Part shown: one piece after another, positions 1 through 64,000 of the stretch
Position numbering within the stretch: position 1 is the first letter of the stretch
How the letters are laid out: the number at the start of each line of letters is the position of its first letter
Source: Methanomassiliicoccales archaeon
GTDB taxonomy: Archaea > Thermoplasmatota > Thermoplasmata > RBG-16-68-12 > SOIM01
Assembly (NCBI GenBank): GCA_004377185.1
Contig: SOIM01000058.1
Span: 67,828-131,827, forward strand
Direction: 5' to 3'
DNA: 64,000 bases
The notes under the pieces: generated by a model
The model's database searches: none
The model's input: the letters and a program-made list of their open reading frames with translations, nothing else
What the model was told of the DNA's origin: nothing
Made by a program: the position numbers and the translations under genes

Positions 1-1862
1 ACCATTTCGTTGGCACACACACCGCACCCGTTGCAGAGGGCAGGGTCTATCTCGATCACATCCTCCTCCATGCGGAAAGCAGGGCAACCGAACAGGTTCA
101 TGCACAGCTGGCATTGGGTACAAATATCTTGGTCAATCTGATACTTGGCTATCTTCTTCCCTTTCTTCCTCTTCTTTCTAACGTCAAGCAATATGCACGG
201 ATGCCTTGCGACTACCACGGACACGCCTTTCGTCTTCACAGCTTTCTCCAGGGCTTTCACGAGGGCGTCTAGGTCAAGAGCGTCCACGACTGCAACGGTG
301 TCAACTCCGCAGGCCTTCGCCACATCTTCTATCAAGATCTTCCTGGTGTCCTCTCCCATCGCTGTCATTCCCACCCCGGGGTGGGTTTGGAACCCGGTCA
401 TTGCAGTGGTGGCATTGTCCAATACCAGAACATTGATGTCCGCCTTGTTGTAGACCGCGTTGAGCAGAGGGGGAATCCCTGAATGGAAGAATGTGGAATC
501 GCCGATTGTGCACACGATGCGATTATCTATGACCTTTGAAAGACCGGTTGAAATTCCAATACTGGATCCCATGCAGAAGTTGGTGTCAACGGCATTTAGA
601 GGGCTCTGGTAACCAAGTGTATAACAACCGATGTCCGAGGGTTTAACGATGCCTCCCTTCTTCTTCAACTTCAGGTTCTTTTCAACGACATTGATCGCAA
701 AGAAAGCGGTTCTATGACCGCAACCCGGACAAAGCACTGGCGGTCTTGGAGGAATGAGAGCCTGGGCCTCCTTCCAGATTCTGTTTGCCTTCCCAAAATA
801 TGATGGAGTCTTCCGACCCAGGAACTTGCTGAGACCAACGGCAACCTCTCTGGGACCCATCTCACCTGCCTTTGGAAGGATGTCCTTTCCGTGAATTTCG
901 GTATCCAAGGACAGCTCATGCGCGATGCTCCTCAGACATGTCTCCACAAATGCCTCCACTTCCTCCACTACAATTACTTTCTCATTGGCTGAAAGGAACC
1001 GCTTAATCTTCTTTCTGGGAAGCGGGTAAGGTGTTCCGATCCTAATCAGTCCGACCTTCTTGCCCAGACCCAAAGCCTTGAACGCCTCCCTGACCACATT
1101 ATGGGTCACGCCACAGGAGATCACACCGAATTCGCCATCACCCTTGGAAATGATCTTGTTGAAGGGGAGCTTCTCGACTTCTTTCTTTATCTTCTCCATT
1201 CTTTCTATGAGTTCAAGCCTCATTCTCCTGGCATTGGCCGGAAGGTTGACCCATCGTTCTGGAATGCGCTGGAACTGTCCCTTTCTCTTTGTCTTTGTCA
1301 CAGGGCCAAGAGTGATGTCCGCTGAAGAATGACCGATTCTTGTGGTTGATCTGAAGAGAACTGGCTGGCCCCATTTCTCAGAACATTCCAGGGCGGCCTT
1401 TGCCATCTCATGAGCGCCTTTAGGTCCAGGGGGTTCGAAAATCGGTAGGTAAGCTTCCCTGGCGAATAGACGGTTGTCCTGTTCGGTGTGAGAGCTGTGC
1501 ATTCCTACGTCATCCGCAGAGACAAGGACTATGCCGCCGACTGTACCCATGTAGGTGAATGCCTGGAAAGGTTCAGATGCAACGTTCACACCCACGCCTT
1601 TCATGGAAACCACAGAGCGCAGACCGCTCATGGCAGCGGAAATGGCGACTTCGGCAGCGACCTTCTCGTTCGTGGACCATTCGGCATATATCCCGTATTT
1701 CTCGGCAACAGAGAGAAGAGTGAACAGGATCTCAGAAGCAGGAGTACCTGGGTAAGAAGAAGCGACTTGTATTCCGCCTTCGATGAAACCTCTCGCGATG
1801 GCTTCGTTCCCAAGAAGAAGGGTTCTCTGACCCGACCGACCTGCCACGTTTGGGATTGCCAT
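1..1862 (-). CDS. iorA: Indolepyruvate:ferredoxin oxidoreductase alpha subunit (IorA-like 2-oxoacid:ferredoxin oxidoreductase); C-terminus runs off the window 5' edge
   Basis: Hand translation of the minus strand from ATG (complement of 1860-1862): MAIPNVAGRSGQRTLLLGNEAIARGFIEGGIQVASSYPGTPASEI... (IorA N-terminal TPP-enzyme signature). The frame is open to position 3 and encodes CTQCQLCMNLFGCPAF and CNGCGVCANEM 4Fe-4S motifs near the window edge. SD GGGGGTTAGGAGG upstream. Not in the ORF track because it is edge-truncated. Confidence 0.8.
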   Translation of the reverse strand, partial: MAIPNVAGRSGQRTLLLGNEAIARGFIEGGIQVASSYPGTPASEILFTLLSVAEKYGIYAEWSTNEKVAAEVAISAAMSGLRSVVSMKGVGVNVASEPFQAFTYMGTVGGIVLVSADDVGMHSSHTEQDNRLFAREAYLPIFEPPGPKGAHEMAKAALECSEKWGQPVLFRSTTRIGHSSADITLGPVTKTKRKGQFQRIPERWVNLPANARRMRLELIERMEKIKKEVEKLPFNKIISKGDGEFGVISCGVTHNVVREAFKALGLGKKVGLIRIGTPYPLPRKKIKRFLSANEKVIVVEEVEAFVETCLRSIAHELSLDTEIHGKDILPKAGEMGPREVAVGLSKFLGRKTPSYFGKANRIWKEAQALIPPRPPVLCPGCGHRTAFFAINVVEKNLKLKKKGGIVKPSDIGCYTLGYQSPLNAVDTNFCMGSSIGISTGLSKVIDNRIVCTIGDSTFFHSGIPPLLNAVYNKADINVLVLDNATTAMTGFQTHPGVGMTAMGEDTRKILIEDVAKACGVDTVAVVDALDLDALVKALEKAVKTKGVSVVVARHPCILLDVRKKRKKGKKIAKYQIDQDICTQCQLCMNLFGCPAFRMEEDVIEIDPALCNGCGVCANEM

Positions 1863-1968
1863 CTCTCCTCCTAACCCCCTTCCAGTTAGCCATTTCCTAT
1901 GACAACCAATGGAATACGAACTCTTGATTTAGACTTTTGGTAGGGTCAAAGAAAACGTCGAATAATAT

Positions 1969-2466
1969 TCAGTCAACCCAAAATCTGCGCAGACAGACCT
2001 CGTCCCCATTGGGTATTGATTTCACCGTCTTCCACTTGACGTTCGTCCCAAGCTCCTTGTTAATGTCAGCAACAAAGGTTTCCAACCACTTATCACAGCC
2101 AGCCTGATCCTGATCTAATTTGTCCAACCTCTGATGCCACTCAAACCACGGACATCCAACATGCTGTGCGAACGCCTCCTTCTCATCCTTTCCTTCAATC
2201 AACTCTGCGTCCTCACCCATGGACTGGCTGCTGAAAACAAAGTTCTCTGCAATCTGCCTAGGAAGCGACTTATCAGGATCAATATGCTTCAGATACCCCT
2301 TCGCCGTATCGTGCCCGACAATCTCCCAAAACTTGAGAACCAAATCCATTTCACTTACATCTGGACAAAGCTCTTTCGCAGCTCTCAACCACTCGAAATG
2401 GGACGCCCTTTGTATCTGGCTGAGCATGTTGAACTTCTTCTCTATCGGTATCTCCAATTCAAACAC
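1969..2466 (-). CDS. Hypothetical small Cys-containing protein (possible ATC-hydrolase-like fold); function unknown
   Basis: 165-aa ORF packed between iorA and the OYE-like gene in the same operon. Contains VGCPWFEW...AGCDKW. No confident family assignment. Confidence 0.5.
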   Translation of the reverse strand: MFELEIPIEKKFNMLSQIQRASHFEWLRAAKELCPDVSEMDLVLKFWEIVGHDTAKGYLKHIDPDKSLPRQIAENFVFSSQSMGEDAELIEGKDEKEAFAQHVGCPWFEWHQRLDKLDQDQAGCDKWLETFVADINKELGTNVKWKTVKSIPNGDEVCLRRFWVD

Positions 2467-2467
2467 C

Positions 2468-4441
2468 CTAGATCCTCATACCCGTGATGTACCCTTCCCT
2501 GAGTGCAAGTGTCATGTTCCTCGGTGCGGTTGCATCACCAATCATAATAATCTCCTCACAGAAGTCGTACAGTGAAGCAAACATCGCGTCCTCGGAGACC
2601 ATCACGGCAATCGCCACCGTGTCAGCTGGAATTGTCTTTTCTCCCTCGGGACCTATGAATCTGACACCATCGTCAGTTATCTCTTTCACCTTGGAGCTGG
2701 TGTACTGCTCCACATTCCCTTCCCTCAACCTCTTCATGTACCGCCACCGATAGGAGGCGTCTATGTCCATTCCCAGTTTCTTCATCTCCTCGATGATGGA
2801 TATCTTGTGGCCGCCTTTGTGTACAAGGAACTGGGCCGTAGAGACCCCCATGGCTGATCCTCCGACGACTACCACTCTCTCTCCGACGTCTACTCTCCCC
2901 TCGATAAGGTCATGACAGTTGACCACGTGTTTCTTGTCCGCTCCCGGAAGGTTCTCTGCCTTTGGGGAAGCACCTGTTGCCATTACTATCACGTCAGGTG
3001 TCATAGCTCCGGTGTGAGGTTTGGGGAATATCCTTGGGGTTGCCTGGGTATTGAGTTCAATCTTGACTCCGAGCTTCTTGCATTGGGCTTCGAGGTAGTT
3101 GATGGGACGCATCAGTTCGTCATCGCCGTACGGTCCCTTTGATGCTGTGAAGGCTTGTCCTCCAATGTGGTCCTCCTTCTCGTAGACGGTAACATCGTGA
3201 CCCTTTTGGGCTGCCACGACAGCGCATTGCAGACCGCCTGGTCCAGCACCAAGTATCACAACCTTTCTCTTCTGCTTTGCAGGCTTGAAACCGTAGTACC
3301 CCCATTCCCCTTCCCCCTCGTGCCCGAGGGTGGGTCTGACCATACACAGCAGAAGTTGATCCCGGAAGAGCCTTGTCAAGCAGAGATTGCACGCAGTGCA
3401 TGGAATGATATCCTCCTGCCGGTCCTCGGCAATCTTGTTCGGAAGAGCTGGATCCGCTATCATCGGCCTGCATGCTTCCCAGAAATCCAGGTTCCCAGCG
3501 GCTATCGCCTCCTCTGGGTGTTCGGGTACGAACAAACGGTACGCCATCACGACCGGAGCCTTGACATGCTTCTTGACCCGCTCAGCAATGTAGAGCCAGC
3601 TTCCCATTTCGCAATCTCTCGTAATGACCGAAACAGGTGATTCCTGCCAACCGGCAGTGACGCTGTGAAAATCAACTCCCAACTCATCTGCGATCTTTAT
3701 CGACTCCAAGCATTCCTCGGGCGTGTTCCCTCCTCGGTCGTCAATCAACTCCTCCGCGCACAGCCTTATGCCAACGGGGAAGTCATTTCCGACCTCTTTC
3801 CTAACTCCTTTCAAGATATCAATCATGAACTTCGATCGCCCGCGGATATCCCCTCCGTACTCGTCCGTCCTTGTGTTGGTGAACTTGGAAAGGAAATTGG
3901 CTATCAGATAACCCACGATACCGGAAATCTCCATCATGTCGTACCCGGCTTCCACAATCCTCCTCGCACCATCGATGTGTTCCTGTACGCACTGCTGGAT
4001 ATCATCAACTGACATCTCTCTGACTGGGTGGAACAGCGGGATCTTCTGTTCTACGGCCGATGGCCCAACACAATACTCCAAGCCGACGCCACCATACCTA
4101 CCGCAGTGCATGAGTTGAGCGCAGGACAGTGCATCGTTCTCCCGAATGACATCAGCGATCTTCTTCAGACCAGGAATGTACTTGTCATCCCAGATTCCCG
4201 CCATTCCCACGTATCCTCTGGACTCACCTTTTTCGTCCGTGTAAGCTCCTTGAGTTGTGACAATCCCTGAACCACCTTTCGCCTGGGCTTCCATGTAAGC
4301 GACTTCCTTGTCCGTTACGAATCCATCCCTGTCACAGAAATTGGTCTCGGTAGACGCGTACTTGATCCTGTTCTTGGCCTCCAGTTTCCCGATTCTTCCT
4401 GGGCTGAAAATGTGCGGGTATTTCTCCTCCCCTGGTCTCAT
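2468..4441 (-). CDS. Old Yellow Enzyme-type FMN oxidoreductase fused to an FAD/NAD(P)-binding domain; 2,4-dienoyl-CoA reductase / 2-enoate reductase family with a 4Fe-4S site
   Basis: N-terminus PHIFSPGRIGKLEAKNRI (OYE TIM barrel). Central CTACNLCLTRL...C Fe-S motif typical of FadH/enoate reductases. C-terminal GAGPGGL Rossmann motif. Start placed at M7 (ATG 4441), preceded by GGGGAGGT SD; the upstream M1 lies inside that SD. Confidence 0.85.
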   Translation of the reverse strand: MRPGEEKYPHIFSPGRIGKLEAKNRIKYASTETNFCDRDGFVTDKEVAYMEAQAKGGSGIVTTQGAYTDEKGESRGYVGMAGIWDDKYIPGLKKIADVIRENDALSCAQLMHCGRYGGVGLEYCVGPSAVEQKIPLFHPVREMSVDDIQQCVQEHIDGARRIVEAGYDMMEISGIVGYLIANFLSKFTNTRTDEYGGDIRGRSKFMIDILKGVRKEVGNDFPVGIRLCAEELIDDRGGNTPEECLESIKIADELGVDFHSVTAGWQESPVSVITRDCEMGSWLYIAERVKKHVKAPVVMAYRLFVPEHPEEAIAAGNLDFWEACRPMIADPALPNKIAEDRQEDIIPCTACNLCLTRLFRDQLLLCMVRPTLGHEGEGEWGYYGFKPAKQKRKVVILGAGPGGLQCAVVAAQKGHDVTVYEKEDHIGGQAFTASKGPYGDDELMRPINYLEAQCKKLGVKIELNTQATPRIFPKPHTGAMTPDVIVMATGASPKAENLPGADKKHVVNCHDLIEGRVDVGERVVVVGGSAMGVSTAQFLVHKGGHKISIIEEMKKLGMDIDASYRWRYMKRLREGNVEQYTSSKVKEITDDGVRFIGPEGEKTIPADTVAIAVMVSEDAMFASLYDFCEEIIMIGDATAPRNMTLALREGYITGMRI

Positions 4442-4495
4442 GTTACCTCCCCTTCTCACCTTGCTGAAAGCGAAAGTTACGGATAATATTATCCT

Positions 4496-4723
4496 TCAAT
4501 CCTCAGATTTCTTTGGCCTTGTGTAGATGACCTTGATGGTCTCTTCATAACCCGCTATGCACTCGCGACATTCCTCGTCATTCTCTGTGTCAAAGGGTTC
4601 CAGTCGGACCTCAAATCCTAACGATTCGTACATTTCAACGGACTCGCTGAGCCTCGGTTCAGTAGCGGAGAACATTCTGGTCCAACCCTCTTTTTCCAGT
4701 TCTTCCTTCTTTGATTCGCTCAT
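4496..4723 (-). CDS. Small acidic hypothetical protein with a CxxC pair
   Basis: 78-aa ORF, 75 aa from ATG 4723. It lies in the same frame as the 832-aa oxidoreductase upstream, separated only by its TGA stop. It fills the gap before the OYE-like gene. No recognisable family. Confidence 0.4.
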   Translation of the reverse strand: MSESKKEELEKEGWTRMFSATEPRLSESVEMYESLGFEVRLEPFDTENDEECRECIAGYEETIKVIYTRPKKSED

Positions 4724-4732
4724 GCCTATCAC

Positions 4733-7231
4733 TCAGAACAAGTCGTCCAGTTCATCATTCCCTGCTGGAAGCTTTCCGTGAGCTTGTAGGAACTGTTGTA
4801 TCAGCTCGCTCTCCCTCTTGGTGTACATCTTGTCCTCTTCCCAGAGGAAGAACTTGGCATTCTCCCTTGTCTGAAGTTGCTCCTTCAGGGCCTGCTGCAT
4901 GTTCATTACGCCTGAGATAAAGACAATCATCTTGCTTTCGTCCAGAAGTTGGAAAACGCCTTCAGTGTCCGGTACTTCAGCTATGTTCTCCTCGGTTAAT
5001 GGTAGCCATTTCTCAGGAGGCAGAGGATTGCATCCAAGAGTTAGTCTAAGATTGCACCTCAAGCACCGTTTCGCTTCTTCCACTGCGGACGCCTCGTCAT
5101 ATCCGCGCTCGATCTGGTCGAATCCTTTCGTCCTCTCCTCAAGCGGCAGCACCGGCATCTTCACTCGGGGTTTGTCTGCAAAACCCTCTTCCTTTCCGAG
5201 ATATGGGTCTGGATCCTCCTTCTCCAGAAGCACCTCTTCCAATTCTCCGTCCCCACCAAGGAACCTGTCCATCGACATGGCGGCTGCTCGACCAAGGGCA
5301 ATGGCTTCGATGACGGAAGCAGGTCCACTGACAACTTCTCCTCCTGCGAACACGCGGGCTATGTTAGTCTGGTGGGTCCTCTTGTTAACGGTAATCCCGG
5401 GTCCCGTTGTTACGACACCGCTACCTTCCAGGGCTGACAAATCCGTGGATTGGCCTATTGCCAGTAGTATCATATCTGTGTCGATTGAGGTCGTTTCAGA
5501 TTCGTCATATTTCGGATTGAACCTGCCGTCCTCGTCAAAGACAGATGTACAGCGTTTCAGCTCGATTCCTGTGATCTGGCCATCGCCTCCGATTATCCTC
5601 TTCGGCCCCCACGAAACGTTGATCTTCACGCCTTCCTCCATAGCTTCTTTGATCTCATGTTCGAAGGCTGGCATTTCCTCCCTGGACTCCAGGCAGGCAA
5701 GCTGGACTTCCTTCGCACCAAGGCGAATAGCGGTCAATGCAACATCGATGGCTACGTTTCCACCCCCGATCACGACCACCCTTTCCGCCACCTGGACATC
5801 CTTTCCCATTCTAACATCTTTCAGGAAATCCAATCCCCAGAGAACTCCTGGAATATCAGAACCCTCAAGCGGGATCCTCTTGCTAAGCTGTGCACCTACT
5901 CCAATGTAAATGGCGTCATATCCCTGGTTCTTCAAATCCTCGAAACTCAGGTCCCTCCCGATTGCAGTGTTGGTCTTGAACTCCACTCCGAACTCTCCGA
6001 TCGCATCGATGTCCTTCTGAAGAACCTCTTTGGGCAACCGGTATTCGGGAAAAGCGTATCTCATCATTCCCCCCAGCTCTGGAAGGGCTTCGTAAACAGT
6101 TGCGGAATGGCCCTTTCTCTGCAGGTAATAGGCCGCGGACAGGCCGGATGGTCCAGAACCTATCACAGCCACCTTTTTTCCGGTTGGTGCAGGCGTCTTG
6201 ATGAACGACTTCCAAGCACCAGTGTCCTGCTCGGCAGCGAATCTTTTCAAGGCACATATGGCGATCGGCTCGTTCACCTCGTTCCTGGTGCACTCCGTCT
6301 CGCAAGGATGGAAGCATACGTTCCCCAGTGAATAGACAATAGGGGTGACTTCCCTTACGACTGCGGCCGCTTCAGCGAACTTCCCCTGTGCTATGAGATG
6401 GTTGATCCTGGGTACGTCCGTGGCGACTGGACATTCTCCGATGCATGGAACCAGGTCCTTCTCCCTGTCCGAGATTATTCTCATGTCTGTCAACGCACCG
6501 GTGGGACAGACTTCCACACACGCGCCACAGAATTTGCAGTTGGATTCCTTCAAGGTGGGACCGATGGTGCCCACTCGGAATTCTCCATCCTGATATGTCA
6601 AAGAAAGAGCGCCCACTCCTCTCAGGTCATTGCACGCTCTTACACACCTAGTACAGCCAATACAGATATTGTAGTCCCTCTTGAATAGAGGTTCGTCTTC
6701 CACTACTGGCCTATCCTTTGGCAGGTAGCGCGGTGTGTCCTCCCTGATGCCCACATACTCCGCTACCTTCTGCAGCTCACACCTTCCAAGCTCGGGACAG
6801 CACCTCTCGTTCACAGGCACGTTCAAGGAACATGGTTCTCTACTGCAGCCTTCTCTCTCCGCGCAAAGCAAACACGCATGAGGATGGTCCTTCAGAATCG
6901 CCATCAAGTGCTCTTTCCGTTTCTCCTGGACATCGTTTGTGTTGGTGTTAACCACCATGCCTTCACTGGCGACGGTGGCACAAGACTGCTGAAGTTCATC
7001 CATTCCTTGAATCTGAACGAGACACAATCTGCATCCTTCATACTCTCCAGCCTGGCCCTCGATCTTCTCACTTCCCCAGTAGATGCATTCTCCGCCTTTC
7101 AGACCCTTGGCAGCGGGAAGATTAGGATGAGAACACAATGTTGGAATGTAGATATCCGCAGACCTGGCTGCATCCAGAATGGTCGTGTTCTCGGGAACCT
7201 CTACTGAGACATCATCAATCGTCAACTTCAC
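4733..7231 (-). CDS. Fe-S flavoprotein fusion: NuoG/HndD-like N-terminal 2Fe-2S plus 4Fe-4S domains joined to a GltD-like (glutamate synthase small-subunit type) NAD(P)H:FAD oxidoreductase
   Basis: 832 aa. N-terminal 2Fe-2S-type Cys pattern, followed by HxxxC and CxxCxxCxxxCP clusters. GltD N-terminal helical ferredoxin CIGECP...CFHPCETEC. Two GxGxxG sites (VIGSGPSGL, VIGGGNVA). GTG start with GGTGGGG SD. Confidence 0.8.
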   Translation of the reverse strand: MKLTIDDVSVEVPENTTILDAARSADIYIPTLCSHPNLPAAKGLKGGECIYWGSEKIEGQAGEYEGCRLCLVQIQGMDELQQSCATVASEGMVVNTNTNDVQEKRKEHLMAILKDHPHACLLCAEREGCSREPCSLNVPVNERCCPELGRCELQKVAEYVGIREDTPRYLPKDRPVVEDEPLFKRDYNICIGCTRCVRACNDLRGVGALSLTYQDGEFRVGTIGPTLKESNCKFCGACVEVCPTGALTDMRIISDREKDLVPCIGECPVATDVPRINHLIAQGKFAEAAAVVREVTPIVYSLGNVCFHPCETECTRNEVNEPIAICALKRFAAEQDTGAWKSFIKTPAPTGKKVAVIGSGPSGLSAAYYLQRKGHSATVYEALPELGGMMRYAFPEYRLPKEVLQKDIDAIGEFGVEFKTNTAIGRDLSFEDLKNQGYDAIYIGVGAQLSKRIPLEGSDIPGVLWGLDFLKDVRMGKDVQVAERVVVIGGGNVAIDVALTAIRLGAKEVQLACLESREEMPAFEHEIKEAMEEGVKINVSWGPKRIIGGDGQITGIELKRCTSVFDEDGRFNPKYDESETTSIDTDMILLAIGQSTDLSALEGSGVVTTGPGITVNKRTHQTNIARVFAGGEVVSGPASVIEAIALGRAAAMSMDRFLGGDGELEEVLLEKEDPDPYLGKEEGFADKPRVKMPVLPLEERTKGFDQIERGYDEASAVEEAKRCLRCNLRLTLGCNPLPPEKWLPLTEENIAEVPDTEGVFQLLDESKMIVFISGVMNMQQALKEQLQTRENAKFFLWEEDKMYTKRESELIQQFLQAHGKLPAGNDELDDLF

Positions 7232-7278
7232 AGTATCCCCACCTTTGACGGAAACCGATGTTTCCTATTCAATCAGAG

Positions 7279-7566
7279 TTACCAAGAATGGGTGATTGCA
7301 CAGGGCTCGCAGGCCTCTATGCATGGTTCTGTCTTTGACTTATCCACTGGTTTGCACGGTCCGCAGGTGTACTTGATCTTCTTCCTTTCCGCTTCTATGA
7401 CCAGGGGTACTTCTTTCTCAGAGAGTGGGTCAAACGGGTCTGCGACCAATGCAAGAATCTTCGGCGGACAGACCTCAGCACATTTGCCGCAGCTGTCGCA
7501 TTTATCGGTATCGATGGTTATGAAGTACTCTCCCGATCCGTCCTTGTACCCGTAGTTGGCAAGCAT
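7279..7566 (-). CDS. 2x[4Fe-4S] ferredoxin (candidate electron donor of the adjacent ATP-dependent reductase/dehydratase)
   Basis: Internal ATG at 7566 with GGGGTGA SD gives 95 aa with CDSCGKCAEVCP and CGPC...CIEACEPC motifs. The longer track ORF would overlap the upstream ATPase gene, so the short form is preferred. Confidence 0.75.
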   Translation of the reverse strand: MLANYGYKDGSGEYFITIDTDKCDSCGKCAEVCPPKILALVADPFDPLSEKEVPLVIEAERKKIKYTCGPCKPVDKSKTEPCIEACEPCAITHSW

Positions 7567-7571
7567 CTGTC

Positions 7572-8453
7572 TCACCCCGCTTTCTGTTGCTTTTCCCACA
7601 GGGCCTTCGCGAAGAGTGCACCACCAAGGGCCCCTGCTATCTGAGTATCGAGCTTCACGTCGAGAGCCGTGATACCAAGTTCCTTCTCGATTCTCTTCAC
7701 CACACCGATGTTCTTCGCAATACCACCAGTGATCGCGAACTCCTTCTCTACCCCAAGGCGTTCCAGAAGTGTGACCACCCTGTGAGCCATTGCGGAGCAA
7801 TAGGCTGCAAGAACCTTGTTCTTTGGCCATCCTTCTCTGAGTAATCCAGTTGCCTCGGACTTGGCGAACACAACGCATGTGCTACTAACTGGCGGGGGCT
7901 CCTTCTCGACCTTGAACGACTCCTCGCCGACCTTCTCGATGTGTATGCCCAGCAAATCGGCGAAGACCTCCATTCCCCTTCCAGTGCCAGCGGCACACTT
8001 GTCGTTCATGAGGAAAGCGGTGACCTTGCCCCGCTCGTCCGTTCTGATGGCCTTGCAATCCTGTCCGCCCATATCCAGAACGGTTCTCACCGATGGGCCG
8101 TACATGTAGTTGGCTCCACGACCGTGGCAAGCGATCTCGGTTATTGCCCTGTCCGCGAAAGGTACATTGACCCTGCCGTATCCGGTGCCCACCACGTATT
8201 GAATCTTCTCTATTTCTAGACCAGTATCCTCAAGGGCCCAGTTCATCGCGTTCTTCGCACTGTCTGGACTGCTAGAACCAGTTCGCATGTTACTGTAGGC
8301 GTAAAGTTTGCCATCGAGGATAATGACAGCCTGAGAACTGACCGAACCCACGTCCACGCCGGCTGTTATGAATTCAGCGTCATTCCAATCCATCTCTGGG
8401 TCCTTCCAGTTGTACTCCTTCCATCTCCAATATTCAGAATCTGTGGTTGCCAT
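7572..8453 (-). CDS. BadF/BadG/BcrA/BcrD-family ATPase (acyl-CoA reductase/dehydratase activating subunit), copy 2
   Basis: 293 aa. ASKHA fold ATPase with VGTGYGR, DMGGQDCKAI, DKCAAGTG and CVVFAKSE motifs (cluster-bridging Cys). GGGGGT SD. Confidence 0.85.
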   Translation of the reverse strand: MATTDSEYWRWKEYNWKDPEMDWNDAEFITAGVDVGSVSSQAVIILDGKLYAYSNMRTGSSSPDSAKNAMNWALEDTGLEIEKIQYVVGTGYGRVNVPFADRAITEIACHGRGANYMYGPSVRTVLDMGGQDCKAIRTDERGKVTAFLMNDKCAAGTGRGMEVFADLLGIHIEKVGEESFKVEKEPPPVSSTCVVFAKSEATGLLREGWPKNKVLAAYCSAMAHRVVTLLERLGVEKEFAITGGIAKNIGVVKRIEKELGITALDVKLDTQIAGALGGALFAKALWEKQQKAG

Positions 8454-8456
8454 CTT

Positions 8457-9236
8457 CTAACCCCCTTCTGCCCTCTCCCTTGCTGCAAGAGCTGCCCCGA
8501 GGGCACCTACGTAATCCGGATCCTCAGGTACGAGAAGGTCCATGTTGAGGTCTCTCTTCAGAGATTCTACGAATCCCACATTCCTCGCTAATCCTCCAAT
8601 CAAGGCCACATCTTTTTCGATGGACAGTCTTCTTGTCATGGAAGAGATTCTGCTAGCCATTGCGTCATGGATTGCTCTTGCTATGTCCTGCTTTGCAGTC
8701 TTCGCATGAACGAGTGTGACGACCTCGGACTCGGCAAAAACAGCACACTGCGCGTTCATGGGAACGGCATTTTCTGACTTGAGGGACAGAGGACCCATCT
8801 CCTCGAGAGGGATTTCCAGGGCTCTGGACATCGCTTCTGTGAAGGCTCCCGCACCAGCAGCACATTTTTCGTTCACCACGAAATCCATCACTCTTCCTCT
8901 TTCGTCACATCTAAGGGCCTTTCCTTCCTCGGCACCGACTTCGATTATCGTCCTTGAGTTGGGAAAGAGAAATGTCGCTCCTTTTGCCGCGGCTCCAACC
9001 TGTGTTATCTCGTCATTCCTAAAAGGAACCTCTTTCTTGCCCACGCCGGTAGAAGTTATGTGCTTTATCTCATCTTTCGAAATCCCACCGCTCTCCAGGG
9101 CATCGTTGAAAGTTCTCTCGGCCGATTCGGTCAGGTTGAATCCACTAAGTGAAATGCTCTTTGATTTGATTTGTCCGTCGTCCAGGACAACGACCTTCAC
9201 GTACTTGGCGCCCATATCTATTCCTGCAACATACAT
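8457..9236 (-). CDS. BadF/BadG/BcrA/BcrD-family ATPase (activating subunit), copy 1
   Basis: Start at M8 (ATG 9236) with a perfect GGAGGTG SD. Motifs YVAGIDMGAKYVK, EKCAAGAG, CAVFAESE. Distinct from copy 2, which implies a heterodimeric ATPase. Confidence 0.85.
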   Translation of the reverse strand: MYVAGIDMGAKYVKVVVLDDGQIKSKSISLSGFNLTESAERTFNDALESGGISKDEIKHITSTGVGKKEVPFRNDEITQVGAAAKGATFLFPNSRTIIEVGAEEGKALRCDERGRVMDFVVNEKCAAGAGAFTEAMSRALEIPLEEMGPLSLKSENAVPMNAQCAVFAESEVVTLVHAKTAKQDIARAIHDAMASRISSMTRRLSIEKDVALIGGLARNVGFVESLKRDLNMDLLVPEDPDYVGALGAALAARERAEGG

Positions 9237-9260
9237 TTCCTCACACCTCCTTGACAATCC

Positions 9261-10574
9261 TCAATCCACCAATTTCTTCACTTCAAGAGCCTCCATGAAA
9301 GCATCCATTTTTCCCATCGTGCCGGCCTCGTCGAATTCCCTTTCATCTCCCATGTTTCCTTCGAACACCAACACTGGGAAACCGGCCTTCTGGAGTGCCA
9401 GTCTGTTCTCTGCTATGCCCAGGCTCAGTCCCTCGCAACCTCGATTGTAGTGCAACATGACACCATTGACGTGCCATTCTCTGGCTATCCTTATCATCAT
9501 TTCGCTCTTCAACTGGGGAGAGTAGAAGTGCTGCCATTCTGGTTTTGCAAGATTCCATATCACCAGTTCTCTCAATGCATCCTCCCTGGTGTTTATCGTG
9601 ATTCCTCTCTCCATAGGAGTGGTCTTTGGTTCCCAGGTTCCGTCCTCCTTCACTTCCCATGCCCCAGCTAGACCGAAGGAGTATAGAGAACCTATCGAGA
9701 TGCATCCGAATTTCTCGAGATACCTGAACACGCTCAAGAACCCCCACGGGGGTTGGGTATCACTCATCACCCGGGCCTGCTCGTTCCCAACAGCTGCAAT
9801 TCCTCGCTTTACTCTATCCTTCATTTCTTCATACAGGGTATCGTAGAAATCCGCAAACTCTTTCTTGGCCCTGCTCAGAACAGCGAAGACGTACAGGGAA
9901 TACATTGTTTTCTCATCGAGAGGGGCTGGGATGTTCTTGTTGAGTTCGCAGATCTTCGCCCAGGAGTTAGTCGATCGGAACTCGGTTTTCACAGCTTCGA
10001 TCAACTTCTTGTCGTCATAGGTTCTTCCGGTCGTTTTCTCCAGCCAATCGATACCGTCCATGAGCTGCCCGACAATGTACTGAATTCTGTTCTCATCAAT
10101 CGCCTCGAAGGGTCCGACTGCCACGTCTACCGAATAAGCTGGAATATCACCCTCCAACTCCGAAACGACCTGGTACCACTTGGCATGACTGCAACAAATA
10201 TGATCCTGCCAAACGAAATCAGCCTTTGGAAACTCCCCACCGAAGGCGTACTTGTTAAGAATGATTGAACCCCAATAATTCCTCATGTAGGAGCACAAGT
10301 CCCTTGCGTAGCCGGCAGCCTCCGTTGCTTCCAGGCATTGAAGTGAGAATTCTCTGTTGAACGCAATTGATGCGGCGTAGGGCTCCCCTGTTAGAGGATA
10401 GACATCATCACCTAGACCGTATGGCACAGCATCGAAGGACCAAGCGCCCCCGCACCATCTAATTCCACCCTCTTCGTGAGCTTTGGCGTAATCCTCATAA
10501 TACTTCATTCTCAATCTTTTTGCTTCTTTCCAGCATTTCAAGGGCTCTGTCGGGTATTTTGTTTCCGTTGCCAT
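9261..10574 (-). CDS. 2-hydroxyacyl-CoA dehydratase / benzoyl-CoA reductase catalytic subunit (HgdB/BcrB/BadE family)
   Basis: 437 aa with HgdB/BcrB-family fold signatures. GGAGGTG SD. Tightly coupled to the neighbouring genes. Confidence 0.8.
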
Positions 10575-10586
10575 TTGTTCACCTCC

Positions 10587-11711
10587 TCAGAAAAGATCCT
10601 CCCCTTCAAGCATCTCCAGAAATGCCTCCACGCGTGTCTTGAACTGTCCAACTGCTACCGTCACATCCAGTTCCAAGAACAACGTTTGTATGCCATTCGA
10701 TTCCAGTGTCTTTTTTATGGAAGGAATGTCCAACTCATGAGGGTCGCAGAACTTCTGCTGTAGCAGTATCGCACCGCTCACATTCCAATCCTTTGCAATG
10801 TTGAGAATATGGGGAATCCTAGTCCTTACCTCCCAGTCCTTGCTCGGGCAGGGAGGTCTCTGCACGTACCTCTCAGCTATTGCCAGGAGCCTGTCCCCGT
10901 TCGGCTGGACATCATTCCAAAAATACCTGCTGCCAGTGCAGTGGTCATCAGCAACGATTGTCGAACCGCAGCCTTCCACCATATCTACGAATTTCGTGTC
11001 GTCATTCTCGCTGCCCAGAATCATCAGCCTTTGACCCGTTGATCTCTCCAGCTTTCTCCCCTGAAGTTCCTTGATCGTCTCCTCAAGAATGTCACTGTGG
11101 TCGTTCTTCTCGATCGTCTGACTTGAAACGGCCATATACATTGCTTCCAGACCTGTCATCGGCGGGTCCGCCTCTTTCCGAAGCTCGTAGGCCTCTCGCA
11201 TCAACCGCCTGTTCTTGTTCATCATCTCTATTCCGCGATCCAGGTCTTCGTCCGTAATCTCTTTTTCCGTCCAATCCTCAACTGCCTTCTTGAACCTCTC
11301 GAGTTCGCCTTTCAGATAGGGGACGGCCCGAGGACTCTGCACCTTGTTGGGCATGGGAAGGTAGTAGCTGAATGGAACGGGTATGTGCATCTCCCAGCTG
11401 GTGTAGGCTTGCCTGATGTGCAGGCACGATTGTGCGATCATTAAACCATCAAGATAGTCGTATCTCCCCTTCAATCCTTGAGCCAGACAGTCCCTGCAGA
11501 ACGGGCAGAACATACCGAAGATATGCGGTTCGGTTACGTCCTGCGGCTCATGACTGCCCAGAATGCGTACCGGCAACACGTCCGCGGCCAGGAGTATCTC
11601 CTCCGGCACATACGTGCAGAAATAGCCCATCACCTTTCCACCAGTCTTCTCCTTCCATTCCTTAGCGTACTCGTGTTTTGCATCGTACCATTCTTTGAAC
11701 ATCTCAATCAT
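10587..11711 (-). CDS. 2-hydroxyacyl-CoA dehydratase / benzoyl-CoA reductase catalytic subunit (HgdA/BcrC/BadD family)
   Basis: Start at internal ATG 11711 (M100 of the track ORF) with a GGAGAGGAGGATGAGG SD, overlapping the GNAT stop by ATGA. 375 aa, HgdA-like Cys-containing fold. Confidence 0.8.
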   Translation of the reverse strand: MIEMFKEWYDAKHEYAKEWKEKTGGKVMGYFCTYVPEEILLAADVLPVRILGSHEPQDVTEPHIFGMFCPFCRDCLAQGLKGRYDYLDGLMIAQSCLHIRQAYTSWEMHIPVPFSYYLPMPNKVQSPRAVPYLKGELERFKKAVEDWTEKEITDEDLDRGIEMMNKNRRLMREAYELRKEADPPMTGLEAMYMAVSSQTIEKNDHSDILEETIKELQGRKLERSTGQRLMILGSENDDTKFVDMVEGCGSTIVADDHCTGSRYFWNDVQPNGDRLLAIAERYVQRPPCPSKDWEVRTRIPHILNIAKDWNVSGAILLQQKFCDPHELDIPSIKKTLESNGIQTLFLELDVTVAVGQFKTRVEAFLEMLEGEDLF

Positions 11712-12148
11712 TTCCTCATCCTCCTCTCCAGGTTGATGAATTCGCTCCTTTCGAAGCCTATTGATTTGAAGAATGCAAGCAGGTCGCTCGAATCCCATCT
11801 CACGGCTGTGAAAATCCTGTTTATCCCCTTTGAGTTGAAACCTCTGAGCATGGCCTTTCCGAGCTTCTTGCCAATCCCTTGACCCATGTAGTTGGGATCG
11901 ATACCCACATCCACGAGCCAGCCGCTCTTGGTGACACCGAAATCCAGCGTCTTGGTCTCCCCTATGATGAAGCCCACTACCTTCTTGCTGAATGTTGCCA
12001 CAAAACATTGATTATCACTCTCGAGCAGACGAATGGCGATCTCGTGCTGCCAGAACTTGGGCACCTTCTTCTTGGTTATGGATTCTCTTATGGCTATGGT
12101 TGCCGGGATGTCTTTCTCCCTCATCCTTCTTATTTCTACAGTGCTCAT
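11708..12148 (-). CDS. GNAT-family N-acetyltransferase
   Basis: 146 aa, GNAT-family fold. GAGGTGGGGG SD. Confidence 0.8.
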   Translation of the reverse strand: MSTVEIRRMREKDIPATIAIRESITKKKVPKFWQHEIAIRLLESDNQCFVATFSKKVVGFIIGETKTLDFGVTKSGWLVDVGIDPNYMGQGIGKKLGKAMLRGFNSKGINRIFTAVRWDSSDLLAFFKSIGFERSEFINLERRMRK

Positions 12149-12157
12149 TCCCCCACC

Positions 12158-12301
12158 TCATTCAAGTCTTATGATCTTGACCTTCTTGCCAACCCAGTCA
12201 GGCGGGAGGTATACCCTTCCGCTGTTTCCAGCCCGTTTGACTTCCTTCTCGATCATTTCCTGTCCGAAAACCTCGAACTTGGAATCTTTTGCTCTTGCCA
12301 T
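12158..12301 (-). CDS. AbrB/MazE-like swapped-hairpin small DNA-binding protein (DUF2080-like), first gene of the operon
   Basis: 47-aa ORF, below the track cutoff: MARAKDSKFEVFGQEMIEKEVKRAGNSGRVYLPPDWVGKKVKIIRLE. Carries the GNSGRVYLP..VGKKV hallmark of AbrB/SpoVT-type barrels. An AT-rich promoter lies immediately upstream. Confidence 0.5.
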   Translation of the reverse strand: MARAKDSKFEVFGQEMIEKEVKRAGNSGRVYLPPDWVGKKVKIIRLE

Positions 12302-12420
12302 GCCTACCCCTAGATTTAGTTATAATACCGTTGCAATATCATTATAAAGTAACTACATTATAATTGTTTCCCATCAAGCAACTAGAGGAGATCAACTCGT
12401 ATTTGTACAGCATTCCATCT
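12302..12420 (-). promoter_or_regulatory. AT-rich promoter region (TATA-like boxes) of the minus-strand reductase operon
   Basis: ttataataccgttgcaatatcattataaagtaactacattataatt directly upstream of the first operon gene. The only long AT-rich stretch before a 12-kb run of coupled genes. Confidence 0.3.
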
Positions 12421-12497
12421 AGCGTATCTTCCTTAGGAAAATCGGAGATGTGAGATGAACCGTCAGTGGTTTGGGATATGCCGGGTGTTCTGGTTTC

Positions 12498-15400
12498 TCA
12501 GCCTTCCACATCTTCCAGCATTTCGGGCCCCTTGGGTTCTTCTTCTGGAGGGGGTGGTGTCTCTTCCTCCGCAGGTGCTTCGGCTGGTTCTTCCGCAGGT
12601 GCTTCGGTTGGTTCTTCCGCAGGTGCTTCGGTTGGTGCCTCTGCCGGTTCTTCCGGCGGTGGCGGGAGTTCCTCTTCGGCAGGGGGTACCTCTGCAACCT
12701 TCGGCTTTCTCCTCAGCATAAGGCCAACCACAGCAACCACCACTACGATGACGATTATCAAGACAAGTAGCCACCAGTATTCCTCCAAGAAGGACGGAGC
12801 AGCTTTCTCTGCTACTGTGATAGTGCCCTGGACCTCGTTCCAATTACCATTCTCATCGCGAGCGGAGATCTTGTAGTCGTAGTCTCCCGCCTCGTCAAAG
12901 GAGAATTCGTACCCGTACACACCTCCACCCAAGTCATCCATAGATCTGTTGGACAGAACGATTAGGGCATCTGAAACCCTGACAATCTCAATACGTACCC
13001 TGTCCACACCGCTCGCATCGTCGACAGTTGCTTCGAATGTGACAGTTTCCCCGGCCTTTGGTTTCTCTGGGTCAACCGTAACATCGATTGTGGGAGGCGT
13101 CAGCTCACGAATATCGAAGCCTCCAGAAGCTGAAGCCCAATTGTCGCTCGTATCGTTCGCCCAGATTACGAAAGTGTACTCTCCTTCGATATCGAAGTCG
13201 ACTTCATAGTAGTATTCGTCGTCGCCAATGTCATACCTCATTGAGTAGTTTCCCACCTCCTCGCCGTCCGGGTCGGTGATGTTAACCCACACTTCGTCGA
13301 CTTGAACATTGTCCTGCACTGTTGCGGAAATCCTTACGTCCTCGCCCGGGGCTTGCGGATCGGGTTCTGCTTTTTGATCCGTTATTGTCGGACTTTGGGT
13401 ATCAGGTGGCGCACGAATTATTAAATCAACACAGGCGGTAAATGATACGTTGTGGTTAGGCACTTCATCCCATCCATGGACGCATACTTGATACGTTCCA
13501 AGCGCCATACCAGAGGTATAGATTGTGACGTTCACGTCCTCAGAAGGTCCGTCGAACGCCCCATCCAACGGGAACATAGGTGTGGTTGTGAGCCAATCTC
13601 TCTCGATGGTGTAGTTCGCTCCAGCGATATTCGACCCTAGTGCCGGATTGTCGTCGATCGTAGCGTTCAGGTAGACTGTTGTACCGGGCCAGACAGTGGC
13701 GGAAATCGGGTCCTCATTCAAAAGAACGCTCAGGACGTATGGAGGTTTATCATCCACGGAAGAGATGTTCAGTATGGCACATGCACCAATCGAATTGTAG
13801 TTCGGGACATCATCCCAACCGTACACGCAAACCTCATAGTCAGCATCCGCCCAACCAGTGGTGTCGATGAAACTTGGGGTAGAGGTCACGTCTTCGGTGA
13901 AGGTATCAAACGCACCATCCGCGGCCTGCAACGGTACACTGGTGAGCCAATCGCCATCTATTGTGTAGTTTGCTCCTTGGATTGCGGTACTTCCTCGACC
14001 TCCAGTGTCGTCCACCGTTGCATTGACAAAAACTGAAGTATCAGGCATAACAGAAACTGTTGGCTGACCATTCAGTGTAACGCCTGCCACGGCAGGGTCG
14101 ATATCATCAAGAACGATTATCTGAACTGCAGGTGCCGAGTCATTATAGTTCATATCTACGTCCCAAGCGTGCACATAGTAATCGAAGACACCAACTGAAG
14201 TAGGCACAAGAATGTTGGCGGTCACATTCTCCGTGGGTTGGTCGAACGACATGTCCACTGGGAACATATCAATCCCTGGCCAAAAATCAACCAGAGGCGT
14301 TGTGTAGTTGGCCCCCCAGACTACTGAAGAACCGGTAGTGGTATCATCTATTGTGGCGTTCAGAGTGGCTGTGGCCGGAAGTGTGGACAGCAAGAAAACT
14401 GCAGACGGTCCACCATCTATCTCGATATTGCTGATTTGTGGTGCCAGATCATCCAGGACAGTGACAGATGTGCATGAACCCGTGGTGTTGTAGTTCGGAA
14501 CTATGTCCTGGCCGTACACACAGTAGATTGTTGTTCCAACTGGAGGTGTGATCACCGCGGTAACATCTTCGGTGGGCGAATCAAACATGCCATCCGCTGG
14601 ATTCATGAGAGTGCTGGTCGCCCAGTCTTGAACACCGATCGTATAGTTCGCACCACCAATGGGCAAGTTGCCCGTTCCGCTATCATCGATTGTCGCGTTC
14701 AAATATATGACTGGAGGAATATTGGAGAGGTCGTAGATTGGATTCATTTGACCATTAATCCTCACATTCAGTACCTGAGGGGCGTTCGTGTCAGGAGCAC
14801 CTTGGCCGGCAGTCAGATTGACCCACACGTAGTCAATCGTATCGAACGGATCCGGGTCCATCAGAGGGTCGACCACGAAATTCGGAGTGCCTATGCCACT
14901 TATAGAAACATTGACAACTGGGTCATAGCCCCAAAGATTGAAGCCCGCGGGCAACAGCCCATTGAGAATGTTCCTCTCCGCATCAGTATCATAGGTCGTA
15001 TTTATCTCAAGTCTGTGCGTGCTGGCAACGGGTATGGTTGTGTTGGAAGTGAAATTCGCTACCATGAGACCCGAAGGAGGATTTGGGGATACGACCGAAC
15101 CCAACAAATCAAAGATGAATGAGTCTGTGCCTGGGACCAGATCATAATGGATTCCATCCACATAGAATTGGTCAATTGTGGTCGAGAAAATCGGGGGCGC
15201 AGCGCCACCAGACATAAAAAGGAAAACATCCAATTCAGTCTGGTTGACAAAGCCGTCCCTGTTCCCGACCACCATGTCTATCATGAACCTCATCGATTGG
15301 TTGTCCACCCCCATTTCAAACCTCGTATCGGAAACAACGTTATCCCAGTCGGTCATCACCAGGGTCGTATTCATTAGGTCAGCAACTGGCAATTCAAGCG

Positions 15401-17546
15401 ACCTTGTGACCTCAGCAGAGCCAACAACAGATGTCTGGGATATGTTAGACTGCAAATCCCAACTGTCTATGAGCACAAAGAAGTCTCCGTCAAATACCGT
15501 GACCTCATAATAGCCCGTGGAGTTGGAGGTTGTCTGCATCATCCAGCCGTAGGTGCCGTTCAATACGACGATGTCAGCCATATCCACGGAAGACCCGCTG
15601 GTTGCATTATACACATATCCCCATATGGTCGCTGGCGGGAGGGACAGAAAGTCAGCAGCGAAGTAGAGACCTGTCATATGCATGTCCGAATCGAGGAAAA
15701 GAGGTCCCATCGGATCGAAAGACATCAAATTCATGAAGACGAAATATGGTCCGTCCGCTCCATGTCTGCTTATGTCTATCCCGCTGAATCTGAGAGGAAT
15801 GAATGTGGCCCCAGCACTGAGATTCGCAATCTGCTGAGCCCCGGTAATCGGCATGAAAAATGGGTCCAACAGCGTAGCAACGACCGCATACCACCCGGGA
15901 TCGTTCACAAGAATCGAAGCATTTACGACCAAGAAATCATACACACCGTCCGGAGGAGCGTCTATGTCCAGGGCGTAGTCACTGTGGGGAGGATTGAAAA
16001 GCGCTGCAGGCAAGTCGAAATCTGTTGCGAGATATAGCTGGGTCAGGAAGGAGTCCGAATCAAGTGTGAGAAACATCATATCAAGGACATCGAGGAACAC
16101 AAGATAGGGGCCATCAATTCCAGACATAGAGATGTCCGAGCCCGGGAACAGAAGATCCACCGTCTGTGAACCGATATCCAGCCAGGTTGAGTTCGTTGCT
16201 GACGTGATGAAGAACATTCCAGTTTGGTCGTACAAGTATCCCCAGACAGTATAACTGCCGGGAGCGTCCACGGTGAGGTTTGCGTTCACCACCAGGAAAT
16301 TGTAGTCCGAATCACCATCAGTGTCGAGCCCATAGTCCCAGTGCGGTGGAGAGAATGCACATGGAGGATTGGGCTCAAAATCGGTGAACAGATATGCGGC
16401 TGTGACGTGCGTGTCGCTGTCAAGCAGATTCCAGAACTCATCATAGAGATTGAGGTCTATCAGGTAGGGTCCATCCACTCCAAAATTGAAAATCTGGAAA
16501 CCGTAGAACTTCAAATCAACTGTCTGGATTCCCGTTGAAAGATAAGTCACATTCTGGGTCCAACCGAAGGCGGTGGACCCGTCCACACTGTAATTCCCTG
16601 CAGTGGTCACATCTACGCTGGCAGTGACAACGAGGAATTCATACAGAAGATTCCCGTTTGTATCCCAGCCCCAATCACTATGTGGCGGCAAGAAAGTCGC
16701 AGGTGGGAATGCGAAATCGGTTGCCAAATACGGGTTCGTGAAGTAGGTGTCGTTGTGCAAGAAATTGAACATACTGTCATACAAGTAAAGGTCAACCCTG
16801 TACGGTCCATCAATACCAGAACCGCGAATAAGATACCCCAAGAAACCGATGTCGACGGTGTGCGTGCCAACGGTCAGGAAGGTGAAATTGACCTGGAAAT
16901 CTATGAATGTCATTCCAGTAGCGTCAAGAAGCGTCGCATCGAGCTCATAGTTGCCTGAGACGTTGACGGTCACCTCCGCACCTACGACGAGAAGGTCCCA
17001 CAGCATATCCCCATTGTTATCGATGCCCTGATCCGAGTGGGGAGGGGTGAAGTAGGCGTCCGGACCTTCGAAATCGGTCGCCAAATAGGCGCTTGTGGTA
17101 TGAGTGTTAAGATCCAAAGGCATGAATAAATCGTCAAACAACACCACCTCGACTTGATAGGGGCCGTCATAGCCAGATTGACGGATTATGAACCCAGGGA
17201 ACTTCACATTTATCCATTGGGCTCCAAGACCTAGATCGGCCATTGCAAATTGGCTGTCTATCATGATCATTCCCGAGTTGTCATAGAGGTTACCTATGAG
17301 ATAGAAGATTCCAGCGCCTGTTACATCAACGCTCGCATTCACAATGAGTTCGTCATAGAGGCCGTTTGGCGGCATATCAGTATCCACGGCCTGGTCCGAG
17401 TGGGGAGGCGTAAAACTCCCGCTCGAGGCGCCCACGATGCCAGCAATCCCAGAGAACACACCGAAGACCATGAATGCCGCTATCGTCAGCACAAACATTC
17501 TTCCGGCTCGCTCACTAGAGGGTTTTGAACAGGTTGCATCTTTCAT
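12498..17546 (-). CDS. Giant cell-surface protein: signal peptide, about 7 tandem ~95-aa beta-sandwich repeats, further Ig-like/PKD-like domains, C-terminal TM helix and acidic Pro/Glu-rich tail
   Basis: Start at M10 (ATG 17546) with GGAGGAAG SD; 1682 aa from this start (the track ORF from GTG 17573 is 1691 aa). Hydrophobic signal MFVLTIAAFMVFGVF. Recurring FTPPHSD...DGPY...LYD repeats. WANDTSDNW-type domains. Tail WWLLVLIIVIVVVVAVVGL then (AEEPTEAP)n. Many N-x-S/T sequons. Confidence 0.8.
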   Translation of the reverse strand: MKDATCSKPSSERAGRMFVLTIAAFMVFGVFSGIAGIVGASSGSFTPPHSDQAVDTDMPPNGLYDELIVNASVDVTGAGIFYLIGNLYDNSGMIMIDSQFAMADLGLGAQWINVKFPGFIIRQSGYDGPYQVEVVLFDDLFMPLDLNTHTTSAYLATDFEGPDAYFTPPHSDQGIDNNGDMLWDLLVVGAEVTVNVSGNYELDATLLDATGMTFIDFQVNFTFLTVGTHTVDIGFLGYLIRGSGIDGPYRVDLYLYDSMFNFLHNDTYFTNPYLATDFAFPPATFLPPHSDWGWDTNGNLLYEFLVVTASVDVTTAGNYSVDGSTAFGWTQNVTYLSTGIQTVDLKFYGFQIFNFGVDGPYLIDLNLYDEFWNLLDSDTHVTAAYLFTDFEPNPPCAFSPPHWDYGLDTDGDSDYNFLVVNANLTVDAPGSYTVWGYLYDQTGMFFITSATNSTWLDIGSQTVDLLFPGSDISMSGIDGPYLVFLDVLDMMFLTLDSDSFLTQLYLATDFDLPAALFNPPHSDYALDIDAPPDGVYDFLVVNASILVNDPGWYAVVATLLDPFFMPITGAQQIANLSAGATFIPLRFSGIDISRHGADGPYFVFMNLMSFDPMGPLFLDSDMHMTGLYFAADFLSLPPATIWGYVYNATSGSSVDMADIVVLNGTYGWMMQTTSNSTGYYEVTVFDGDFFVLIDSWDLQSNISQTSVVGSAEVTRSLELPVADLMNTTLVMTDWDNVVSDTRFEMGVDNQSMRFMIDMVVGNRDGFVNQTELDVFLFMSGGAAPPIFSTTIDQFYVDGIHYDLVPGTDSFIFDLLGSVVSPNPPSGLMVANFTSNTTIPVASTHRLEINTTYDTDAERNILNGLLPAGFNLWGYDPVVNVSISGIGTPNFVVDPLMDPDPFDTIDYVWVNLTAGQGAPDTNAPQVLNVRINGQMNPIYDLSNIPPVIYLNATIDDSGTGNLPIGGANYTIGVQDWATSTLMNPADGMFDSPTEDVTAVITPPVGTTIYCVYGQDIVPNYNTTGSCTSVTVLDDLAPQISNIEIDGGPSAVFLLSTLPATATLNATIDDTTTGSSVVWGANYTTPLVDFWPGIDMFPVDMSFDQPTENVTANILVPTSVGVFDYYVHAWDVDMNYNDSAPAVQIIVLDDIDPAVAGVTLNGQPTVSVMPDTSVFVNATVDDTGGRGSTAIQGANYTIDGDWLTSVPLQAADGAFDTFTEDVTSTPSFIDTTGWADADYEVCVYGWDDVPNYNSIGACAILNISSVDDKPPYVLSVLLNEDPISATVWPGTTVYLNATIDDNPALGSNIAGANYTIERDWLTTTPMFPLDGAFDGPSEDVNVTIYTSGMALGTYQVCVHGWDEVPNHNVSFTACVDLIIRAPPDTQSPTITDQKAEPDPQAPGEDVRISATVQDNVQVDEVWVNITDPDGEEVGNYSMRYDIGDDEYYYEVDFDIEGEYTFVIWANDTSDNWASASGGFDIRELTPPTIDVTVDPEKPKAGETVTFEATVDDASGVDRVRIEIVRVSDALIVLSNRSMDDLGGGVYGYEFSFDEAGDYDYKISARDENGNWNEVQGTITVAEKAAPSFLEEYWWLLVLIIVIVVVVAVVGLMLRRKPKVAEVPPAEEELPPPPEEPAEAPTEAPAEEPTEAPAEEPAEAPAEEETPPPPEEEPKGPEMLEDVEG
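12571..12666. repeat. 24-bp tandem coding repeat x4 (gcaggtgcttcggttggttcttcc) encoding the (AEEPTEAP)n tail of the giant surface protein
   Basis: Four head-to-tail 24-nt units read directly from the sequence, with 1-3 substitutions each. Confidence 0.8.
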
Positions 17547-17716
17547 CCACGCTTCCTCCAAACCTTTTCCCACGTTGTCAAATGCTTTATCTATTAAAAT
17601 CTTGGCTTCTCAATTCCCATTTGAATAACTGACCATTCTCGCATATCTCGCAGCGAAATCGCTTTTCCAAAACAATAAATATCGCTGTTGGCTTACGCCC
17701 GCATGGGAGGAGTGAT

Positions 17717-18670
17717 ATGGGAAGTTTCGAACCAAAACCAGCTGAAGAATTCGACTTCAAGGACATAATCTACGAGAAGAAGGACTATGTGGCAAAGGTC
17801 ACGATAAACCGGCCCCAGGTGTACAACGCCTACAGTATTCTGGCACTGAGAGAGATGGCCGAGGCCTTCAAAGACGCTTCCTGGGACGATTCGGTCGCGG
17901 TCCTGGTTCTGACGGGAGCTGGGGACAAGGCATTCTGTACAGGGGGGGACGTCAAGGAATACGCAGACAACTATACTGTTAAACCGAGGGACTTCTGGAA
18001 ATGGATGGGCGACTACACTCTGGCACATGACATGCTGAGGAACTGTGGGATACCCACAATCGCAAGGGTGAACGGGATTGTTGCAGGGGGAGGGAACGAA
18101 TTCCACATGTCCTGCGATCTTTCCATTGCCGCAGAGCACGCGGAGATACTCCAGGTCGGGACCAAGGTTGGATCAGTAGCGGCTGGAGGAGCCACTCAGT
18201 TCCTTCCAATAATGGTTGGAGACCGAAGGGCGAGAGAGATTCTCTACCTTTGCGAGAAAATCCCGGCGAAGAAAGCGCTCGAGTGGGGACTGGTGAACGA
18301 GGTTGTTCCGTACGAAGAACTGGATGCTGCGGTTGACAGGATGTGTAAGAAGCTCATAGACAAGTTCCCGGAGTGCATGAGATACACCAAACAGCAGGTC
18401 AATTTCTGGAAGGATCTGGCCTGGCACTCGACGATAGGACATGCAAGGGATTGGCTGTCCATACATTTCGCAAGCTACGAGCCCTGGGAAGGGATGAAAT
18501 CCTTCGTGGAGAAGAGAGAGACCGGATACCGCAAGTTGAGGGACCTGGCAGCTCAAGGCAAATCATCGGAGTTCGTTTGGGGACCGTACACAAAAGAATG
18601 TGGCAAGTGTGGTGCCAAGGGCATTCCCGAGGAGTTCGGGTACTGCGGCAAGTGCGGGGAGAAACTCTGA
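17717..18670 (+). CDS. Enoyl-CoA hydratase/isomerase (crotonase) superfamily enzyme of the MenB/BadI type with a C-terminal CxxC...CxxC zinc-ribbon extension
   Basis: AFCTGGDVKEY, IARVNGIVAGGGNE and FVEKRE crotonase motifs. C-terminus ECGKCGAKGIPEEFGYCGKCGEKL. GGGAGGAGTG SD. Confidence 0.85.
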   Translation: MGSFEPKPAEEFDFKDIIYEKKDYVAKVTINRPQVYNAYSILALREMAEAFKDASWDDSVAVLVLTGAGDKAFCTGGDVKEYADNYTVKPRDFWKWMGDYTLAHDMLRNCGIPTIARVNGIVAGGGNEFHMSCDLSIAAEHAEILQVGTKVGSVAAGGATQFLPIMVGDRRAREILYLCEKIPAKKALEWGLVNEVVPYEELDAAVDRMCKKLIDKFPECMRYTKQQVNFWKDLAWHSTIGHARDWLSIHFASYEPWEGMKSFVEKRETGYRKLRDLAAQGKSSEFVWGPYTKECGKCGAKGIPEEFGYCGKCGEKL

Positions 18671-18671
18671 C

Positions 18672-19913
18672 TCATTCCTTTTTTCTCTTTCTCAGACCCA
18701 AGCGATTCGCCTTCTTGTAAACGAGGAGAATGCCCACTCCCAACAGAATGACAGCGAATACTATGAGGATGGTCAATTCGGGCAATATCTCGCCCAGCCC
18801 CCATCCTCTTATCATCACGGACCTCAAAGAACTGGCCAAATAGGTGAGGGGGATGACAGAGGATATCGGTCTGACAACCTCAGGCATGGATTCGATGGGC
18901 CACAAGATCCCTGCCAACATTATCGAAGGAACGATTACGAGTGGCACGAATTGAATCGCCTGGAACTCGTTCTTCGCCAGAGTGGAGAGCAGTATCCCAA
19001 GACCCAGTATGCCTATTGCATAAAGGACTATCAAGGCCAGGGCGAGAAGGATGCTCCCAACGAACGTGATATTGAACAGGAGGCTGGCTACTAGCAGCAG
19101 CTCAACTGACTGAAAGAGCGCAATGACGCTAAAGGTGACAGTGTAGCCAAGAACGATGTCACTTGGTTTTATCGGCGAGACGAAGAGTCTGTCAAGCGTG
19201 CCGTTCGTTCTTTCCCTCACAAACGAGACGATTGTGAGTATGACTGTAATCATGGTGACAACCAGGCCTATTATGCCAGGGGCGAAGAAATCTATGAACC
19301 GTACATTCTCCCCGTAAACGAAGTCTTTCGTGATGAAGGAAGTGAAGGATATGTTTGGGCTCCGCTCTTCAATGGTTTGGGTGAAGGCAAAGCCAACTTC
19401 GGCGATCACCTTGGCCGCAACCTGAGTATTGCTTCCGTCCACGTACAAGGTTATGTTCGAGTCCTCGACCGGGACCGCATTGAAACTGACATCAGCATCA
19501 AGGAACTCTGATACATTCCCCAGAACGCTAGCCCAGTTCAGAATACCTTGAGTGAAATGAGGAGGGAAATAGATGACAGCCCAGGCCTTTCCGTCCTTGA
19601 CTTCGTTCAACGAAACGTTCAAGTCGTCCTTATAAACAAGATTGAAGGTCTTCGGGTCGAGATTCTCGATGAAAAGATCGGACACAGTCACAGTCTGAGT
19701 GTAACTGGACCCGTCAATGTGGAAAGTCACTTCCGCACCTTGATCCGCGTTTACCAATATCGTTCGGATGTTCTCAGGTTCTCCAGCGAAGGTAAAACCA
19801 AAGAGAAGAATGAAGATGATCGGCATCATCACTATCATTCCAAGTGTCCTTTTGTCGTGACTTATCTGCCTGAAGTTGTTCCTTGCGACAGCAAGGATAG
19901 CGCGTGCACCCAC
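18672..19913 (-). CDS. ABC-2 type transporter permease with a large extracytoplasmic loop
   Basis: GTG start at 19913 overlapping the ATPase TAG stop (TAGTG). N-terminal TM, about 200-aa loop, C-terminal multi-TM bundle. Confidence 0.8.
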   Translation of the reverse strand: MGARAILAVARNNFRQISHDKRTLGMIVMMPIIFILLFGFTFAGEPENIRTILVNADQGAEVTFHIDGSSYTQTVTVSDLFIENLDPKTFNLVYKDDLNVSLNEVKDGKAWAVIYFPPHFTQGILNWASVLGNVSEFLDADVSFNAVPVEDSNITLYVDGSNTQVAAKVIAEVGFAFTQTIEERSPNISFTSFITKDFVYGENVRFIDFFAPGIIGLVVTMITVILTIVSFVRERTNGTLDRLFVSPIKPSDIVLGYTVTFSVIALFQSVELLLVASLLFNITFVGSILLALALIVLYAIGILGLGILLSTLAKNEFQAIQFVPLVIVPSIMLAGILWPIESMPEVVRPISSVIPLTYLASSLRSVMIRGWGLGEILPELTILIVFAVILLGVGILLVYKKANRLGLRKRKKE

Positions 19914-20635
19914 TAGCCTATCCTCCTGACGTAGTGAAGAAATGCGTCCTCCAATGACTGGGTGTTCGTCTTCTCCTTCAACTGATCTGGCGTTCCGACC
20001 GCCACGAGTTTGCCTTCCCTTATCATTCCCACCCGGTCGCATCTACTTGCTTCATCCATGTAGTGGGTTGTGAGCAGTACCGTCACACCGTCCTCCGTCA
20101 GATCACGGAAATACTCCCAGAACGATGTTCGAAGCTCGGGGTCCACACCGACTGTCGGTTCGTCCAGGAAAAGGAGCTCAGGTTTGTGAATCAGACTTAC
20201 AGCCAATGACAGCCTGTGCCTCATACCCCCGCTTAGATTGGAGACCATCTCTTTCCGTTTGGCCTTCATGTCTACGAAAGCTAGCAACTCTTCTTCTCTC
20301 TTCTCCATCTCCTTCTTTCCCAGCCCGTAAATCTCCCCGAAGAAGCTTATCGTCTGACTTACAGTCAGGTCTGGATAGAGAGCAACTTCCTGGGGCATGT
20401 AGCCGATTCTCGGGAAAATGCTGGGATCAGGGATCCTGCACCCGAGCACGTATGATTCGCCAGACGTTGGCCGGAGCAACCCAGAGAGAATCTTGATAGT
20501 GGTTGTCTTGCCCGAGCCATTGGGTCCTATGAAGCCGTAGATCTCCCCCTTCTGGATCTGGAGGTTCAATCTATCCACAGCTCTCAGTTCCCCGAACTTC
20601 TTGACCAGGTCTTTGGTGACTACCACTTGCTTCAT
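19913..20635 (-). CDS. ABC transporter ATP-binding protein
   Basis: Walker A GPNGSGKTT, signature LSGGMRHRL, Walker B LLFLDEP. Confidence 0.9.
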   Translation of the reverse strand: MKQVVVTKDLVKKFGELRAVDRLNLQIQKGEIYGFIGPNGSGKTTTIKILSGLLRPTSGESYVLGCRIPDPSIFPRIGYMPQEVALYPDLTVSQTISFFGEIYGLGKKEMEKREEELLAFVDMKAKRKEMVSNLSGGMRHRLSLAVSLIHKPELLFLDEPTVGVDPELRTSFWEYFRDLTEDGVTVLLTTHYMDEASRCDRVGMIREGKLVAVGTPDQLKEKTNTQSLEDAFLHYVRRIG

Positions 20636-20667
20636 TTCAATCCTCTGCTATCCTAAAGGAAGTCCAA

Positions 20668-21792
20668 CTAATCAGCAGACGGAAAGGATGATATCAATCT
20701 TTGCGCTTTCTCAAGGACCTTCTTCGTCTCCGAAATAACGACTGGATCCTCGGTTTGAAAGATGGTGGGATCATCGAAGAGTTCCTCTCCGGGGTCCTCT
20801 CTTGCAAGGTCCCTGAACAGGTTCTTCCAATTCTCCGAAAGGTATATGGGTGGATTGGCCTCGATCATCCTGCAGAACAGTATGGTCCATATTCTTGAGA
20901 CGGCCTTTGAGGAGTAGCCTCCTCCGCCCAGGCATACCCACTTGCCATCACACACCTCATGGGCGACCTCGTGAAATGTCTTTGCAGCTTCGTCATATGA
21001 TTTCGTGGTCAGATTGATGTGGCTGAGAGGGTCGTCATAATGCATGTCCACCCCGAACTGAGTGATCAGGATCTCGGGTTTGTATTTCCTGGCCAACTCT
21101 GGGAACGTTCCCCCAAAGATTCTCAAGAAGGTCTCGTCATGGCTATTCGGCCAGACGGGGAGATTGAACGTGTAACCTTTCCCCTTGTCCTCGCCTATCT
21201 CATCCACTGAACCGGTACCAGGATATAGGAACTTCCCGCTCTCGTGTATCGAGAAGTTGAGGACGCCAGGGTCGTCACAGAGAGCTACTTGTACGCCGTC
21301 CGCGTGGTGTGCATCAATGTCAGCATACATGATTCTCTTCAACGAGTACTCCTTCTGAAGGTGCCTGACCGCGATGACCACATCATTATAGATGCAGAAG
21401 CCGGAAGCCCTTCTTCTCAAAGCGTGATGGAAACCTCCGCCCGGGGAGAACACATGTTGGGCCTCGCCATTCAGGACCATGTCGCAGGCCTTGAGGGTAG
21501 CACCAGTGTGCAGAGCCGATGCCTCATGCATTCCTTCGAAGACGGGGTTGTCCCCCAGCCCAAAACCAAAGCGAAAGGAATCGAAATGATGTATACCAGA
21601 TCCAAGGTCCTTGACAACGCTCACATAGTCCTCATCGTGCGCGAGAAGCAACACCTCGTCATCCACGATATTGGGATTCACCAGCTTTACGTTCGAGCGA
21701 TCGAGCAGACCGATGTCCTTGATCAATTCAAAGGCAAGCTTCATTCTAACTTGGCTGAGAGGATGAAAATCGCCAAAATCATATTTCAACAA
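20668..21792 (-). CDS. Histone deacetylase/acetoin-utilisation AcuC-family amidohydrolase
   Basis: HDAC-fold motifs GGGFHHA, DIDAHHADG, GGGGY. The track start is TTG. The conserved N-terminus appears to extend upstream (DYAIIYSDG) to an in-frame TGA with no canonical start in between. Confidence 0.8.
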   Translation of the reverse strand: MLKYDFGDFHPLSQVRMKLAFELIKDIGLLDRSNVKLVNPNIVDDEVLLLAHDEDYVSVVKDLGSGIHHFDSFRFGFGLGDNPVFEGMHEASALHTGATLKACDMVLNGEAQHVFSPGGGFHHALRRRASGFCIYNDVVIAVRHLQKEYSLKRIMYADIDAHHADGVQVALCDDPGVLNFSIHESGKFLYPGTGSVDEIGEDKGKGYTFNLPVWPNSHDETFLRIFGGTFPELARKYKPEILITQFGVDMHYDDPLSHINLTTKSYDEAAKTFHEVAHEVCDGKWVCLGGGGYSSKAVSRIWTILFCRMIEANPPIYLSENWKNLFRDLAREDPGEELFDDPTIFQTEDPVVISETKKVLEKAQRLISSFPSAD

Positions 21793-21854
21793 ACCGTCAG
21801 AGTAGATGATAGCGTAGTCTGCCAGTCCTCACACCTCTCGGGTTCTGCTGGGTA

Positions 21855-22286
21855 CTACAAACGGATTGCGTATATAACTCTGTCACCCTCCAATTCTTTC
21901 AAAACGACGCTCACGTCCTGACCTACGCTGATGTCCTCTTCCTTCGCCTCGTCCAGCCATCCGAGAAGTCTTCCTCCGCCCTCCAGTTCAACCATGCAAA
22001 TCGTGTAGGGCACAACATCCTCGAAACCGGTTGGCCCGACATGTATTGTGGTGTATGTGACGATCTTACCCTTGGACTCCATGTCCATCCATTCCACGTC
22101 ACTGGACATGCACTGATCACAATCGGCCCTGGGAGGAAAATGAAGCGCACCACAGCTCTTGCACTTGGTCCCTGCCAACTTCCCCTTCTCCAAATAATCC
22201 AGGTATTCCTTCGTTTTTGTTGCGGTAACAAAGCTAACCTTACCCAACTCCAGTGTCATCTCATCACCTCGAATATATGTTGACAA
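21855..22286 (-). CDS. DUF35 Zn-ribbon/OB-fold protein (thiolase partner)
   Basis: CKSCGALHFPPRADCDQC rubredoxin-like knuckle plus OB fold. Directly downstream of, and overlapping, the thiolase gene as in archaeal thiolase-DUF35 pairs. Start could be M1 or M10. Confidence 0.75.
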   Translation of the reverse strand: MSTYIRGDEMTLELGKVSFVTATKTKEYLDYLEKGKLAGTKCKSCGALHFPPRADCDQCMSSDVEWMDMESKGKIVTYTTIHVGPTGFEDVVPYTICMVELEGGGRLLGWLDEAKEEDISVGQDVSVVLKELEGDRVIYAIRL

Positions 22287-23421
22287 AGCAATATTGGCCG
22301 ATCCCTCCGACGTTGTGAGTCAGAACCAATTCAGCCCCGTCCACTTGCCTCTTTCCAGCCTCCCCTCGGAGCTGCTTCACAGCTTCCACTGTCATGGAAG
22401 CACCCGTCGCGCCCACCGGATGACCTTTTGCCTTCAATCCTCCATCCACATTAACTGGCATCTTTCCGTCCCTGTAGGTTTGGCCCTCATCAATGAGCTT
22501 GGATCCTTCTCCCTTCTTCGCGAGCCCGATGTCCTCGTATGCGATTATCTCTGCAATGGTGAAGCAATCATGAACCTCAGCCAGATGCAAGTCCTTTGGT
22601 TCAACCTTGGCCTGTTCGTACGCTTGCTTGGATGCTTCCACTGCACTGGGAATCGAATTCAACTCCTTTCTCCTCAGGACGGACATTGAAGCTGAAGCCG
22701 CACCCATCCCTTTCAGCCAGATCGGAGTATCGCTGATGCTCTTTGCCTTGCTTTCCTCGGCAACAATCACACAAGCGGCCCCGTCCGCGTTCCCACAGCA
22801 GTCGTACAGCTTGAGCGGTGAAGCCACCGGTCTTGACCCAAGTGCTTTCTCCAGCGTTATCTCCTTCTGGAACATTGCGTTCGGGTTGTGCAATCCATGA
22901 GCATGGTTCTTGACCGCCACCTTTGCCATCTGTTCTTCCGTGGTTCCGAAATCGTGCATGTGCCTCCTGGCGTACATCGCGTAGTAGCCCGGGAAAGTGG
23001 TCCCAAAAACGGATTCCCACTGGACGTCTCCCACTCTTCCCATAAGCGCCAGGATCTCGGGTGTCGTCAGTTCCGTCATCTTTTGGGCGCCGACAACAGC
23101 CATGATATCATAGATTCCAGCCTTGATGTATGCAACCGCATTGTGCAGGGCGGCGCTGCTTGAAGCGCAAGCGGCTTCTGTCAGATATGTCATCTGAGGA
23201 TTCATTCCCAGATACTCCGCCACCACACCCGGCAACGACCTCTGCTTGTGGTACTCCGGAGATGATCCTATCACAGTGGCTCCAATATCTTCCTTCGACA
23301 GACCCGAATCGTCAAGTGCTTCCTTGAAAGGTTCGAAAGCGAGCTCTTGGACGGTCGCGTCATCTCTCCTGCCAAACTTGCCATGACCTATTCCTACTAT
23401 TCCAACCTTCACATCAATCAC
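22264..23421 (-). CDS. Thiolase-domain protein (acetyl-CoA C-acyltransferase, archaeal SCP-x type)
   Basis: 385 aa with thiolase active-site context (AACASSSAAL, CCGNADGAA, HNVGGIG). GTG start abutting the SDR stop. Confidence 0.9.
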   Translation of the reverse strand: MIDVKVGIVGIGHGKFGRRDDATVQELAFEPFKEALDDSGLSKEDIGATVIGSSPEYHKQRSLPGVVAEYLGMNPQMTYLTEAACASSSAALHNAVAYIKAGIYDIMAVVGAQKMTELTTPEILALMGRVGDVQWESVFGTTFPGYYAMYARRHMHDFGTTEEQMAKVAVKNHAHGLHNPNAMFQKEITLEKALGSRPVASPLKLYDCCGNADGAACVIVAEESKAKSISDTPIWLKGMGAASASMSVLRRKELNSIPSAVEASKQAYEQAKVEPKDLHLAEVHDCFTIAEIIAYEDIGLAKKGEGSKLIDEGQTYRDGKMPVNVDGGLKAKGHPVGATGASMTVEAVKQLRGEAGKRQVDGAELVLTHNVGGIGQYCFVNIYSR

Positions 23422-24165
23422 CTAAATGTATTGACCACCATCAACCTTGATAACTTCGCCAGTGATGTGCTTCGCCTTTTCGGTGCAGAGGAAAACAACC
23501 GCGTTCGCCACATCCTTTGGCTCTCCTAATCTTCCGAACACGGTCTCCTCTTTCGCTATGTTCAAGAACTTCTCAGGGATCTGCAACATCATATCTGTCG
23601 CAATCATACCGGGTGCAACTGCATTCACGTTCACACTGGACCTGCCCAGTTCCTTCGCCAAGCTCTTGGTTAGGGCTATTATGCCTCCCTTGGAAGCAGA
23701 ATAGTTCGTCTGACCGAACTTCCCCCTCAGACCATTGATGGACGTGATGTTCACGATCTTTCCGTGTCCCTGCTCCTTGAATATTGGAGCGGCAGCTCTG
23801 ACGTAGTTGAAATAGCCCTTGAGGTTGACCTCGATTACGCGGTCCCACTGCTCCTCGGTCATCTTCCATATGACTCCGTCCCAATTGATGCCGGCGTTGC
23901 AGACGAGGATATCCAGTCCTCCGAATTCTTTGACAACCTGGTCCACCATCTTTTGGGCGTCATCGAAAGAAGAAACATCGGCCTGTACGACCAGACCTTT
24001 CCTGCCCAGTTTCTCGACCTCGGCAATGACTTCCCTTGCCTCGGTGTCATGCTTTCTGAAGTTCAACGCTACGTTCGCACCCGCTTCCGCGAGAGCGACT
24101 GCCATCGCGGCCCCTAGTCCCACACTTCCTCCTGTGACGATCGCATTCCTGTTTTCGAGTTCCAT
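23422..24165 (-). CDS. Short-chain dehydrogenase/reductase (3-hydroxyacyl-CoA or 3-oxoacyl reductase type)
   Basis: TGGSVGLG Rossmann motif, NAG, YSASK catalytic tetrad. 247 aa. Confidence 0.9.
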   Translation of the reverse strand: MELENRNAIVTGGSVGLGAAMAVALAEAGANVALNFRKHDTEAREVIAEVEKLGRKGLVVQADVSSFDDAQKMVDQVVKEFGGLDILVCNAGINWDGVIWKMTEEQWDRVIEVNLKGYFNYVRAAAPIFKEQGHGKIVNITSINGLRGKFGQTNYSASKGGIIALTKSLAKELGRSSVNVNAVAPGMIATDMMLQIPEKFLNIAKEETVFGRLGEPKDVANAVVFLCTEKAKHITGEVIKVDGGQYI

Positions 24166-24251
24166 TCCTACCCCCTCGACCTAAGAAATTCTTTATAGAC
24201 AATCACTGATAATGCGCTACCTTTATTAAAGATTTTGAGGAGCGGGAAGAA

Positions 24252-25148
24252 GTGGCTCGAAAAGAAAAGGTTATGGAAGCTGGTGATGCGGTCAGTAAGT
24301 TCGTCAAGGACGGATGTTTGCTCGCGGTCGGAGGGATGCACATGCACAACAACGCAATGGCAGTGATAAGGGAGATAGTCAGGCAGAAGAAGAGTATCGG
24401 AAGTCTGACGACCAGTCCCTCGGCCTGTACGAACGCTGACATGCTTATTGGTGCCGGCTTGGTCGGAGAGATATACTGTTCGTACGTGGGATTCGAACAT
24501 CTGGGTTTAGCTCCCAACTTCCGGAAGTCTGCTCAAAGTGGTGATTTGAAAGTGAGAGAGTGTGATGAGGCCTTTTCGGTCTATTCGCTGAGAGGAGGAG
24601 CAAGTTCCCTTCCCTTCCACCCGCTCCCCAAGGGGCTGGAAGCGACCTCAGTGCCGAAACTCAATCCAGATGACTACAAGTTCACAAAGGACCCGTTCAC
24701 GGGCGAGGACGTGATGTGTGTCAGGTCACTGCAACCCGATGTTGCCGTCATTCACTGTCAGAAGGCGGACGCGTACGGGAACGCGATATTCGAGGGGAGC
24801 AAGTTCACCGATTTTGACATGATCAAAGCAAGTGACAAGGTGATAATCCAGGTAGAGGAGGTGGTTCCGACCGAATACATACTGGAAAAGACGCACAAGG
24901 TCAACGTGCCAGGCTTGCTGGTCGATGCGGTCATAAACGTTCCGTTCGGCTGTCACCCCACCGCCTCCCACAGATATTACACCTATGACGAGGACCATTT
25001 GAAGGAGTACCTGAAAGCATGCAAGGAGGACTTCTCGGCCTATCTTGACAAATATGTCTACGGACCGAAGACGAACGAGGATTACCTGGAGGTGATTGGG
25101 GGAAGGGAGAAGGCCACCAAGCTCATGGAGCGTGATATCCCATGGTAG
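24252..25148 (+). CDS. CoA-transferase subunit A (glutaconate CoA-transferase GctA-like, family I)
   Basis: GTG start with GAGGAGCGGG SD (the ATG at 24273 is an alternative). GctA-like fold. Coupled to subunit B. Confidence 0.85.
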   Translation: MARKEKVMEAGDAVSKFVKDGCLLAVGGMHMHNNAMAVIREIVRQKKSIGSLTTSPSACTNADMLIGAGLVGEIYCSYVGFEHLGLAPNFRKSAQSGDLKVRECDEAFSVYSLRGGASSLPFHPLPKGLEATSVPKLNPDDYKFTKDPFTGEDVMCVRSLQPDVAVIHCQKADAYGNAIFEGSKFTDFDMIKASDKVIIQVEEVVPTEYILEKTHKVNVPGLLVDAVINVPFGCHPTASHRYYTYDEDHLKEYLKACKEDFSAYLDKYVYGPKTNEDYLEVIGGREKATKLMERDIPW

Positions 25149-25888
25149 AAATCACGGTCGCAGAGAGAATGGTTGCCGCAATGTCGCATCATCTCAAAGA
25201 CGGGGAAGTGGTCATCATGGGAGCTTTCAGTGCGTTGCCGATGCTCGCAAGTAGGTTGGCGCAGCTCACGCACGCACCAAACGTGTCATTCATTTGCGGT
25301 GGAAGCGGTGCCGTCAATCCCACGCTCGAACCTCTGCCAGAGTCCTCTTGTGACGACAGGCTTCTGAGAGCTGAGTGCATTTATGCGCTACCGGATGTGA
25401 TTGATCTGGAAGCAAGACCTGAGATCGATGTCTTCTTTGCCGGTGGCCTTCAGATAGATGCAAAGGGAAATTGCAATCTTGTTGGGATCGGAAAGCCAGG
25501 AGAGATAAAGTTCAGAGGACCTGGTTCAGTTGGCCTTCCATTCTTGTCCCGCGCGGGCAGGTACATAATCTACACAATGGCACACAATGTAAGGAATTTC
25601 GTTCCTGAAGTGGACTTCATAAGCGGACCTGGGTTCGTGGATAATGAACTGCTCAGCGATGGCCCCTCATTGGTGATCACTCCTCTCTGCGTGATGGACT
25701 TTGAGGACAAGAAAATGAGACTGAAATCGACCCATCCAGGTGTAACGGTCGAAATGGTCAAGGAGAACACTGGTTTTGAGATAATCGTCCCAGAGGACGT
25801 GGGAGAGACGCCTGCTCCAACCGATGAGGAGTTGGAGATTATGAAACGTTTGGATCCCTCAGGAGCTGCAAGAGATTCCATCAGATGA
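25142..25888 (+). CDS. CoA-transferase subunit B (GctB-like)
   Basis: ATG overlaps the subunit A stop (ATGGTAG). GctB-like fold. Confidence 0.85.
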   Translation: MVEITVAERMVAAMSHHLKDGEVVIMGAFSALPMLASRLAQLTHAPNVSFICGGSGAVNPTLEPLPESSCDDRLLRAECIYALPDVIDLEARPEIDVFFAGGLQIDAKGNCNLVGIGKPGEIKFRGPGSVGLPFLSRAGRYIIYTMAHNVRNFVPEVDFISGPGFVDNELLSDGPSLVITPLCVMDFEDKKMRLKSTHPGVTVEMVKENTGFEIIVPEDVGETPAPTDEELEIMKRLDPSGAARDSIR

Positions 25889-25893
25889 AAATA

Positions 25894-27561
25894 TCACTTC
25901 TGTCTTGGAACCCGGTAATATTCCTCCTCGGGAGGCTTCTTCCTGAGAACGAGATATAGAACCAGGGCGGTAAGGACCGCACCCACAATTGCCACAATTA
26001 TCAAAGCCAGAGTGACACCGGGGACACCTGGAAGTCCATCAGGGGGAGGATGAGTTCTCGCCACAGTCACCGGGCCACCACTGATTGCTGTGTGTGAACT
26101 GAAGTCATCGGAGATGACTGCTTTGATGTAATAGCTTCCTTCGTTAACCAAAGAGACGTTCCAGATGTAGTAGTCGCTGACGTCATCCTCACTGACCGTG
26201 ACCAATTCCGTAAGAAGGGAAGGCGAGCCGGCTGGATAGTAGTACAGTTGGATTGTCGCATCACTGTCCGGGTCAAAGTCCACCCATTCGATCCGGAACT
26301 CATGTTCCACTGTGTCATTGTCTCCATCTGGCTCCGCAACGAATATGGATGGTGGCACATCTGAGATCAGAACGGTGAAAATGTTGCTACCAGGAACCAC
26401 TGCCGCGATATTGGTGAATCCCTCTTTCCCAAACTCAAGGTCTGCAAGAACGAAGGACTCCGCCCAACCATCAATCGGTATCTCAATTCTATCGTAGGTT
26501 GAAGTTGCGTTGTTGTAGTACAGTATGGTCAATAATTGAGGTTCACCCCAGCTACTGCAGAGTATGTCCTTGAACCCGTCCAGATCCGCGTCCCCCACGA
26601 CGAGAGAGACCGAGTTGGTGTTGTTGATGGGATTGGATGTCTGGAAAGGAAAATTCCCCGTGCCGTCATTCTCAAGGACCCATACATCGCCGTCATCTTT
26701 GCAGAGCACCACGATATCTAGAGAAGAGTTTCCGGTGACATTCTCAAGATACACATCCCACGGCGATCTGCCAACGTTATAATCTCTGTGACTGGCAAAA
26801 ACGCCTGCTCCGTTGTTGAAGAGAACGGTTACGTTGTTATCGTCCCTGTTGGCTGTTACCACATCATTAAAGCCGTCACCATTCAAATCCGCCACGAAGA
26901 CGCTGTGGGGATCCGCGCCAACCGAGTAGTTGGTGGGGAGAGAGAAAGAGCCAGAACCATCGTTGAACAGAACGGAAACCGAATTGGATTCCCCTCCGTT
27001 CGCGGTTATGATGTCGATATCATTGTTGCCGTCCTCTCCCAGATCCGCAAGGAAGACGGCCGCTGGATCGTCACCCACGGGATACTGCTGGAAGGCTGAG
27101 AAGGACCCGTCCCCGTCGTTCAAGAGAACAGACACGTAGTCGAAATACTCGCTGGGGGGACCGACGGTATCTATCTCCACGCGGGAGACCGCCAGGTCAA
27201 TGTAACCGTCCCCATCGAGGTCCGCGGCGTCAATGCTCCTCGGCTCCTGGCCGACTGAATATGTCCATTTTACGTCCTCAAAGGTTCCATTGCCGTTGTT
27301 GAGTGCGACTGAGACCGAGCTAGCGTTCCTATTGACTGTTATCAGATCGAGATGTCCATTGCCGTTGAAATCGTCAGCCACAATGTCCCAAGGAGAGCGG
27401 CCCACTTCCACGTCGACTTGGGCGATGAACAAGTCACCCCTATCTGCAAACGAAGCGCTGGGAAGAAGCACAAAGCACACGCACAGGATTAGAACGAGTA
27501 AAGATGCCCTCTTTGATATCAGTGAAAGATGTTTTGCACACCTCTTGGCTGCCAATGTCAC
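25894..27561 (-). CDS. FG-GAP/VCBS-repeat beta-propeller surface protein with signal peptide, C-terminal TM anchor and short acidic tail
   Basis: Repeated DxNGDGxxD/FG-GAP-like units (ADFNGNGHLD, ADLDGDGYID, ADLNGDGFND, GDADLDGFKD). Signal LLVLILCVCFVLLPSASFA. C-terminus LALIIVAIVGAVLTALVLYLVLRKKPPEEE. Start is GTG 27561 or TTG 27555. Confidence 0.8.
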   Translation of the reverse strand: MTLAAKRCAKHLSLISKRASLLVLILCVCFVLLPSASFADRGDLFIAQVDVEVGRSPWDIVADDFNGNGHLDLITVNRNASSVSVALNNGNGTFEDVKWTYSVGQEPRSIDAADLDGDGYIDLAVSRVEIDTVGPPSEYFDYVSVLLNDGDGSFSAFQQYPVGDDPAAVFLADLGEDGNNDIDIITANGGESNSVSVLFNDGSGSFSLPTNYSVGADPHSVFVADLNGDGFNDVVTANRDDNNVTVLFNNGAGVFASHRDYNVGRSPWDVYLENVTGNSSLDIVVLCKDDGDVWVLENDGTGNFPFQTSNPINNTNSVSLVVGDADLDGFKDILCSSWGEPQLLTILYYNNATSTYDRIEIPIDGWAESFVLADLEFGKEGFTNIAAVVPGSNIFTVLISDVPPSIFVAEPDGDNDTVEHEFRIEWVDFDPDSDATIQLYYYPAGSPSLLTELVTVSEDDVSDYYIWNVSLVNEGSYYIKAVISDDFSSHTAISGGPVTVARTHPPPDGLPGVPGVTLALIIVAIVGAVLTALVLYLVLRKKPPEEEYYRVPRQK

Positions 27562-27727
27562 TCCCTCGCCAATGGATGAATATCATTGACCAAGAACGAT
27601 AAATAGTTTGCCAAGAAGCACCTCTTGACCGAAAAACCTCCTAGCCCTTATGGAATTGTCTCGCCTTGAACGCTCTGCAGAATATGAGAGCGGGACAACA
27701 AAAACCCCGTCGTATTGCGTCGATTTT

Positions 27728-27947
27728 TTGGTTATACCTATTGCCAAAGATTCTGTTTCTGACTTCAAATGCTGCTGTTTTTGGTTATACCTATTGCCAA
27801 AGATTCTCTTTCTGACTTCAAATGCTGCTGTTTTTGGTTATACCTATTGCCAAAAACTAAATCGGGGAGAGAGAAAAAATGCATGGATCCAGTACTTACA
27901 CTCACCTCTCCTGTCATCCCTTTTGTTTGGTTATACCTGTAACCAAA
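27728..27947. promoter_or_regulatory. Array of four partially palindromic 20-23-bp boxes (TTGGTTATACCTATTGCCAA x3 at exact 53-bp spacing, plus TTTGGTTATACCTGTAACCAAA) upstream of a small ORF; candidate operator array
   Basis: Boxes at 27728-27747, 27781-27800, 27834-27853 and 27926-27947. The first two intervening 30-bp segments are identical except for one base, i.e. a tandem 53-bp duplication. Box 4 has 8-bp inverted arms TTTGGTTA/TAACCAAA and sits 28 bp before the downstream start codon. Confidence 0.5.
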
Positions 27948-27974
27948 GAATAAGATAGAGGTGGAGGGAAAAAG

Positions 27975-28280
27975 GTGATTGGGAAGGAAACAATGGAGAA
28001 ACTGGGCCTCGAAGAGGCAACGATAGTCTCTTTCGACATTCCCAGCACAGACAAATCCAGGAGAAGCATCATTCAAAGATTCCTCCATGGGCGCAGCGAC
28101 ACAAGGAACCTGAACGGAAAGATGAAGACATACAGATATCCAGGCCTATTGGATGAGGGCGGATTCAGATTGGGGCAATCGGTGTTTCTCCTTCCCCCTG
28201 ATCTTGCATCTAGACTGATCCTGAAACTGAGGGAACTGAAGATAAGCCATCGTTATTGGGATGTGTTGGTCCACGGGTAG
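27975..28280 (+). CDS. Small hypothetical protein with weak Cas2/VapD-like sequence pattern; candidate DNA-binding or nuclease-fold regulator
   Basis: GTG 27975 with GGAGGG SD; 101 aa (95 from ATG 27993). ATIVSFDIPSTDKSRRSIIQRFL ... GFRLGQSVFLLPPDLASRLILKLREL resembles Cas2 beta1-alpha1 and the (G)xRvQxSVFec...L..L segment, with a roughly 20-aa insertion. No other cas genes in the window. Low-confidence recollection-based call. Confidence 0.45.
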   Translation: MIGKETMEKLGLEEATIVSFDIPSTDKSRRSIIQRFLHGRSDTRNLNGKMKTYRYPGLLDEGGFRLGQSVFLLPPDLASRLILKLRELKISHRYWDVLVHG

Positions 28281-28332
28281 TTCCCCGCATTTGGCAGGAA
28301 GAGCTTCGGTCAACACTCAAGCATTCTCAAGG

Positions 28333-29463
28333 CTACGGTATCGCTATCGATCGGATCAGTGTCGCCTCGCCTTTCTCCAAAACCTCGAACCCCTTGTTGA
28401 TCTCATCCAGCGGATATTGGTGGGTGACCAGGGGCTCCACCTTCAGTTTCCCGGTACTGACCAGCTCAATGATTTTGGGGAAATCCTGCAAGCCACATCC
28501 CAGAGAACCTTTAATCTCGATCTCGCGGAACATCATCCTCCCGGCATTGAGAGTCACATCCTTGTGCGTATAGCCCACAACGACAACGGTCCCACCCCAC
28601 CTCACGGAATTGTAAGCCTGTTGTATTGTGGTCGGGTTCCCGATGACTTCCATGGCCACATCGACGCCTCCGCCGGTGGTCTTCCTGATCTTCTTGGCCA
28701 CATCCTCTTCGGTCTTGGCGTTGATTGTCTCATACGCGCCAACCTTTTTGGCCATCTCCAACTTCTCATCGAAAATATCCACTGCGATGACGCTGGCCCC
28801 AACAACGCTTGCCATTTGAACGGTGGAAAGGCCCACTCCCCCGCAACCGAATATGGCAACAGTATCTCCCGGTCTCACCTTCCCCCTGTTCACCACAGCG
28901 TGATAAGGTGTGGAAATCGCATCCGAGATTATGCATGCCTCCTTCAAAGGAACGTTCGAGGGAAGATGAAAAATGCTGTCGGCCGGGACCGCAACATATT
29001 CCGCAAAACCCCCGTCCCTGTGATTGCCTACCATTATCTGATTCGTACAAATAGTGCCCCTGCCTTGTCTGCACCAAGCGCAGTGACCGCAGGAGAATAC
29101 CGGAGGGATAAGGACATTGTCGCCTTTCTGGAAATTCTCGACCTTGGCTCCCAACTCTTCCACTGTCCCACTTATCTCATGCCCCAGGATTATGGGAGGC
29201 TTCTTGAACGTGGGCACTCCATGGAGATAGTGGAGATCCGTTCGACACAATCCGCAAGCTGCAACCTTAACCAGAACTTCATCTTCTTCGATTTTTGGCG
29301 TTTCAACATCTTCGATTTTCAAGGGCTGACCTTTCTCGTAGAAAACGGCCGCTTTCAGCCTTCCACCCCCTTGTTTAGACGGAAAGAGAGGAGAATATTT
29401 AGAGTTATCCGATTGAAGTCTGAACCTTTGATTGGAAAATAGGATACCTTGATAAACAATCAT
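28333..29463 (-). CDS. Zinc-dependent alcohol dehydrogenase (MDR family)
   Basis: CGLCRTDLH catalytic-Zn motif, structural-Zn Cys cluster CGHCAWCRQGRGTIC, GCGGVG Rossmann motif. The conserved fold starts near KAAVFYEKG (about 29355). The only canonical start is ATG 29463, 36 aa upstream, and the true start is uncertain. Confidence 0.85.
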   Translation of the reverse strand: MIVYQGILFSNQRFRLQSDNSKYSPLFPSKQGGGRLKAAVFYEKGQPLKIEDVETPKIEEDEVLVKVAACGLCRTDLHYLHGVPTFKKPPIILGHEISGTVEELGAKVENFQKGDNVLIPPVFSCGHCAWCRQGRGTICTNQIMVGNHRDGGFAEYVAVPADSIFHLPSNVPLKEACIISDAISTPYHAVVNRGKVRPGDTVAIFGCGGVGLSTVQMASVVGASVIAVDIFDEKLEMAKKVGAYETINAKTEEDVAKKIRKTTGGGVDVAMEVIGNPTTIQQAYNSVRWGGTVVVVGYTHKDVTLNAGRMMFREIEIKGSLGCGLQDFPKIIELVSTGKLKVEPLVTHQYPLDEINKGFEVLEKGEATLIRSIAIP

Positions 29464-29478
29464 TCACTTTCATAAGTC

Positions 29479-31584
29479 ATGCGAAGCAGACTAGATCCTA
29501 TCTTCAATCCGAAGTCCATTGCTATCATCGGCGCTTCCAGAAAGAAGGGCAAGATCGGGAGGGAACTACTTCACAACCTGATCAGGTACGAGTTCCAGGG
29601 GAAGCTCTTTCCGATAAACCCACACGCTGAGGAAGTGCATTCGATTCCTGCCTATCCTTCAATCTTGGACGTCCCAGATGAGGTTGACCTCGCTGTCATT
29701 ATCGTTCCCGCTGAGCATACGATAGAGGTGATGAAAGACTGCGGGAAGAAGGGGGTTCGGGGTGCCATAGTAATCACCGCAGGCTTCAAGGAAACGGGTG
29801 AGAAAGGTGCGCGTCTTGAGAACAAACTGCATGAGGTCTGCAAGAAATATGGAATCTCGATGATCGGCCCCAACTGCATGGGTGTCATAAACACGAACGA
29901 GAACGTGAAGATGGATGCCACCTTCGCTCCTTCCCTTCCACTAACTGGAAGGATTTCATTCATGTCCCAATCCGGTGCACTGGGTGCCGCCATTCTGGAT
30001 CATGCGGATAACATAAAAGTAGGCTTCGCCAAGTTCGTGAGCCTGGGAAACAAAACGGACGTTTCGGGTAACGATCTGCTGATGGCTTGGGAGGATGACA
30101 GTGACACTGACATTATTCTGATGTACATAGAGAGCTTCGGAAACCCAAGGAACTTCGTACGGATCGCGAGGGACGTGACCCGGAAGAAACCGATAATTGC
30201 CTTGAAATCGGGGCGGACGGAGGCAGGAGCTGCCGCGGCCGCAAGCCATACTGGAGCACTCGCAGGACTGGATGTTGCCACCGACGCGCTCTTCGAGCAG
30301 TGCGGGGTCATCAGGGTCGGCTCGATAGAAGAGCTCTTCGACATCGCGATTGCATTTGCAAATCAACCGCTTCCCAAGGGTAACAGGATCGCCATTCTCA
30401 CCAATGCCGGCGGACCAGCGATAATGACTGTGGATGCTCTCGTGGGCGCAGGACTGAAACTGTCAGAGTTCAGCGACAGAACGAAGAGAAAGCTCCGAGA
30501 GAACTTGCCCGAGGAGGCCAGTATCAAGAACCCGGTTGACATGATTGCCGCGGCCGGACCCAAAGAATACGAGATGGCGATGGAGGCCATTCTGGCAGAC
30601 AGACGAGTGGACGCATTGGTAACGATCTTCGTACCACCCATCGTGACCAAGGAGATCGAGATTGCCCACGCCATCGTGAAGGCAAGCAAGAAGTACAAGA
30701 AACCAGTCTTGTCATGTTTCCTGGGAAGGACTGAAGACTCTCCTGGCTTCGTCTACCTGACTGAGAACGATATTCCTTCATATCTTTTCCCTGAGAGTGC
30801 CGTGAAGTCCCTCTCGGCAATGGTCGCCTACCGCACGTACCTGGAAAGAGAGAAGGGGAAAGTGAGAAGCTACAAGGTCGATAGGAAAACCGCCAGGAAG
30901 GTATTCCGAAAAACGGCTCGCGAGAAGAGAACGTGGTTAAGAGAATTGGAAGCCTTTGATGTCCTGAGGTCCTACGGTCTTGAGGTCGTTGAAACGGAAG
31001 TCGGAAAGAACCTGGAAGAAGTGAAGGATTTTGCAAAGAAGATTGGTTATCCAGTCGTTCTGAAGGCTTGCGGGGAAGGAATCATACACAAGACGGAGAT
31101 TGGGGCGGTCGTGCTGAATATCGAGGATGAGGAGGAACTCATCAACAGCTTCAAACAAATGATATCCAACGTGAAGAGGGAGGGGTTCGAAGTGGACTGC
31201 TTCCTTGTGCAAGAGATGGTCAAGGGCGGAAAGGAGGTCATCCTGGGAATGAAATATGACGAACACTACGGACCCATCGTCATGTTCGGTACTGGAGGCA
31301 TCTATGTGGAATACCTGAAGGACGTGGCTTTCAGGGTAGCTCCCCTGACCGATGTTGATGCAACCAGGATGGTCAGATCCATAAGGTCGTACCCGCTTCT
31401 AGAAGGTGTGAGAGGGGAGGAACCTTCAGACGTTGAGAGCCTGATCGAGAGCATCCAGAGACTGTCACAGATGGCAGTTGAGTTCGAAGAAATCGGACAG
31501 ATGGACATAAACCCAATCATGTTGTTCGAGAAAGGGAAGGGCTACAAGATTGTGGACGTGAGAATCGCCATAAGAGAGACCTGA
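29479..31584 (+). CDS. ADP-forming acyl-/acetyl-CoA synthetase (NDP-forming, fused alpha-beta)
   Basis: 701 aa. N-terminal CoA-binding IAIIGAS, phospho-His region SQSGALG/GPNCMG, C-terminal ATP-grasp. No SD, possibly leaderless with a TATA-like ttgataaa about 28 bp upstream. Confidence 0.9.
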   Translation: MRSRLDPIFNPKSIAIIGASRKKGKIGRELLHNLIRYEFQGKLFPINPHAEEVHSIPAYPSILDVPDEVDLAVIIVPAEHTIEVMKDCGKKGVRGAIVITAGFKETGEKGARLENKLHEVCKKYGISMIGPNCMGVINTNENVKMDATFAPSLPLTGRISFMSQSGALGAAILDHADNIKVGFAKFVSLGNKTDVSGNDLLMAWEDDSDTDIILMYIESFGNPRNFVRIARDVTRKKPIIALKSGRTEAGAAAAASHTGALAGLDVATDALFEQCGVIRVGSIEELFDIAIAFANQPLPKGNRIAILTNAGGPAIMTVDALVGAGLKLSEFSDRTKRKLRENLPEEASIKNPVDMIAAAGPKEYEMAMEAILADRRVDALVTIFVPPIVTKEIEIAHAIVKASKKYKKPVLSCFLGRTEDSPGFVYLTENDIPSYLFPESAVKSLSAMVAYRTYLEREKGKVRSYKVDRKTARKVFRKTAREKRTWLRELEAFDVLRSYGLEVVETEVGKNLEEVKDFAKKIGYPVVLKACGEGIIHKTEIGAVVLNIEDEEELINSFKQMISNVKREGFEVDCFLVQEMVKGGKEVILGMKYDEHYGPIVMFGTGGIYVEYLKDVAFRVAPLTDVDATRMVRSIRSYPLLEGVRGEEPSDVESLIESIQRLSQMAVEFEEIGQMDINPIMLFEKGKGYKIVDVRIAIRET

Positions 31585-31593
31585 AACAACTGC

Positions 31594-32733
31594 CTATTTC
31601 AGCAGACCCCTCGAAATCACCAGCCTCTGCATTTCATTCGTTCCTTCGAATATCTCAAAGATTTTGACATCGCGCATGAACCTTTCTACGGCGAAATCCT
31701 TCGTATAGCCATACCCACCGTGGATTTGCACGGCATCGATCGCGACTTTGGTGGCCATTTCCGAAGCGTACATCTTTGCCATGCTGGATTCGACTGTACA
31801 TTTCTCTCCTCTATCTTTCAGTTGTGCGGCCCGGTAGATCAACAATCTGGCAGCCTCAATCTGTGTCGCCATATCGGCAAGCTTCCACTGGATGGCTTGG
31901 AAGTTGGAAATTGGTTGACCGAACTGGACCCTGTCCTTCGAATACAGAAGGCTCTGGTCAAGGCATCCTTGAGCCAGACCCAAAGCACAGGCGCCGATGC
32001 CGATCCTTCCGCCATCAAGCGTTGCCATGGATATCTTGAATCCTTGGCCTTCCTCACCCAGTAGGTTCTCTTTCGGGATGCGACAGTCCTCAAAAATCAA
32101 TTCGGCCGTGGGAGTTCCGCGAATGCCCAGCTTTTCCTCCAACTTTCCGATCGAGAATCCTTCGGTCTCCTTCTCAACGACAAAAGTGCTCAATCCCCTC
32201 GTACCGGTCTCTTCACCAGTCCTTGCGAACACAATGATGGTATCAGCGATGCTACCGCTTGTTATGAAGAGCTTAGTACCGTTGAGGACATATTCTTCCC
32301 CTTTGAGCTCTGCCTTCATCCTCACACCGCCGACATCAGATCCAGCACCAGCTTCAGTGAGGGCAAAACATCCGTAGGTCTTCCCCGAGGCCATGGGGAC
32401 CAGGTATTTCTGCTTCTGCTCCTCAGTCCCATACTCGAGAATTGGCCAGCAGTTCAAGGAGTTGGCTCCGGACAGCAGTGCGGCAGTGGAAGCGCAAACC
32501 CTGGCAATCTCCTCGCAGGCAATGGCATAGCTCACATAGTCCGCTCCAGACCCCCCGTACTCCCGAGGGACGGTCATCCCCAAGAGACCGAGCTCCCCCA
32601 TCTTTCTGATGCTCTCCGTGGGCACCCGCTCTTCCCTATCGATCTCCTCTGCTATGGGCTTGACCTCGTTCTCCGCAAAATCCCTGACCATGGATTGAAT
32701 CATCCTCTGTTCGTCCGTGAGTTGGAAGTCCAT
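31594..32733 (-). CDS. Acyl-CoA dehydrogenase (butyryl/short-medium chain type), paralog 1
   Basis: 379 aa. ACAD motifs GCFALTEAGAGSD, catalytic Glu in YEGTNEMQRLVI, QIHGGYGY. Confidence 0.9.
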   Translation of the reverse strand: MDFQLTDEQRMIQSMVRDFAENEVKPIAEEIDREERVPTESIRKMGELGLLGMTVPREYGGSGADYVSYAIACEEIARVCASTAALLSGANSLNCWPILEYGTEEQKQKYLVPMASGKTYGCFALTEAGAGSDVGGVRMKAELKGEEYVLNGTKLFITSGSIADTIIVFARTGEETGTRGLSTFVVEKETEGFSIGKLEEKLGIRGTPTAELIFEDCRIPKENLLGEEGQGFKISMATLDGGRIGIGACALGLAQGCLDQSLLYSKDRVQFGQPISNFQAIQWKLADMATQIEAARLLIYRAAQLKDRGEKCTVESSMAKMYASEMATKVAIDAVQIHGGYGYTKDFAVERFMRDVKIFEIFEGTNEMQRLVISRGLLK

Positions 32734-32795
32734 GGTCCCACCTCAGAAGCAAAGTTGTGAAGATATAAATAGTTGAGCCATCATGCATAAAAACA

Positions 32796-33065
32796 ATGGA
32801 AATCACCCTCAAATTTCTGAAGCCTTTGAATGATGTTGTCGGTCAGAACGAGTTGTCGGTTGAAGTGGAAAATGGTACGGTTGAGTCCCTGTTGGCGGAC
32901 CTGTTGAACGATCATCCGAAATTGGCAGAGGAGATACTTGACGAGAAGGGTGAGTTGGACTACAGGGTGAATGTGATACTCAACGACAAACCCCTGAACG
33001 ATCTGGACGTGAACCTGAACGATGGGGACCTTTTGACATTGTTCATACCAATAAGTGGTGGGTAG
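32796..33065 (+). CDS. MoaD/ThiS-family ubiquitin-like small protein (C-terminal GG) adjacent to AOR
   Basis: 89 aa ending ...LFIPISGG. Beta-grasp-like length. Sits immediately 5' of the AOR gene. Confidence 0.7.
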   Translation: MEITLKFLKPLNDVVGQNELSVEVENGTVESLLADLLNDHPKLAEEILDEKGELDYRVNVILNDKPLNDLDVNLNDGDLLTLFIPISGG

Positions 33066-33105
33066 ACCCCCGAGCTCTCGACGGTCAGAGGAGAGGAATC
33101 CAATC

Positions 33106-34944
33106 ATGCAGGAAAGGAAGCTTGCAGTTGTCGATCTTTCAAGAGGGAAGGTGACGACAAGAACCATTCCAAAATCCTGGCGAAAAGGTTTTCTCGGTGG
33201 GAGGGGCATCAATTCCTATTTGCTCTATAATCTGATAGAAAAGGGTACGGACCCATTCTCCCCAAGGAATGCTCTTGTGCTTGGCGTTGGTCTTCTGGGG
33301 GGCACGCTGGCGCCATCATCATGCAGATTCAACGCATCCGCCCTTTCTCCCGAGACGGGCCTGCTTGGTGATTCGAACTGCGGAGGGTTCTTTGGACCCG
33401 AACTCAGGTATGCTGGCTTTGATCATCTCATTTTGAGAGGGAGGGCGAAGAGACCCTCGTACGTGAACATACAGGATGGAGAGATCGAAATCCGGGACGG
33501 GAGAGAGTACTGGGGGATGGATACATACGATGTGCAGAAGGCGTTGAGGAAAGACCTCGGAGATGTCGAATCGCTTGTCTGCGGTGTTGCTGGAGAGAAC
33601 AAGGTTCGGTTCGCATGCCTGCGCAATGGTGTGAAGAACGCGGCTGGAAGATGTGGCTTGGGAGCGGTGATGGGGTCAAAGAACGTCAAGGCCGTGGTGG
33701 CATCCGGGACGGACGGAATAAAGGTCGAACATCCGCAGGAGATGTTGGAACTGGTACAGGACATCAAGAACTACCTCATGGACTCCAAGATAACCCCCAT
33801 CCTGGGCAGTATGGGAACCCCACTTCTTTACGAGGTGAGCAATGCCATAGGTGCCATAAGAACCAAGAACAGCCAGCTGAACGCCTGGTCCGATTCCCTG
33901 AATGCGGAGGAATTGGAGAAATACGTCGAGAAGATGATTTCATGCTCCTCATGCTTCATGCACTGCAGGCACAGGAACACGTTCAATGGAGAAGGTCCCG
34001 AATACACGGCGGTCGGATTACTTGGCGCAAACTTGGGGTTGGAGGACTACCCTGACGTCATCAAGCTGAACAACACTTGCAACGAACTGGGATTGGACAT
34101 ATCATCTTCAGGATCAATACTCAGTTGGGCCTTCGAGCTGTACGAAAGAGGGATAATCGACAAGAAGTTGACCGGGCAGGAGTTGAGGTTCGGTGATTCT
34201 GAGCTTGCAGATGAACTGCTTCACAAGATCGCTGGGAGAGAAGGTTTCGGAGACGTATTGGCTGAGAGCAGTAGGGCGGTGAAGAAATTCGGACCCGAGT
34301 CCAAGGACTATCTCATTGCCGTCAAGGGCCTTCCACAGAGCGATCCGCACGACGTGAGATATATCAAGGCGTTCGCGCTGGGAATAGCGACCGCCAGCAG
34401 AGGAGCTGACCACCTCAGAAGCAGGCCCACCCTGGAGATATTCTTCAGATTGCCATTGGAGGTGAAAGAGAAGATATACGGAAAAGGAATCACCGCTGAC
34501 CCAACCTCGTACGAAGGTAAAGAAAGAGCGGTCTGTTTCTCGGACAACATCTTCGCAACCATAGATTCTGTAGGTATCTGCAAGTTCATCTGTCACGGTT
34601 TCAACAGCCCCCATTTCCTGGGTTATGAGCATTTCTCAAAGCTTTTGCATGCGGTAACAGGGATGCGATACCGAGAGAAGGAACTGGAGAACATCGGCAA
34701 GAGGATAATCGATACCGAGAGGATGTTCAACTTCAAGCACGGAATGACAGCGAAGGACGATACCCTCCCGAAAAGATATTTCGATGACCCAATGACAATG
34801 AAGGTCTCGAAGGGACACAAAATCGACAGAAAGAGCTTCCAGAAGATGAAGAAACGGTACTACAAGCTCAGGAATTGGGACGAGAAGGGGAGGGTGAAGA
34901 AGCAACGGGTCAAAGAAATCGAATCCTACGGGGGGCTGCAGTGA
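33106..34944 (+). CDS. aor: Tungsten-type aldehyde:ferredoxin oxidoreductase (AOR family)
   Basis: Start ATG 33106 with GGAGAGGAA SD. 612 aa with AOR N-terminal domain (LAVVDLSRGKV...GGRG) and pterin/4Fe-4S-binding region (CSSCFMHCRHR). Confidence 0.9.
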   Translation: MQERKLAVVDLSRGKVTTRTIPKSWRKGFLGGRGINSYLLYNLIEKGTDPFSPRNALVLGVGLLGGTLAPSSCRFNASALSPETGLLGDSNCGGFFGPELRYAGFDHLILRGRAKRPSYVNIQDGEIEIRDGREYWGMDTYDVQKALRKDLGDVESLVCGVAGENKVRFACLRNGVKNAAGRCGLGAVMGSKNVKAVVASGTDGIKVEHPQEMLELVQDIKNYLMDSKITPILGSMGTPLLYEVSNAIGAIRTKNSQLNAWSDSLNAEELEKYVEKMISCSSCFMHCRHRNTFNGEGPEYTAVGLLGANLGLEDYPDVIKLNNTCNELGLDISSSGSILSWAFELYERGIIDKKLTGQELRFGDSELADELLHKIAGREGFGDVLAESSRAVKKFGPESKDYLIAVKGLPQSDPHDVRYIKAFALGIATASRGADHLRSRPTLEIFFRLPLEVKEKIYGKGITADPTSYEGKERAVCFSDNIFATIDSVGICKFICHGFNSPHFLGYEHFSKLLHAVTGMRYREKELENIGKRIIDTERMFNFKHGMTAKDDTLPKRYFDDPMTMKVSKGHKIDRKSFQKMKKRYYKLRNWDEKGRVKKQRVKEIESYGGLQ

Positions 34945-35393
34945 AGTATCTGTTCTACTATCCAGATAAGTGCACTGGCTGCAAGCAATGTGCCATGGCG
35001 TGTTCCCTGAACAAGTTCGGCGAGTGCAACCCCAAGAAGTCGGCAATAAGCATAGTGAGAGATGAGTTCGAGAGATACGAGTATGCCATAGTCTGCATGC
35101 AGTGTGAGGACGCTCCGTGCATAGAGGTCTGTCATCAGGGTGCGTACTATCTTGAGGACAACATCATAAAGAGGAATGACGACCAGTGCATTCACTGCCG
35201 GCTCTGTGCCGCGGTCTGTCCCCATTCAGCCATAACCACGATAGGCAAGGAGATCGTGAAGTGTGACTTGTGTGATGGCGACCCGGAATGCGTGAAGTAT
35301 TGCTCCACGGAAGCCCTTGTCTATCAAGAAGAGACCAAAGAACAGTCGGAAAGAAGGCGACAACTGGCGAAGAAAATACTCTCAACTTCTTAG
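34941..35393 (+). CDS. Poly-ferredoxin-like 4Fe-4S protein (AOR electron-transfer partner)
   Basis: GTG start overlapping the AOR stop (GTGA). Four CxxCxxCxxxC(P)-type motifs (CTGCKQCAMAC, CMQCEDAPC, CIHCRLCAAVCP, CDLCDGDPEC). Confidence 0.75.
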   Translation: MKYLFYYPDKCTGCKQCAMACSLNKFGECNPKKSAISIVRDEFERYEYAIVCMQCEDAPCIEVCHQGAYYLEDNIIKRNDDQCIHCRLCAAVCPHSAITTIGKEIVKCDLCDGDPECVKYCSTEALVYQEETKEQSERRRQLAKKILSTS

Positions 35394-36599
35394 TGCTGGA
35401 TCAACATATCTGTCGTCAAGCAGATGGTGCCTTATCTCCTCCACATCGATTCCCTTTTTGACCAAACTGAGAAGATGGCCCGAGTTCCGTATCGCGCCAA
35501 TCATCTGAACCCCGGCAATCCTTCCATCCTTTATCAACATCTTCTTGACGGACCTGTTTGTCTTGACCTTCTCCACCTCAGGACCCTTCAACTCGAAAGA
35601 GGCCATGCCAATCGATAGGACCGGAGTGCCGTACACATCCAGTATGTTGATCGATTGCAGACCCTCGTATTGCCTCTCCACTCCCGCGATGTTGTGGCCT
35701 GCAATCTTCCCCTGGTCGACCGCATTCGGCCAGATGGCGTTCACCATCCTGCTTCCACGGACCTTGTCCTCAGCCTCCACAATGTCTCCCGCGGCGTAGA
35801 TGTCTTTCACGGACGTTCTGAGGTGGTCGTCCACCAAGATGCCGAAGTTGGTCTTGATTCCACTGCCCTTGAGGAATTCGGTGTTAGGCCTCACTCCTAT
35901 GCCCAGAACAACCATATCGCAAGAGGTTCGCCTCTTTCCTGACACGACTCCTTTCACCTTGCCGTTTCCAACTATCTCAGATACCTGCTTACCCAGTTTG
36001 AATCGAATGCCTTCCTTCTCGAGTATTCTCTGGACTTCAAGGGACATATCCTTGTCCAACATCTTCGGAAGAACGGAATCCAACATCTCGAAGACAACTA
36101 CTTCCAATCCCAATCTCTGGAGCGCAATAGCGCATTCAATCCCGATGAAACCAGCCCCAAGAACGACTGTCTCCTTGGTTCCTTTCTTAATCCATCTCAG
36201 TATATCTTCTGCGTCCGCCAGGTTCCCCAGGCCGAATACCCCTTCCAGGTCAATCCCGGGAATGGGTGGTCTGAGAGGTTGTGAACCCGCGGCAACCAGA
36301 AGTCTATCATACTTGACCTTGCGTCCATTCACCAAAACCGCCTTCTCTTTTGGTGCGATCTTGGAGACTGGCTTCCCGAGCAATGGCTTGACCTTGTTTC
36401 TCTCGTAGAAATCACTACCCACGCGGAATATGTTCTTCTTCTTGATCTCCCCGCCTATGAGATAGGGCAGCGAACAGGGGGAGTAAGGCATATGTTCTTC
36501 CTTGGAAATTGCAGTGATCTTGCACTTCTTGTCCAGCTCGCGTATCGTCTGAATCGCAGAAACGCCAGCGCCTCCAGTTCCGATGACCACCACATGCAT
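35382..36599 (-). CDS. FAD-dependent pyridine nucleotide-disulfide oxidoreductase (NADH oxidase / ferredoxin:NAD(P)+ reductase / CoA-disulfide reductase family)
   Basis: Start at MHVVVIGTGGAG (ATG 36599). Second Rossmann motif VVLGAGFIGIE. Active-site Cys region SPCSLPY. 406 aa. Convergent with, and overlapping, the ferredoxin gene tail. Confidence 0.8.
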   Translation of the reverse strand: MHVVVIGTGGAGVSAIQTIRELDKKCKITAISKEEHMPYSPCSLPYLIGGEIKKKNIFRVGSDFYERNKVKPLLGKPVSKIAPKEKAVLVNGRKVKYDRLLVAAGSQPLRPPIPGIDLEGVFGLGNLADAEDILRWIKKGTKETVVLGAGFIGIECAIALQRLGLEVVVFEMLDSVLPKMLDKDMSLEVQRILEKEGIRFKLGKQVSEIVGNGKVKGVVSGKRRTSCDMVVLGIGVRPNTEFLKGSGIKTNFGILVDDHLRTSVKDIYAAGDIVEAEDKVRGSRMVNAIWPNAVDQGKIAGHNIAGVERQYEGLQSINILDVYGTPVLSIGMASFELKGPEVEKVKTNRSVKKMLIKDGRIAGVQMIGAIRNSGHLLSLVKKGIDVEEIRHHLLDDRYVDPALRS

Positions 36600-36641
36600 C
36601 AATCGAAGCCCCTGTCCCATTGCAGATAGCACAAAACGATA

Positions 36642-38471
36642 TTAAAATGTTCCAGGCCTATAAATGAAGGTGAAGTAGTAGTAGAGAATGAGATAGACTC
36701 CAACGATCACCAGTATGAGACCGCTGACCTTCTTTATCGTGTCGGTATGAGCGCTCAGTTTCTGCACGGACTCCTGACCGAAGGCGGACAGCATGAAGGT
36801 TATCGCTACCATCAGGAGAAGAATGGTAATAGAGAATATCAGGATTAGCAATATGCCATCCAGCAGAGTTCCTGACACGATCCCTTCCAAAAGCAATCCG
36901 ACATAGAGCGGCGCAGTGCACGCGGAGGCCGCTGCCCCGTAACCAATCCCGTAACTGAACAACTTGGCGTAGTAACCTTTCTCGCTTTCAGCGTCCGGGT
37001 CTTTCTCACCAAAAAGCTTCACTCTGAGTTTCTGGAAAGGACGAATGAGAGCATGGTACTGAAGATTCGTGAACATGAGAGCCCCGAGAATGATGAGAAT
37101 TATCGCCACAATCGGGCTGAGGTAAACAGCATATCTTTCCACACCAGCTGTCTTTCCAAGAACGATTGCTATTATCCCGATTATCAGAAACACGAGGATT
37201 ATTCCAAAACCAGATACGAATCCACTTCCGAGAACTTTCTTCATCGATTTCTTCTTCTCTTCAGCTTCCGTGGTGAGATAGTAACTGATGTAACCAGGAA
37301 GCATCGGGAAGGAGCAGGGTGAGAAATAGGTGGCGAACCCAATGAAAACTGCGGTTGCGAGGATACCCACTAAATGCAAGGAAATAACCTGGGCGGTACC
37401 CTCAATGGCGGCACCAATCTCGCTTCTGAGCTCTTCAACACTAACACCGCTGGTGGAAATCTCATAGGTGGGATATCTGTCCTTGTTTATGACAACCAAC
37501 TTGGGAAGATCCTCAACCGAGAAGACATCAAATGTAAGACTGGCCGTGTCTCTAGCAATCGTCCAAGTCACTCCCTGAGCATCCCTGAACTCGCGAAGGG
37601 CCAAATCAGTGTCCGTACCCACGGCAATGGAAATGACTTCGATCTCGTTCTCATCAAAGACAGCGACGGCGTCCTCCAGCTTTTCCCTTAATTCCTCGCA
37701 AGGCCTGCAACTGGTTGCCATGAAGTCCAGAATGATGACCTCATCTGGGTAATCTGAGAGATTCCAAGGATTTCCATCTATGTCAACGAGTGAGAAGTCT
37801 TCCACTTTGTTGACCTTGCCAGAAAGCCCGCTCAAGCTGATCGCACCATAGAGAATTGCTATTGTCAGAAAGAGGACGATTCCGACAACCAGGACCTTGT
37901 TCGATCCTGTGGTGATTTTCTTCCTTTTTCTGTAAATGAGAATTCCAGCTAGCGAGACCATCAGAACTCCCAAAATCACCTCCGCAGCAATCACTTCGAT
38001 CGGAATCTCAATGGCGACCTCGATAGGCGGCAGTGCACCAGTGTAGTTGTAGTAGTAGTAATCATGATCTCCGTCTCCAGGAGCGTAGCCAATGGTCTGG
38101 TTTGCATAAATGACCCTGATCTTATACCCTATCATAGTGCCGCCGTCAAAGGGCCTGGTTATGTTGTAACGGAACGTCTGGTTTCCCAGGTCCTCCATAA
38201 TCTCGAAGTAGCATGTGCCGACAGTCATTGTTTCGGGGTCGACCGTGCAATACTGGGTCTCAACAACATTTACCTCGGTGATATTCTCAATCTCAGCATG
38301 CACAGATACAGACTGACCTGCAAAGGGTTCTTCAGGCGTGTGATAAACGTTCAATATGTTGCCATCAAGGGCCGAGGCGTTCGGAGAGGTGAACAAAAAC
38401 GCAAATAGCAGAACCAGAAGTGAGAGGAGGGCTGTCAGACCTCTCTTTGTGTTAGATACTCTGAACACCAA
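36642..38471 (-). CDS. DsbD-family thiol:disulfide interchange protein: extracytoplasmic Ig-like domain, TlpA/ResA-like thioredoxin domain (CRPC), CcdA-type membrane domain
   Basis: Signal peptide, HTP...ANQT Ig-like domain, TM, DFMATSCRPCEE thioredoxin motif, FSPCSFPMLPGY and ASACTAPL CcdA motifs. Confidence 0.8.
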   Translation of the reverse strand: MVFRVSNTKRGLTALLSLLVLLFAFLFTSPNASALDGNILNVYHTPEEPFAGQSVSVHAEIENITEVNVVETQYCTVDPETMTVGTCYFEIMEDLGNQTFRYNITRPFDGGTMIGYKIRVIYANQTIGYAPGDGDHDYYYYNYTGALPPIEVAIEIPIEVIAAEVILGVLMVSLAGILIYRKRKKITTGSNKVLVVGIVLFLTIAILYGAISLSGLSGKVNKVEDFSLVDIDGNPWNLSDYPDEVIILDFMATSCRPCEELREKLEDAVAVFDENEIEVISIAVGTDTDLALREFRDAQGVTWTIARDTASLTFDVFSVEDLPKLVVINKDRYPTYEISTSGVSVEELRSEIGAAIEGTAQVISLHLVGILATAVFIGFATYFSPCSFPMLPGYISYYLTTEAEEKKKSMKKVLGSGFVSGFGIILVFLIIGIIAIVLGKTAGVERYAVYLSPIVAIILIILGALMFTNLQYHALIRPFQKLRVKLFGEKDPDAESEKGYYAKLFSYGIGYGAAASACTAPLYVGLLLEGIVSGTLLDGILLILIFSITILLLMVAITFMLSAFGQESVQKLSAHTDTIKKVSGLILVIVGVYLILYYYFTFIYRPGTF

Positions 38472-38532
38472 TCGTATTCACCTGTGGATTAGAAAGATAC
38501 TGACCAAATGGTATAAAGATTTTGTAAACCCC

Positions 38533-39042
38533 ATGGAAAAGTCTATTGAGAGATTCGGCATTCCCTGTCGTATGAGCGAAGAGGACCTCATCTCCAAGAT
38601 ACTCAGAACTCGGTACGGGAGGATTGATCTGAAGGCTTCAGACCACGGACTTTTCGAACTGGCTCTGAACGGCAGACTCAAAAAAGGGGTAGGCACCAAC
38701 AGGATGCTCGACAAACTCCAGATGGACTTGGAGAGGTATTTCAAAGGAAAGCCTGTGGATTTCTCAGAGATCCAGCTGGACATGTTAGGATACACTCCGT
38801 TCGAAAGAGATGTACTGGCTGCCACAAAACGAATACCTTACGGCAAAACGAAGAGCTACAAGGACATAGCCGAAGAGATCGGACGTCCTCAAGCCTTCCG
38901 AGCGGTGGGCAATGCTCTGGGAAAGAACAGGACAGCGATAATCGTACCGTGCCATCGTGTCGTTTCAGAGGGGGGCTTGGGAGGATTCGGTGCAGGCACT
39001 GAATGGAAGAAGAGACTTCTCAGGCTGGAAGGTATCCTCTAG
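38533..39042 (+). CDS. ogt: Methylated-DNA--protein-cysteine methyltransferase (Ogt/MGMT)
   Basis: Start ATG 38533. C-terminal IVPCHRVV active site and helix-turn-helix. 169 aa. Confidence 0.85.
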   Translation: MEKSIERFGIPCRMSEEDLISKILRTRYGRIDLKASDHGLFELALNGRLKKGVGTNRMLDKLQMDLERYFKGKPVDFSEIQLDMLGYTPFERDVLAATKRIPYGKTKSYKDIAEEIGRPQAFRAVGNALGKNRTAIIVPCHRVVSEGGLGGFGAGTEWKKRLLRLEGIL

Positions 39043-39069
39043 TTCAGAAATTGAACGGAAGTGATTGTT

Positions 39070-40221
39070 ATGAAGGCAAAGCAAGGGCTTTCCACCAAAT
39101 GTGTCCATGCGGGCAAGACTGTTTGTGGAAGAGTGGCGCCAGTGGCCAGTCCGATTTTCCAGACCTCTACGTACTATTACCCGAAGGAGGAATCGGCGGG
39201 TTACATCTACACGAGAATCGAGAACCCTACGCAGGAGGTAGTGGAAGAGAAGATAGCAGCTCTGGAAGGAGGTAGGGAGGGTCTGGTCTTCTCGTCCGGG
39301 ATGGCCGCAATAACCACGACCGTTCTCTCAACTGTGGGGGAAGGAGGGCATTTGATTGCATTTGAGGACCTGTACGGAAACACTTACACTTTCTTCAAAT
39401 CGGGGCTTGAGAAGTATGGCATTGACGTTACACTGATCAAAGCAAAAGACGCAACTGGAATAGGGAGGTTCATCAGGAAGAACACGAAAGCGGTCTTTCT
39501 TGAATCCCCTACGAACCCTTTGATGAGGATTGTTGATATCCCCAAGGTTGCCAAGGTCGCACACAAGAAATCAGTTAAGGTAATCGTTGACAACACCTTC
39601 GCGACCCCGATAAACCAAAGACCTCTGGAGCTGGGAGCGGACATAGTCGTACACAGCGGTTCGAAATACCTGAACGGGCACAGCGATGTCATATCGGGAC
39701 TGATGGCTGGCAATAGAGAGAATGTGCAGGAGATAAAGGAGTTAAGAACCACCCTTGGAGGATGCCTGGACCCACATGCTTCCTACCTCTTGCAGAGGGG
39801 AATGATGACTTTGTCCATCAGAATGGCCAAACACAACGATAACGGTCAGAGGGTTGCTGAGTTTCTCGAAAACCACAAGAAGATAGATCGGGTGCACTAC
39901 CCAGGCTTGTCGTCACATCCTGATCATGAACTGGCGAAGAGCATGATGCACGGGTTCGGAGGTATGCTAAGCTTCGAAGTGAAGGGGAGAAGAAAGGAAG
40001 CCAACAGGTTCCTGAAGGAGCTCAAGCTCTTGCTGGCGGCACCCAGCTTGGGCGGGGTCGAGACTCTGATAAGTGTCCCTGCCGAGACCTCACATTCCTA
40101 TCTTTCTCGAAAAGAGAGACTGGGGCAGGGAATAAAAGACAATCTGGTTCGAATGTCAGTTGGTATAGAAGATTTTCAGGACATCAAGAGAGACTTGAAC
40201 CAAGCCTTGTCCAAGATCTGA
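39070..40221 (+). CDS. PLP-dependent Cys/Met metabolism enzyme (cystathionine gamma-synthase/lyase or methionine gamma-lyase family)
   Basis: ATG 39070 with GGAAGTGA SD. SGSKYLNGHSD Lys-PLP motif. 383 aa. Confidence 0.85.
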   Translation: MKAKQGLSTKCVHAGKTVCGRVAPVASPIFQTSTYYYPKEESAGYIYTRIENPTQEVVEEKIAALEGGREGLVFSSGMAAITTTVLSTVGEGGHLIAFEDLYGNTYTFFKSGLEKYGIDVTLIKAKDATGIGRFIRKNTKAVFLESPTNPLMRIVDIPKVAKVAHKKSVKVIVDNTFATPINQRPLELGADIVVHSGSKYLNGHSDVISGLMAGNRENVQEIKELRTTLGGCLDPHASYLLQRGMMTLSIRMAKHNDNGQRVAEFLENHKKIDRVHYPGLSSHPDHELAKSMMHGFGGMLSFEVKGRRKEANRFLKELKLLLAAPSLGGVETLISVPAETSHSYLSRKERLGQGIKDNLVRMSVGIEDFQDIKRDLNQALSKI

Positions 40222-40225
40222 TTCT

Positions 40226-41398
40226 TCACTCGTCAAAGAACCCTTCTGGCGTCATCGGCGACATCTTCCTCAAGTTGGTAACGATTTCTGGCAGAACTTC
40301 CAAGACGTAGTCAATATCCCCTTCCTGAGTGCCCCTCCCCAGGTTGAACTGAAGAGAGCCGTGGGCTTCCTCCGCCTTTACACCCATTGCAAGCAGTACG
40401 TGCGAGGGTTGCAGAGAGTCCGATACGCATGCCGAGCCAGTGGCGACCTGGATTCCCATGGAGTCAAGGTTCAAAACAATAGATTCGCCTTCTATGTAGT
40501 TGAAACGGATGTTCGCGCTAGTAGGTAACCTCTTTGTCGGATGGCCGTTCAAGTAGGATTCTTTCACGGAGCTTGTTAAATCTCCAATCAGCTTGTCTCG
40601 CAAGGCAGAGACTCTTGTTGCTTCCGATTCCATCATTTCAAGGGCAATCTCGGCAGCCTTTCCAAAGCCCATGATGGCAGGGACGTTCTCCGTTCCAGGC
40701 CTTTTTCCTCCTTCCTGCCTCCCTCCGTGGAACAAGGGTTTGAACCTCTTCTTAGTCACGCACAATGCCGAAGCACCTTTGGGTCCGTACAGTTCTTGTG
40801 AGGCAACGGAAACCATGTCCAGATTGTCCTTCTTCATATCGATTGGTATCTTGCCCGCAGCTGCAATTGCGTCCGAATGAAATGTTATCCCTTTCTCCTT
40901 GGCAATCTCCCCAATCTCTCTGATGGGCTGGATCGTGCCGACCTCGTTGTTAGCATACATAATCGTGATCAGAATCGTCTCGTCCCTGATGCTCTTCCTG
41001 AGTTCCTCAACCTGGACTATCCCGTCGTTGTCTACTGGAACCTGGGTTGTCTCAAAACCTTCCTTTTCCAGAGACTTGAGGGTCCTAAGGACTGAATCAT
41101 GCTCGAATGCAGAGGTGATGATGTGATTGCCTTTCTCTTTGAATTGGTGCGCTGTTCCTATTATCGCCAGGTTGTTGGATTCGGTCCCGCAGGAAGTGAA
41201 GATAACATCGTCCTGTTTTGAATTCACCAGCTCTGCTATGCTTTCTCTTGCTTCCTCGATAGCTGCCTTTGCTTCGAAACCCAAGGAATATACGCTTGAA
41301 GGATTTCCGAACTTCTCGCCAAAATAGGGCATCATGAATTCCAAAACCTTCGGATCTACCGGCGTTGCGGCCCCGTAGTCCATATACACTTTTCTCAA
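40226..41398 (-). CDS. Cysteine desulfurase (NifS/IscS class)
   Basis: TTG start with GGGAGAGGT SD. SASQELYGPKG Lys-PLP region and SGSACVS active-site Cys loop. 390 aa. Confidence 0.9.
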   Translation of the reverse strand: MRKVYMDYGAATPVDPKVLEFMMPYFGEKFGNPSSVYSLGFEAKAAIEEARESIAELVNSKQDDVIFTSCGTESNNLAIIGTAHQFKEKGNHIITSAFEHDSVLRTLKSLEKEGFETTQVPVDNDGIVQVEELRKSIRDETILITIMYANNEVGTIQPIREIGEIAKEKGITFHSDAIAAAGKIPIDMKKDNLDMVSVASQELYGPKGASALCVTKKRFKPLFHGGRQEGGKRPGTENVPAIMGFGKAAEIALEMMESEATRVSALRDKLIGDLTSSVKESYLNGHPTKRLPTSANIRFNYIEGESIVLNLDSMGIQVATGSACVSDSLQPSHVLLAMGVKAEEAHGSLQFNLGRGTQEGDIDYVLEVLPEIVTNLRKMSPMTPEGFFDE

Positions 41399-41455
41399 GG
41401 CAAACCTCTCCCAACAATATCATGAGAACTTGGCATAAATTCTTTTGCATATTCT

Positions 41456-42439
41456 CTAGACAGGAAAAGGCTTTGTCACCATTCTCGCGATATGAAAACC
41501 AGATTTTGCGATTTCTATGACGGGCCTAGGATGCTTTTTCCTCAAGAATTTCCGATATCTCTTAATTATCTCAGAGGCTTTGGTTTGATTGTTGTTCAGA
41601 AAGGCCTGGTAGGAATCGAGTGCGATGTCACGCGCGGTCTCGTACTCCTCGGCCTCAAATCTCACGTCCTTCAAAAGCAACATCGCATCCAGCATCATCC
41701 ACAGGTCTTCCGCCATCCCTAGGAAGATAATGCCAAGGGCGGCCTGGTGGTCATCTGGAGTTTCAATGATGAACCGAGACCCTGCTTCACATGCCTCTTC
41801 CACACTGGTCTCAGCCCTTTCAGCCAAAGCATCGATGTCAGAAAAATCCTTCCTGACCAGCTTACCGTCCAATTCCTTGATGACACCAACGTAATCGCCC
41901 AGCTTCTCAAAGGCCTTCAAGAAGAGGTCCTTGGTCTCGACCTTCTCGATATAGTCGAAGACCTCACCGCCCTTTATCTCGGACGTGGATTTTGGAATGT
42001 CAACAAATGGCGGTGAAGCGAGTATCGGACAGATTTTCTTTGAGCATTCCGCACACGCACCAGAGGTGCAGTAGATAAGGGGTCTTCCACAGCTGCAGGG
42101 AATGGTTCCCCAGAGCGTTCTGCCGATGATGTCCAGCGTTTTCCTAGCGTCCTCTTCGTCTTTTGCCCTCCTGATTATTATCTTTCCGCCCTTGAACACA
42201 TGGATCCTCTTACCTTCCCACTCAGCGAGAGCGTATCCCATCTCCTCGGAACATCTCAGACTGTCGAAGAGACCTACTCGGCGAAGAGAACTGCACATCT
42301 GCTTGGTATCGAAGAAGTCCTCGCCCGGCCTACCGAATGGTGAGCCCAAATAGAGCTTGGCTTCGATAGTCACGTATCCCTCCTCGGTGCAGGGGTGAAT
42401 CTGGAATATAATCTTGGATTTGTCAACCTCTTCATTCAT
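41456..42439 (-). CDS. Cys-rich hypothetical protein (C-x-C-x7-C-x4-C-x2-C-x5-C cluster), function unknown
   Basis: Start ATG 42439 overlapping the upstream stop (ATGA). Motif IPCSCGRPLIYCTSGACAECSKKICP. No family recognised. Confidence 0.5.
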   Translation of the reverse strand: MNEEVDKSKIIFQIHPCTEEGYVTIEAKLYLGSPFGRPGEDFFDTKQMCSSLRRVGLFDSLRCSEEMGYALAEWEGKRIHVFKGGKIIIRRAKDEEDARKTLDIIGRTLWGTIPCSCGRPLIYCTSGACAECSKKICPILASPPFVDIPKSTSEIKGGEVFDYIEKVETKDLFLKAFEKLGDYVGVIKELDGKLVRKDFSDIDALAERAETSVEEACEAGSRFIIETPDDHQAALGIIFLGMAEDLWMMLDAMLLLKDVRFEAEEYETARDIALDSYQAFLNNNQTKASEIIKRYRKFLRKKHPRPVIEIAKSGFHIARMVTKPFPV

Positions 42440-43266
42440 CCTTTCTGGCTCCCAACCATTTCTCTGAGCATTTCCCCATGCACAGAACACAATCGCCCAC
42501 TAACTATTTGAGCGTTGATAACTTCCTCTTGCCAGTGAGCGTTGAACAGGATACAATTCCTGTCCTTGCAGAAGGGCTCCCCAGTCGCATGATAGAAAAG
42601 TGACTGAAGCACGTAGCCTTTCAACGCTTGCGTGATATTCTCATCGCCATGGTCAATGAATCTGCCTTTGATAGATTCCTTCAACTCCTCGACGGGCGGC
42701 TCGGCACCCACAGCAGCGTATTTCTGTTTGATCACATAGAACTCCTTTGGCTTTGCAGGTGCTTCCACCAATCCACTGGTGGAGATGAGAGAAGGATATC
42801 CGCACATTATCACACGTGCATGGTACCTGGCATCACCCTTCTCATACGTGCAGAATATTCTGTTTGTGAAAACCACATGGGCGAAGTCTGTGCGTAGTTC
42901 TTTCTCAGGAAGCAACTCTCTGAATGCCTGCTGCAGTCGGAATCCGTCATAGAGCATCCCCATGATCCTTCTGTGCGGTTCCCTGAGCATTCTCTTCTCG
43001 AACTGGACCTCTCCGTAAAGCGGTTCCGCCTCTTCCTTCAGACCTTCCATCCCCCTCACCTTGGTCGCTGCCAGTTTCTCTGCTAGCTTGTCCAGATCAC
43101 GGGAATGAAAAGAAAGGAAATCTTTCCTCATCCTGACATCAAGGTCGGGTATCTTCTCCTTCAGAAAATCCTCAATCTCTCCAATCCTGAGACTGGGAGT
43201 TGAGGGTTCGTCATAAAGATACACAACGGACGGTAAAGTCCGATCAGCCTTTCTTGAGGAGCTCAT
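42436..43266 (-). CDS. Hypothetical protein with C-terminal Cys/His cluster (FCKDRNC...H...C..H)
   Basis: 276-aa ORF translationally coupled between the Thi4 and Cys-rich genes. No recognisable catalytic motif. Confidence 0.5.
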
Positions 43267-44029
43267 AAGCGATTCCCGCTCCCTTTCTTCCCGAAAGAAG
43301 CATGGAACCGAATGTGGGACCCATTCTGGGAAGTCCGTAGGTGGCGGAAACAGCCATTCCTATTGCGACCAGTCCAGGATGCACTTCACCGGTGTGTTCC
43401 ACGACCAGGTCCTCAGACTTCTCCACCCACATCCCTCCTTCGCCTACTTTCTTGATCAGTCCTCTCTGCTCCAGTTTGGAAACAACGTGAGCTTCGTGAC
43501 CAGTTCCGTCTATTACCACCTTGCATTCGAAAGCAACTGGGTCCACACAGGTGATCTCTCTCGGAAGAGCGGCAACCGGAGTCCAATTGACCACAACGCC
43601 AGCCACCCTGTTGTCCTCTCTCATAACAACATCATCGAACCTGGTCATGTTCAGTATCTTCACGCCAGCATCACAAGCAGATGCTATTAACTTAGAACAA
43701 GCGTGCGGACCAGGGGTAACATAGAGATCTTTGCTGTGCTCTTCGAACGGAATCCCTAACTCCTTCAGAATCTCATGACCGGGGGCCCGAACGGTAATGG
43801 TGTTCATCAGATACCCACCAATCCAAAATCCGCCACCGAGGTAGTTGTTCCTCTCGACAATTAAGACCCTGACATCCTTCGAGGCAAGCTCTCGTCCCGC
43901 CATCAGACCGCTGGGTCCTCCTCCGACAATGATGACCTCGGTCTCCGCGAACTCCCTTATATCTCTAGCGAAACCATCAATTATTGCCTTGGTGACTTGA
44001 CTTTCAGTAGCTTTCTTGAACACGGGCAT
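43244..44029 (-). CDS. thi4: Thiazole synthase Thi4 (sulfide-dependent archaeal type) / ribose-1,5-bisphosphate isomerase family
   Basis: Start at MPVFKK (ATG 44029, GAGGTTGGGG SD). Dinucleotide motif [11 protein letters not shown], and [18 protein letters not shown]. 261 aa. Confidence 0.85.
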
Positions 44030-44104
44030 ATGAACCCCAACCTCAGGTATCCTACTCAAAGAGAAGTTGCGTATAAAGGTATTGTGGTTTCCCAGAGCCA
44101 AAGA

Positions 44105-44827
44105 CTACGATTCGGTCGACTTCAGTGCCCCTCGCTTGGTGGCGACCTCCCCTACAATCCTTCCGTCCTCAATCTTGAGGGTTCTGTGAGCTATGGATGA
44201 AATCCTTTGATCGTGAGTGACGATGATTACCGTCTTCCTGTACTTGGTGTTCAGGCTGTGGAACAGATCGAGCATTTGCTTTCCAGTGTCGGTGTCCAGC
44301 TCTCCTGTCGGTTCATCTGCAAGCACAAGAGGAGGATCATTCGCCAATGCGACCGCAATCGCTATCCTCTGCTGTTCCCCACCGCTCAGCTCGTCCGGTT
44401 TATGGATTGCCCTATCGTGCATGTGCACCAAATCTAGCAACTCGTTCGTTCTGGATTTCCTCTCCTTAGAGGTTTTGCCTGCAAGTCTCATCGGAAGCTG
44501 GACGTTCTCCTTGGCCGTGAGTGTGGGTACAAGATTGAAGAACTGGAACACGAAACCGACCCTTTCCCTTCTGTACTTCACCATCTCCGGATCAGAATAA
44601 TGAACGATGTTCGCCCCATCCACAACTATGGAGCCGGCAGTCGGCCTATCCAAGCCGCCTATGAGGTTCAAAAGAGTCGTCTTACCACATCCCGAGGGCC
44701 CTTGTATGGCGACAACTTCCTTATCCTGGATTTCCAGATCCAATCCCCTTAGGGCGATGACTTCGGACTTTCCCGTTCTGTAGACCCTTATGAGGTCCTG
44801 CGTAACAATCTTAGGGATTTTAACCAC
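44105..44827 (-). CDS. ABC transporter ATP-binding protein (MacB/LolD-like)
   Basis: GPSGCGKTT Walker A, LSGGEQQRIAIA signature, LVLADEPTG Walker B. Confidence 0.9.
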   Translation of the reverse strand: MVKIPKIVTQDLIRVYRTGKSEVIALRGLDLEIQDKEVVAIQGPSGCGKTTLLNLIGGLDRPTAGSIVVDGANIVHYSDPEMVKYRRERVGFVFQFFNLVPTLTAKENVQLPMRLAGKTSKERKSRTNELLDLVHMHDRAIHKPDELSGGEQQRIAIAVALANDPPLVLADEPTGELDTDTGKQMLDLFHSLNTKYRKTVIIVTHDQRISSIAHRTLKIEDGRIVGEVATKRGALKSTES

Positions 44828-47603
44828 CTCGTTTTCTTAATGCTTGAGCCAATTTCATTCTTCTAATCCTCAACGTAGCAAGTAATGAAGCAACAATCAG
44901 AATGACGATGGTCAAGAGAATCAGGATCAATGTCTGGAAGGAAACCACCAACGGCATATCAAGAACTCCTTGCCCTAGGCCCACTATTCCGAAGGACAAG
45001 AGTTCGTTGAAAACAAAGGCGGTCACCAAACCAGTGACGATCCCTATCACACAGCCGATGATGATTATCGTTACAGCCTCCCCCAAAAGAAGGCGGGCGA
45101 CCTGCCTAGAACTCGCACCTCTGGACATTATACTAGCGAACTCCCCTTCCCTCTCGGTGGCAGCCACGTACATGATGAGGCCCAAACCTACCCCGATGAT
45201 CAGCAATGCGAAGGCGAACTCCACAAGCAAGAAGTTGAATAGAGCTCCGGTGAATGGTTCACTCTTGGCCTTTTCCAGCTCTTCCTCGTAAACGAGGATA
45301 TCGGTGATTTCGACAGGATAGGAAACTCTTATGCTTTCTCCGACAGCTACCGGGTCCTGGCCAGACTCAACATTCAAAATGAACTTCCATGTTTGATTTC
45401 CGAAAGTGGTCTCATTCAAAGTGACGAAGTCTACATACATCTCGCCCTCGGTGAAGATTCCGATGTCTGGGCCCATGAAACCCGGCAGAGTTTTGACGAT
45501 CCCTACGACAGTGAATTGATAGTCGACTTCCTCTGATTGCCAGGTTCCATTCTCATCAGTGTAGGAATTGTGAACTTCTACGGGGAAAACATCATTCACT
45601 CTCAAGTACTGAGATTCTGCGAGTTTTTCAGTTACAATCACATTTCCAAGAGTGCTCAGCATGGAGATTGTGGATGCGGGTTCTCCTTCCTTGAAGTAGT
45701 AAGGATCTGGTTGAACGACCTCCCAGTAAGCAGACGAATTGATTGCCCATACGTTCGTATGGATATTTTCATATCCAGAGATTGCACTAAGCTTTGCGGT
45801 TTCAGTTAACTTGTCTACTCCCCCGATATCTTGTATCTCGGTTCCAAATGACCTGTTTACTGTCAAGGCAACAAGGGCGATATCACCACCTATCTGTGCC
45901 TCCAGACTCCTCTCTATGTAAGCGGCCTGAGTCTCTCCCATTGAAGAAACGACTATACCGAACGCCAGTCCCATTGCAATAAGAACACAAACGCTAGAAG
46001 CCCTCTTGGGATTCCGAACTATGTTCTTGTTCACAATCGCATAGAGGTCTTTGGTAAAGAACTTCGTAGCTCGGGAAGTCCAGTCGTAGATTTTGGTGGA
46101 GAATCTCGTCAATAAGCTTGTAACACCAATAATCAAGAAGAAAGGCGAAAGCGGTGTAAGAACCATCAAGAGGGGCGCGATCAGACAGAGTGCGAATGTG
46201 AGAGGAGTACCCGCCCCAGTGAAGTGCTTCATAAGGAGCAAGGTCGCATAGGTGAAAATAGCCAGTGCGATGAAGATTACGTCCCTTAGGGGTTTGTATC
46301 GAAGGGCGGCCTCTTCTTCCGAATACTTGTGCAATGCCTCGGTCACGGGAATAGTTGAGGCCCTTTTGGCAGGTCTATAAGCGGAAAAGAGCAGAAGCGC
46401 AATGGCCAGAACTATTGCCAGAACAATGGTGAATTCGGTTATAGTCATCTCTAGTAGAGAGGGAGCTACTCCGTAAGGGGACGCCATCGAGAAAAGGTTG
46501 CTCGCAAGAGCTCCAAAGATGAGTCCTAATATTCCGGCAATCACGCCCAGAATGAGGGCCTCAATGATTAGAAGCCCAAAGACCTGACGACGGTTTGCAC
46601 CTCTGGCCTTGAGCACACCAATCTCTCTCCGTCTCTCGCTCAAACCGAGCTCTGCACCGATTATGCCAAGGTATACGCCGAGGATTATTGCAGGCAGAGC
46701 CAAAGCAAGGAAAATCGCTCGGTACATCATGATCCAGATGCTGAAGAACCCAACGATGAAGCCAAGCATGCTATCTTCGAAAGATATTTCATAGGGGACA
46801 CCAGCATTGTTCAAATCCCTTTTCATTCTCCCCAGAAGTTCGTTCGTTTTCGCTGGATCGCCGGCTTTGACGACCGCATCTTTGTTTATCCAAACGTAGT
46901 AGCTTGAGTACAAACCATATCCAAAGTAATCCTGCAAGTCAAAAGCGGAGATAATAAGCTCGACATCCTCCAAATTGACAAAGATCGTATCAAAAAACCA
47001 GAACATCGGACCAAACATGGGGAATTCGTCTTCTCCCGGTTTTTCGACCTGGACAACCTTGGCAACCGAGAAATTGAGAAAATAGTATTCCGGCTCTGGA
47101 GCCATGTAGTTTGTGTACCGCAGAGTCACTTGATCTCCTGGTGATACTTCAGCCTCAACGGCCATATCCTCAGTGAGCACAATATGGCCTCTGGGAACAG
47201 AAGGGTCGGACACGAAACCGAACTTGTTGGCCACCCGACTGAAGGTGGAGCTAATTGCTTGCAGGGTTGCGAAGGTAACGTTTTGGGAACCATTGTATCC
47301 CCACTCACATATCTCAACCATGCCGAGGTCAACGATTGGCTCCACCATTTCTACGTTCGTGACATTAGCCAGGTCCCGAGTTGCATTGGTGAACTCTCGA
47401 TTGGTACTAGATCTGCCTACGAAGTCATAGCTCACAGTGTCCATCATCTGTTTGAACACAGAACCTGTGGTAGTATCGATAGCCACATTTTCTCCAGCCA
47501 CAAGGGTAACGGCCAGAAGGACGCCAATTATTGCAGCGAACGTTCTCCTCTTGTTTCGAAAGATACTTTGTATTGCATACTTGGAAAAGGACAGAAATGA
47601 CAA
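44820..47603 (-). CDS. Large FtsX/MacB-like ABC permease (927 aa, two FtsX 4-TM modules with big extracytoplasmic domains)
   Basis: TTG start. N-terminal FtsX-type hairpin (IFRNKRRTFAAIIGVLLAVTLV), repeated FtsX-like TM bundles. Overlaps the ATPase start. Confidence 0.8.
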   Translation of the reverse strand: MSFLSFSKYAIQSIFRNKRRTFAAIIGVLLAVTLVAGENVAIDTTTGSVFKQMMDTVSYDFVGRSSTNREFTNATRDLANVTNVEMVEPIVDLGMVEICEWGYNGSQNVTFATLQAISSTFSRVANKFGFVSDPSVPRGHIVLTEDMAVEAEVSPGDQVTLRYTNYMAPEPEYYFLNFSVAKVVQVEKPGEDEFPMFGPMFWFFDTIFVNLEDVELIISAFDLQDYFGYGLYSSYYVWINKDAVVKAGDPAKTNELLGRMKRDLNNAGVPYEISFEDSMLGFIVGFFSIWIMMYRAIFLALALPAIILGVYLGIIGAELGLSERRREIGVLKARGANRRQVFGLLIIEALILGVIAGILGLIFGALASNLFSMASPYGVAPSLLEMTITEFTIVLAIVLAIALLLFSAYRPAKRASTIPVTEALHKYSEEEAALRYKPLRDVIFIALAIFTYATLLLMKHFTGAGTPLTFALCLIAPLLMVLTPLSPFFLIIGVTSLLTRFSTKIYDWTSRATKFFTKDLYAIVNKNIVRNPKRASSVCVLIAMGLAFGIVVSSMGETQAAYIERSLEAQIGGDIALVALTVNRSFGTEIQDIGGVDKLTETAKLSAISGYENIHTNVWAINSSAYWEVVQPDPYYFKEGEPASTISMLSTLGNVIVTEKLAESQYLRVNDVFPVEVHNSYTDENGTWQSEEVDYQFTVVGIVKTLPGFMGPDIGIFTEGEMYVDFVTLNETTFGNQTWKFILNVESGQDPVAVGESIRVSYPVEITDILVYEEELEKAKSEPFTGALFNFLLVEFAFALLIIGVGLGLIMYVAATEREGEFASIMSRGASSRQVARLLLGEAVTIIIIGCVIGIVTGLVTAFVFNELLSFGIVGLGQGVLDMPLVVSFQTLILILLTIVILIVASLLATLRIRRMKLAQALRKRGG

Positions 47604-47797
47604 CTACCATTCCTCACATGGTTCCATCTTAGACATGGATTTGTTCGAGTGATTCAGCACACAATCCTCCTTCCAGACCCCTATGGGCAAGGGAGAAATA
47701 TAGTTTTGGCTCAACCTCCTTTGGAGAAGCTTCACAAGAGACATTGGCAGTATGTCGAAACCCTGTGTCGGTTCCACTTCATTTCCCCGCTGGAGAT

Positions 47798-47816
47798 GGG
47801 AATATTTAATATTCCC
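47798..47816. promoter_or_regulatory. Near-perfect 19-bp palindrome GGGAATATTTAATATTCCC about 45 bp upstream of acyl-CoA dehydrogenase paralog 2; candidate operator overlapping a TATA-like core
   Basis: Read directly from the sequence. The only mismatch is at the central base. Located in the divergent intergenic region 47604-47857. Confidence 0.3.
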
Positions 47817-47857
47817 AACATGTTCATGACATGCGCCGGTAAGGAGGAAGGGGTAAC

Positions 47858-48997
47858 ATGGATTTCAAGTTGACAGAAGAGCAAGAGATGATAAAGAAGA
47901 TGGTCCGAGATTTTGCTGAGAAGGAGATCGCCCCACTCGCCAGGGAGAACGACGAGAAAGGCGCCTATCCACCGGAAATCGTCAAGAAACTCGGCGAACT
48001 CGGGATTATGGGGATGACCATACCCACGGAATATGGGGGAGCTGGCGCAGACCACATCAGCTACACGATCGCGATAGAAGAACTGTCACGAGTGGACGGT
48101 TCCTTTGGGACGGTTGTATCCGTCAACAATTCCCTTGTGTGCGATCCGATTCTGAAGTACGGAACGGAGGAGCAGAAACAGAAGTTTCTAATCCCGACCG
48201 CAAAACATGGCATTGGAGCCTTTTCCTTGAGCGAACCGGGTGCTGGTTCGGACGCGGGAGCGCAGAAGACCACAGCCGTTCTGAAAGGAGATGAATATGT
48301 CATCAATGGGACCAAGAACTTCGTCTCCAATGGAAAAGTGGCGGATGTGACATTACTGTTCGCGATGACTGACAAATCGAAAGGAGCCAAGGGGATAAGT
48401 GTGTTTCTGATACCCGATGGTACTCCTGGATTCACAAAGGGCAAGAAAGAGGACAAACTGGGAATAAGGGCGTGTGACACAATCGAGATTTCATTCGAGG
48501 ATTGCAGGATCCCTAAAGAGTATCTGCTCGGAGAAGAGGGTCAGGGACTGAAGATCGCCTTGGGAACACTGGACGGAGGAAGGATTGGGATAGCAGCTCA
48601 GGCGGTGGGAATAGCTCAGGGGGCCTTGGACGAGTCGCTCAGATATTCGCAAGAGAGGGAGCAGTTCGGCCAGCCGATATTCAGTTTTCAGGCAATCCAG
48701 TGGAAGTTAGCAGACATCGCGACCGAGACGAGCGCCGCACGCCTTCTCGTTCACAAAGCAGCATTTGCAAAGGAACAGGGCAAGAGATTCTCCTTGGAGG
48801 CCGCAATGGCAAAGCTCTTCGCCTCCGAGGTCGCAGTGAAGGCCACGCGCGAAGCAATCCAGATTTTTGGCGGATATGGGTACATGAAGGAATATCCAGT
48901 CGAGCGGTTCTATAGAGATGCCAAGGTCACCGAGATCTATGAGGGTACGAGCGAAGTGCAGAGAATCGTGATTGCGAGAGCGCTGCTGAAGGATTAG
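47858..48997 (+). CDS. Acyl-CoA dehydrogenase, paralog 2
   Basis: 379 aa, colinear with and similar to paralog 1 (MDFKLTEEQEMIKKMVRDFAEKE... vs MDFQLTDEQRMIQSMVRDFAENE...). AGGAGGAAGGGG SD. Confidence 0.9.
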   Translation: MDFKLTEEQEMIKKMVRDFAEKEIAPLARENDEKGAYPPEIVKKLGELGIMGMTIPTEYGGAGADHISYTIAIEELSRVDGSFGTVVSVNNSLVCDPILKYGTEEQKQKFLIPTAKHGIGAFSLSEPGAGSDAGAQKTTAVLKGDEYVINGTKNFVSNGKVADVTLLFAMTDKSKGAKGISVFLIPDGTPGFTKGKKEDKLGIRACDTIEISFEDCRIPKEYLLGEEGQGLKIALGTLDGGRIGIAAQAVGIAQGALDESLRYSQEREQFGQPIFSFQAIQWKLADIATETSAARLLVHKAAFAKEQGKRFSLEAAMAKLFASEVAVKATREAIQIFGGYGYMKEYPVERFYRDAKVTEIYEGTSEVQRIVIARALLKD

Positions 48998-49025
48998 AAC
49001 TGCGTTGGCATGATGAGGTGCTGGC

Positions 49026-49451
49026 CTAGAGCCTACTGATCACCGTTCCTGACCACATGAAAACCGACAGGAGATTGAACGAGACGAGGTAGACCCATCC
49101 ACACATTTCGATGAGAAGGAGTCCCTCCTCCTGCTCTTTGGACAAGGAACTGGTCTTGACCGAATAGTAGACCAGGAAGAGCATGACGGTACCTATGAAG
49201 GCTATCAGGACCTTGAGGCTGAGCCAGATTACCCAACCATGGTCAAGACTCAAGATCGTAGAAACGAAGATGTTCCTCTCAATGACCCCCAGATGACAGA
49301 TTCCTAGATAGGTCAGGAAGCTGTCCCAGACCAAGAAAGATAGGACAAAAATGGTCACAAAGAGGTTCCTGTCCTTGATCCAATCTCTGAGTATACGGCC
49401 TGCAGTGTGCTTATTTGACACATTCTCGGTACTGGCCTTCCGCTCTTTCAC
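49026..49451 (-). CDS. Hypothetical integral membrane protein (4 predicted TM helices)
   Basis: 141 aa, hydrophobic segments FVTIFVLSFLVW, LIAFIGTVMLFLVYY, VYLVSFNLLSVFMW. Confidence 0.5.
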   Translation of the reverse strand: MKERKASTENVSNKHTAGRILRDWIKDRNLFVTIFVLSFLVWDSFLTYLGICHLGVIERNIFVSTILSLDHGWVIWLSLKVLIAFIGTVMLFLVYYSVKTSSLSKEQEEGLLLIEMCGWVYLVSFNLLSVFMWSGTVISRL

Positions 49452-49576
49452 AAACTCCCCCTCGTTCCAGTGAGTTCAGCGTCCCTCAATATGACTCATT
49501 GCGGGATTTCGGTCTCATGTAATATATTGGACGGACAGGGGTTAATGTTTTCGATTGAAGGATGCTGATTCCTGCA

Positions 49577-51322
49577 TCAAAAATGAATGAATCCCTGGCG
49601 AGAGTTCCCATCCACATATACGTCCAAACCACGAGAGATCTCTATCACTTTGACCCATTTCGCGTCAACCTTGCTCTCCCTCTCCTCCAAGAGTGTCTCG
49701 TTCAGGTAATCCCCCTTCTCAAGGAAAAGAGGGATGTAGAGCATATTGCTGGCCTCCATGTCTGCGAAGAAGTGGGTTCCGTAGGACAGCTCGGGAGAGA
49801 ACCTTTCGTACGAGAGCTCCACCACAACTGCTGCATTGGACATCTCGCTGTAGTTCACAGGTACCCCGAGCTCAGGGTTGGTGGTTGCCCATCTGCCGGG
49901 ACCAATGAGTATGTATTCCATCCCTTCGAACATCTCGTTGATCTTCCCAACCTCTCTGGCAATGTCATATCCCTTGGAGAAATCGTACTTGCGATGCTGG
50001 ACCCAAACGATGTTCCGAATTCCTCTGATGATACCATTCCCAAGAACGCGACTGCTTCTGAGGAGGACGTTCGATTCGGGTACGTCGGTAGGGATGGAAA
50101 CTTTCCGGTGTTCTGGCAGCCTGCCGAGAGGCCTCACTTGAACTAAGTAGAAGTAGCCCTTCTCAGTGAGGGATGTGCCACTCTCATCGGTCCTGTAGTC
50201 GAACACGAACTCTATGTCTATCGGCCTTCCAATCACCCTTTCCAGATTCCGCATTAGGGACCCTACGAGAGGGACGAAGGGGATGTACCGATTGGATGAG
50301 AGTATGGGCTTGAAGGTGAGGATTATCCTTTCGTCGGGCGCGAAATTCTTGGGTGTCTCAACAAAATAGCTGTCGTCCTTGAGGGTCTGACCCAACATGT
50401 ACAATTTGCTATTGCATTCTTGGATGTCGCTCAGTCTCTTGAAAAGGAACAGCTCACTCTCATAGTCCAAGGCGTCGATGGCATCCTGAGAGGAGGCCAC
50501 AATATCATCAACGGCCATACCTTCCGGCCTGAGTTCAGGAAGAGAAGGCGAGAAAACGGTGGCTTGGAATCTTCCTACCGCTCTTGTCCCCAGCCCCGCG
50601 ACGATTCTGCACAGGCCGTCATTCACCCCGATTCTCTCGGACCAAGGATAGTAGTTCCTGGAGAATGCTACACCAGCAAGAAGAGGATAGTACAGGTCGT
50701 CATCATGCAGTGAGCCCACAACGTCCTGGATCAATATGGCCATCTTCTCTTCCTGCCACGGCGCGTCCATCCTCTCCGCGTATTTCCTGGCGTTGGGCCC
50801 ATAAGTGCTCGCATAGACGATCCTGATTGCCATCTCAAGCTCTGCGATCCTCTTCGTCAAGGGTCCCTTGTTTGTGATGAACACGGACTGATAGATCCCC
50901 GCGAACGAGTGTTCGGGACGGTCTTCCAATATGGATGATGACCTAACGACCAAGGGTCGGTCCTCCTCTTCGAGGAACCTCACCAGCGAATCGTGGGCAC
51001 CGGGCGGGAACTCCCCAGTGAGGAATCTGACATTCATATCCTCATCGGTCAACTTCTTCTTGTACAGAAGTTCCACAACATCCCCAAGTCTGTTCAGTTG
51101 AATGAACTGGTCGAACACGTCTGTAGCAACGATCGTGGATCTTGGTATCCTCAGCATCTCAGGGAAATCGCACAGTTTCTCTTGGCCCGCCTCCATCAGG
51201 TAGCTCACAAAAATCAGGCCCTTGGCCTTACCTCCGACCGATCCTTCTCCAATGATCTCAATCCCGGATGGGAGATACTCTCTATCGACTTGGAATTGCG
51301 AAAGGGGACCTGGGGATGGCAT
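49577..51322 (-). CDS. PEP-utilising-enzyme N-terminal (PPDK_N/ATP-grasp-like nucleotide-binding) domain protein with a C-terminal region of unknown function; no His swivel domain seen
   Basis: IGEGSVGGKAKGL resembles the GGKxxxL motif at the start of PEP synthase/PPDK nucleotide-binding domains. 581 aa. Remaining 250 aa unassigned. Confidence 0.65.
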   Translation of the reverse strand: MPSPGPLSQFQVDREYLPSGIEIIGEGSVGGKAKGLIFVSYLMEAGQEKLCDFPEMLRIPRSTIVATDVFDQFIQLNRLGDVVELLYKKKLTDEDMNVRFLTGEFPPGAHDSLVRFLEEEDRPLVVRSSSILEDRPEHSFAGIYQSVFITNKGPLTKRIAELEMAIRIVYASTYGPNARKYAERMDAPWQEEKMAILIQDVVGSLHDDDLYYPLLAGVAFSRNYYPWSERIGVNDGLCRIVAGLGTRAVGRFQATVFSPSLPELRPEGMAVDDIVASSQDAIDALDYESELFLFKRLSDIQECNSKLYMLGQTLKDDSYFVETPKNFAPDERIILTFKPILSSNRYIPFVPLVGSLMRNLERVIGRPIDIEFVFDYRTDESGTSLTEKGYFYLVQVRPLGRLPEHRKVSIPTDVPESNVLLRSSRVLGNGIIRGIRNIVWVQHRKYDFSKGYDIAREVGKINEMFEGMEYILIGPGRWATTNPELGVPVNYSEMSNAAVVVELSYERFSPELSYGTHFFADMEASNMLYIPLFLEKGDYLNETLLEERESKVDAKWVKVIEISRGLDVYVDGNSRQGFIHF

Positions 51323-51397
51323 TTGACGTGATATTCCCTATCGGTATAAATCATCTACTTCACCGTTCTCAAAACCCTCCGAGTCCTCCTTCGGAAC

Positions 51398-52432
51398 CTA
51401 TTTCCATCTCGTGAGTATCTCTTCTCTTCTGAAGACTTTCGTGCTGAGAAAGACCACGGCCACATCAATGACCAGGAATATGACGCAATAGATGCCCATC
51501 ATCCAAGCGCTTGTGAAGGCAGGGCCAGCAAAGGTGAGAAACACGAACACAAGGACCGGAAGAACGATCAAACCCCCGATCTGCTGAGAAGCTCGCACGT
51601 CCGTAACCTTTGAGGAAACCATCACGTTCAGGGAGATGCTCAAAATACAGAAAAGTGGGGCCAGTGCCAGGAATCCGATAATCCAAAGAGCGTTGGGAAG
51701 CGGATAGTGTCCCAGAAGTGGGAATGCAAGGGTATTCACCAAAACGGTAGATATCACATAGGAAACCCAGGTGGCAGCCATAGTGACCACGAAGATCGAC
51801 AGCATCTTACCCGTCAAGAGCTCCAGATCAGTGGTGGGAGTGGCGAGAAGGGGTTCCAGGCTCCGGTTGTTCTTCTCTCCGACAAAGCTGTAGGACGCTA
51901 CGAAGGTGGGAATGACAGCTGGAATGATCATATAGAAGAAGAGAAGGAAGTTCAACATGGTGAGCGTTATCTCTTTCCTCTCAGAGCTCTCCTCGGTCAC
52001 AATTGAGCTGTCCTTCACAACAGTTCCTTCCCTTGACTTCAGATTGTAGATATTGGAGTTGGTGATGATGGAATACTCAAGTGAGACGTTATCCAGTATC
52101 GAATTGCTGACCACCACGAACCTGAGCGTTGAGTTTCTAACGAGGGACGCCTCGATGACAGAACTGAATATTTCCATATTCTGGAAGGACGCATTGATGT
52201 AGTTACCACGGTAGACAGTGTGATTATCAAGATTCCAGTTTGTCGTCAGTTTAATGTCGAGGGGCGGGCCGCTGTCCTCTTCTGCGAAGAACTGTATTGG
52301 GAGGAAATAGCTGATAGGGACGATAACACCCATTATGGTGGGCATCAATAGGATTGTGAAGATGATGTACTTGTTCGTCTTGAACTCCGCCATGTCCTTC
52401 TTCGCAACGATCCAAGACTTCCCTATTCTCAC
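51398..52432 (-). CDS. ABC-2 type permease with an inserted repetitive beta-solenoid-like extracytoplasmic segment
   Basis: GTG start. N-terminal TM, about 120-aa Asn/Ser/Ile-rich repetitive segment (NSTLRFVVVSNSILDNVSLEYSIITNSNIYN), 5 C-terminal TM helices. Confidence 0.75.
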   Translation of the reverse strand: MRIGKSWIVAKKDMAEFKTNKYIIFTILLMPTIMGVIVPISYFLPIQFFAEEDSGPPLDIKLTTNWNLDNHTVYRGNYINASFQNMEIFSSVIEASLVRNSTLRFVVVSNSILDNVSLEYSIITNSNIYNLKSREGTVVKDSSIVTEESSERKEITLTMLNFLLFFYMIIPAVIPTFVASYSFVGEKNNRSLEPLLATPTTDLELLTGKMLSIFVVTMAATWVSYVISTVLVNTLAFPLLGHYPLPNALWIIGFLALAPLFCILSISLNVMVSSKVTDVRASQQIGGLIVLPVLVFVFLTFAGPAFTSAWMMGIYCVIFLVIDVAVVFLSTKVFRREEILTRWK

Positions 52433-52434
52433 GG

Positions 52435-53352
52435 CTAACCTCCAATGAGTTCCAGATAGACCTCTTCAAGTGTGTGCTTGAGCTCGGACATGAACTGTAT
52501 TTCCCCTCCGCTCCGGATTATCACTTCAGCCACTTCCGAGTTCTCATCTTCAGGCTTGGCAAGATCTATCAACAGACTATTATCCTCAGTCCTGACGTTC
52601 TTTGCAAAAGGGAGTGCCTTGACCGCGGCAACAACGTTTGGTGAGAGCTTTTTCAGTTGTACTACCGTCGTTCTTCCCCAGAACCTCTCCTTCAGTTCCT
52701 TGGGAGAGCCTATCGCAATGAGTTTGGTATTGATGACACCGACCCTATCACAGAGCCTCTCGGCTTCAACGAGATTGTGAGTGTTGAGGAATATGGTCCT
52801 GCCCTCCTGCTTCAGCTCGGAGAGGAAATCCCTGACCGTCTTGGCGGCCCGAGGGTCCAACCCTGCAGTCGGTTCGTCCAGGAAGAGTATCTCGGGATCA
52901 TGGACCAGAGCCCTGGAGATTGCGATCTTCTGTTTCATCCCCTTGGAGAATGTGTTGACTGGCTCATCGCGCCTCTTCCACATGCCGAGCATCTCCAACA
53001 GTTCCTTGATCCTTTCCCTTCTTTTCACTGCCGGGACGTCATACAACTGAGCGAAGAAATCCAAGTTCTTGTAGGAGCTCAACCGTTCATAGAGGCCAGG
53101 AGCTTCCGGAAGCAGGCCCACAATCCGCCTTATGTTGAGTGCGTCCGGCTCTTTCCCTATCTCATTCCCTTTGACGAAAGCAGTTCCGTAAGTGGGTTTG
53201 ATCAAACAGCACAGCATCCTCGTTGTCGTGGTCTTGCCAGCGCCATTGGGTCCGATGAATCCAAAGACCTCGCCTTCGTCAACCTCAAGGGTCAGGCCTT
53301 CGACGGCTACCACTTCACCGAAGGTTCTCGTCAGGTTCTCCATCCTTATCAT
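52435..53352 (-). CDS. ABC transporter ATP-binding protein
   Basis: GPNGAGKTTT, FSKGMKQKIAISRAL, ILFLDEPTAGLD. Confidence 0.9.
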   Translation of the reverse strand: MIRMENLTRTFGEVVAVEGLTLEVDEGEVFGFIGPNGAGKTTTTRMLCCLIKPTYGTAFVKGNEIGKEPDALNIRRIVGLLPEAPGLYERLSSYKNLDFFAQLYDVPAVKRRERIKELLEMLGMWKRRDEPVNTFSKGMKQKIAISRALVHDPEILFLDEPTAGLDPRAAKTVRDFLSELKQEGRTIFLNTHNLVEAERLCDRVGVINTKLIAIGSPKELKERFWGRTTVVQLKKLSPNVVAAVKALPFAKNVRTEDNSLLIDLAKPEDENSEVAEVIIRSGGEIQFMSELKHTLEEVYLELIGG

Positions 53353-53466
53353 TCGATTTCCTCACCCTGCACCCGATTCCGGTTCCAATTCCAGTCAAGG
53401 TTGCCAAGAGCCATGGCTATTCGGTCATAAGGAAAACAAGAATTTGATGGTTTCGAAACAGCGGAG

Positions 53467-54810
53467 TTATTCAGCGCTGGCGGATTCTTCCTTTCCGCCA
53501 CCTGATTTCTTTGCCAACGATTCCTTGAGCCGGGCGACTTCTCCTTCCAGCCTGCTTATCTTCACCTCTCTGTCGAACAACGTGTCTTCGAAATGCTCGA
53601 AATCCCTCAACTTCTTCTCGAGTTCTCTCTTGGAGGCGGTGAGAGCTGCCGTCTTTTCGTGGACCTTCTGCTCGAGGATATCCCTGGCCTTCTTCAGTAG
53701 AGATACGAATCTGGCTCTTTCGGAAATGTCCCGGACAATGCCTTGAATGAGCTCCTTGTCATCTGCCTCGAAAATCCTCGAACTTATTTCCACCGGAACA
53801 ATCGTGCCATCTTTCCTAATCATCTCGGAATCGAAACGTACCGAGCGTTCGATCTTTATCCTCTCGAAAGCCTCGTGCGAGTCAGGAACGGAATTCTCTG
53901 TGTGAATATCAGGAATGGAAATCTCAAGGAGTTCTTCCTTGGTGTAGCCCAGAAGCTCCTCCACCCTGCTGTTGACTTCAAGTATCTTGCCTTCCAGGGT
54001 GTGTATGAACACGGCATCGTTGGATTGCTCGAAGAGGTTCTTGTACTTCGTTTCCGACATTCGCAACTCGCCTGTCCGTTCCTTGACTTCCTCTTCCAGA
54101 CTTGTAGCCGTGTGCTCAAGTGCGGTGGCCCTTTCCTCAGCTCTGTCTTCGATTCGATGGCTAATTGACCTTTCGTGACCGATATCCGCCACAAGGCTGG
54201 CAATGGACTGGAGCAGCTTGGCCCACGCCAAAAGCTGATCCCGGGGGTAGAACCTTAGCTCCAGTGCCGCTTTGGCAAGCTCCTCTTCGTCCACCCCTAT
54301 CTCACGTGCAAAACCCTTGACATCCTCCACATCTGGACTCTTGGACCTCACCTGTCCGCCCAATATGCACCCCATCACCTTGTCCTGAATCACGATTGGG
54401 GCAGCGAAGAAGGCGGTCTCACAGGCGAAGCACTCGTGGATTACAGGATCACTGCTTTTCAAGGCCTCGTCCACAGCTTCCATGTCCGCTTTGAGACATT
54501 TCTCGTGAACAGCTCCGTCAACAAGCGTGCAGAAACGGGTCCATGGGCTGTTCGGTACTATGGAATGGAACTCATTGTCGAAAATCCCAACGACCATTCC
54601 AGTGGCCTCTACGAAACTGTCCTGAAGCCCCTTCAAGAGGTCCTTGTCGACCAGATCGGAGAGAATCAACTCATCCGTTTCCTGTCTGATTTTTTCTGCC
54701 AATTGATGGAAACTGTGGGTGGGTTCGCCTTCCTCTCCGTTCAAGACATCCTCCTCCTGTTGAGCTTGTCGTTCCGAACCCAAAAGAATTCGGGAAATCT
54801 GCCTGGCCAA
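53467..54810 (-). CDS. Sensor protein with PocR-like ligand-binding domain, PAS domain and C-terminal coiled coil; no recognisable output domain
   Basis: LQDSFVEATGMVVGIFDNEF...CLKAD...ECFACETAFFAAPI (PocR-like). PAS: NDAVFIHTLEGKILEVNSRVEELLGYTKEELL...IVRDISER. Heptad-rich tail. Confidence 0.7.
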   Translation of the reverse strand: MARQISRILLGSERQAQQEEDVLNGEEGEPTHSFHQLAEKIRQETDELILSDLVDKDLLKGLQDSFVEATGMVVGIFDNEFHSIVPNSPWTRFCTLVDGAVHEKCLKADMEAVDEALKSSDPVIHECFACETAFFAAPIVIQDKVMGCILGGQVRSKSPDVEDVKGFAREIGVDEEELAKAALELRFYPRDQLLAWAKLLQSIASLVADIGHERSISHRIEDRAEERATALEHTATSLEEEVKERTGELRMSETKYKNLFEQSNDAVFIHTLEGKILEVNSRVEELLGYTKEELLEISIPDIHTENSVPDSHEAFERIKIERSVRFDSEMIRKDGTIVPVEISSRIFEADDKELIQGIVRDISERARFVSLLKKARDILEQKVHEKTAALTASKRELEKKLRDFEHFEDTLFDREVKISRLEGEVARLKESLAKKSGGGKEESASAE

Positions 54811-55166
54811 CCAACAGTGTTATAGGTTTTGCATAATCTCGAAGGTATTTAATGGTAGCGAAAGAAATGCTGTTGCTCCTTTCGACTAGAGACATTTTCG
54901 TTGCGCAAGATTGCCGTTTCTTGGGGAAAATCGCTCCACGGTGACAATCACCATTTGCTCTTCCTGGAACGCCCGAACGCTTGTCTGAGACTGGGTCGCT
55001 TACTTGAGAGAAACAACAGGAGTGAACATGAATCAAGGTTTCCCTCTGGACTCTCATGTCCCTCTGGAGAATACCCACTCCCGTCTTGTTTTCCCGATTC
55101 TCCTGACGGGTAATGGTGGGAGGAAGATGCCCGTTTGCCAACTGGCTGAGGACAGGATGTTTTCTC

Positions 55167-56387
55167 TTATTGCTCTCTTGGTTCTTCTTCCTCTTTCGAC
55201 TCTTCCTCTGGCAACTCTTCCTCTGGCAACTCTTCCTCTGGCAACTCTTCCTCTGGAAGTCTACCTCTCCCTCGTGCGGCTGCCGCAACAGCTGCGATGA
55301 TGATTACTATTATGATTATGGCAATGATTATCCAGAGCCAGGGGAGCTCTTCGGTCGGTTCTCCGTCAGCAGCAGACACTGTGATCTCATGAGGTGAGGT
55401 TGTGGGATTCGTTGCGGGATGAGTTGCGGTATTAGTACCATCCGTTGCAGAGATGTAGTACTCGACACCATCCGTGGTCACATCATCTGACGGGATGGTT
55501 CTAGTGTAAGTGTCATCTGTTCTGGTCATCGTGACAGCCGTGAAGTCAGCGTCACCTGTCTTTCGGTAGTACAGAGTTGCACTTTCCATGCCCAAACCAT
55601 CGTCTGTGATCGTGGCAGTAATGGTGATTGACTGTTCAGCTGTCGCGGTTGTCACAGCCGTGTGAGTTATCGTTGGAGCATCTGTATCTTCAGAAATCGC
55701 AATCGTGGAGTTAACAGTCCGATTGTCATTGTCGTTTGTATCATTTGCCCAGATAAAGTAAGTTACATCACCAGCAGAAGATTGCGCAGGGATGGTATAG
55801 TTGTAATTGCCTGCGACCAAGACCATCGACTCATTAGCGGTGATGCCGGCCACATCTGTGTAGGTCAAATTCACTTCATTGACTGCTACGTTGTCTGACA
55901 CTTGAGCAGAAATTGTCATTTCTCGACCTACCCAAGCAGCAACTACAGGCGTATGAGTTATCTCAGGAGATTCTGTATCTTCTGAGATTACGATCTCAAA
56001 GTCAATGGTTCTGTTCCAATTGTCGCTTGTATCTGTATCATTTGCCGAAATATTGTAGAAGACACTGCCAGCAGAAGATTGTGCAGGGATTATAAAGCTA
56101 TAGTTGTCGTCCCAGTTAGCCATCGTCACATTGTCCCATGCACCGCTGACTTCTGTGTAGTTCAACCACACTTCATACACGTCATCAACATCCGTCACTT
56201 TGGCAGTAATGTTGATGTCGATACCTACTGTTCCGTCAGTTACTGGGGTATGATCTATCTCGGGACCAAAGGCATCCGCCATCACCGTTGGCATATTCAC
56301 AAGCAAGGCACCAAAGATCATAGCTGTAACAGCAATGATTGATGCCCATCGCACACTATGAGCCGAGAATTGTCGTTTGGCTTTCAT
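55167..56387 (-). CDS. Cell-surface protein with three ~95-aa HTP/ANDT-signature Ig-like repeats, C-terminal TM anchor and (EELPE)n acidic tail
   Basis: Start ATG 56387 (GGAGG SD) giving signal MKAKRQFSAHSVRWASIIAVTAMIFGALLV. Repeats each contain HTPV...NY(N/S)(Y/F)(T/I)IPAQSSAG.V.Y.I.AND(T). Tail WLWIIIAIIIIVIIIAAVAAAARGRGRLPEEELPEEELPEEELPEEE. Confidence 0.75.
   Translation of the reverse strand: MKAKRQFSAHSVRWASIIAVTAMIFGALLVNMPTVMADAFGPEIDHTPVTDGTVGIDINITAKVTDVDDVYEVWLNYTEVSGAWDNVTMANWDDNYSFIIPAQSSAGSVFYNISANDTDTSDNWNRTIDFEIVISEDTESPEITHTPVVAAWVGREMTISAQVSDNVAVNEVNLTYTDVAGITANESMVLVAGNYNYTIPAQSSAGDVTYFIWANDTNDNDNRTVNSTIAISEDTDAPTITHTAVTTATAEQSITITATITDDGLGMESATLYYRKTGDADFTAVTMTRTDDTYTRTIPSDDVTTDGVEYYISATDGTNTATHPATNPTTSPHEITVSAADGEPTEELPWLWIIIAIIIIVIIIAAVAAAARGRGRLPEEELPEEELPEEELPEEESKEEEEPREQ
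55201..55260. repeat. 15-bp tandem coding repeat x4 (actcttcctctggca) encoding the (LPEEE)n tail
   Basis: Four perfect or near-perfect 15-nt units read from the sequence. Confidence 0.8.
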
Positions 56388-56523
56388 ACGTTTTCCTCCA
56401 AACCTATTGACATTTCCGCCGTTGCATTCTTGCAGTCCTATTAATGTCTTTCGGTCAAGCGTTTGCATTCAAGATATAACACAGTTGTACTGGATATAAT
56501 GCTGTTATAATATATTGGAAATG

Positions 56524-57045
56524 TCAAAAGTGCCAGGATTTGTTCCACTTATATTCATCCGCTCCTTCGAAAGTCAGTTCGTTCTCGCGTTTGGAAAGGT
56601 TCCTGCAGCTTCTTGGCACGAGCAATCTCTCGCCGTTCAATTCCAGAATTACAAACAAATTATCCCTGACTATTGGCATCATCCGCGTAGATCTCTCAGG
56701 TTCCACAAACACTCTGATGTCCTTGTGGCGGGGGCGGATTGCGATAAGGCCCACTCCTTCCTTCCGAAACCAGTATCTGTTCCGGTAGGCTTGGGAAGCA
56801 TGTCCGAATGGCATTGCCACGAAACAGTAATCCGCACCGAGCTGATACGCCACTGCTTGTCTCAAGGCTTCCCTCCAGTTCCTTATCTTTATCTCCACCG
56901 CCACGACCTCGTCCCCCTTCACCGCGACCAGGTCCACCCATCGGGTAATCATTCTGACCTCTGCGTAGGCCCGGTAGCCATGGCCTCGGAAGAAGGTTTT
57001 CAGACCCGCCTTCAAATCTTCCTCGATGACATTGCAGCTTCCCAT
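56524..57045 (-). CDS. PD-(D/E)xK nuclease-fold protein (Hjc/restriction-endonuclease-like core) with an unknown C-terminal half
   Basis: VDLVAVKGDEVVAVEIKIRNW matches the D...(D/E)xK core preceded by an E-containing helix (EEDLKAGL). 173 aa. Confidence 0.5.
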   Translation of the reverse strand: MGSCNVIEEDLKAGLKTFFRGHGYRAYAEVRMITRWVDLVAVKGDEVVAVEIKIRNWREALRQAVAYQLGADYCFVAMPFGHASQAYRNRYWFRKEGVGLIAIRPRHKDIRVFVEPERSTRMMPIVRDNLFVILELNGERLLVPRSCRNLSKRENELTFEGADEYKWNKSWHF

Positions 57046-57211
57046 CTTCCTTCGACGGGCTACTGGGCTTGTGTAATAAGAACCTCGACGGGAGAGATGG
57101 GTGAATGTATTCCCGATGTCAGCTGCGTTATCGAGTTCGTCTTGAGAATGGCCAGATAGACCAAAAAGACTTAAGTACGCACCATTGACTACCGCTTTAC
57201 AAAGGGGTAAG

Positions 57212-60160
57212 ATGGAATCGAGAAGAGTTAACAGCTCAATCCTCTTTGCAATCGTCCTTGTGTTGATAGTTCAGGTTGGGGCAAGCAGTTTGGAACCAAG
57301 TGAAGAGAACCCAATTGAGAGGACTGCCATTGTTCTCACCAGAACCTTGACGTTTGATATTGAACTTTCGGAGCTTGAACTGTTGAAGATGGGCAACTAT
57401 GACTACATTACTTCGGAAGGTTTGCGACGCTTCACGCGCCCTGGGGAGCCACTACTTCCAATGAAAACGATCGTCACTGAGTTCGACAAGAATGCGGATA
57501 TCCTTGATGTTGCCCTGGCGTACGAAGAGCGTGTTCCAATAGAGGGGACGTTCGACATAGCGCCCACACCAAAGCCTGTGACCTGGGACAGTTGGGGAAT
57601 CGGTGAGCCCGAGAAGAATCCTGAAGTCTACGCGCTTGATGACTATTTCCCTGGAGAGGTTTTTTCATACAGGATCGGAGAAGACAATTACAAGAAGTAT
57701 CTCTACGTCCACATCTACCCGGTCCAATACATCCCTAGCAGGGGGAGAATCGAAATAATCACCGATATCGCTCTGGACATCACCTACCAGAATTCTTCGG
57801 ATATGGAACCGCTGGCAGATGACCTGAGTGCAGAATGTTTAATCATCACCCCTCAAAGCCTCTATCCAGAAGCGAAACAGCTTGCCGATTTCCATGAGGC
57901 CTCTCTCGGCGTGCCAACTTCGGTTGTGAACACCACATGGATCGAAGTTAACTACCTTGAGGCTCCGGACCCGCCCTACATTGGGTATTCGGACAGTGGA
58001 CTAAACGGTTGGAATCAGATCGTTGGGTACGACTACAGCCTGGCCAAGAAGACGGTGAACTACCTGGATGACACGAGTGCGCATCCGAATCTCGAGTATG
58101 TGCTCCTGTATGGAAACGCCCAGATGGTTCCTCCGAGTTTCTACTGGTACGATTCCTGGGTGGGAGGATTTATGCCCTATCAGGGTTGGATACCTACGGA
58201 CTTCTTCTACAGCTCCCCCGACTATGACCTCACGCCTGACTATGCGGTTGGCAGACTGCCTGTGGACGGAAGCACGAGAGCCCAAACCCTGAATCAGAAG
58301 ATCGTGAACTGGTATGCGAATCTCTTGCCCAGTTGGTTCAACAAAGCCGTGGTTGCGGGTGGAACGCCCTTCAACACTCCATTCTACGTGGGGGAACTCA
58401 TAACCCAAGATGCTGTCAACAAGGGATACTTTGACGGGTTCGACATAACGAAGATGTTCCTTTCGGACTGGAAGTTCGACCGCGTGAATGTGCTGAACGC
58501 GCTGTCGGGCGGATATGGAGTCATGTATGAAATCGGTCACGGGTTGGGTGACGTGATGATTGTGAACGACAGCGGCATGCCCGGGGAGATGATCACTACC
58601 ACGGACATCATGAGCCTGTCCCCGAATAGTAACGTACCAGTTGTTGTTTCCATCGCCTGCATCAACGGTGCTTTTGACAATACCATCATGGCAAACAAAC
58701 CGTTCACGTCATCAAATTCCATAGGAGAAAGCCTGCTCTTCTCCCCTGCTGGAGCTATAGCCTACGTCGGTAGTTCCAGGGTGAGCACAGGTATGTCTAT
58801 CGGGATTCTTGAGGAGGGAGAAGTGAAGATAACTGGCGAGACTACCATGGTCAGCTTGCTCACGAGTTTCTGGAGAGCGCGCTACGAGGGTGCTGGAACC
58901 CTGGGATCCACGTCCATGGATGCTATGACCTACTTCTCTTCTGGCGAAGATATGGGCAGTATTGAGAACAAGAGGGCCCTTTTCGAATACGTTCTCCTGG
59001 GCAACCCTGTCCTCCCGTTCACGCATCCACAACAGGACAAATACAGCGTGCCCAGAACAGAAATCCTGGATGTGAGGGGTTACGAATACCGCGGTAATCC
59101 CATGTTGATTGAGGGTCAGGTCCCTGTCGTTGGGTTGAACAGACCGAATGCGGTGGATGTGGTCGCGGATTCCCCGAGCGTAAATTTCAAGATTGTCGAT
59201 TCGGAGGCCGTCGTAACACTGGAATACGGTTCGAACACAACAACGAACAACCAGACACGGTATGACTTCACACCCTCAAGGACTTCCTTGCTTTTGCTGA
59301 GGGCGGAGGGAGAGGACGGCAAGGAAGGCTGGCAGTACATGGTCTCGAAGTTCGTACCCAACTTTCCCAAAGCCCCGGTCCTGAGGCTTGCAAGACTGAG
59401 CGGACCGAATGATGAAGATGTTCTGATAGACTGGTACAAGTCTACTGATGAGGGCGATCCGCGCGGCACACTGAACTACGAAGTGTACCGGTCTTTGAAC
59501 TCATTATCCGGTCCATATAGCAAGATCGCAGACGTCCCAGCTACTGGACAATCAAACTACAACTACATAGATGCAGGTCGAGGAGATGGCGATACAGACA
59601 ATTTCTACTATGTGCAATCGGTGAACTTCACAGCACAGAGCGCAAGGAGCTACTACGCAGCGAAGAAAGCAGGGTTGTTCTCAGCAGGCTGGTGGTTGAT
59701 ATCGCTACCACTCGTACAGTATGACAAGACCACAAGTGCCGTCTTCAGGACACTGGACTTCGAAACGGTTGTGACTTATGTGGCGTCCGACCCCATTGAT
59801 CCGTGGAAGAGGTATGACTCCTTCAAACCCTACGCGGACCTGGATTATGTGGATCACACAATGGGCCTTTGGGTCAATGTCTCCTCGTCCGACTATCTAA
59901 CGATAGCTGGATTGGTGCCGAAAAGCACTCCGATCGTTTTGCGTCCGGGGTGGAATCTGGTTGGTTATCCCACTTTTGATGGGAGAAATGTGACTACCGA
60001 GTTCGCAGGGATTAGCTATGACAGAATCGAATTCTACGAGCCCACATCGCCCCCCTATTTGCTGCATTGCTTGTTACCGACCGAGGATATGTTTTCAGGC
60101 GGCGGATACTGGATCAAGGTGAGCTCTCAGCAAGTCTGGACGGTATACAACCCAGCTTAG
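57212..60160 (+). CDS. Secreted gingipain-like cysteine peptidase (family C25, clan CD) with Fn3-like and C-terminal sorting/anchor-like domains
   Basis: ATG 57212 with signal peptide ILFAIVLVLIVQVGASS. YVLLYGNAQMVPPSFYW, PDYAVGRLPVDG, catalytic dyad context EIGHGLGD and VVVSIACINGAF. 982 aa from ATG 57212 (991-aa track ORF). Confidence 0.8.
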   Translation: MESRRVNSSILFAIVLVLIVQVGASSLEPSEENPIERTAIVLTRTLTFDIELSELELLKMGNYDYITSEGLRRFTRPGEPLLPMKTIVTEFDKNADILDVALAYEERVPIEGTFDIAPTPKPVTWDSWGIGEPEKNPEVYALDDYFPGEVFSYRIGEDNYKKYLYVHIYPVQYIPSRGRIEIITDIALDITYQNSSDMEPLADDLSAECLIITPQSLYPEAKQLADFHEASLGVPTSVVNTTWIEVNYLEAPDPPYIGYSDSGLNGWNQIVGYDYSLAKKTVNYLDDTSAHPNLEYVLLYGNAQMVPPSFYWYDSWVGGFMPYQGWIPTDFFYSSPDYDLTPDYAVGRLPVDGSTRAQTLNQKIVNWYANLLPSWFNKAVVAGGTPFNTPFYVGELITQDAVNKGYFDGFDITKMFLSDWKFDRVNVLNALSGGYGVMYEIGHGLGDVMIVNDSGMPGEMITTTDIMSLSPNSNVPVVVSIACINGAFDNTIMANKPFTSSNSIGESLLFSPAGAIAYVGSSRVSTGMSIGILEEGEVKITGETTMVSLLTSFWRARYEGAGTLGSTSMDAMTYFSSGEDMGSIENKRALFEYVLLGNPVLPFTHPQQDKYSVPRTEILDVRGYEYRGNPMLIEGQVPVVGLNRPNAVDVVADSPSVNFKIVDSEAVVTLEYGSNTTTNNQTRYDFTPSRTSLLLLRAEGEDGKEGWQYMVSKFVPNFPKAPVLRLARLSGPNDEDVLIDWYKSTDEGDPRGTLNYEVYRSLNSLSGPYSKIADVPATGQSNYNYIDAGRGDGDTDNFYYVQSVNFTAQSARSYYAAKKAGLFSAGWWLISLPLVQYDKTTSAVFRTLDFETVVTYVASDPIDPWKRYDSFKPYADLDYVDHTMGLWVNVSSSDYLTIAGLVPKSTPIVLRPGWNLVGYPTFDGRNVTTEFAGISYDRIEFYEPTSPPYLLHCLLPTEDMFSGGGYWIKVSSQQVWTVYNPA

Positions 60161-62322
60161 TTCGTCAGAACCCAATCGTAGTCTTCTGACACGTGAATCC
60201 AATAACCTTCGCCAGCGGTCATCAGGTCGCCTTCACCCAACCTTGTCAGATACCAAGGAGAATCCATCGGTTCGAAACTCTCGATCGTCTGGTAGTGCAC
60301 CGCCAGAGTGTCAGAGACTGTTCTGTCGATGAAAGATGGATAGCCCACGAAGTTCCATCCAGTTACAAGATGTATTGTGGTTTCGTGGGGGACCAACCCG
60401 GCAACGGTGAAATGGCTCTCGGAGATGACCTCCACCCACAGCGCCATCGTATCGTCGACATACTCAAGATCCGAGTATGGTTTCCTGGTATCGAAAGTCC
60501 TCCAGTTGTGCCTCTTACCAGCCATCGCATCATAGTAGATGATTCTCACGTAGGAAACGGTCTGGAAGACTGTAGTGACATGATTATCTGACACCTGCAA
60601 AGGCATCGACATTAGCACCATTCCAGAGTCCATATGTTTGGCGAACTTGGATGCCTGCTGCTCTGCCAACGTCTCTTGAGCCGCGTCATCCACCGCACCT
60701 ACACAGTAGAAGTATGTGTTCGGGTCTCCATGACCCGCGGCAGTATCAACCCAGCTGTCCGAACTAGGAGAAACGGTCGCGAAGAGGGTGTATCCCAGGC
60801 AATCTGGATCATATACTGTTCCTCTGTAGATGTTGTACGCATCCACGTCATTGTCCCCAGCCCCATCATCACCTGACAGCTCCCAGCTCAGCTCGACATC
60901 CTCATTCATCGGACCGGAAAGAACTGCATCGATCAGACGAGGTGGAGCAGGATAACCATCAATGATTTCCGCATAAGTGGTGTCGTTGTCACTCGCTCCG
61001 TCATTGTCAGTGACTTTGAGTGTCACATCATATATTCCGGCGGCCAAGTACGTATGAGACACAGTCACTCCATATGCCTTTCCCGAACCATCCCCGAAGT
61101 CCCACTCATACTCAACTATGCTCCCATCGGGGTCGTACGAGCCTTTGCCGTCGAAATCTATCGTCCAACCCTTCTTACCGAAGTAAGGACCACCGGCATC
61201 TGCCACAGGAGGTTCGTTATATTCCCCGCATCCTCCAATCGGATGCATGAACGGGTACTGATCAATGCTGTTATTGTCCACGTAGTATGGCGTGTCCCCT
61301 ATGCCATCACCATCCGAATCAGTTCCGTTATAGTCGTCCCAGTAGTTGCCTTCAGAACCGTCGTCGAAGTAGTTAGCCCAGTTGTCGGCTGCGTTGTCGA
61401 AATTGGATATGAAATCGTTGTGATGAACGTTGATGTTATAGGAGTTGTAGAGATTCAGACCCACACCATTTTCGGATAGTACGTTGCACCCCACTGTGTC
61501 GTACATTGCGCCCTGCAGAGAGATACCCGAGCCGGTACCGCCCGGATTCTGCAGTCCATTTCCAAATATTGTGTTGTTCCAGTAGGTGCTATAGGAGACC
61601 TTTGTCCCCCAGTCGCTTCCGTAGGAAACACCGACAAACATATTGTTGAAGATTCTGGAATTCTGTATCCACACATTGGAGTAGTTGCCAATGATGCCTT
61701 TGTTGTTGTATGAAATTTCACTGTCATCAATAATGCTACCCGAAGAGGTGCCAAGGTCTAATCCAACGTCATTGGACATAATCTGACTGCGATAAAGATA
61801 GACTTGAGCATCATAGTCCAGAGCCATACCGCAGTCCCTGTTATTCTGGAATACACTGTTTTCGATGCTGATATTTCGCCTATAGGCTGTGAGTGTCACT
61901 CCACACAAAGCGTTGGACACCATGGTGTGCTTCATACTGCCAAATCCCGTCCTCTCTATGACTATTCCCTTCCAATAATGTCCAGTTGGGTCCGGGGGTT
62001 GACCGTTGGAGAAAACCACCATTCCATACTCTGACCCTTTCGTCAAAAGAAAACCACTTACGTTGAAGTAGTACGAGCCGTTGAACAGCACGCTCACTCC
62101 AGCTTCGATAGTAAGAGTGGCGTTGAAGTCAACGAAGGTATCTCCTACGATCCAATAGGGGCTGCCATTCGCCGTCCAGGTAGTGTCCGTAGTAATATGT
62201 CCACTCACTTCCGTCCCGGCCACAACGTTCTGGTTCAAATGCAGAACCATTCCGAACATCGAAGCGAGTACGGTAAGAACAGCGATGCTCACAATCTCTA
62301 TCTTTCTATCTGCCCTGCCCAT
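60157..62322 (-). CDS. Secreted right-handed parallel beta-helix (pectate-lyase/NosD-like) repeat protein with PKD-like, Fn3-like and the same C-terminal domain as the C25 peptidase
   Basis: Signal/TM IEIVSIAVLTVLASMFGMVL. Repeated beta-helix rungs (NNRDCGMALDY..., SNDVGLDLG..., YNNKGIIGN..., NNMFVGVSYG..., NGVGLNLYNSYNINVHHNDF). PKD-like WDFGDGS. C-terminal 150 aa alignable to the peptidase C-terminus. Confidence 0.75.
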   Translation of the reverse strand: MGRADRKIEIVSIAVLTVLASMFGMVLHLNQNVVAGTEVSGHITTDTTWTANGSPYWIVGDTFVDFNATLTIEAGVSVLFNGSYYFNVSGFLLTKGSEYGMVVFSNGQPPDPTGHYWKGIVIERTGFGSMKHTMVSNALCGVTLTAYRRNISIENSVFQNNRDCGMALDYDAQVYLYRSQIMSNDVGLDLGTSSGSIIDDSEISYNNKGIIGNYSNVWIQNSRIFNNMFVGVSYGSDWGTKVSYSTYWNNTIFGNGLQNPGGTGSGISLQGAMYDTVGCNVLSENGVGLNLYNSYNINVHHNDFISNFDNAADNWANYFDDGSEGNYWDDYNGTDSDGDGIGDTPYYVDNNSIDQYPFMHPIGGCGEYNEPPVADAGGPYFGKKGWTIDFDGKGSYDPDGSIVEYEWDFGDGSGKAYGVTVSHTYLAAGIYDVTLKVTDNDGASDNDTTYAEIIDGYPAPPRLIDAVLSGPMNEDVELSWELSGDDGAGDNDVDAYNIYRGTVYDPDCLGYTLFATVSPSSDSWVDTAAGHGDPNTYFYCVGAVDDAAQETLAEQQASKFAKHMDSGMVLMSMPLQVSDNHVTTVFQTVSYVRIIYYDAMAGKRHNWRTFDTRKPYSDLEYVDDTMALWVEVISESHFTVAGLVPHETTIHLVTGWNFVGYPSFIDRTVSDTLAVHYQTIESFEPMDSPWYLTRLGEGDLMTAGEGYWIHVSEDYDWVLTN

Positions 62323-62475
62323 TTGACCTCCTCCAGAGTCACTAATTCTATCGAATTAGCCCTACTTAAAAACATTGGTACAACACTCCATATTTCGCGG
62401 GAATGGCCTCTCGGAGAACAATCCTGGTATTGGGGAAAGAAAAAGTATCATATCTGCCATCCCGATTGCGATACC

Positions 62476-63204
62476 ATGACCGAAGTCCTTTACATGGAGG
62501 AGTGGAGAGGGGACGAGAGCTTACAGAATCCCAACTACATCCAGGAGTTCGATGCGAACATCACCAAGAGAGGAGAGACGTTTGTCGTTCTGGATAAAAC
62601 AGCCTTCTATGCGCTGGGAGGAGGGCAACCATCAGATACTGGCACGCTGAAATGGGAAGGCGGAGAATCCAGAGTGCAAGAGGTGCTCAAGAAAGGGGAG
62701 ATAAGGCATTTTGTCGACACAATGCCCGAAACTGAACAGGTTCAAGGTGTTCTGGATTGGGACAAGAGATACGCGCACATGAAGATGCATACCGCCCAAC
62801 ACGTCCTATCCAGCGTGGTCTTCAAAATGTTCAATGCTAGGACCGCGGGCAATCAGGTACATGCAGACCATTCGCGAGTTGATTTCCAACCCATCACGTT
62901 CACGGACGAGGACCTGGCAAGAGTGGAAGAGGGCTGCAATGAGATAATCAGAAGAGCCGTACCTGTACACGTATACGAGGAAGGAAGGGCAGTCCTCGGG
63001 GAGAAAATGGCAGATCAGCGGTACATTCTCAACATGATCCCCAAAAGCATCTCGAGATTAAGGGTTGTAGACATCTTGGACGTGGACATCTGCCCCTGTG
63101 CTGGCACACACGTCAAGAACACATCAGAACTGGGGAAAGTCCACATACTGGAGAGGAGAAGTAAGGGAAAAGACATTGACAGGATAGTCTACGAGCTGCT
63201 CTGA
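62476..63204 (+). CDS. alaX: AlaX-type tRNA editing protein (alanyl-tRNA synthetase editing-domain homologue)
   Basis: Start at MTEVLYMEEW (ATG 62476). GGGQPSDTG, zinc site HMKMHTAQH ... CPCAGTH. 242 aa. Confidence 0.8.
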   Translation: MTEVLYMEEWRGDESLQNPNYIQEFDANITKRGETFVVLDKTAFYALGGGQPSDTGTLKWEGGESRVQEVLKKGEIRHFVDTMPETEQVQGVLDWDKRYAHMKMHTAQHVLSSVVFKMFNARTAGNQVHADHSRVDFQPITFTDEDLARVEEGCNEIIRRAVPVHVYEEGRAVLGEKMADQRYILNMIPKSISRLRVVDILDVDICPCAGTHVKNTSELGKVHILERRSKGKDIDRIVYELL

Positions 63205-64000
63205 CCAGCCTCTTGTTGCATTTCCTTCAGCTGTCTTATCATCTCGGGAAGGACCTCTAACATGTTTCCTACTATTCCGTAGTCCGCAATCTCGAATATT
63301 GATGATGAAGGGTCCGAATTGATGGCAACTATCTTCTCAGATCTTTCCATCCCTGCCAAGTGCTGGACCGCGCCCGAGATCCCGATTGCAAAATAGAGCC
63401 TGGGCCTGACCGTCTTGCCGGTCTGACCAATCTGCCTCTCCCTTGGGAACCAACCAATATCAACGACCTTTCTGGATGCCCCAACCACTCCGTGAAGCAG
63501 CTCCGCCAGTTCCTCCAACAATGCGAAGTTCTCCTTCTTCTTCAAACCGTATCCGCCAGAAAGTATAATCTCAGCCCTTGACAGAATTTCGGCCTCGCTC
63601 TCGTATTCCACCACAGACAAGCATTTGGTGTCCACGTCTTTCTCCGTCAGTTGCACCATCTCTCTGACGATTTCGCCCTTTCGATTCACATCCTTCTCAG
63701 GAGCGGGGAATACATTGGGTCTGGCAGAAGCCATCTGAGGTTTGGTCTTCTTGCAGAGTATATGGGCCAAGCTCTTTCCCCCAAAGGCGGGTCTGATCAT
63801 TTCTATGTACCCGTCCTCGGTCACATCAAAGGCGGTACAATCAGCAGCCAGACCGGTGTGGATATATGCGTGCAGTCGGCCGGCAACCTCCCTTCCGTTC
63901 ATCGTGGCACCGAAGAGAAGCGCTTCAGGTTTCCTCCTGTCAACAAGTTCTGCAAGTGCTGTTGCGTAAGGTCGCGGAGCGTAGTCCCTCAGAAGTTCAT
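63189..64000 (-). CDS. etfA: Electron transfer flavoprotein alpha subunit (EtfA), N-terminus beyond the window 3' edge
   Basis: FAD-binding C-terminal domain motifs (RPRLYFAIGISGAVQHLAGM, IVAINSDP). The frame remains open to position 64000 (…KPEALLFGATMNGREVAGRL…). Confidence 0.8.
   Translation of the reverse strand, partial: ELLRDYAPRPYATALAELVDRRKPEALLFGATMNGREVAGRLHAYIHTGLAADCTAFDVTEDGYIEMIRPAFGGKSLAHILCKKTKPQMASARPNVFPAPEKDVNRKGEIVREMVQLTEKDVDTKCLSVVEYESEAEILSRAEIILSGGYGLKKKENFALLEELAELLHGVVGASRKVVDIGWFPRERQIGQTGKTVRPRLYFAIGISGAVQHLAGMERSEKIVAINSDPSSSIFEIADYGIVGNMLEVLPEMIRQLKEMQQEAGQSSS

Follow-up and report, generated by a model that had tools for sequence, protein, structure and literature searches.

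The 64,000-nucleotide stretch of DNA analysed here (the window) may encode a variant of the lower benzoyl-CoA (aryl-CoA) pathway, a reading that we hold at roughly even chances. It joins the genes at positions 17717-25888 with an MDR dehydrogenase (28333-29463) and a Bzd-type reductase operon (7279-12008). Two canonical enzymes would be replaced by non-orthologous ones: ring hydration by CoTAB, a CoA-transferase-fold pair, and ring opening by ECH318, a zinc-ribbon crotonase. A preliminary description of this DNA, whose overall interpretation is partly supported, named a crotonase, an SDR, a thiolase, a DUF35 protein, a two-subunit PF01144 pair, acyl-CoA dehydrogenases, EtfA and a synthetase, and all lie where it placed them. 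It did not mention the ABC-2 exporter, the HDAC/AcuC gene, the three transcription units, the 1691-aa surface-protein gene or that there is a single crotonase. The features are:

2468-4459, minus strand: NCR-like OYE flavoenzyme
4733-7231, minus strand: GltD/2Fe-2S/4Fe-4S oxidoreductase
7279-12008, minus strand: Bzd-type class I benzoyl-CoA reductase operon (NCBIfam, Pfam), with the next five features
about 7279-7569, minus strand: ferredoxin (Pfam Fer4)
7572-8453, minus strand: BzdQ (NCBIfam 447 bits, cut-off 380)
8457-9257, minus strand: second reductase ATPase
9261-10574, minus strand: BzdO (NCBIfam 676 bits, cut-off 449)
10587-12008, minus strand: BzdN (NCBIfam 507 bits, cut-off 454)
12498-17573: surface-protein gene, 1691 aa, between the crotonase and the reductase operon
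17717-18670, plus strand: ECH318 crotonase (Pfam ECH_1 188 bits; AFCTGGD motif)
18672-20635, minus strand: ABC-2 type exporter, permease and ATPase (Pfam ABC2_membrane_3, ABC_tran)
20668-21792, minus strand: HDAC/AcuC-family deacetylase-like gene (Pfam Hist_deacetyl 287 bits)
21855-22286, minus strand: DUF35 protein, zinc ribbon and OB fold, thiolase partner (Pfam zf-ChsH2, OB_ChsH2_C)
22264-23421, minus strand: SCP-x/archaeal-type thiolase (NCBIfam NF004720)
23422-24165, minus strand: FabG-like SDR (Pfam adh_short)
24252-25148, plus strand: CoTA, alpha subunit of a GctAB/IpdAB/AibAB-like pair (Pfam CoA_trans, PF01144)
25142-25888, plus strand: CoTB, beta subunit of CoTAB (PF01144; PDB matches AibB, GctB, IpdB)
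28333-29463, minus strand: Zn-dependent MDR dehydrogenase (NCBIfam top match TIGR03201)
29479-31584, plus strand: ADP-forming acyl-CoA synthetase (Pfam and NCBIfam matches)
31594-32733, minus strand: acyl-CoA dehydrogenase (Pfam and NCBIfam matches)
47858-48997, plus strand: second acyl-CoA dehydrogenase (location confirmed)
from 63189, minus strand: EtfA, running past the window end

Positions 17717-25888 comprise three transcription units. CoTA and CoTB reading frames overlap by 7 nt, SDR and CoTA are divergently transcribed from an 86-bp spacer, and the thiolase gene abuts the SDR gene with zero gap. The synthetase and dehydrogenase order (29479-32733) is kept in the close relatives L007 and L010. 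No evidence links the ABC-2 exporter within the span to the pathway; its position is kept only in the close Thermoplasmata relatives L007, L009, L010 and L019. The HDAC/AcuC-family gene adjoins the module in only 4 related loci. Aldehyde:ferredoxin oxidoreductase genes are found in the vicinity.

In the proposed route, the reductase, whose enzyme family is firm and whose substrate is predicted, would yield a cyclic dienoyl-CoA. CoTAB, with alpha-Glu106 as base, would hydrate a ring enoyl or dienoyl thioester in place of a crotonase-type Dch, and would transfer no CoA. The hydroxyl would be oxidised to a 6-oxo compound by the Had-like MDR, the SDR or both. This compound would be hydrated and its ring hydrolytically opened by ECH318 via Glu128, in an Oah-like manner. 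A product of the 3-hydroxy- or 3-oxopimelyl-CoA type would be oxidised and thiolysed by the SDR and thiolase/DUF35, and the acyl-CoA dehydrogenases and ADP-forming synthetase would complete the route. The second and fourth steps could be exchanged between CoTAB and ECH318.

The upstream reductase is a genuine, ATP-dependent benzoyl-CoA reductase of class I and Bzd type. BzdN, BzdO and BzdQ all score above curated NCBIfam equivalog cut-offs, and the Pfam content of the operon includes HGD-D twice, BcrAD_BadFG twice and Fer4. The earlier link between the toolkit and an aromatic-ring reductase is upheld by these scores and by the recurrence of the same families beside reductases elsewhere. The OYE (best PDB match 2-naphthoyl-CoA reductase 6QKG, 530 bits, full length) and the GltD-type oxidoreductase are likely electron-supply or ring-reduction partners. 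In the Bacillota loci L023, L029, L057 and L091, the gene directly upstream of CoTA encodes a GltD-like protein with this architecture (828 aa in L091). An NCR-like OYE beside the reductase hints at other aryl-CoA substrates.

The window resembles the Dch-Had-Oah pathway (BzdW-X-Y / BamR-Q-A) of Thauera, Azoarcus and Geobacter in its class I (Bzd-type) reductase, ferredoxin, adjoining BzdV-like GltD-type oxidoreductase, Had-like MDR, MenB-clade crotonase in the Oah position and subsequent beta-oxidation genes. It differs in having a Glu-less CoA-transferase-fold pair instead of a Dch-type crotonase. The thn operon of the naphthalene degraders N47 and NaphS2 also pairs a class I reductase with an OYE-type aryl-CoA reductase, and it encodes crotonase-type hydrolases (ThnL), a Glu-less family I CoA-transferase (ThnP) and likewise no oah homologue. 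Unlike CoTAB, ThnP is a single-chain Cat1-type enzyme; the thn gene table contains no GctAB-type two-subunit transferase, and opening of the second ring falls to AtuA-like lyases.

ECH318 and CoTAB genes were compared across loci. In 53 CoTB-seeded loci, each at least 12 kb, ECH318 (at least 45% identity) was found in 36 and a four-subunit reductase in 26. An SDR lies within 10 kb of CoTAB in 49 of the 53, directly adjacent in most. Operons repeatedly show the order N-O-ATPase-ATPase-ECH318-CoTA-CoTB-SDR; in L090, genes overlap by 4 nt. ECH318-seeded loci (n = 34) typically read ECH318-MDR-ech-N-O-A-A and include a reductase in 20, an MDR in 19 and a small crotonase in 23; in L102 the best families of the MDR and small crotonase are Had and Dch. 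Combinations of ECH318 and CoTAB with four-subunit reductases, often as overlapping genes in one operon, occur in Bacillota, Dormibacterota, Actinomycetes, Chloroflexota, Acidobacteria and archaea. The clustering is not chance, since this set of families is found together again in other phyla. It is very unlikely that the SDR, thiolase/DUF35, CoTAB and crotonase serve short-chain acyl-CoA, fatty-acid or mevalonate-related housekeeping and lie near the reductase by coincidence. In favour of that reading, thiolase/DUF35 pairs are common as archaeal acetoacetyl-CoA thiolases, this thiolase passes a generic subfamily model only (NF004720, 487.5 bits; cut-off 420), and an ABC exporter, HDAC-family gene and surface proteins are interspersed. 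ECH318 is also absent within 10 kb of DUF35-thiolase-SDR/CoTAB in the distant Thermoplasmata loci L011, L014-L016 and L018. Against housekeeping, besides the co-occurrence across phyla, there is no HMG-CoA synthase gene next to the thiolase.

CoTAB and Dch-like hydratases exclude each other. Among 55 loci with ECH318 and a reductase, 33 have CoTAB only, 16 Dch-like only, none both and 6 neither, counted over about 10 kb per side, so that a missing partner could be elsewhere in the genome. The exclusion gives a Fisher p of 2.5e-9, which ignores relatedness, many loci being from Dormibacterota or Actinomycetes. Loci of either kind can carry the same type of Bcr-like reductase. CoTAB comes with an SDR in 31/33 loci and Dch with an MDR in 17/22. 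Clusters in Heliophilum and other Bacillota hold CoTAB, a Had-like MDR and a generic crotonase together, so a plain exchange of one enzyme for the other does not describe CoTAB in every case.

ECH318 belongs by sequence to a distinct, highly conserved crotonase family of about 318 aa, itself uncharacterised. Its 120 homologues (65-97% identity) span archaea and many bacterial phyla, and all 120 carry a C-terminal CxxC…CxxC zinc ribbon (C295, C298, C310 and C313 here). E128 is invariant. The first hydratase Glu (GGGNE) is kept, at a site that is Val in BadI and MenB, and the Asp and Tyr common to MenB and BadI are missing (MenB D163 is Ala155, Y258 is Phe251). The best three NCBIfam matches are BadI (204 bits), MenB (200) and Oah (193), all far below equivalog cut-offs (464 for Oah). 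Assignment to MenB, BadI or Oah was rejected, as every equivalog test failed. The crotonase had been described as MenB/BadI/Oah-like; it belongs to none of these families and stands as the best ring-hydrolase candidate. Nor does it group with naphthoate synthases, being 39% identical to E. coli MenB with no men genes nearby. In 16 loci elsewhere, the immediate neighbours of the ECH318 orthologues are a Had-like MDR, a Dch-like hydratase and a reductase; no other MenB-like crotonase is present there, which puts ECH318 in the Oah position. It is the leading candidate for the role of an Oah/BadI-type ring hydrolase. In the BadK-BadH-BadI system of Rhodopseudomonas palustris, BadI is the top NCBIfam match of ECH318, and the adjacent SDR of Dormibacterota operons best matches BadH (301 bits). 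Unlike that system, the window has no BadK-type crotonase, and ECH318 is 41% identical to PGAP-annotated BadI, without its Ser-x-Asp aspartate.

CoTAB was earlier taken for a GctAB-like transferase that recycles CoA, which its residues do not support. CoTB has G53-G54-S55-G56 where GctB has V-E54-S-G, and this GGSG replaces the catalytic beta-Glu throughout 120 CoTB homologues; S68-S69-C70 do not vary, and D71 hardly does. E106 occurs in all 77 CoTA family members, with E82 and H83 also invariant, and it aligns with an IpdA position occupied by Glu in 6co6_A and by Ala in the variant 6coj_A. IpdAB is a steroid ring hydrolase. In IpdAB, Gly57-beta stands at the position of GCT Glu54-beta, and IpdAB, with the same residue pattern, showed no transferase activity (PMC5380842). 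CoTAB is therefore probably not a CoA-transferase. A working GctAB-type enzyme for acid activation or CoA recycling, in which alpha-E106 might replace beta-Glu54, or an intramolecular dicarboxylyl-CoA transferase like ThnP, is quite unlikely. CoTAB does share fold, subunit sizes and Pfam family with GctAB of Acidaminococcus fermentans, GctA is the best solved match of CoTA (127 bits; IpdA 87, AibA 83), and Glu-less ThnP still moves CoA within one molecule (PMC11659651). In Peptococcaceae CEB3, CoTB is directly followed by an AMP-forming CoA ligase gene. However, a transferase offers no reason for the exclusion with Dch-like hydratases, and the same contig encodes a paralogous GctAB-like pair, 5.5-7.3 kb beyond the left window edge, with the normal pattern (beta-Glu present, alpha-Glu absent). 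From its residues and distribution, CoTAB most likely adds water to the ring, either replacing Dch or within ring opening, because it never co-occurs with a Dch-like hydratase across the 55 loci. ECH318 is the sole crotonase in the window, and a second water-adding enzyme is therefore needed.

The best PDB match of CoTB is AibB (84 bits; GctB 75, IpdB 60), from the 3-methylglutaconyl-CoA decarboxylase of Myxococcus xanthus. AibAB is a Glu-less Gct family member (PMC7756340). CoTAB could accordingly be a cofactor-free glutaconyl-CoA decarboxylase, supplied by a non-decarboxylating glutaryl-CoA dehydrogenase; the SDR would be a 3-hydroxybutyryl-CoA dehydrogenase and thiolase/DUF35 an acetoacetyl-CoA thiolase, as last steps of the pathway. 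The SDR scores 247 bits against acetoacetyl-CoA reductase (FabG 273), the thiolase 371 bits against an archaeal acetoacetyl-CoA thiolase model, and the window acyl-CoA dehydrogenases 345 bits against non-decarboxylating glutaryl-CoA dehydrogenase; in several Actinomycetes loci CoTAB has an acyl-CoA dehydrogenase as its immediate neighbour. We nevertheless consider this unlikely. AibA has Gly at the invariant E106 site, AibB Cys56 is Gly in CoTB, and at nearby Cys52 most family members have Ala. Invariant alpha E82, H83 and E106 and beta S68, S69 and C70 are unlike the nearly residue-free mechanism of AibAB. The strict exclusion with Dch-like hydratases and the tight ECH318-CoTA-CoTB translational coupling are left unexplained, and the surroundings offer no HMG-CoA synthase, LiuC or AibC context.

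For the ring-cleavage route, the SDR is proposed as a hydroxyacyl-CoA dehydrogenase and the thiolase as a 3-oxoacyl-CoA (3-oxopimelyl-CoA) thiolase; the earlier view of SDR and thiolase/DUF35 as beta-oxidation steps is plausible. DUF35 weakly matches BbsA (46 bits, NCBIfam cut-off 250) and Thermoplasmata retain it together with the thiolase, the SDR and CoTAB (45-87% identity). The MDR top match TIGR03201 (252 bits) is below its cut-off of 339, and the MDR adjoins CoTAB in Thermoplasmata and Bacillota (54-88% identity). The synthetase and acyl-CoA dehydrogenase are proposed to serve downstream beta-oxidation and ATP conservation.

ECH318 and CoTAB might also have swapped roles, with ECH318 hydrating the dienoyl-CoA and the 3-oxoacyl-CoA product cleaved directly by thiolase/DUF35, which we consider rather unlikely. 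CoTAB has both diagnostic IpdAB features, beta Glu to Gly and a conserved alpha Glu (PMC5380842), and ECH318 has the hydratase-type Glu without the BadI/MenB residues. The order ECH-CoTA-CoTB(-SDR) mirrors echA20-ipdA-ipdB with SDR genes alongside, and the EchA20/IpdAB/IpdF/FadA6 module that Mycobacterium tuberculosis and Rhodococcus jostii RHA1 use on steroid rings C and D likewise combines a MenB-like crotonase, a GctAB-like pair, SDR(s) and a thiolase. IpdAB-like genes of Sterolibacterium denitrificans adjoin a BbsA-like (DUF35) gene and an SCP-x type thiolase, as here (PMC6678751). The nearby aldehyde:ferredoxin oxidoreductases could process an aldehyde from unsubstituted-ring cleavage. 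However, ECH318 is the only candidate ring hydrolase of the 16 Dch-type loci, which lack CoTAB, so swapped roles need 50-70%-identical ECH318 orthologues to do different jobs. CoTAB is no orthologue of IpdAB and overall no closer to it than to GctAB or AibAB; among the three solved relatives, IpdB is the least similar to CoTB. Unlike the steroid module, the genes here partner an ATP-dependent aryl-CoA reductase, the hosts are anaerobic archaea and bacteria, and the crotonase has a zinc ribbon.

Judged from sequence only, the gene set would be a new variant of a known pathway, in which ECH318 and CoTAB, both uncharacterised and conserved across many lineages, may take the place of the textbook enzymes.

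Judged by sequence, the window carries a probable variant of a known pathway, built around two conserved, uncharacterised enzyme families. These are ECH318, a MenB/BadI/Oah-like crotonase with a C-terminal zinc ribbon, and CoTAB, a GctAB/IpdAB/AibAB-like CoA-transferase-fold pair with alpha subunit CoTA and beta subunit CoTB. Genes of the region were inventoried from an ORF list, a Pfam scan and an NCBIfam scan. All of the genes named in the preliminary description were present at the places it gave, including both acyl-CoA dehydrogenases, the ADP-forming acyl-CoA synthetase and EtfA; two further genes inside the span had not been mentioned.

Genes of the crotonase and CoTAB region (window positions)
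17717-18670 (+), crotonase ECH318, 317 aa, sole gene of its transcription unit
18672-20635 (-), ABC-2 exporter, not mentioned previously
20668-21792 (-), HDAC/AcuC-family gene, not mentioned previously
21855-22286 (-), DUF35 protein, zinc ribbon and OB fold
22264-23421 (-), thiolase, NF004720 at 487 bits (cut-off 420)
23422-24165 (-), FabG-like SDR dehydrogenase
24252-25148 (+), CoTA, PF01144, gene overlapping that of CoTB by 7 nt
25142-25888 (+), CoTB, PF01144
28333-29463, MDR dehydrogenase, best family Had at 252 bits (cut-off 339)
EtfA (-), continuing past the window end

The span holds three transcription units: ECH318 alone (+), SDR-thiolase-DUF35-HDAC-ABC (-), and the CoT pair (+), which diverges from the SDR gene with 86 bp between them. 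A surface-protein gene (12498-17573, -) separates ECH318 from the reductase operon and encodes an acidic, repeat-rich protein of 1691 aa with a C-terminal transmembrane helix and a Pro/Glu/Ala tail. It interrupts the catabolic genes, as does the gene for a 555-aa FG-GAP repeat protein (25894-27561, -). In the related locus L019, the large surface-protein gene is absent between BzdN and ECH318. The HDAC/AcuC-family gene lies within the SDR-thiolase-DUF35 unit, and an Armatimonadetes locus (L003) has a GNAT acetyltransferase gene (9528-10004) between the reductase and ECH318; together they could hint at lysine-acetylation control of the pathway. The thiolase scored 371 against the M. thermolithotrophicus thiolase model (cut-off 600). 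The thiolase/DUF35 genes lie between those of the SDR and the HDAC-family protein and lack the adjacent HMG-CoA synthase gene of the archaeal thiolase/HMG-CoA synthase/DUF35 complex.

The reductase is encoded by four subunit genes (N-O-ATPase-ATPase). BzdN (507.2, cut-off 453.8), BzdO (675.8, cut-off 448.6) and BzdQ (446.8, cut-off 380.2) all passed their NCBIfam equivalog cut-offs, and the second ATPase matched only the generic activase model. The ferredoxin ORF as listed (7279-7878, -) encodes 199 aa and overlaps BzdQ by ~300 nt. Its Fer4 match is confined to residues 116-190, within the last ~85 residues, so the true ferredoxin gene is probably 7279-7569, encoding ~96 aa.

Reductase and neighbouring redox genes (window positions)
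7572-12008 (-), Bzd-type class I benzoyl-CoA reductase genes, assigned by NCBIfam equivalog cut-offs; the second ATPase and the small ferredoxin complete the operon (7279-12008)
4733-7231 (-), 2Fe-2S/4Fe-4S/GltD-like Fe-S flavoprotein, 832 aa, with a DUF7508 tail, adjoining the reductase
2468-4459 (-), OYE and pyridine-nucleotide-disulfide oxidoreductase flavoenzyme, two genes from the reductase operon

Proteins with the same architecture as the GltD-like flavoprotein are encoded directly upstream of CoTA in four Bacillota loci (L023, L029, L057 and L091; 828 aa at 6596-9082 in L091), and it is probably a BzdV-like ferredoxin-reducing partner. The OYE flavoenzyme has 2-naphthoyl-CoA reductase (NCR, 6QKG) as its best solved relative (530 bits over the full length) and matches E. 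coli 2,4-dienoyl-CoA reductase at 253 bits. A type III aryl-CoA reductase and a dienoyl-CoA oxidoreductase are both possible identities, and either would bear on the true substrate of the Bzd-type reductase. The NCR match raised equivalence to the naphthalene thn operon, which was rejected for this region because thn has Cat1-type ThnP and AtuA-like lyases and no GctAB-type pair. Two plasmid loci of Cupriavidus and Paraburkholderia (L086 and L087) encode, in order, an OYE-type 2,4-dienoyl-CoA reductase, (a CoA ligase), an SDR, BadI and a crotonase. Their badI genes are PGAP-annotated and their hosts aerobic, and they follow the same logic as the window, namely an OYE enzyme, an SDR and a MenB-clade crotonase.

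The closest solved relatives of ECH318 are MenB enzymes, and its best NCBIfam match is the BadI model TIGR03210 (204.1, cut-off 467.6). Scores against the MenB models NF005637 (199.8, cut-off 380) and TIGR01929 (190.1, cut-off 342.7) and the Oah model TIGR03200 (192.6, cut-off 464.45) were likewise below cut-off, and good alignment with Oah is confined to the N-terminal half. ECH318 shares 41% identity with PGAP-annotated BadI and 39% with E. coli MenB, which between themselves share 52%. The 120 homologues listed are 65-97% identical and 309-357 aa long (mostly 317-322), and come from Thermoplasmata, Thorarchaeota, Heliophilum, Armatimonadota, Acidobacteria, Chloroflexi, NC10 and others. Judged by sequence, the family is sharply delimited.

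Glu128 of the GGGNE motif is invariant in the ECH318 family and occupies the first catalytic Glu position of true hydratases, at which BadI (GGGNV) and MenB have Val. Asp163 and Tyr258 of E. coli MenB correspond to Ala155 and Phe251 in ECH318, and the neighbouring His250 is invariant. PGAP-annotated BadI has KVGSVD and LYY where ECH318 has KVGSVA and IHF, and both the aspartate of Ser-x-Asp and the Tyr are thus missing. The C-terminal extension (residues ~281-317, window 18556-18670) carries a CxxC-x11-CxxC ribbon in 120/120 listed homologues. This ribbon is absent from solved crotonases, none of which aligns with ECH318 past residue 275. By analogy with the DUF35 ribbons of thiolase complexes, one may speculate that it docks the enzyme to a partner. 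Neither men genes nor a second crotonase gene were found within the window. A MenB role in menaquinone synthesis, the outcome that the preliminary description had named as fatal to its ring-cleavage reading, was rejected on the sub-cut-off scores, the loss of the catalytic Asp and Tyr and the absence of men genes.

Both CoTAB subunits have the PF01144 fold (83.6 and 59.9 bits), with GctA and GctB among the PDB matches. Against solved structures, CoTA matches GctA (127 bits), IpdA (87) and AibA (83), and CoTB matches AibB (84 bits), GctB (75) and IpdB (60). CoTB has G53-G54-S55-G56 in place of the V-E54-S-G of GctB, and the catalytic Glu54 is lost. This GGSG is invariant in an alignment of 21 sequences (A1) and is found throughout 120 homologues. 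CoTA has Glu106 in 77/77 family members, at a position held by Gln in GctA and Gly in AibA. Glu106 aligns with the only position at which the IpdA structures 6co6_A (Glu) and 6coj_A (a variant, Ala) differ, and we take this to be the position of the catalytic Glu105 of IpdAB. Crowe et al., writing in PNAS in 2018, reportedly found this alpha Glu105 to be essential. In IpdAB of RHA1 the beta-subunit Glu is replaced by Gly57-beta (PMC5380842). CoTAB shares both the beta Glu-to-Gly change and the alpha Glu with IpdAB, and IpdAB is not its closest overall relative. With GctAB-type family I enzymes CoTAB shares the fold and not the catalytic beta Glu. Compared with AibAB, CoTAB has Gly rather than Cys at the former Glu position; Cys52 of CoTB, next to that position, is Ala in most homologues. 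The HMG-CoA synthase/LiuC/AibC context of AibAB was not found among the window genes. A tblastn search of plasmids with CoTB returned only families at ~40% identity.

A second GctAB-like pair, with beta paralogue B2, lies on the same contig 5.5-7.3 kb left of the window edge. It has the canonical pattern, with Glu in a beta YEYG motif and Asn at the alpha 106 position, so that the alpha Glu is missing.

Genes left of the window (locus L173, locus positions)
3221-12388, same contig, 0.6-7.3 kb beyond window position 1; 2-oxoacid:ferredoxin oxidoreductase, aminotransferase, ferredoxin, second AOR, ThiS-like gene and second GctAB-like pair

The 2-oxoacid:ferredoxin oxidoreductase has two subunits (635 and 203 aa) and is indolepyruvate-type (IOR-like) by architecture. 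These genes look like an entry module from aromatic amino acids to aryl-CoA, with a genuine CoA-transferase. The lost beta Glu, the alpha Glu106 and the canonical paralogous pair on the contig make an ordinary CoA-transferase function very improbable for CoTAB, and the GctAB-like identity given in the preliminary description is not supported. A real transferase, or an intramolecular one like ThnP (PMC11659651), is improbable.

Species-representative genomes were scanned with CoTB, which returned 80 loci, and counts were taken from the 53 that measure 12 kb or more. These encode the alpha subunit (52), an SDR (49), an ECH318 orthologue (36) and the four-subunit reductase (26). Orthologues of ECH318 were called at a threshold of at least 45% identity (median 66% over all 40 ECH318 matches). 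The order N-O-ATPase-ATPase-ECH318-CoTA-CoTB-SDR occurs in Dormibacterota, Actinomycetes, Chloroflexota and Acidobacteria. A Dormibacterota MAG (L090) has a compact eight-gene operon at 3947-11505, with a TetR regulator gene upstream, that encodes two HGD-D subunits, two ATPases, ECH318, CoTA, CoTB and a BadH-like SDR (best family BadH, 301 bits). Its genes overlap by 4 nt at five junctions in a row. Its reductase resembles the Bcr type (310 bits to BcrC and 230 to BcrB, each short of the cut-off), and no class I reductase-like systems in Dormibacterota were found in the literature searched. Bacillota loci (Heliophilum, Peptococcaceae CEB3 and others) encode reductases 64-70% identical to BzdN and BzdO of the window, together with the GltD-like protein, a CoA ligase, a thiolase and a Had-like MDR. 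In Heliophilum fasciatum the alpha and beta subunits of CoTAB are naturally fused. The exact gene order of the window is kept in close Thermoplasmata relatives, and DUF35-thiolase-SDR/CoTAB(-MDR) in distant ones.

Metagenomes were scanned with ECH318, which returned another 80 loci, 34 of them at least 12 kb. Among these 34, a reductase is present in 20, an MDR in 19, a small crotonase in 23 and CoTAB in only 2-3, and the typical order is ECH318-MDR-ech-N-O-A-A. In locus L102 the best family is Had for the MDR (250 bits) and Dch for the small crotonase (181 bits), with a Bcr-like reductase. No second MenB-like crotonase was found in the ECH318-seeded loci, and ECH318 therefore occupies the canonical position of Oah, the ring hydrolase that follows the hydratase Dch and the dehydrogenase Had in the lower benzoyl-CoA pathway. 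ECH318, a Dch-like crotonase, a Had-like MDR and the four-subunit reductase occur together in 16 loci; the window itself has the Had-like MDR and the reductase alongside ECH318. The proposed likeness of the crotonase to Oah agrees with gene position; on equivalog score it falls short for both the BadI and the Oah model.

The two scans were pooled to give 55 loci with both ECH318 and a reductase, and genes were scored ~10 kb to either side.

Partner genes at 55 loci with ECH318 and a reductase
CoTAB only, 33 loci
Dch-like crotonase only, 16 loci
Both, 0 loci
Neither, 6 loci

Within ~10 kb on either side, CoTAB and Dch exclude each other (Fisher's exact test, p = 2.5e-9, kinship of loci ignored). 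The Bcr-like reductase type is found in both states (28 CoTAB loci and 15 Dch loci). An SDR accompanies CoTAB in 31/33 loci, and an MDR accompanies Dch in 17/22. The reductase and ECH318 are a constant core, and the variable partner is either Dch with Had or CoTAB with an SDR. An AibAB-like glutaconyl-CoA decarboxylase was considered for CoTAB; AibB is the best match of CoTB, and the acetoacetyl-CoA-type SDR and thiolase fit such a role. It was downgraded because it leaves both the invariant alpha Glu and the exclusion pattern unexplained.

Family identities, residue patterns and synteny are direct observations, and from them we infer every substrate and step of the following route, which presupposes that the function of ECH318 is the same in all its orthologues. 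The reductase would form a cyclic dienoyl-CoA, to which CoTAB would add water with alpha Glu106 as base, much as IpdAB does in the hydrating part of its reaction. The MDR and/or SDR would oxidise the hydrated product to a 6-oxo compound, which ECH318 would hydrate and open. The SDR and thiolase/DUF35 could then process a product of the 3-hydroxypimelyl-CoA type, with the acyl-CoA dehydrogenases and the ADP-forming synthetase completing the route. The roles could instead be swapped, with CoTAB as the ring-opening enzyme and ECH318 as the hydratase. This would match the EchA20-IpdA-IpdB gene order, the nearby AOR genes and the thiolase/DUF35 adjacency, the last of which Sterolibacterium shows beside its IpdAB-like genes as well (PMC6678751). 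Under this reading the function of ECH318 must differ from one locus type to the other.

The system would function in the manner of the Dch-Had-Oah pathway and is similar to the EchA20/IpdAB module for steroids. It falls outside MenB, BadI, Oah, GctAB and AibAB, and outside IpdAB by overall similarity. An aerobic look-alike cluster is found on plasmid pRHL3 of R. jostii RHA1 (L089, 178943-187749), a genetically tractable host. It encodes a thiolase, an OB-fold/DUF35 protein, an ACAD, an ECH, a MenB-like ECH, an SDR and a fused 603-aa CoA-transferase. The MenB-like ECH has the GGGNE motif and is 42% identical to ECH318 by pairwise alignment. The transferase was rejected as a CoTAB family member, since Glu is kept (AEIG) and the alpha Glu is missing. 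The operon was undescribed in the literature searched (IpdAB with benzoyl-CoA; benzoyl-CoA reductase with Dormibacter, Desulfosporosinus or glutaconate).

Tentatively, and at somewhat less than even odds, we propose an alternative route from dearomatised aryl-CoA to open-chain products that extends from Thermoplasmata to Dormibacterota. The zinc-ribbon crotonase would stand in for Oah as the ring-cleaving hydrolase. CoTAB, its transferase chemistry lost, would stand in for the crotonase-type dienoyl-CoA hydratase as a ring hydratase or C-C hydro-lyase. Of the ring-cleavage toolkit first described, the pathway and the likely role of the crotonase are retained, and the identity of the CoA-transferase is not.

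Steps past ring reduction often lack assignment, and bamA/oah is used as a marker gene. Sediment archaea and bacteria are routinely called aromatic degraders from bcr/bzd genes alone (PMC9239135, bioRxiv 763623), and studies of Thermoplasmatota and Asgard MAGs cite reductase genes and leave the downstream steps unresolved. Cultured carriers (Heliophilum fasciatum DSM 11170, Paradesulfitobacterium ferrireducens and Desulfosporosinus sp. I2) make the idea testable. Should the downstream steps really be carried out by ECH318 and the Glu-less CoTAB, these would be two new markers for anaerobic ring cleavage and would correct a widespread "glutaconate CoA-transferase" annotation. IpdAB-type chemistry would extend from steroid catabolism to aryl-CoA metabolism, as only the second documented ring-processing use of the CoA-transferase fold after IpdAB. 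The two families would also supply the missing link for many MAGs that have a benzoyl-CoA reductase without bamA/oah.

Follow-up and report, generated by a model that had tools for sequence, protein, structure and literature searches.

A conserved module of palindromic boxes and a small basic protein gene in Thermoplasmata archaea, a candidate autoregulatory circuit

We describe a compact genetic module at 27.7-28.3 kb of a 64-kb stretch of archaeal DNA (hereafter the window), in which four palindromic boxes precede the gene of a 101-aa basic protein. Judged from sequence comparisons, this is most likely a self-regulating DNA-binding protein of a new kind and not a CRISPR remnant. In the reading that we favour with moderate confidence, the region is a self-contained module whose ferredoxin-like product, probably a dimer, would recognise the boxes around its own gene. 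The architecture recurs at related loci, is conserved, and comes with box variants that are specific to individual paralogs; a ferredoxin-like fold, as predicted by structural modelling, likewise counts among the points that the data carry. Two steps are inferred: that the factor on the boxes is the small protein itself, and that its binding leads to repression.

Box array and gene layout in the window

Three identical boxes at an exact spacing of 53 bp had been proposed for this region in the initial annotation, together with a fourth, more symmetric copy 28 nt upstream of the start of the open reading frame, and both descriptions hold at the coordinates listed in Table 1, with the core of the fourth box ending at 27946 ahead of the GTG at 27975. 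The proximal box TTGGTTATACCTGTAACCAA agrees with the distal sequence TTGGTTATACCTATTGCCAA at 17 of 20 positions. The near-identity claimed for the two segments that separate the distal boxes was borne out as well: these 33-nt segments differ by a single base and are 97% identical to each other. When up to three mismatches were allowed, a degenerate box matched only four sites in the window, all of them in the array, against 0.01 expected from shuffled sequences. Collapse of a tandem duplication during assembly, raised earlier as a possible artefact, is ruled out, as three contigs from independent assemblies, one of them with 3.7x coverage, agree in every base over 441 bp. An Rfam scan of the 64-kb window gave no match, and a tRNA scan of the same sequence found no tRNA.

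Table 1. Features of the box array and the associated gene, in window coordinates
Feature	Position	Strand	Description
53-bp tandem repeat (box + 33-nt inter-box segment)	27725..27854		Tandem Repeats Finder: 2.5 copies, 98% matches
Distal box 1	27728..27747	+	TTGGTTATACCTATTGCCAA; palindrome lengthened by flanking T and A runs
Distal box 2	27781..27800	+	Same sequence as box 1, offset 53 bp
Distal box 3	27834..27853	+	Same sequence as box 1; 53 bp after box 2
C-rich motif, directional	27889..27911	+	CCAGTACTTACACTCACCTCTCC; upstream of TATA-like element; conserved family-wide
Weak TATA-like T-rich element	27918..27926	+	CCCTTTTGT; abuts proximal box; putative promoter element
Promoter-proximal box	27927..27946	+	TTGGTTATACCTGTAACCAA; most symmetric copy; proposed repressor operator
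Shine-Dalgarno-like GGAGGG	27963..27968	+	6 nt 5' of GTG; read from sequence
Gene of 101-aa basic protein	27975..28280	+	GTG start; alternative start ATG 27993
3' tail	28281..28322	+	Homologous to paralogous module L027; marks right end of duplicated unit

The gene is monocistronic, is flanked on both sides by opposite-strand genes, and forms a transcription unit of its own. From one homologous locus to the next the neighbouring genes are unrelated, and the upstream gene is divergent wherever gene calls are clear. An adjacent antitoxin gene in the same operon, as a toxin-antitoxin pair would have it, was not found in the window, and the other loci have no conserved small neighbour. Some gene callers choose the ATG at 27993 as the start, which yields a protein of 95 aa; the position that aligns with the GTG at 27975 is an ATG in a paralog. 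The T-rich element CCCTTTTGT aligns with TTTATCT of homologous loci, and the proximal box of the window would lie between this element and the transcription start, the position of which is itself a predicted one.

Two interpretations of the C-rich motif were discarded. It is not a general promoter element, because the 64 kb contain just two copies of it, and a small minus-strand ORF that starts within it in three homologous loci (MYWLVS... in L006, L009 and L011) was rejected because the window reads GTG-TAA at that place.

Conservation of the gene-and-box architecture

In all 22 further loci, TYGG-N12-CCRA boxes accompany the gene, down to a protein identity of ~34-45% (L022/L023, L033, L034). 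The box kind common to the loci is TTYGG-N12-CCRAA, with the consensus TTYGG-YTAYA-SS-TATTR-CCRAA and a length of 20-22 bp; the GG and CC positions are the same in each of the 73 unique boxes, and the outer TTYGG/CCRAA is invariant in all paralogs. At nearly all loci a proximal box is placed downstream of a TATA-like element and ahead of the start codon, with TTTATCT or ATTAATATAT immediately 5' of it. This box starts 22-71 nt upstream of the matched coding region and, in L033 and L034, ends 1-2 nt ahead of the ATG. Array size ranges from one to eight boxes. Additional boxes follow further upstream, mostly at a spacing of 53-56 bp; of 52 gaps between boxes, 23 fall in this range, and gaps of 46, 64-75 and 76-126 bp are found too. 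Boxes also occur 3' of the stop codon in 9 of the 20 tabulated loci, at a distance of 14-43 nt in eight of them and of 162 nt in L015. Outside the modules, only four matches with up to three mismatches turned up in 183 kb scanned, one of them 3 nt beyond a module limit.

Similarity among the segments between boxes varies from 97% identity down to an essentially random level, and selection acts on the boxes and their spacing, not on the intervening sequence. Related inter-box duplicates are present in L027, L005, L006 and L032 as well, and the arrays grow via tandem duplication of repeat-plus-segment units. Syntenic orthologs across MAGs keep their arrays at fixed promoter positions.

With short, partly palindromic direct repeats and ~30-bp segments between them, the arrays share the outward form of CRISPR arrays, and the initial annotation had considered a decayed or minimal CRISPR array as one of its readings. 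CRISPR arrays have at least three near-identical direct repeats, 23-47 bp long, at a regular period; the window holds three identical copies and one variant, 20-24 bp long, with a period of 53 bp. We rejected a CRISPR array because its would-be spacers are duplicates: the segments are copies of each other where unique spacers would be expected, and a search of the 64-kb window for CRISPR-like arrays found none. In contrast to CRISPR arrays, the intervening segments in this family are duplicates or drifted duplicates, the repeats number one to eight and diverge from each other, one of them separates a TATA-like element from the start codon of a protein gene, and the arrays are conserved in syntenic orthologs without cas genes. 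An absence of cas genes had been stated before and is upheld by the Pfam annotation of the gene caller for window positions 1-38280 and 39577-61322 (~60 of 64 kb); the nine annotated homologous contexts contain none either.

We regard it as extremely improbable that the module represents a CRISPR-like array, either minimal or decayed, accompanied by a Cas2 homolog alone, or a selfish element in which a Cas2-like nuclease duplicates or moves itself via the flanking repeats. Such an origin would suit the CRISPR-like geometry (repeats of ~22-24 bp with ~30 bp between them), the weak protein sequence matches to Cas2 only (see below), and the expansion of the arrays by duplicated repeat-plus-segment units. 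It would also suit the occurrence of a second ~650-bp copy of the module in another genomic context of the same metagenome sample, where the encoded protein is 88% identical. However, the inter-box segments are mutual copies, and an exact counterpart of the window segment is missing from viral contigs, which contain neither a relative of the protein nor a box. Within one homologous array, repeats can differ at as many as 7 of 20 positions, a divergence beyond that of CRISPR repeats, and the arrays are tiny and anchored to promoters. Orthologs are moreover syntenic across MAGs, as illustrated by the same tRNA-Arg downstream of L005, L007 and L028, and ~60 kb around the module hold no cas gene. 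The CRISPR part of this explanation is already largely refuted.

Predicted fold and distant resemblance to Cas2

The confidently predicted model of the 101-aa protein (pLDDT 93.5) shows a ferredoxin-like fold into which a beta-hairpin of ~22 residues is inserted after helix 1, and has only a 7-residue helix N-terminal to strand 1. No canonical DNA-binding motif (HTH, RHH or AbrB) is present in the predicted fold. With a pI of 9.8, close to the family median of 9.7, the protein belongs to an unannotated family of Thermoplasmata and other archaea, which falls into ~93 clusters at 50% identity, with several paralogs per Thermoplasmata genome; the source organisms are uncultured Thermoplasmata archaea. 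We found no description of the family in the literature, and sequence searches of Pfam, NCBIfam and PDB with the protein and the family profile gave no match. Foldseek searches against PDB and viral structures returned nothing at E < 1e-3; the best structural matches were generic ferredoxin-like, ACT, PII and RAM-like domains, with the Cas2 structure 6k2e at rank 10. Domains of the ferredoxin-like, ACT and PII types usually serve to bind ligands or to oligomerise. In distant archaeal relatives, the same domain is fused to MNT-type nucleotidyltransferases.

A gene with a Cas2/VapD-type fold under repeat control had been suggested, a reading that we regard as weakly supported; of this suggestion the general fold fits the model, which shows the beta-alpha-beta-beta-alpha-beta order of ferredoxin-like proteins and an Asp at the end of strand 1, as in Cas2. 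The strand-1 Asp is near-invariant in the family. Cas2 (PF09827) and the Cas2-like central domain of PaaX (PF20803) are likewise small and ferredoxin-like, and the family motif hhVSYDI...R..h.R.L.G ... GQSVF aligns to strand 1, helix 1 and strand 2 of Cas2, including this Asp. The sequence matches themselves all remained below threshold. Cas2-type models were the sole recurring matches across Pfam and PADLOC other than nucleotidyltransferases, with E-values from 0.0017 to 0.05 and 12-19 bits against a Pfam cut-off of ~24 (PADLOC Cas2 model, E 0.017). The native protein matched nothing in Pfam, including PF09827, at E up to 10; after deletion of the hairpin it reached 15.6 bits against PF09827 (cut-off 23.8), and the best family member 19 bits. 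A profile comparison, which the initial annotation had proposed as a check, gave Cas2 an hhalign probability of 0.5-2%. Family profiles with and without the hairpin, compared by hhalign and hmmsearch with 120 Cas2 proteins of Thermococcales and Methanococcales, gave only sub-threshold N-terminal alignments to what is a narrow Cas2 profile (Neff 1.5); a wider profile might perform better. The window protein further differs from Cas2 in its ~22-residue hairpin insert and in having no cas1, CRISPR array or other cas gene nearby.

Only as an improbable option do we consider that the family is a genuine, though highly divergent, lineage within the Cas2 superfamily that reads short palindromic dsDNA repeats as a gene regulator. 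If this were so, the family, whose repeats have CRISPR-like geometry (~22 bp + ~30 bp) and expand by duplication of repeat-plus-segment units, would be a free-living relative of that half of the CRISPR adaptation machinery which handles repeats, and the protein would be the first sequence-specific DNA-binding transcription factor on a Cas2/ferredoxin-like fold.

Candidate readers of the boxes

In the autoregulatory reading that we favour, occupation of the proximal box would block the recruitment of RNA polymerase and thereby cause negative autoregulation. The upstream boxes, which lie about five helical turns apart, and the 3' boxes of other loci would provide extra sites for cooperative binding or looping and could thus sharpen the response; the outer boxes may also act on a divergent or downstream neighbour gene. 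An operator array for a small DNA-binding protein had already been among the readings of the initial annotation. Its operator part is favoured by the recurrence in 22 loci, the placement of the proximal box and the paralog-specific boxes, and binding by the protein itself is what these patterns suggest. The sites lie at the gene's own promoter, are conserved across orthologs and diverge with the paralogs. Paralogs of one MAG differ in box variant (L006 vs L008, L007 vs L014, L009 vs L011), and among the box types the window and L027 have TTGGTTATAC, and L010 has TCGGTTATGG. The protein is highly conserved except for residues 24-32 (beta1-alpha1 loop plus N-terminal part of helix 1, around the invariant R30) and residues 45 and 49-50 at the hairpin tip; 'RW' in helix 1 goes with GGCCAT half-sites and 'RRS' with GGTTAT/C half-sites. 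Box variation within a genome appears to follow these variable protein positions, a co-variation that is confounded by shared descent. The basic character of the protein and the near-restriction of the boxes to the modules also speak for the autoregulatory explanation. Against it count the box spacing, which is not strictly in helical phase, and the absence of a canonical DNA-binding motif from the predicted fold; the 3' box arrays and the family-wide C-rich motif go beyond simple promoter occlusion.

The invariant outer TTYGG/CCRAA could equally suit a single, unrelated conserved factor. The boxes might be the operators of such a transcription factor and the small protein its regulated output, for example a Cas2/VapD-like nuclease or a stand-alone ferredoxin-like regulatory domain that partners another protein, which we consider unlikely and nevertheless worth weighing. 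One common reader would predict the constancy of the outer positions in all paralogs, and the generic ferredoxin-like, ACT, PII or RAM-like character of the fold, with no known DNA-reading motif, would be in keeping with a partner or effector role. The recurring weak matches to Cas2-type models only and the near-invariant strand-1 Asp may leave room for a nuclease, the fusions to MNT-type nucleotidyltransferases in distant relatives count in favour as well, and archaeal stand-alone RAM-domain proteins that work with Lrp-type regulators are known (PMC2995911). Yet the distinct boxes of paralogs in the same genome track the variable residues of their own proteins, an independent factor with sites almost only in the modules (183 kb scanned) would have an unusual regulon, and the association of gene and boxes persists to ~34% protein identity.

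Alternatively, the boxes could form RNA hairpins in 5' and 3' UTRs that are bound or cleaved by an RRM-, Cas2- or Cas6-like protein in a post-transcriptional autoregulation. Ferredoxin-like or RRM-like folds are typical among RNA binders, boxes past the stop codon may belong to 3' UTRs, and the C-rich motif upstream of the proximal box resembles an anti-Shine-Dalgarno sequence. However, the proximal box follows the TATA-like element and precedes the start, ending 1-2 nt ahead of the ATG in L033 and L034, and is therefore probably not transcribed, and Rfam gave no match. Among mirrored non-Watson-Crick pairs in the 73 unique boxes, G-T (78) was in no excess over A-C (72), and positions 6/15 form a T-T mismatch in 28 of them. 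We rejected the RNA-hairpin explanation, which we hold to be very improbable, on these pair counts and on the box position relative to the TATA-like element; the boxes probably work as DNA.

Small repressors that bind iterated sites flanking their own promoters cooperatively, and so repress their own synthesis, are represented by the omega protein of pSM19035 and by ParR on parC. These are plasmid-borne ribbon-helix-helix proteins linked to partition genes, whereas the present family has another predicted fold and occupies chromosomal, syntenic loci with no adjacent ParA- or ParM-type gene.

An archaeal parallel is Ss-LrpB of Sulfolobus solfataricus, an Lrp-type regulator whose own gene is preceded by several semi-palindromic sites at regular spacing (PMC2995911). 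Its dimers bind cooperatively and wrap ~100 bp of DNA, adjacent sites being aligned by helical periodicity, and autoregulation depends on concentration (PMC2995911). The window, with 3+1 boxes upstream of the gene, follows the same logic. In Ss-LrpB an N-terminal helix-turn-helix reads the DNA and the ferredoxin-like RAM domain only oligomerises, whereas the window protein has no HTH. Neither an Lrp/AsnC-type combination of N-terminal HTH and RAM domain (PF01037) nor any other Pfam or NCBIfam match was found in it. The boxes of the present family also have another pattern, 20-22 bp in length, and a longer period of 53-56 bp, about five helical turns in the window, compared with two or three turns between Lrp-type sites (PMC2995911), and many of its loci carry 3' boxes.

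If the protein binds the boxes, it would found a new family of archaeal transcription regulators, in which the DNA-reading module is a ferredoxin-like domain with an inserted hairpin, neither helix-turn-helix nor ribbon-helix-helix. The paralog series, with its protein variants set against box variants, would then be a ready-made specificity code and could give orthogonal repressor-operator pairs. The resemblance to Cas2 and the fusions to MNT-type proteins raise the question of where Cas2-like domains come from and which nucleic acid they recognise. Should the protein not bind the boxes, the module would still mark a regulatory circuit that is strongly conserved and surrounds an uncharacterised gene.

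Palindromic boxes at the gene and at homologous loci

We confirmed the three boxes at 53-bp spacing and the fourth copy before the ORF that the initial annotation had described (table). Tandem Repeats Finder resolved a unit of 53 bp in 2.5 copies with 98% matches; each box, together with its flanking T and A runs, forms a palindrome of about 24 bp, and the two inter-box segments of 33 nt differ by a single base (97% identical), as had also been noted. A degenerate box search (up to three mismatches) returned these four sites only in the 64-kb window, where shuffles expect 0.01. A 441-bp region is identical across three independently assembled contigs, two from ENA samples and one from the Thermoplasmata-lineage archaeon MAG GCA_030589315.1 at NCBI, which rules out the assembly artefact considered earlier. 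The aligned start codon in a paralog is ATG, and some gene callers start the window ORF at ATG 27993. Other ORF calls run through the boxes, in the window (27765-28088, minus strand) and at the N-termini of the family members P0011, P0013 and P0025, with readthrough such as 'LVIPIAK' (plus strand) and 'FGNRYNQ' (minus strand); these are spurious extensions or antisense ORFs. Short in-frame tandem repeats also occur in large window genes (12564-12655 and 55186-55268), with a period of 12/24 bp in a 1691-aa ORF and of 15 bp, encoding EELPE repeats, at the C-terminus of a 433-aa surface-protein-like ORF.

Coordinates of the module and associated features (window positions, or positions in the named homologous locus, L)
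Feature	Position	Sequence	Remarks
Distal boxes	27728, 27781, 27834	TTGGTTATACCTATTGCCAA	three identical copies, spacing exactly 53 bp
C-rich motif	27889-27911	gCCAG.ACATTCAC.CACCCCTC	directional; 10-14 nt upstream of TATA-like element
Fourth (proximal) box	27927	TTGGTTATACCTGTAACCAA	
ORF, 101 residues	27975-28280		GTG start; GGAGGG six nt upstream
tRNA-Arg(TCT)	L028:4481-4555		just 3' of module
tRNA-Arg(TCT)	L007:6424-6498		just 3' of module
tRNA-Arg(TCT)	L005:2116-2190		just 3' of module
tRNA-Val	L030:4549-4621		just 3' of module

Homologous loci were drawn from GTDB species genomes, from JGI metagenomes and by exact-product look-ups; 22 distinct ones code for a stand-alone homolog, and every one of these has T-Y-G-G-N12-C-C-R-A boxes at the gene. 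The 73 unique boxes have the consensus T-T-Y-G-G-Y-T-A-Y-A-S-S-T-A-T-T-R-C-C-R-A-A, with invariant GG and CC positions. The distance from the start of the proximal box to the matched coding region is 22-71 nt; the ATG lies 13-17 nt past the box in most loci, whereas 1-2 nt separate the end of the box from the ATG in L033 and L034, two distant homologs. Directly 5' of the proximal box stands a TATA-like element (TTTATCT at many loci, ATTAATATAT at L033; the window version, CTTTTGT, is weak). Because the archaeal TATA element is usually about 25 nt from the start site, the proximal box would occupy the interval between TATA and the predicted transcription start, the classical site for archaeal repressors that block polymerase recruitment. 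The promoter-containing gap between boxes measures 76-126 bp; the other inter-box gaps are 53-56 bp in 23 of 52 cases, with outlying values of 46 bp (L032) and 64-75 bp (L022/L023). One to four boxes also follow the stop codon at 9 of the 20 loci tabulated, starting 14-43 nt past it in eight, some of them ahead of a convergent gene (L011, L023) and others ahead of the following co-directional gene (L013/L016, L008); we can only guess that these 3' boxes loop to the 5' boxes or control the next gene.

Conservation of the C-rich motif extends over the whole family and exceeds that of the boxes; a shared activator may bind there. Its arrangement with a TATA-like element occurs once more in the window (57092-57108, minus strand; ACATTCACCCATCTCTCC...TTCTTATTA), with no palindromic box at this copy, upstream of a 173-aa gene (56524-57045, minus strand) with a weak Hjc/PD-(D/E)xK match (E 0.018). 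The two genes may share an upstream regulator.

Array growth and genomic setting

The likeness of inter-box segments is graded, from 97% in the window through 91% between units 1 and 4 of L005 and 79% in the paralogous module L027 to recognisable relatedness in L006 and L032 (73%) and near-random values in L011 and L016. Arrays thus grow through tandem duplication of box-plus-segment units, after which the segments drift while the boxes persist and the period is loosely retained; the 53-bp duplication in the window is a young event of such growth. CRISPR spacer acquisition works the opposite way. The window contains no CRISPR array, viral contigs yielded no relative of the protein, and annotation covering about 60 kb of the 64-kb window lists no cas genes, in agreement with the initial annotation, whose CRISPR-like reading we therefore reject: the window array is not a CRISPR array, and a CRISPR-like or selfish module is a highly improbable explanation.

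The gene is monocistronic. In the window it sits inside a block of acyl-CoA metabolism genes, flanked by two genes of the opposite strand, an FG-GAP repeat gene and one for a zinc alcohol dehydrogenase. Neighbours vary by locus (FtsZ, arginine decarboxylase with ArgRS, CCA-adding enzyme, CarA and radical SAM with UbiD, among others), and in all annotated homolog contexts the upstream neighbour is divergent wherever gene calls are clear (FG-GAP protein, FtsZ, RNase Z-like, radical SAM, arginine decarboxylase, aminotransferase, CCA-adding enzyme, DUF1246/1297, CarA). Where measured, in 8 of the 9 contexts, the distance from the distal boxes to the start of the divergent gene is 98-167 bp; the L023 box falls inside the listed ORF. 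A tRNA-Arg(TCT) follows the module in L005, L007 and L028, and, given this synteny among orthologs, the modules are stable chromosomal features. A recent exception is L027 (L027:3906-4459), a second module in the same sample, on a separate contig with similar coverage (ERZ25073594 NODE_4), homologous to the window from about 27676 to 28322. It has the same boxes, the first of them diverged, and 88% protein identity, in a different context, where radical SAM and UbiD genes flank it.

The protein family and its possible relation to Cas2

Neither the 101-aa protein nor a 52-sequence profile matched Pfam, NCBIfam or PDB sequences. The 52 close homologs (51-88% identity) are all hypothetical proteins of Thermoplasmata or Methanomassiliicoccales MAGs, and an exhaustive profile search gathered 93 cluster representatives (E up to 1e-3). 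Most of the 58 representatives examined are stand-alone proteins of 90-120 aa; in 17, one of them from a Micrarchaeota MAG, the domain forms the C-terminus of an MNT-type nucleotidyltransferase about 200 aa long (P0087, P0099, P0105 and L025:2680-3270 among others); these fusions are distant relatives. The L025 fusion comes after a possible HEPN-like ORF, itself without a Pfam hit, and no box arrays were found there.

With a pI of 9.8 (family median 9.7), the protein is basic. Its confident AlphaFold model (pLDDT 93.5) comprises strand 1 (12-20), helix 1 (27-38), a beta-hairpin (39-56), two short strands (64-73), helix 2 (75-87) and a last strand (92-100), a predicted ferredoxin-like fold with an inserted hairpin. 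The Cas2-like pattern seen in the initial annotation is real: hhVSYDI, R..h.R.L.G and GQSVF align in turn with strand 1, helix 1 and strand 2 of Cas2, and a near-invariant Asp closes strand 1 in the family. Among non-nucleotidyltransferase families, only Cas2-type models recur across libraries, always below threshold: Pfam CRISPR_Cas2 matches 3 of 58 members (best E 0.025), PaaX_M, the Cas2-like domain of PaaX, matches one of 58, and PADLOC Cas2 models reach E 0.017 and 0.031. With the hairpin deleted in silico, the window protein reaches E 0.012 for PaaX_M and 0.019 for Cas2 (15.6 bits, cut-off 23.8), and P0045 reaches E 0.0017 for Cas2, again sub-threshold. Foldseek gave no match below E 1e-3, with Cas2 6k2e at rank 10 (E 0.026, TM 0.41-0.45), and hhalign against authentic Cas2 proteins gave a probability of 0.5-2%. 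The protein shares a fold class and a motif with Cas2 but fails the sequence threshold, and since all Cas2-type hits are this weak, we treat superfamily membership as a lead, not a result.

Candidate readers of the boxes

If an RNA hairpin were read from one strand, an excess of G-U and a scarcity of U-U would be expected. In the 73 unique boxes, however, mirrored non-Watson-Crick positions are G-T 78 times and A-C 72 times, and positions 6/15 are T-T in 28. Together with the location of the proximal box between TATA and start, this pattern argues for double-stranded DNA sites with a symmetric (dimeric) reader and makes action of the boxes at the RNA level very unlikely.

Several MAGs carry two or three paralogs (b1.sp2_bin.58 with L004, L009 and L011; RS_17_1 with L006 and L008; RS_5_45 with L007 and L014), and paralog boxes within a MAG differ (TTGGTTATACCTATTGCCAA at L007, TCGGTTATGGCCGTTTCCGA at L014). 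The protein is strongly conserved except at its ends (1-13 and 91-101), the hairpin tip (45 and 49-50) and residues 24-32, which form the loop leading into helix 1 and the N-terminal part of that helix, surrounding the invariant R30. Helix-1 variants accompany particular half-sites ('RW' with GGCCAT, 'RRS' with GGTTAT/C, 'GGR.AV' with GGCATC), a pairing confounded by shared descent. Outside modules, boxes gave 4 hits (up to three mismatches) in 183 kb and none elsewhere in the window. The simplest account, judged from these sequences, would be that each paralog reads its own boxes. A different factor could instead read them, given that the ferredoxin-like fold has no known DNA-reading motif and that descent may explain the pairing, but the differing boxes of paralogs in one MAG and their near-confinement to modules make this rather unlikely. 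We consider it somewhat probable that the protein binds the boxes and autoregulates, and improbable that self-binding, another factor, RNA and a CRISPR-like or selfish module are all wrong. Lone well-matching boxes 0.6-1.4 kb from a module, close to where other genes end or start (L018:7723, L019:3433, L023:1882), may be additional targets.

The closest functional resemblance is to archaeal autoregulators such as Ss-LrpB, which have clustered, phased palindromic sites (PMC2995911), but the window protein lacks an HTH and therefore falls outside that family. We class the module as a putative autoregulated DNA-binding regulator with its own operator array, built on an unannotated ferredoxin-like and possibly Cas2-related domain.

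Follow-up and report, generated by a model that had tools for sequence, protein, structure and literature searches.

The locus described here is made up of two conserved gene pairs in one tightly packed operon. Genes for the thiazole synthase Thi4 and a DUF6775 protein are followed by genes for a 327-aa protein (ORF2) and a class-I IscS/NifS homologue without the PLP lysine (IscS*). The Thi4-DUF6775 pairing is already known, and the new element of the locus is ORF2, a member of an undescribed archaeal family. We lean, with moderate confidence, towards reading ORF2 as an accessory subunit that binds Fe-S clusters and belongs to the minimal IscS/IscU (MIS) machinery of archaea. Coordinates within the window, the whole 64-kb stretch of DNA analysed, are given in Table 1.

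Table 1. Positions of genes, domains and key residues of the operon in the window.
Feature	Position	Strand	Remarks
TTTATA, candidate archaeal TATA box	44072..44077	-	75-nt spacer upstream of Thi4; read from sequence
Thi4 thiazole synthase, Cys-type	43244..44029	-	261 aa from ATG at 44029
Codon of Thi4 Cys161 (motif REITCVDP), sulfur-donor position	43547..43549	-	alignment with 1rp0, 4y4n, 4y4m
DUF6775 protein, 276 aa, archaemetzincin-like fold without HExxH	42436..43266	-	
DUF6775 C-terminal metal site region, H226-x2-G-x3-C233-x4-C238 ... H244 ... C260-x2-H263	42478..42591	-	
ORF2, 327-aa protein of unnamed archaeal family	41456..42439	-	
ORF2 N-terminal TBP-like alpha/beta domain, residues 11-108, conserved C17, C49, C63	42116..42409	-	
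ORF2 Cys knot, C115-x-C117-x6-C124-x4-C129-x2-C132-x4-C137	42029..42097	-	read from sequence
ORF2 C-terminal PhoU-like helical bundle, residues 157-322	41474..41971	-	
IscS*, class-I IscS/NifS homologue without PLP lysine, 390 aa	40226..41398	-	
Codon of IscS* Glu202 at PLP-binding Lys position (ASQELYGPKG)	40793..40795	-	alignment with PDB relatives
Codon of IscS* Cys324 (ATGSAC loop), persulfide or cluster-ligand cysteine	40427..40429	-	alignment

Four co-directional genes and their products

All four genes lie on the minus strand. Thi4 and the DUF6775 gene overlap by 23 nt, the stop of the latter and the start of ORF2 share an ATGA, and a 57-nt gap separates ORF2 from IscS*. Both the ATGA overlap (42436-42439) and the Thi4 start at 44029 had been pointed out in an earlier note on this DNA, and both stand on the sequence. 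The true start of ORF2 is the ATG at 42439, and not the GTG at 42490; its homologues are 326-327 aa long and have the N-terminus MNE.... The TTTATA upstream of Thi4 is a candidate archaeal TATA box. Gene order is kept in five other Thermoplasmata/Methanomassiliicoccales MAG contigs, with full-length homologues that are 65-97% identical, and all four genes are genuine and not chance open reading frames.

Thi4 scored 229.8 bits against PF01946 (cut-off 26.2, 3.4e-68) and 238.9 bits against TIGR00292 (cut-off 148.3), and has 7rk0, 6hk1, 4y4n and 1rp0 as relatives in the PDB. Its Cys161 is aligned with the Cys of ...TQSCMDP... in Arabidopsis THI1 (1rp0), which we take to be the active-site Cys of that enzyme. 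At the same position there is a His in the methanococcal Thi4 structures 4y4n and 4y4m and a Met in 7rk0, while Cys is common to the homologues in contigs L001, L002, L010, L013 and L015. The alignment places the window Thi4 in the Cys-type ('suicide') class (EC 2.4.2.60). It had been read earlier as the catalytic, sulfide-dependent His-type enzyme (EC 2.4.2.59), which is ruled out by a Cys at the donor position where that class has His or another non-Cys residue.

The 276-aa protein, previously listed as unassigned, is matched by PF20565 (DUF6775) with 322.5 bits (cut-off 27), over 255 of 259 model positions. The C-terminal Cys/His site that had been noticed in it is well supported: H226, G, C233, C238, H244, C260 and H263 are invariant in the 20 homologues aligned. 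The protein combines an archaemetzincin-like fold with this conserved Cys3His site, and HExxH is absent both from the window protein and from the 20 aligned homologues; the segment reads S-L-F-Y-H226-A-T-G, so that the first His and the Glu of HExxH are missing. A metallopeptidase of the archaemetzincin or metzincin type was rejected, as the catalytic zinc motif HExxHxxGxxH/D is not present. The DUF6775 protein is an archaemetzincin fold that has lost HExxH and retained a Cys3His metal site. DUF6775 also lies beside a Cys-type Thi4 in L001-L005, L010-L013 and L015; in L029 a DUF6775 fragment is seen at the contig edge, with Thi4 falling outside the visible sequence. Among the neighbours of Cys-type Thi4, DUF6775 has been described as the most frequent one, in clusters that also contain NifS, NifU and ThiI, and DUF6775-Thi4 pairs span many phyla (Oliveira-Filho et al., bioRxiv 10.1101/2025.09.23.678117, including its Table S3).

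IscS* has the aminotransferase class-V fold (PF00266, 238 bits, 2e-70), and its top PDB match is the Archaeoglobus fulgidus IscS (AfIscS; 4eb5, E 6.3e-127). The segment ASQELYGPKG is aligned with SSNDIYGPKG (4eb5, wild type), SSNKIYGPKG (4r5f) and SAHKMYGPKG (9wep); within the PLP lysine motif S-x-H-K-x-x-G-P-K-G, E202 is found at the Lys and Q201 at the His. The catalytic Cys loop is kept (ATGSAC324). Scores against the NifS/IscS equivalog models were sub-threshold (TIGR03402, 516.8 bits, cut-off 530.75; TIGR02006, 426.8 bits, cut-off 643.2). The label of cysteine desulfurase, which the gene had first been given, was rejected on the replaced lysine and on these scores. With its lysine replaced, its Cys loop kept and AfIscS as its closest relative, IscS* resembles the inactive A. 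fulgidus type in sequence, and the class-I IscS proteins found adjoining ORF2 homologues are all without the PLP lysine. AfIscS reportedly has no desulfurase activity (PMC7585200) and gives a Cys ligand to the IscU cluster (PMC8918507). The missing lysine and the grouping with inactive AfIscS make a persulfide relay starting at IscS* unlikely.

ORF2 and its family

No Pfam or NCBIfam family matched ORF2. In its confident AF2 model (pLDDT 85.7, pTM 0.84), a TBP-like domain is followed by a Cys knot and then by a PhoU-like bundle. The knot had been given as C-x-C-x7-C-x4-C-x2-C-x5-C; the six-Cys cluster is there, with two spacings corrected (x6 for x7 and x4 for x5). Across 40 diverse members, conservation of C115, C117, C124, C129 and C132 of the knot is 90% or higher. 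Of 130 members, 59 retain Cys positions one to eight out of nine, 40 retain all nine, and 128 have C17, which the model places in a lower-confidence beta-hairpin loop. Sequence conservation in the PhoU-like domain is low.

Several known families were considered and rejected. ORF2 is not a TBP proper: it has a single domain without the tandem repeat pair, and its match to PF00352 (E 0.002-0.05) is under the 22.9-bit cut-off. Although the model has the six-helix PhoU fold, membership of the PhoU family was rejected since ORF2 has neither a PhoU HMM match nor a pst/pho context. The sole PhoU HMM match in the family members tested was weak (P0158, 22 bits against a cut-off of 130), and no E/DxxxD motif was conserved in the PhoU-like domain as judged by eye from family alignments. 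The window ORF2, at 327 aa, is also not a PF04060-type [4Fe-4S] protein, as it is missing the N-terminal CxxCxxxxC...C domain. Of eight long paralogues tested that had an N-terminal PF04060 match, seven scored above the 23-bit cut-off; the match in P0189 was only 18.1 bits. Weak RnfB/CdhE-gamma matches were found at the N-terminus of five paralogues tested. Many members are such longer paralogues, predicted to carry an added RnfB/CdhE-type [4Fe-4S] domain. There are also stand-alone versions of the TBP-like domain of about 100 aa (P0213, P0247 and others). At E<=1e-3 the family comprises 174 archaeal cluster representatives; the stricter E<=1e-10 leaves 100.

Gene neighbourhoods tie ORF2 mainly to IscS/SufS/IscU rather than to Thi4. 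It adjoins IscS/SufS and/or IscU, or is fused to IscU, in 10 of 14 clades, and Thi4-DUF6775 is upstream in only 3 of the 14. ORF2 is followed by a lysine-less IscS in the window, L001-L004, L006, L015 and L032; in L004 a 1599-aa NosD-like gene is inserted between the two. The order is ORF2-IscU-SufS-like in L007, L008, L020 and L033, and IscU-ORF2 in L009, L024, L027 and L028, and ORF2 lies beside Aminotran_5 in L014 and L035. In P0245, a NifU_N/IscU domain (4e-39) and the ORF2 N-domain (hhalign probability 98.5%, E 2.8e-15) form a single fused protein. Three clades had no Fe-S neighbours: P0187, P0163/P0164, and a 421-aa clade (L018, L019, L021, L022, L023 and, provisionally, L025; neighbours Pfam-checked for L018, L019, L021 and L023). 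The Thi4-DUF6775-ORF2 order, with overlapping genes, is kept down to about 30% ORF2 identity (L010-L013, L015). In the L013 clade a radical-SAM protein takes the place of IscS; its closest models are those of the sulfur-inserting enzymes LipS2, BioB, LipA and MiaB, all below cut-off.

Proposed role and alternatives

The MIS machinery has been described without accessory proteins (2026 review). The adjacency of the family to IscS/IscU genes, and its one fusion, make ORF2 a candidate for the missing accessory of this archaeal minimal Fe-S system. We propose that ORF2 would dock on IscS or IscU and there hold, or redox-service, nascent clusters, much as the permanent-cluster domain of NifU or the ferredoxin of ISC would do. 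Since IscS* would be unable to make persulfide, free Fe2+ and sulfide would be the material from which ORF2 and IscS* build clusters. Thi4, co-transcribed with them, might then draw on the finished cluster or on the iron and sulfide in it, and a link of ORF2/IscS* to Thi4 is plausible. The analysis shows the gene order, folds, conserved residues, neighbourhoods, IscU fusion and missing lysine; Fe-S binding by ORF2, its contact with IscS/IscU and its service to Thi4 are what we infer, and the Cys residues could ligate Zn instead. A bolder version, which we hold only tentatively and think rather unlikely, makes ORF2 an unrecognised third MIS component that, with the lysine-less IscS, assembles clusters directly from sulfide and resupplies the Cys-type Thi4. 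The three-Cys TBP-like domain would then be an IscU-like or IscU-partner scaffold, and electrons would come from the Cys knot, joined in long forms by the RnfB-type domain. By resupplying iron and sulfur, such a module might let the 'suicide' enzyme turn over more than once.

Could ORF2 instead regulate isc/mis genes as an Fe-S sensor, with a function analogous to that of IscR or SufR? It might bind DNA through its TBP-like domain, or its PhoU-like part might act as a modulator that signals cluster status to a partner such as an HTH protein or IscS/IscU. In bacterial iscRSUA operons iscR is the leading gene, and ORF2 is likewise usually the leading gene, upstream of IscU/IscS. PhoU domains occur in regulators, the source names of paralogues include 'ArsR family metal-binding transcriptional regulator' and 'phosphate uptake regulator', and in one clade (L007, L008, L030), which a regulatory reading fits equally well, an HTH gene is immediately upstream. 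However, no HTH or other recognised DNA-binding motif, as expected from the (w)HTH of IscR/SufR, was found in ORF2 or the 10 paralogues searched, and ORF2 is acidic (pI 5.6; N-domain 6.1). The fusion of the N-domain to an IscU scaffold in P0245 suggests a direct part in assembly, not DNA binding, and in the window ORF2 comes third in a Thi4 operon, neither divergent nor leading. We therefore consider a regulatory role improbable.

Two further readings concern the tie to Thi4. One, which we regard as quite unlikely, is that there is no functional coupling, and that a thiamin pair (Thi4-DUF6775) and a pair for general Fe-S assembly (ORF2-IscS*) are adjacent only by ancestry in this Thermoplasmata lineage. 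The clades with Thi4-DUF6775-ORF2 are all Thermoplasmata and have wider synteny in common, so the linkage may be inherited rather than selected. ORF2-IscS pairs occur without Thi4-DUF6775 in L006 and L032, DUF6775-Thi4 is widespread without ORF2 (one and the same database gave 796 DUF6775 matches and about 20 ORF2 matches; preprint Table S3), and L004 tolerates its insertion. On the other hand, DUF6775 and ORF2 overlap by 4 nt here and by 20 nt in L013, the order survives to low ORF2 identity, and the radical-SAM substitute for IscS* still appears to be of a sulfur-insertion type, its best models being below cut-off. The other reading is that of the earlier note, in which persulfide from an active cysteine desulfurase would reach a sulfide-dependent Thi4 by way of the two Cys-rich proteins. 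In its favour, the genes form one co-transcribed, overlapping set of four, C17 of ORF2 is nearly invariant and sits on a beta-hairpin loop as the Cys of a persulfide carrier might, and persulfide or thiocarboxylate donors have been proposed for Cys-type Thi4s (bioRxiv 10.1101/2025.09.23.678117). Against it, IscS* has Glu for the PLP lysine and a closest solved relative reported without desulfurase activity, Thi4 is Cys-type and not His-type, the DUF6775 fold is that of a metallopeptidase and no known sulfur-carrier fold, and the operon contains no ThiS, ThiF or rhodanese gene. Such a relay is very unlikely. What survives of the proposal is its sulfur/Fe-S theme, with ORF2 tied mainly to IscS/SufS/IscU; as both proteins are co-conserved with sulfur or Fe-S genes, it does not fall outright.

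The locus touches two questions. The first is how anaerobic archaea with minimal IscS/IscU are supplied with the electrons, iron and sulfur that cluster assembly needs, a question that becomes sharper where the IscS paralogue is catalytically dead. For the missing Fe-S function ORF2 offers a concrete candidate, being conserved, co-encoded, Cys-rich and, in one case, fused to IscU. The second is whether prokaryotic Cys-type Thi4s die after one turnover. Coupling of Thi4 and DUF6775 to an Fe-S/sulfide module, and not to an active desulfurase, would narrow the plausible routes of sulfur or metal supply. Three misleading annotation assumptions are also corrected, namely an active desulfurase, a sulfide-dependent Thi4 and two unassigned proteins.

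Comparison with known systems

The proposed accessory role resembles NifU and the ISC ferredoxin in concept, as a scaffold is joined by an extra Cys-ligated redox or cluster domain, and IscU plus the ORF2 N-domain in P0245 recalls IscU plus the central domain in NifU. The analogy is a functional one that we infer, as ORF2 has no sequence or fold kinship with the NifU central domain, the Nfu domain or ferredoxin. Differences from TBP (Brindefalk et al. 2013, PMC3597702) are that ORF2 carries one such domain and no tandem repeat, that this domain has conserved C17, C49 and C63, and that the genes around it belong to Fe-S assembly and not to transcription. Unlike PhoU (1t72, 1xwm, 1sum), ORF2 has no significant PhoU HMM match, E/DxxxD motifs or pst/pho context, and its bundle is joined to Cys-rich domains that PhoU does not have.

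The locus shares with the Cys-type Thi4 clusters of Oliveira-Filho et al. a Thi4 with the active-site Cys, DUF6775 directly after it and a NifS-type gene in the same cluster. It differs in that no Thermoplasmata or Methanomassiliicoccales is named among the 40 genomes they tabulate, and their preprint has no TBP-like/Cys-knot/PhoU-like protein and is silent on a NifS-type neighbour without the PLP lysine. The A. fulgidus IscS-IscU system (4eb5, 4eb7, 4hvk) likewise has an acidic residue in place of the PLP lysine (D199, E202 here) and a retained Cys loop; the lack of PLP and of desulfurase activity known from the literature is that of AfIscS alone, to which IscS* is likened by sequence. The two systems differ in the partner: in place of an IscU, of which tblastn found none adjacent or elsewhere in the 64-kb window, ORF2 occupies the neighbouring slot.

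The four-gene unit and its flanks

The four co-directional genes that an earlier note had placed at 40226-44029 are all present, on the minus strand. They encode Thi4, a 276-aa DUF6775 protein, the 327-aa ORF2 and IscS*, an IscS/NifS homologue in which the PLP lysine is replaced. The 276-aa ORF starts 23 nt ahead of the Thi4 stop codon, and the claimed ATGA overlap at 42436-42439 is also present, with the TGA of this ORF sharing bases with the ATG of ORF2. A spacer of 57 nt separates ORF2 from IscS*. TTTATA, possibly an archaeal TATA box, occurs in the 75-nt spacer that precedes Thi4. An Rfam scan of the window found no TPP riboswitch or other RNA family, and no tRNA genes were found in the window.

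The four-gene order recurs in Thermoplasmata/Methanomassiliicoccales MAGs (loci L001-L004), with ORF2 identities of 65-86%. At L005 the match ends inside ORF2 (query residue 219), with no hit to IscS beyond it. In the window, Thi4 is immediately preceded by a MacB/FtsX-type ABC transporter (a 927-aa duplicated permease and an ATPase, the genes overlapping by 8 nt), which also occurs in L013. As it is absent from beside Thi4 in L001-L004, it was rejected as a member of the unit and probably lies outside it.

An O6-methylguanine-DNA methyltransferase gene (PF01035, PF02870), which keeps this location in L002-L004, L006 and L013, separates a PLP enzyme next to IscS* from a pair of thiol-redox genes. 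This pair, syntenic in L002, L003 and L013, comprises a gene for a 609-aa protein in which a TlpA/ResA-like thioredoxin domain is fused to a DsbD/CcdA-like membrane domain, and an adjoining gene for a pyridine-nucleotide-disulfide oxidoreductase (CoA-disulfide reductase / NADH oxidase-like).

Positions of the features in the window
Feature	Position	Strand	Matches
Thiol-redox gene pair	35382-38471	-	
O6-methylguanine-DNA methyltransferase	38533-39042	+	PF01035, PF02870
Cys/Met-metabolism PLP enzyme	39061-40221	+	PF01053, 476 bits
IscS/NifS homologue (IscS*)	40226-41398	-	
327-aa ORF (ORF2)	41456-42439	-	
276-aa ORF (DUF6775)	42436-43266	-	
Thi4	43244-44029	-	PF01946, 3e-68; TIGR00292, 239 bits
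TTTATA (candidate TATA box)	44072-44077		
MacB/FtsX-type ABC transporter	44105-47603	-	

Thi4 and the DUF6775 protein

The window Thi4 had been described as sulfide-dependent, which its sequence does not bear out. Its sulfur-donor position is Cys161 (REITCVDP), which aligns with the Cys of TQSCMDP in Arabidopsis THI1 (1rp0), taken here to be the active-site Cys of that enzyme. At this position 7rk0 has Met, and the sulfide-dependent enzymes from methanococci, 4y4n and 4y4m, have His. Because Cys161 aligns with the THI1 Cys, as opposed to the His of the sulfide-dependent enzymes, we assign the window Thi4 to the Cys-type ('suicide') class. The Thi4s of the related loci have the same Cys. In the clade with a radical-SAM gene downstream of ORF2, a conserved 53-54-aa ORF is found directly upstream of Thi4 (L013 8205-8366; L010 157-321); it gave no family hit and has no counterpart in the window.

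The DUF6775 (PF20565) protein is 100% identical to a Methanomassiliicoccales archaeon MAG protein (locus tag E3J35_10545). C233, C238, C260 and H263 are invariant among its homologues, as are H130, H149, H226 and H244. HExxH is absent from the window protein, which reads SLFY-H226-ATG, and the DUF6775 profile had no match among PDB sequences; its relation to archaemetzincins is visible solely at the fold level. A preprint (bioRxiv 10.1101/2025.09.23.678117) reports DUF6775 as the commonest neighbour of Cys-type Thi4 (65% of 40 representative genomes), with NifS, NifU and ThiI also recurrent nearby. Its authors did not obtain soluble DUF6775 protein and proposed a metal-chaperone role. The neighbour, the fold and the Cys3His site that they report match those found here, so these DUF6775 findings have been described before.

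The ORF2 family and its possible role

ORF2 has no Pfam or NCBIfam family match. The Cys-rich cluster described in the earlier note is present (residues 115, 117, 124, 129, 132 and 137), although its spacing is CxCx6Cx4Cx2Cx4C, with two of the claimed gaps off by one. This Cys knot lies between a TBP-like and a PhoU-like domain, and sub-threshold TBP HMM hits recurred in several family members. C17 is retained in 128 of 130 members and all nine Cys in 40; C49 and C63 are mostly retained or lost together. Co-loss patterns among the nine Cys are suggestive, but too inconsistent to divide these into metal sites. An iron-binding site in the PhoU-like domain is unlikely, as no conserved acidic motif was seen by eye and overall conservation of the domain is low.

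A word-indexed search returned only 20 relatives, and all of those with a named source came from Thermoplasmata-type MAGs. The wider family was defined by an exhaustive profile search, which gave 174 cluster representatives at E ≤ 1e-3 (100 at E ≤ 1e-10). A further word-indexed search, from a 40-sequence alignment, added only P0212 and P0145, both already in the representative search. Organism-named members are all archaeal (Thermoplasmata, Hydrothermarchaeales, MSBL1, 'Ranarchaeia' and Euryarchaeota), and some are named '(Fe-S)-binding protein', 'phosphate uptake regulator' or 'ArsR family metal-binding transcriptional regulator' at source. Stand-alone versions of the N-domain, of ~100 aa, also exist. 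The literature on PF04060 with cysteine desulfurase, or on TBP-like domains with IscU, yielded no description of the family.

Eight long paralogues (~385-500 aa) have N-terminal PF04060 matches, seven of them above the 23-bit cut-off, and five long paralogues tested against NCBIfam gave weak RnfB/CdhE-gamma matches at the same N-terminus. As the match is confined to this extra domain, we rejected ORF2 as a CFeSP or RnfB homologue. P0241 (1429 aa, 14 matches) was excluded as a relative, being a TIL Cys-repeat protein that matches the Cys knot only. Three family members (P0156, P0158 and P0247) weakly matched (E 0.005-0.04) NCBIfam PRK13795 models for archaeal 'hypothetical proteins', in the C-terminal part of the models. 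These matches, too weak to rely on, hint at the presence of the TBP-like Cys domain in another family of proteins.

The loci were sorted by eye into 14 clades, on the length of the protein, its identity with that of the window and its gene context; in 10 of these, Fe-S assembly genes are adjacent or fused to ORF2. The short contig L030, with the same HTH gene upstream, was placed with L007/L008/L020 by similarity.

Gene contexts of ORF2 homologues (L, loci or contigs; P, individual proteins)
Context	Members
ORF2 then class-I IscS	Window clade (L001-L004), L006, L015, L032
ORF2-IscU-SufS-like	L007/L008/L020; L033
IscU-ORF2	L009, L024, L027, L028
ORF2 adjoining Aminotran_5	L014, L035
IscU fused to ORF2 N-domain	P0245 (L037)
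Thi4-DUF6775-ORF2-radical SAM	L010-L013; L029 (upstream only a DUF6775 fragment at contig edge)
Without Fe-S neighbours	421-aa clade (L018, L019, L021, L022, L023; L025 provisionally), P0187, P0163/P0164

In P0245, a Rosetta-stone fusion, NifU_N/IscU (4e-39) is joined to the N-domain of ORF2 (hhalign probability 98.5%, E 2.8e-15). Only the window clade, L015 and the radical-SAM clade have Thi4-DUF6775 upstream of ORF2. The 338-aa radical-SAM protein that takes the place of IscS in the last of these (L013 10927-11943; L010 2885-3910) has a core CxxxCxxC and a C-terminal CxxCxCC motif; its nearest models, all far below cut-off, are the sulfur-inserting enzymes LipS2, BioB, LipA and MiaB. In one related MAG, a gene for a 1599-aa NosD/beta-helix/fn3 surface-type protein lies between the ORF2 and IscS homologues (L004 7474-12273). 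The ORF2-IscU-SufS operon is preceded in L007 (6636-7746) and L008 (3912-5054) by genes for a small HTH protein and a short ThiI-type PP-loop ATPase (207-227 aa) that lacks a THUMP or rhodanese domain, which suggests that a thiolation enzyme and a regulator are attached to this module.

At the locus, two conserved pairs are joined: Thi4-DUF6775 and ORF2-IscS*. With moderate confidence, we take the likeliest role of ORF2 to be that of an Fe-S-binding accessory to the minimal IscS/IscU (MIS) machinery of archaea, and infer Fe-S rather than Zn binding solely from the conserved Cys, the gene context and the paralogues with PF04060. The main rival is that ORF2 is an Fe-S-sensing regulator or modulator. 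Such a role would suit its predicted TBP-like and PhoU-like folds, its position at the head of isc-type operons and the neighbouring HTH gene in one clade, but ORF2 has no recognised DNA-binding motif, its pI is acidic, and in P0245 its N-domain is fused to IscU itself.

ORF2 and IscS* may plausibly serve Thi4, either as a source of iron or sulfide or through restoration of its spent Cys, given the gene overlaps and a conservation that extends down to ~30% identity. The clades with Thi4-DUF6775-ORF2 have broad synteny in common, so that their linkage may reflect inheritance and not selection, and L004 tolerates an insertion between ORF2 and IscS*.

IscS* and the A. fulgidus enzyme

IscS* has a class-V aminotransferase fold and scores 516.8 against the NifS equivalog model, just below the cut-off of 530.75. 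Among solved structures, A. fulgidus IscS (AfIscS; 4eb5, E 6e-127) is its best relative. IscS* keeps the Cys loop (C324), and reads ASQELYGPKG (E202) at the position of the PLP lysine, where the canonical enzyme 9wep has SAHKMYGPKG, wild-type AfIscS SSNDIYGPKG, and 4r5f, presumably the AfIscS D199K variant, SSNKIYGPKG. The cysteine desulfurase previously proposed here is not supported, as E202 replaces the lysine in the same way as the Asp of AfIscS, which is reportedly inactive, and IscS* is unlikely to generate persulfide, judging from these residues. Among the class-I IscS proteins found next to ORF2 homologues, none has the lysine (SQE/SQD/ANP), and the SufS-type neighbours retain HK. Because the adjacent IscS is without the lysine, the ORF2-IscS* pair would draw on sulfide, not cysteine. 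The PF01053 enzyme convergent to IscS* keeps its place beside the IscS homologue in L001-L004 and also in L006, which is distant. In NCBIfam it comes closest, always under cut-off, to methionine gamma-lyase and cystathionine gamma-lyase/synthase models, and it could be a sulfide releaser that compensates for a dead desulfurase.

AfIscS has been reported to lack desulfurase activity owing to its lysine substitution, and to ligate the [2Fe-2S] cluster of IscU through a Cys (PMC7585200; PMC8918507 references 92 and 93). IscS* resembles it in having no PLP lysine, and differs in the residue found there, Glu in place of Asp.
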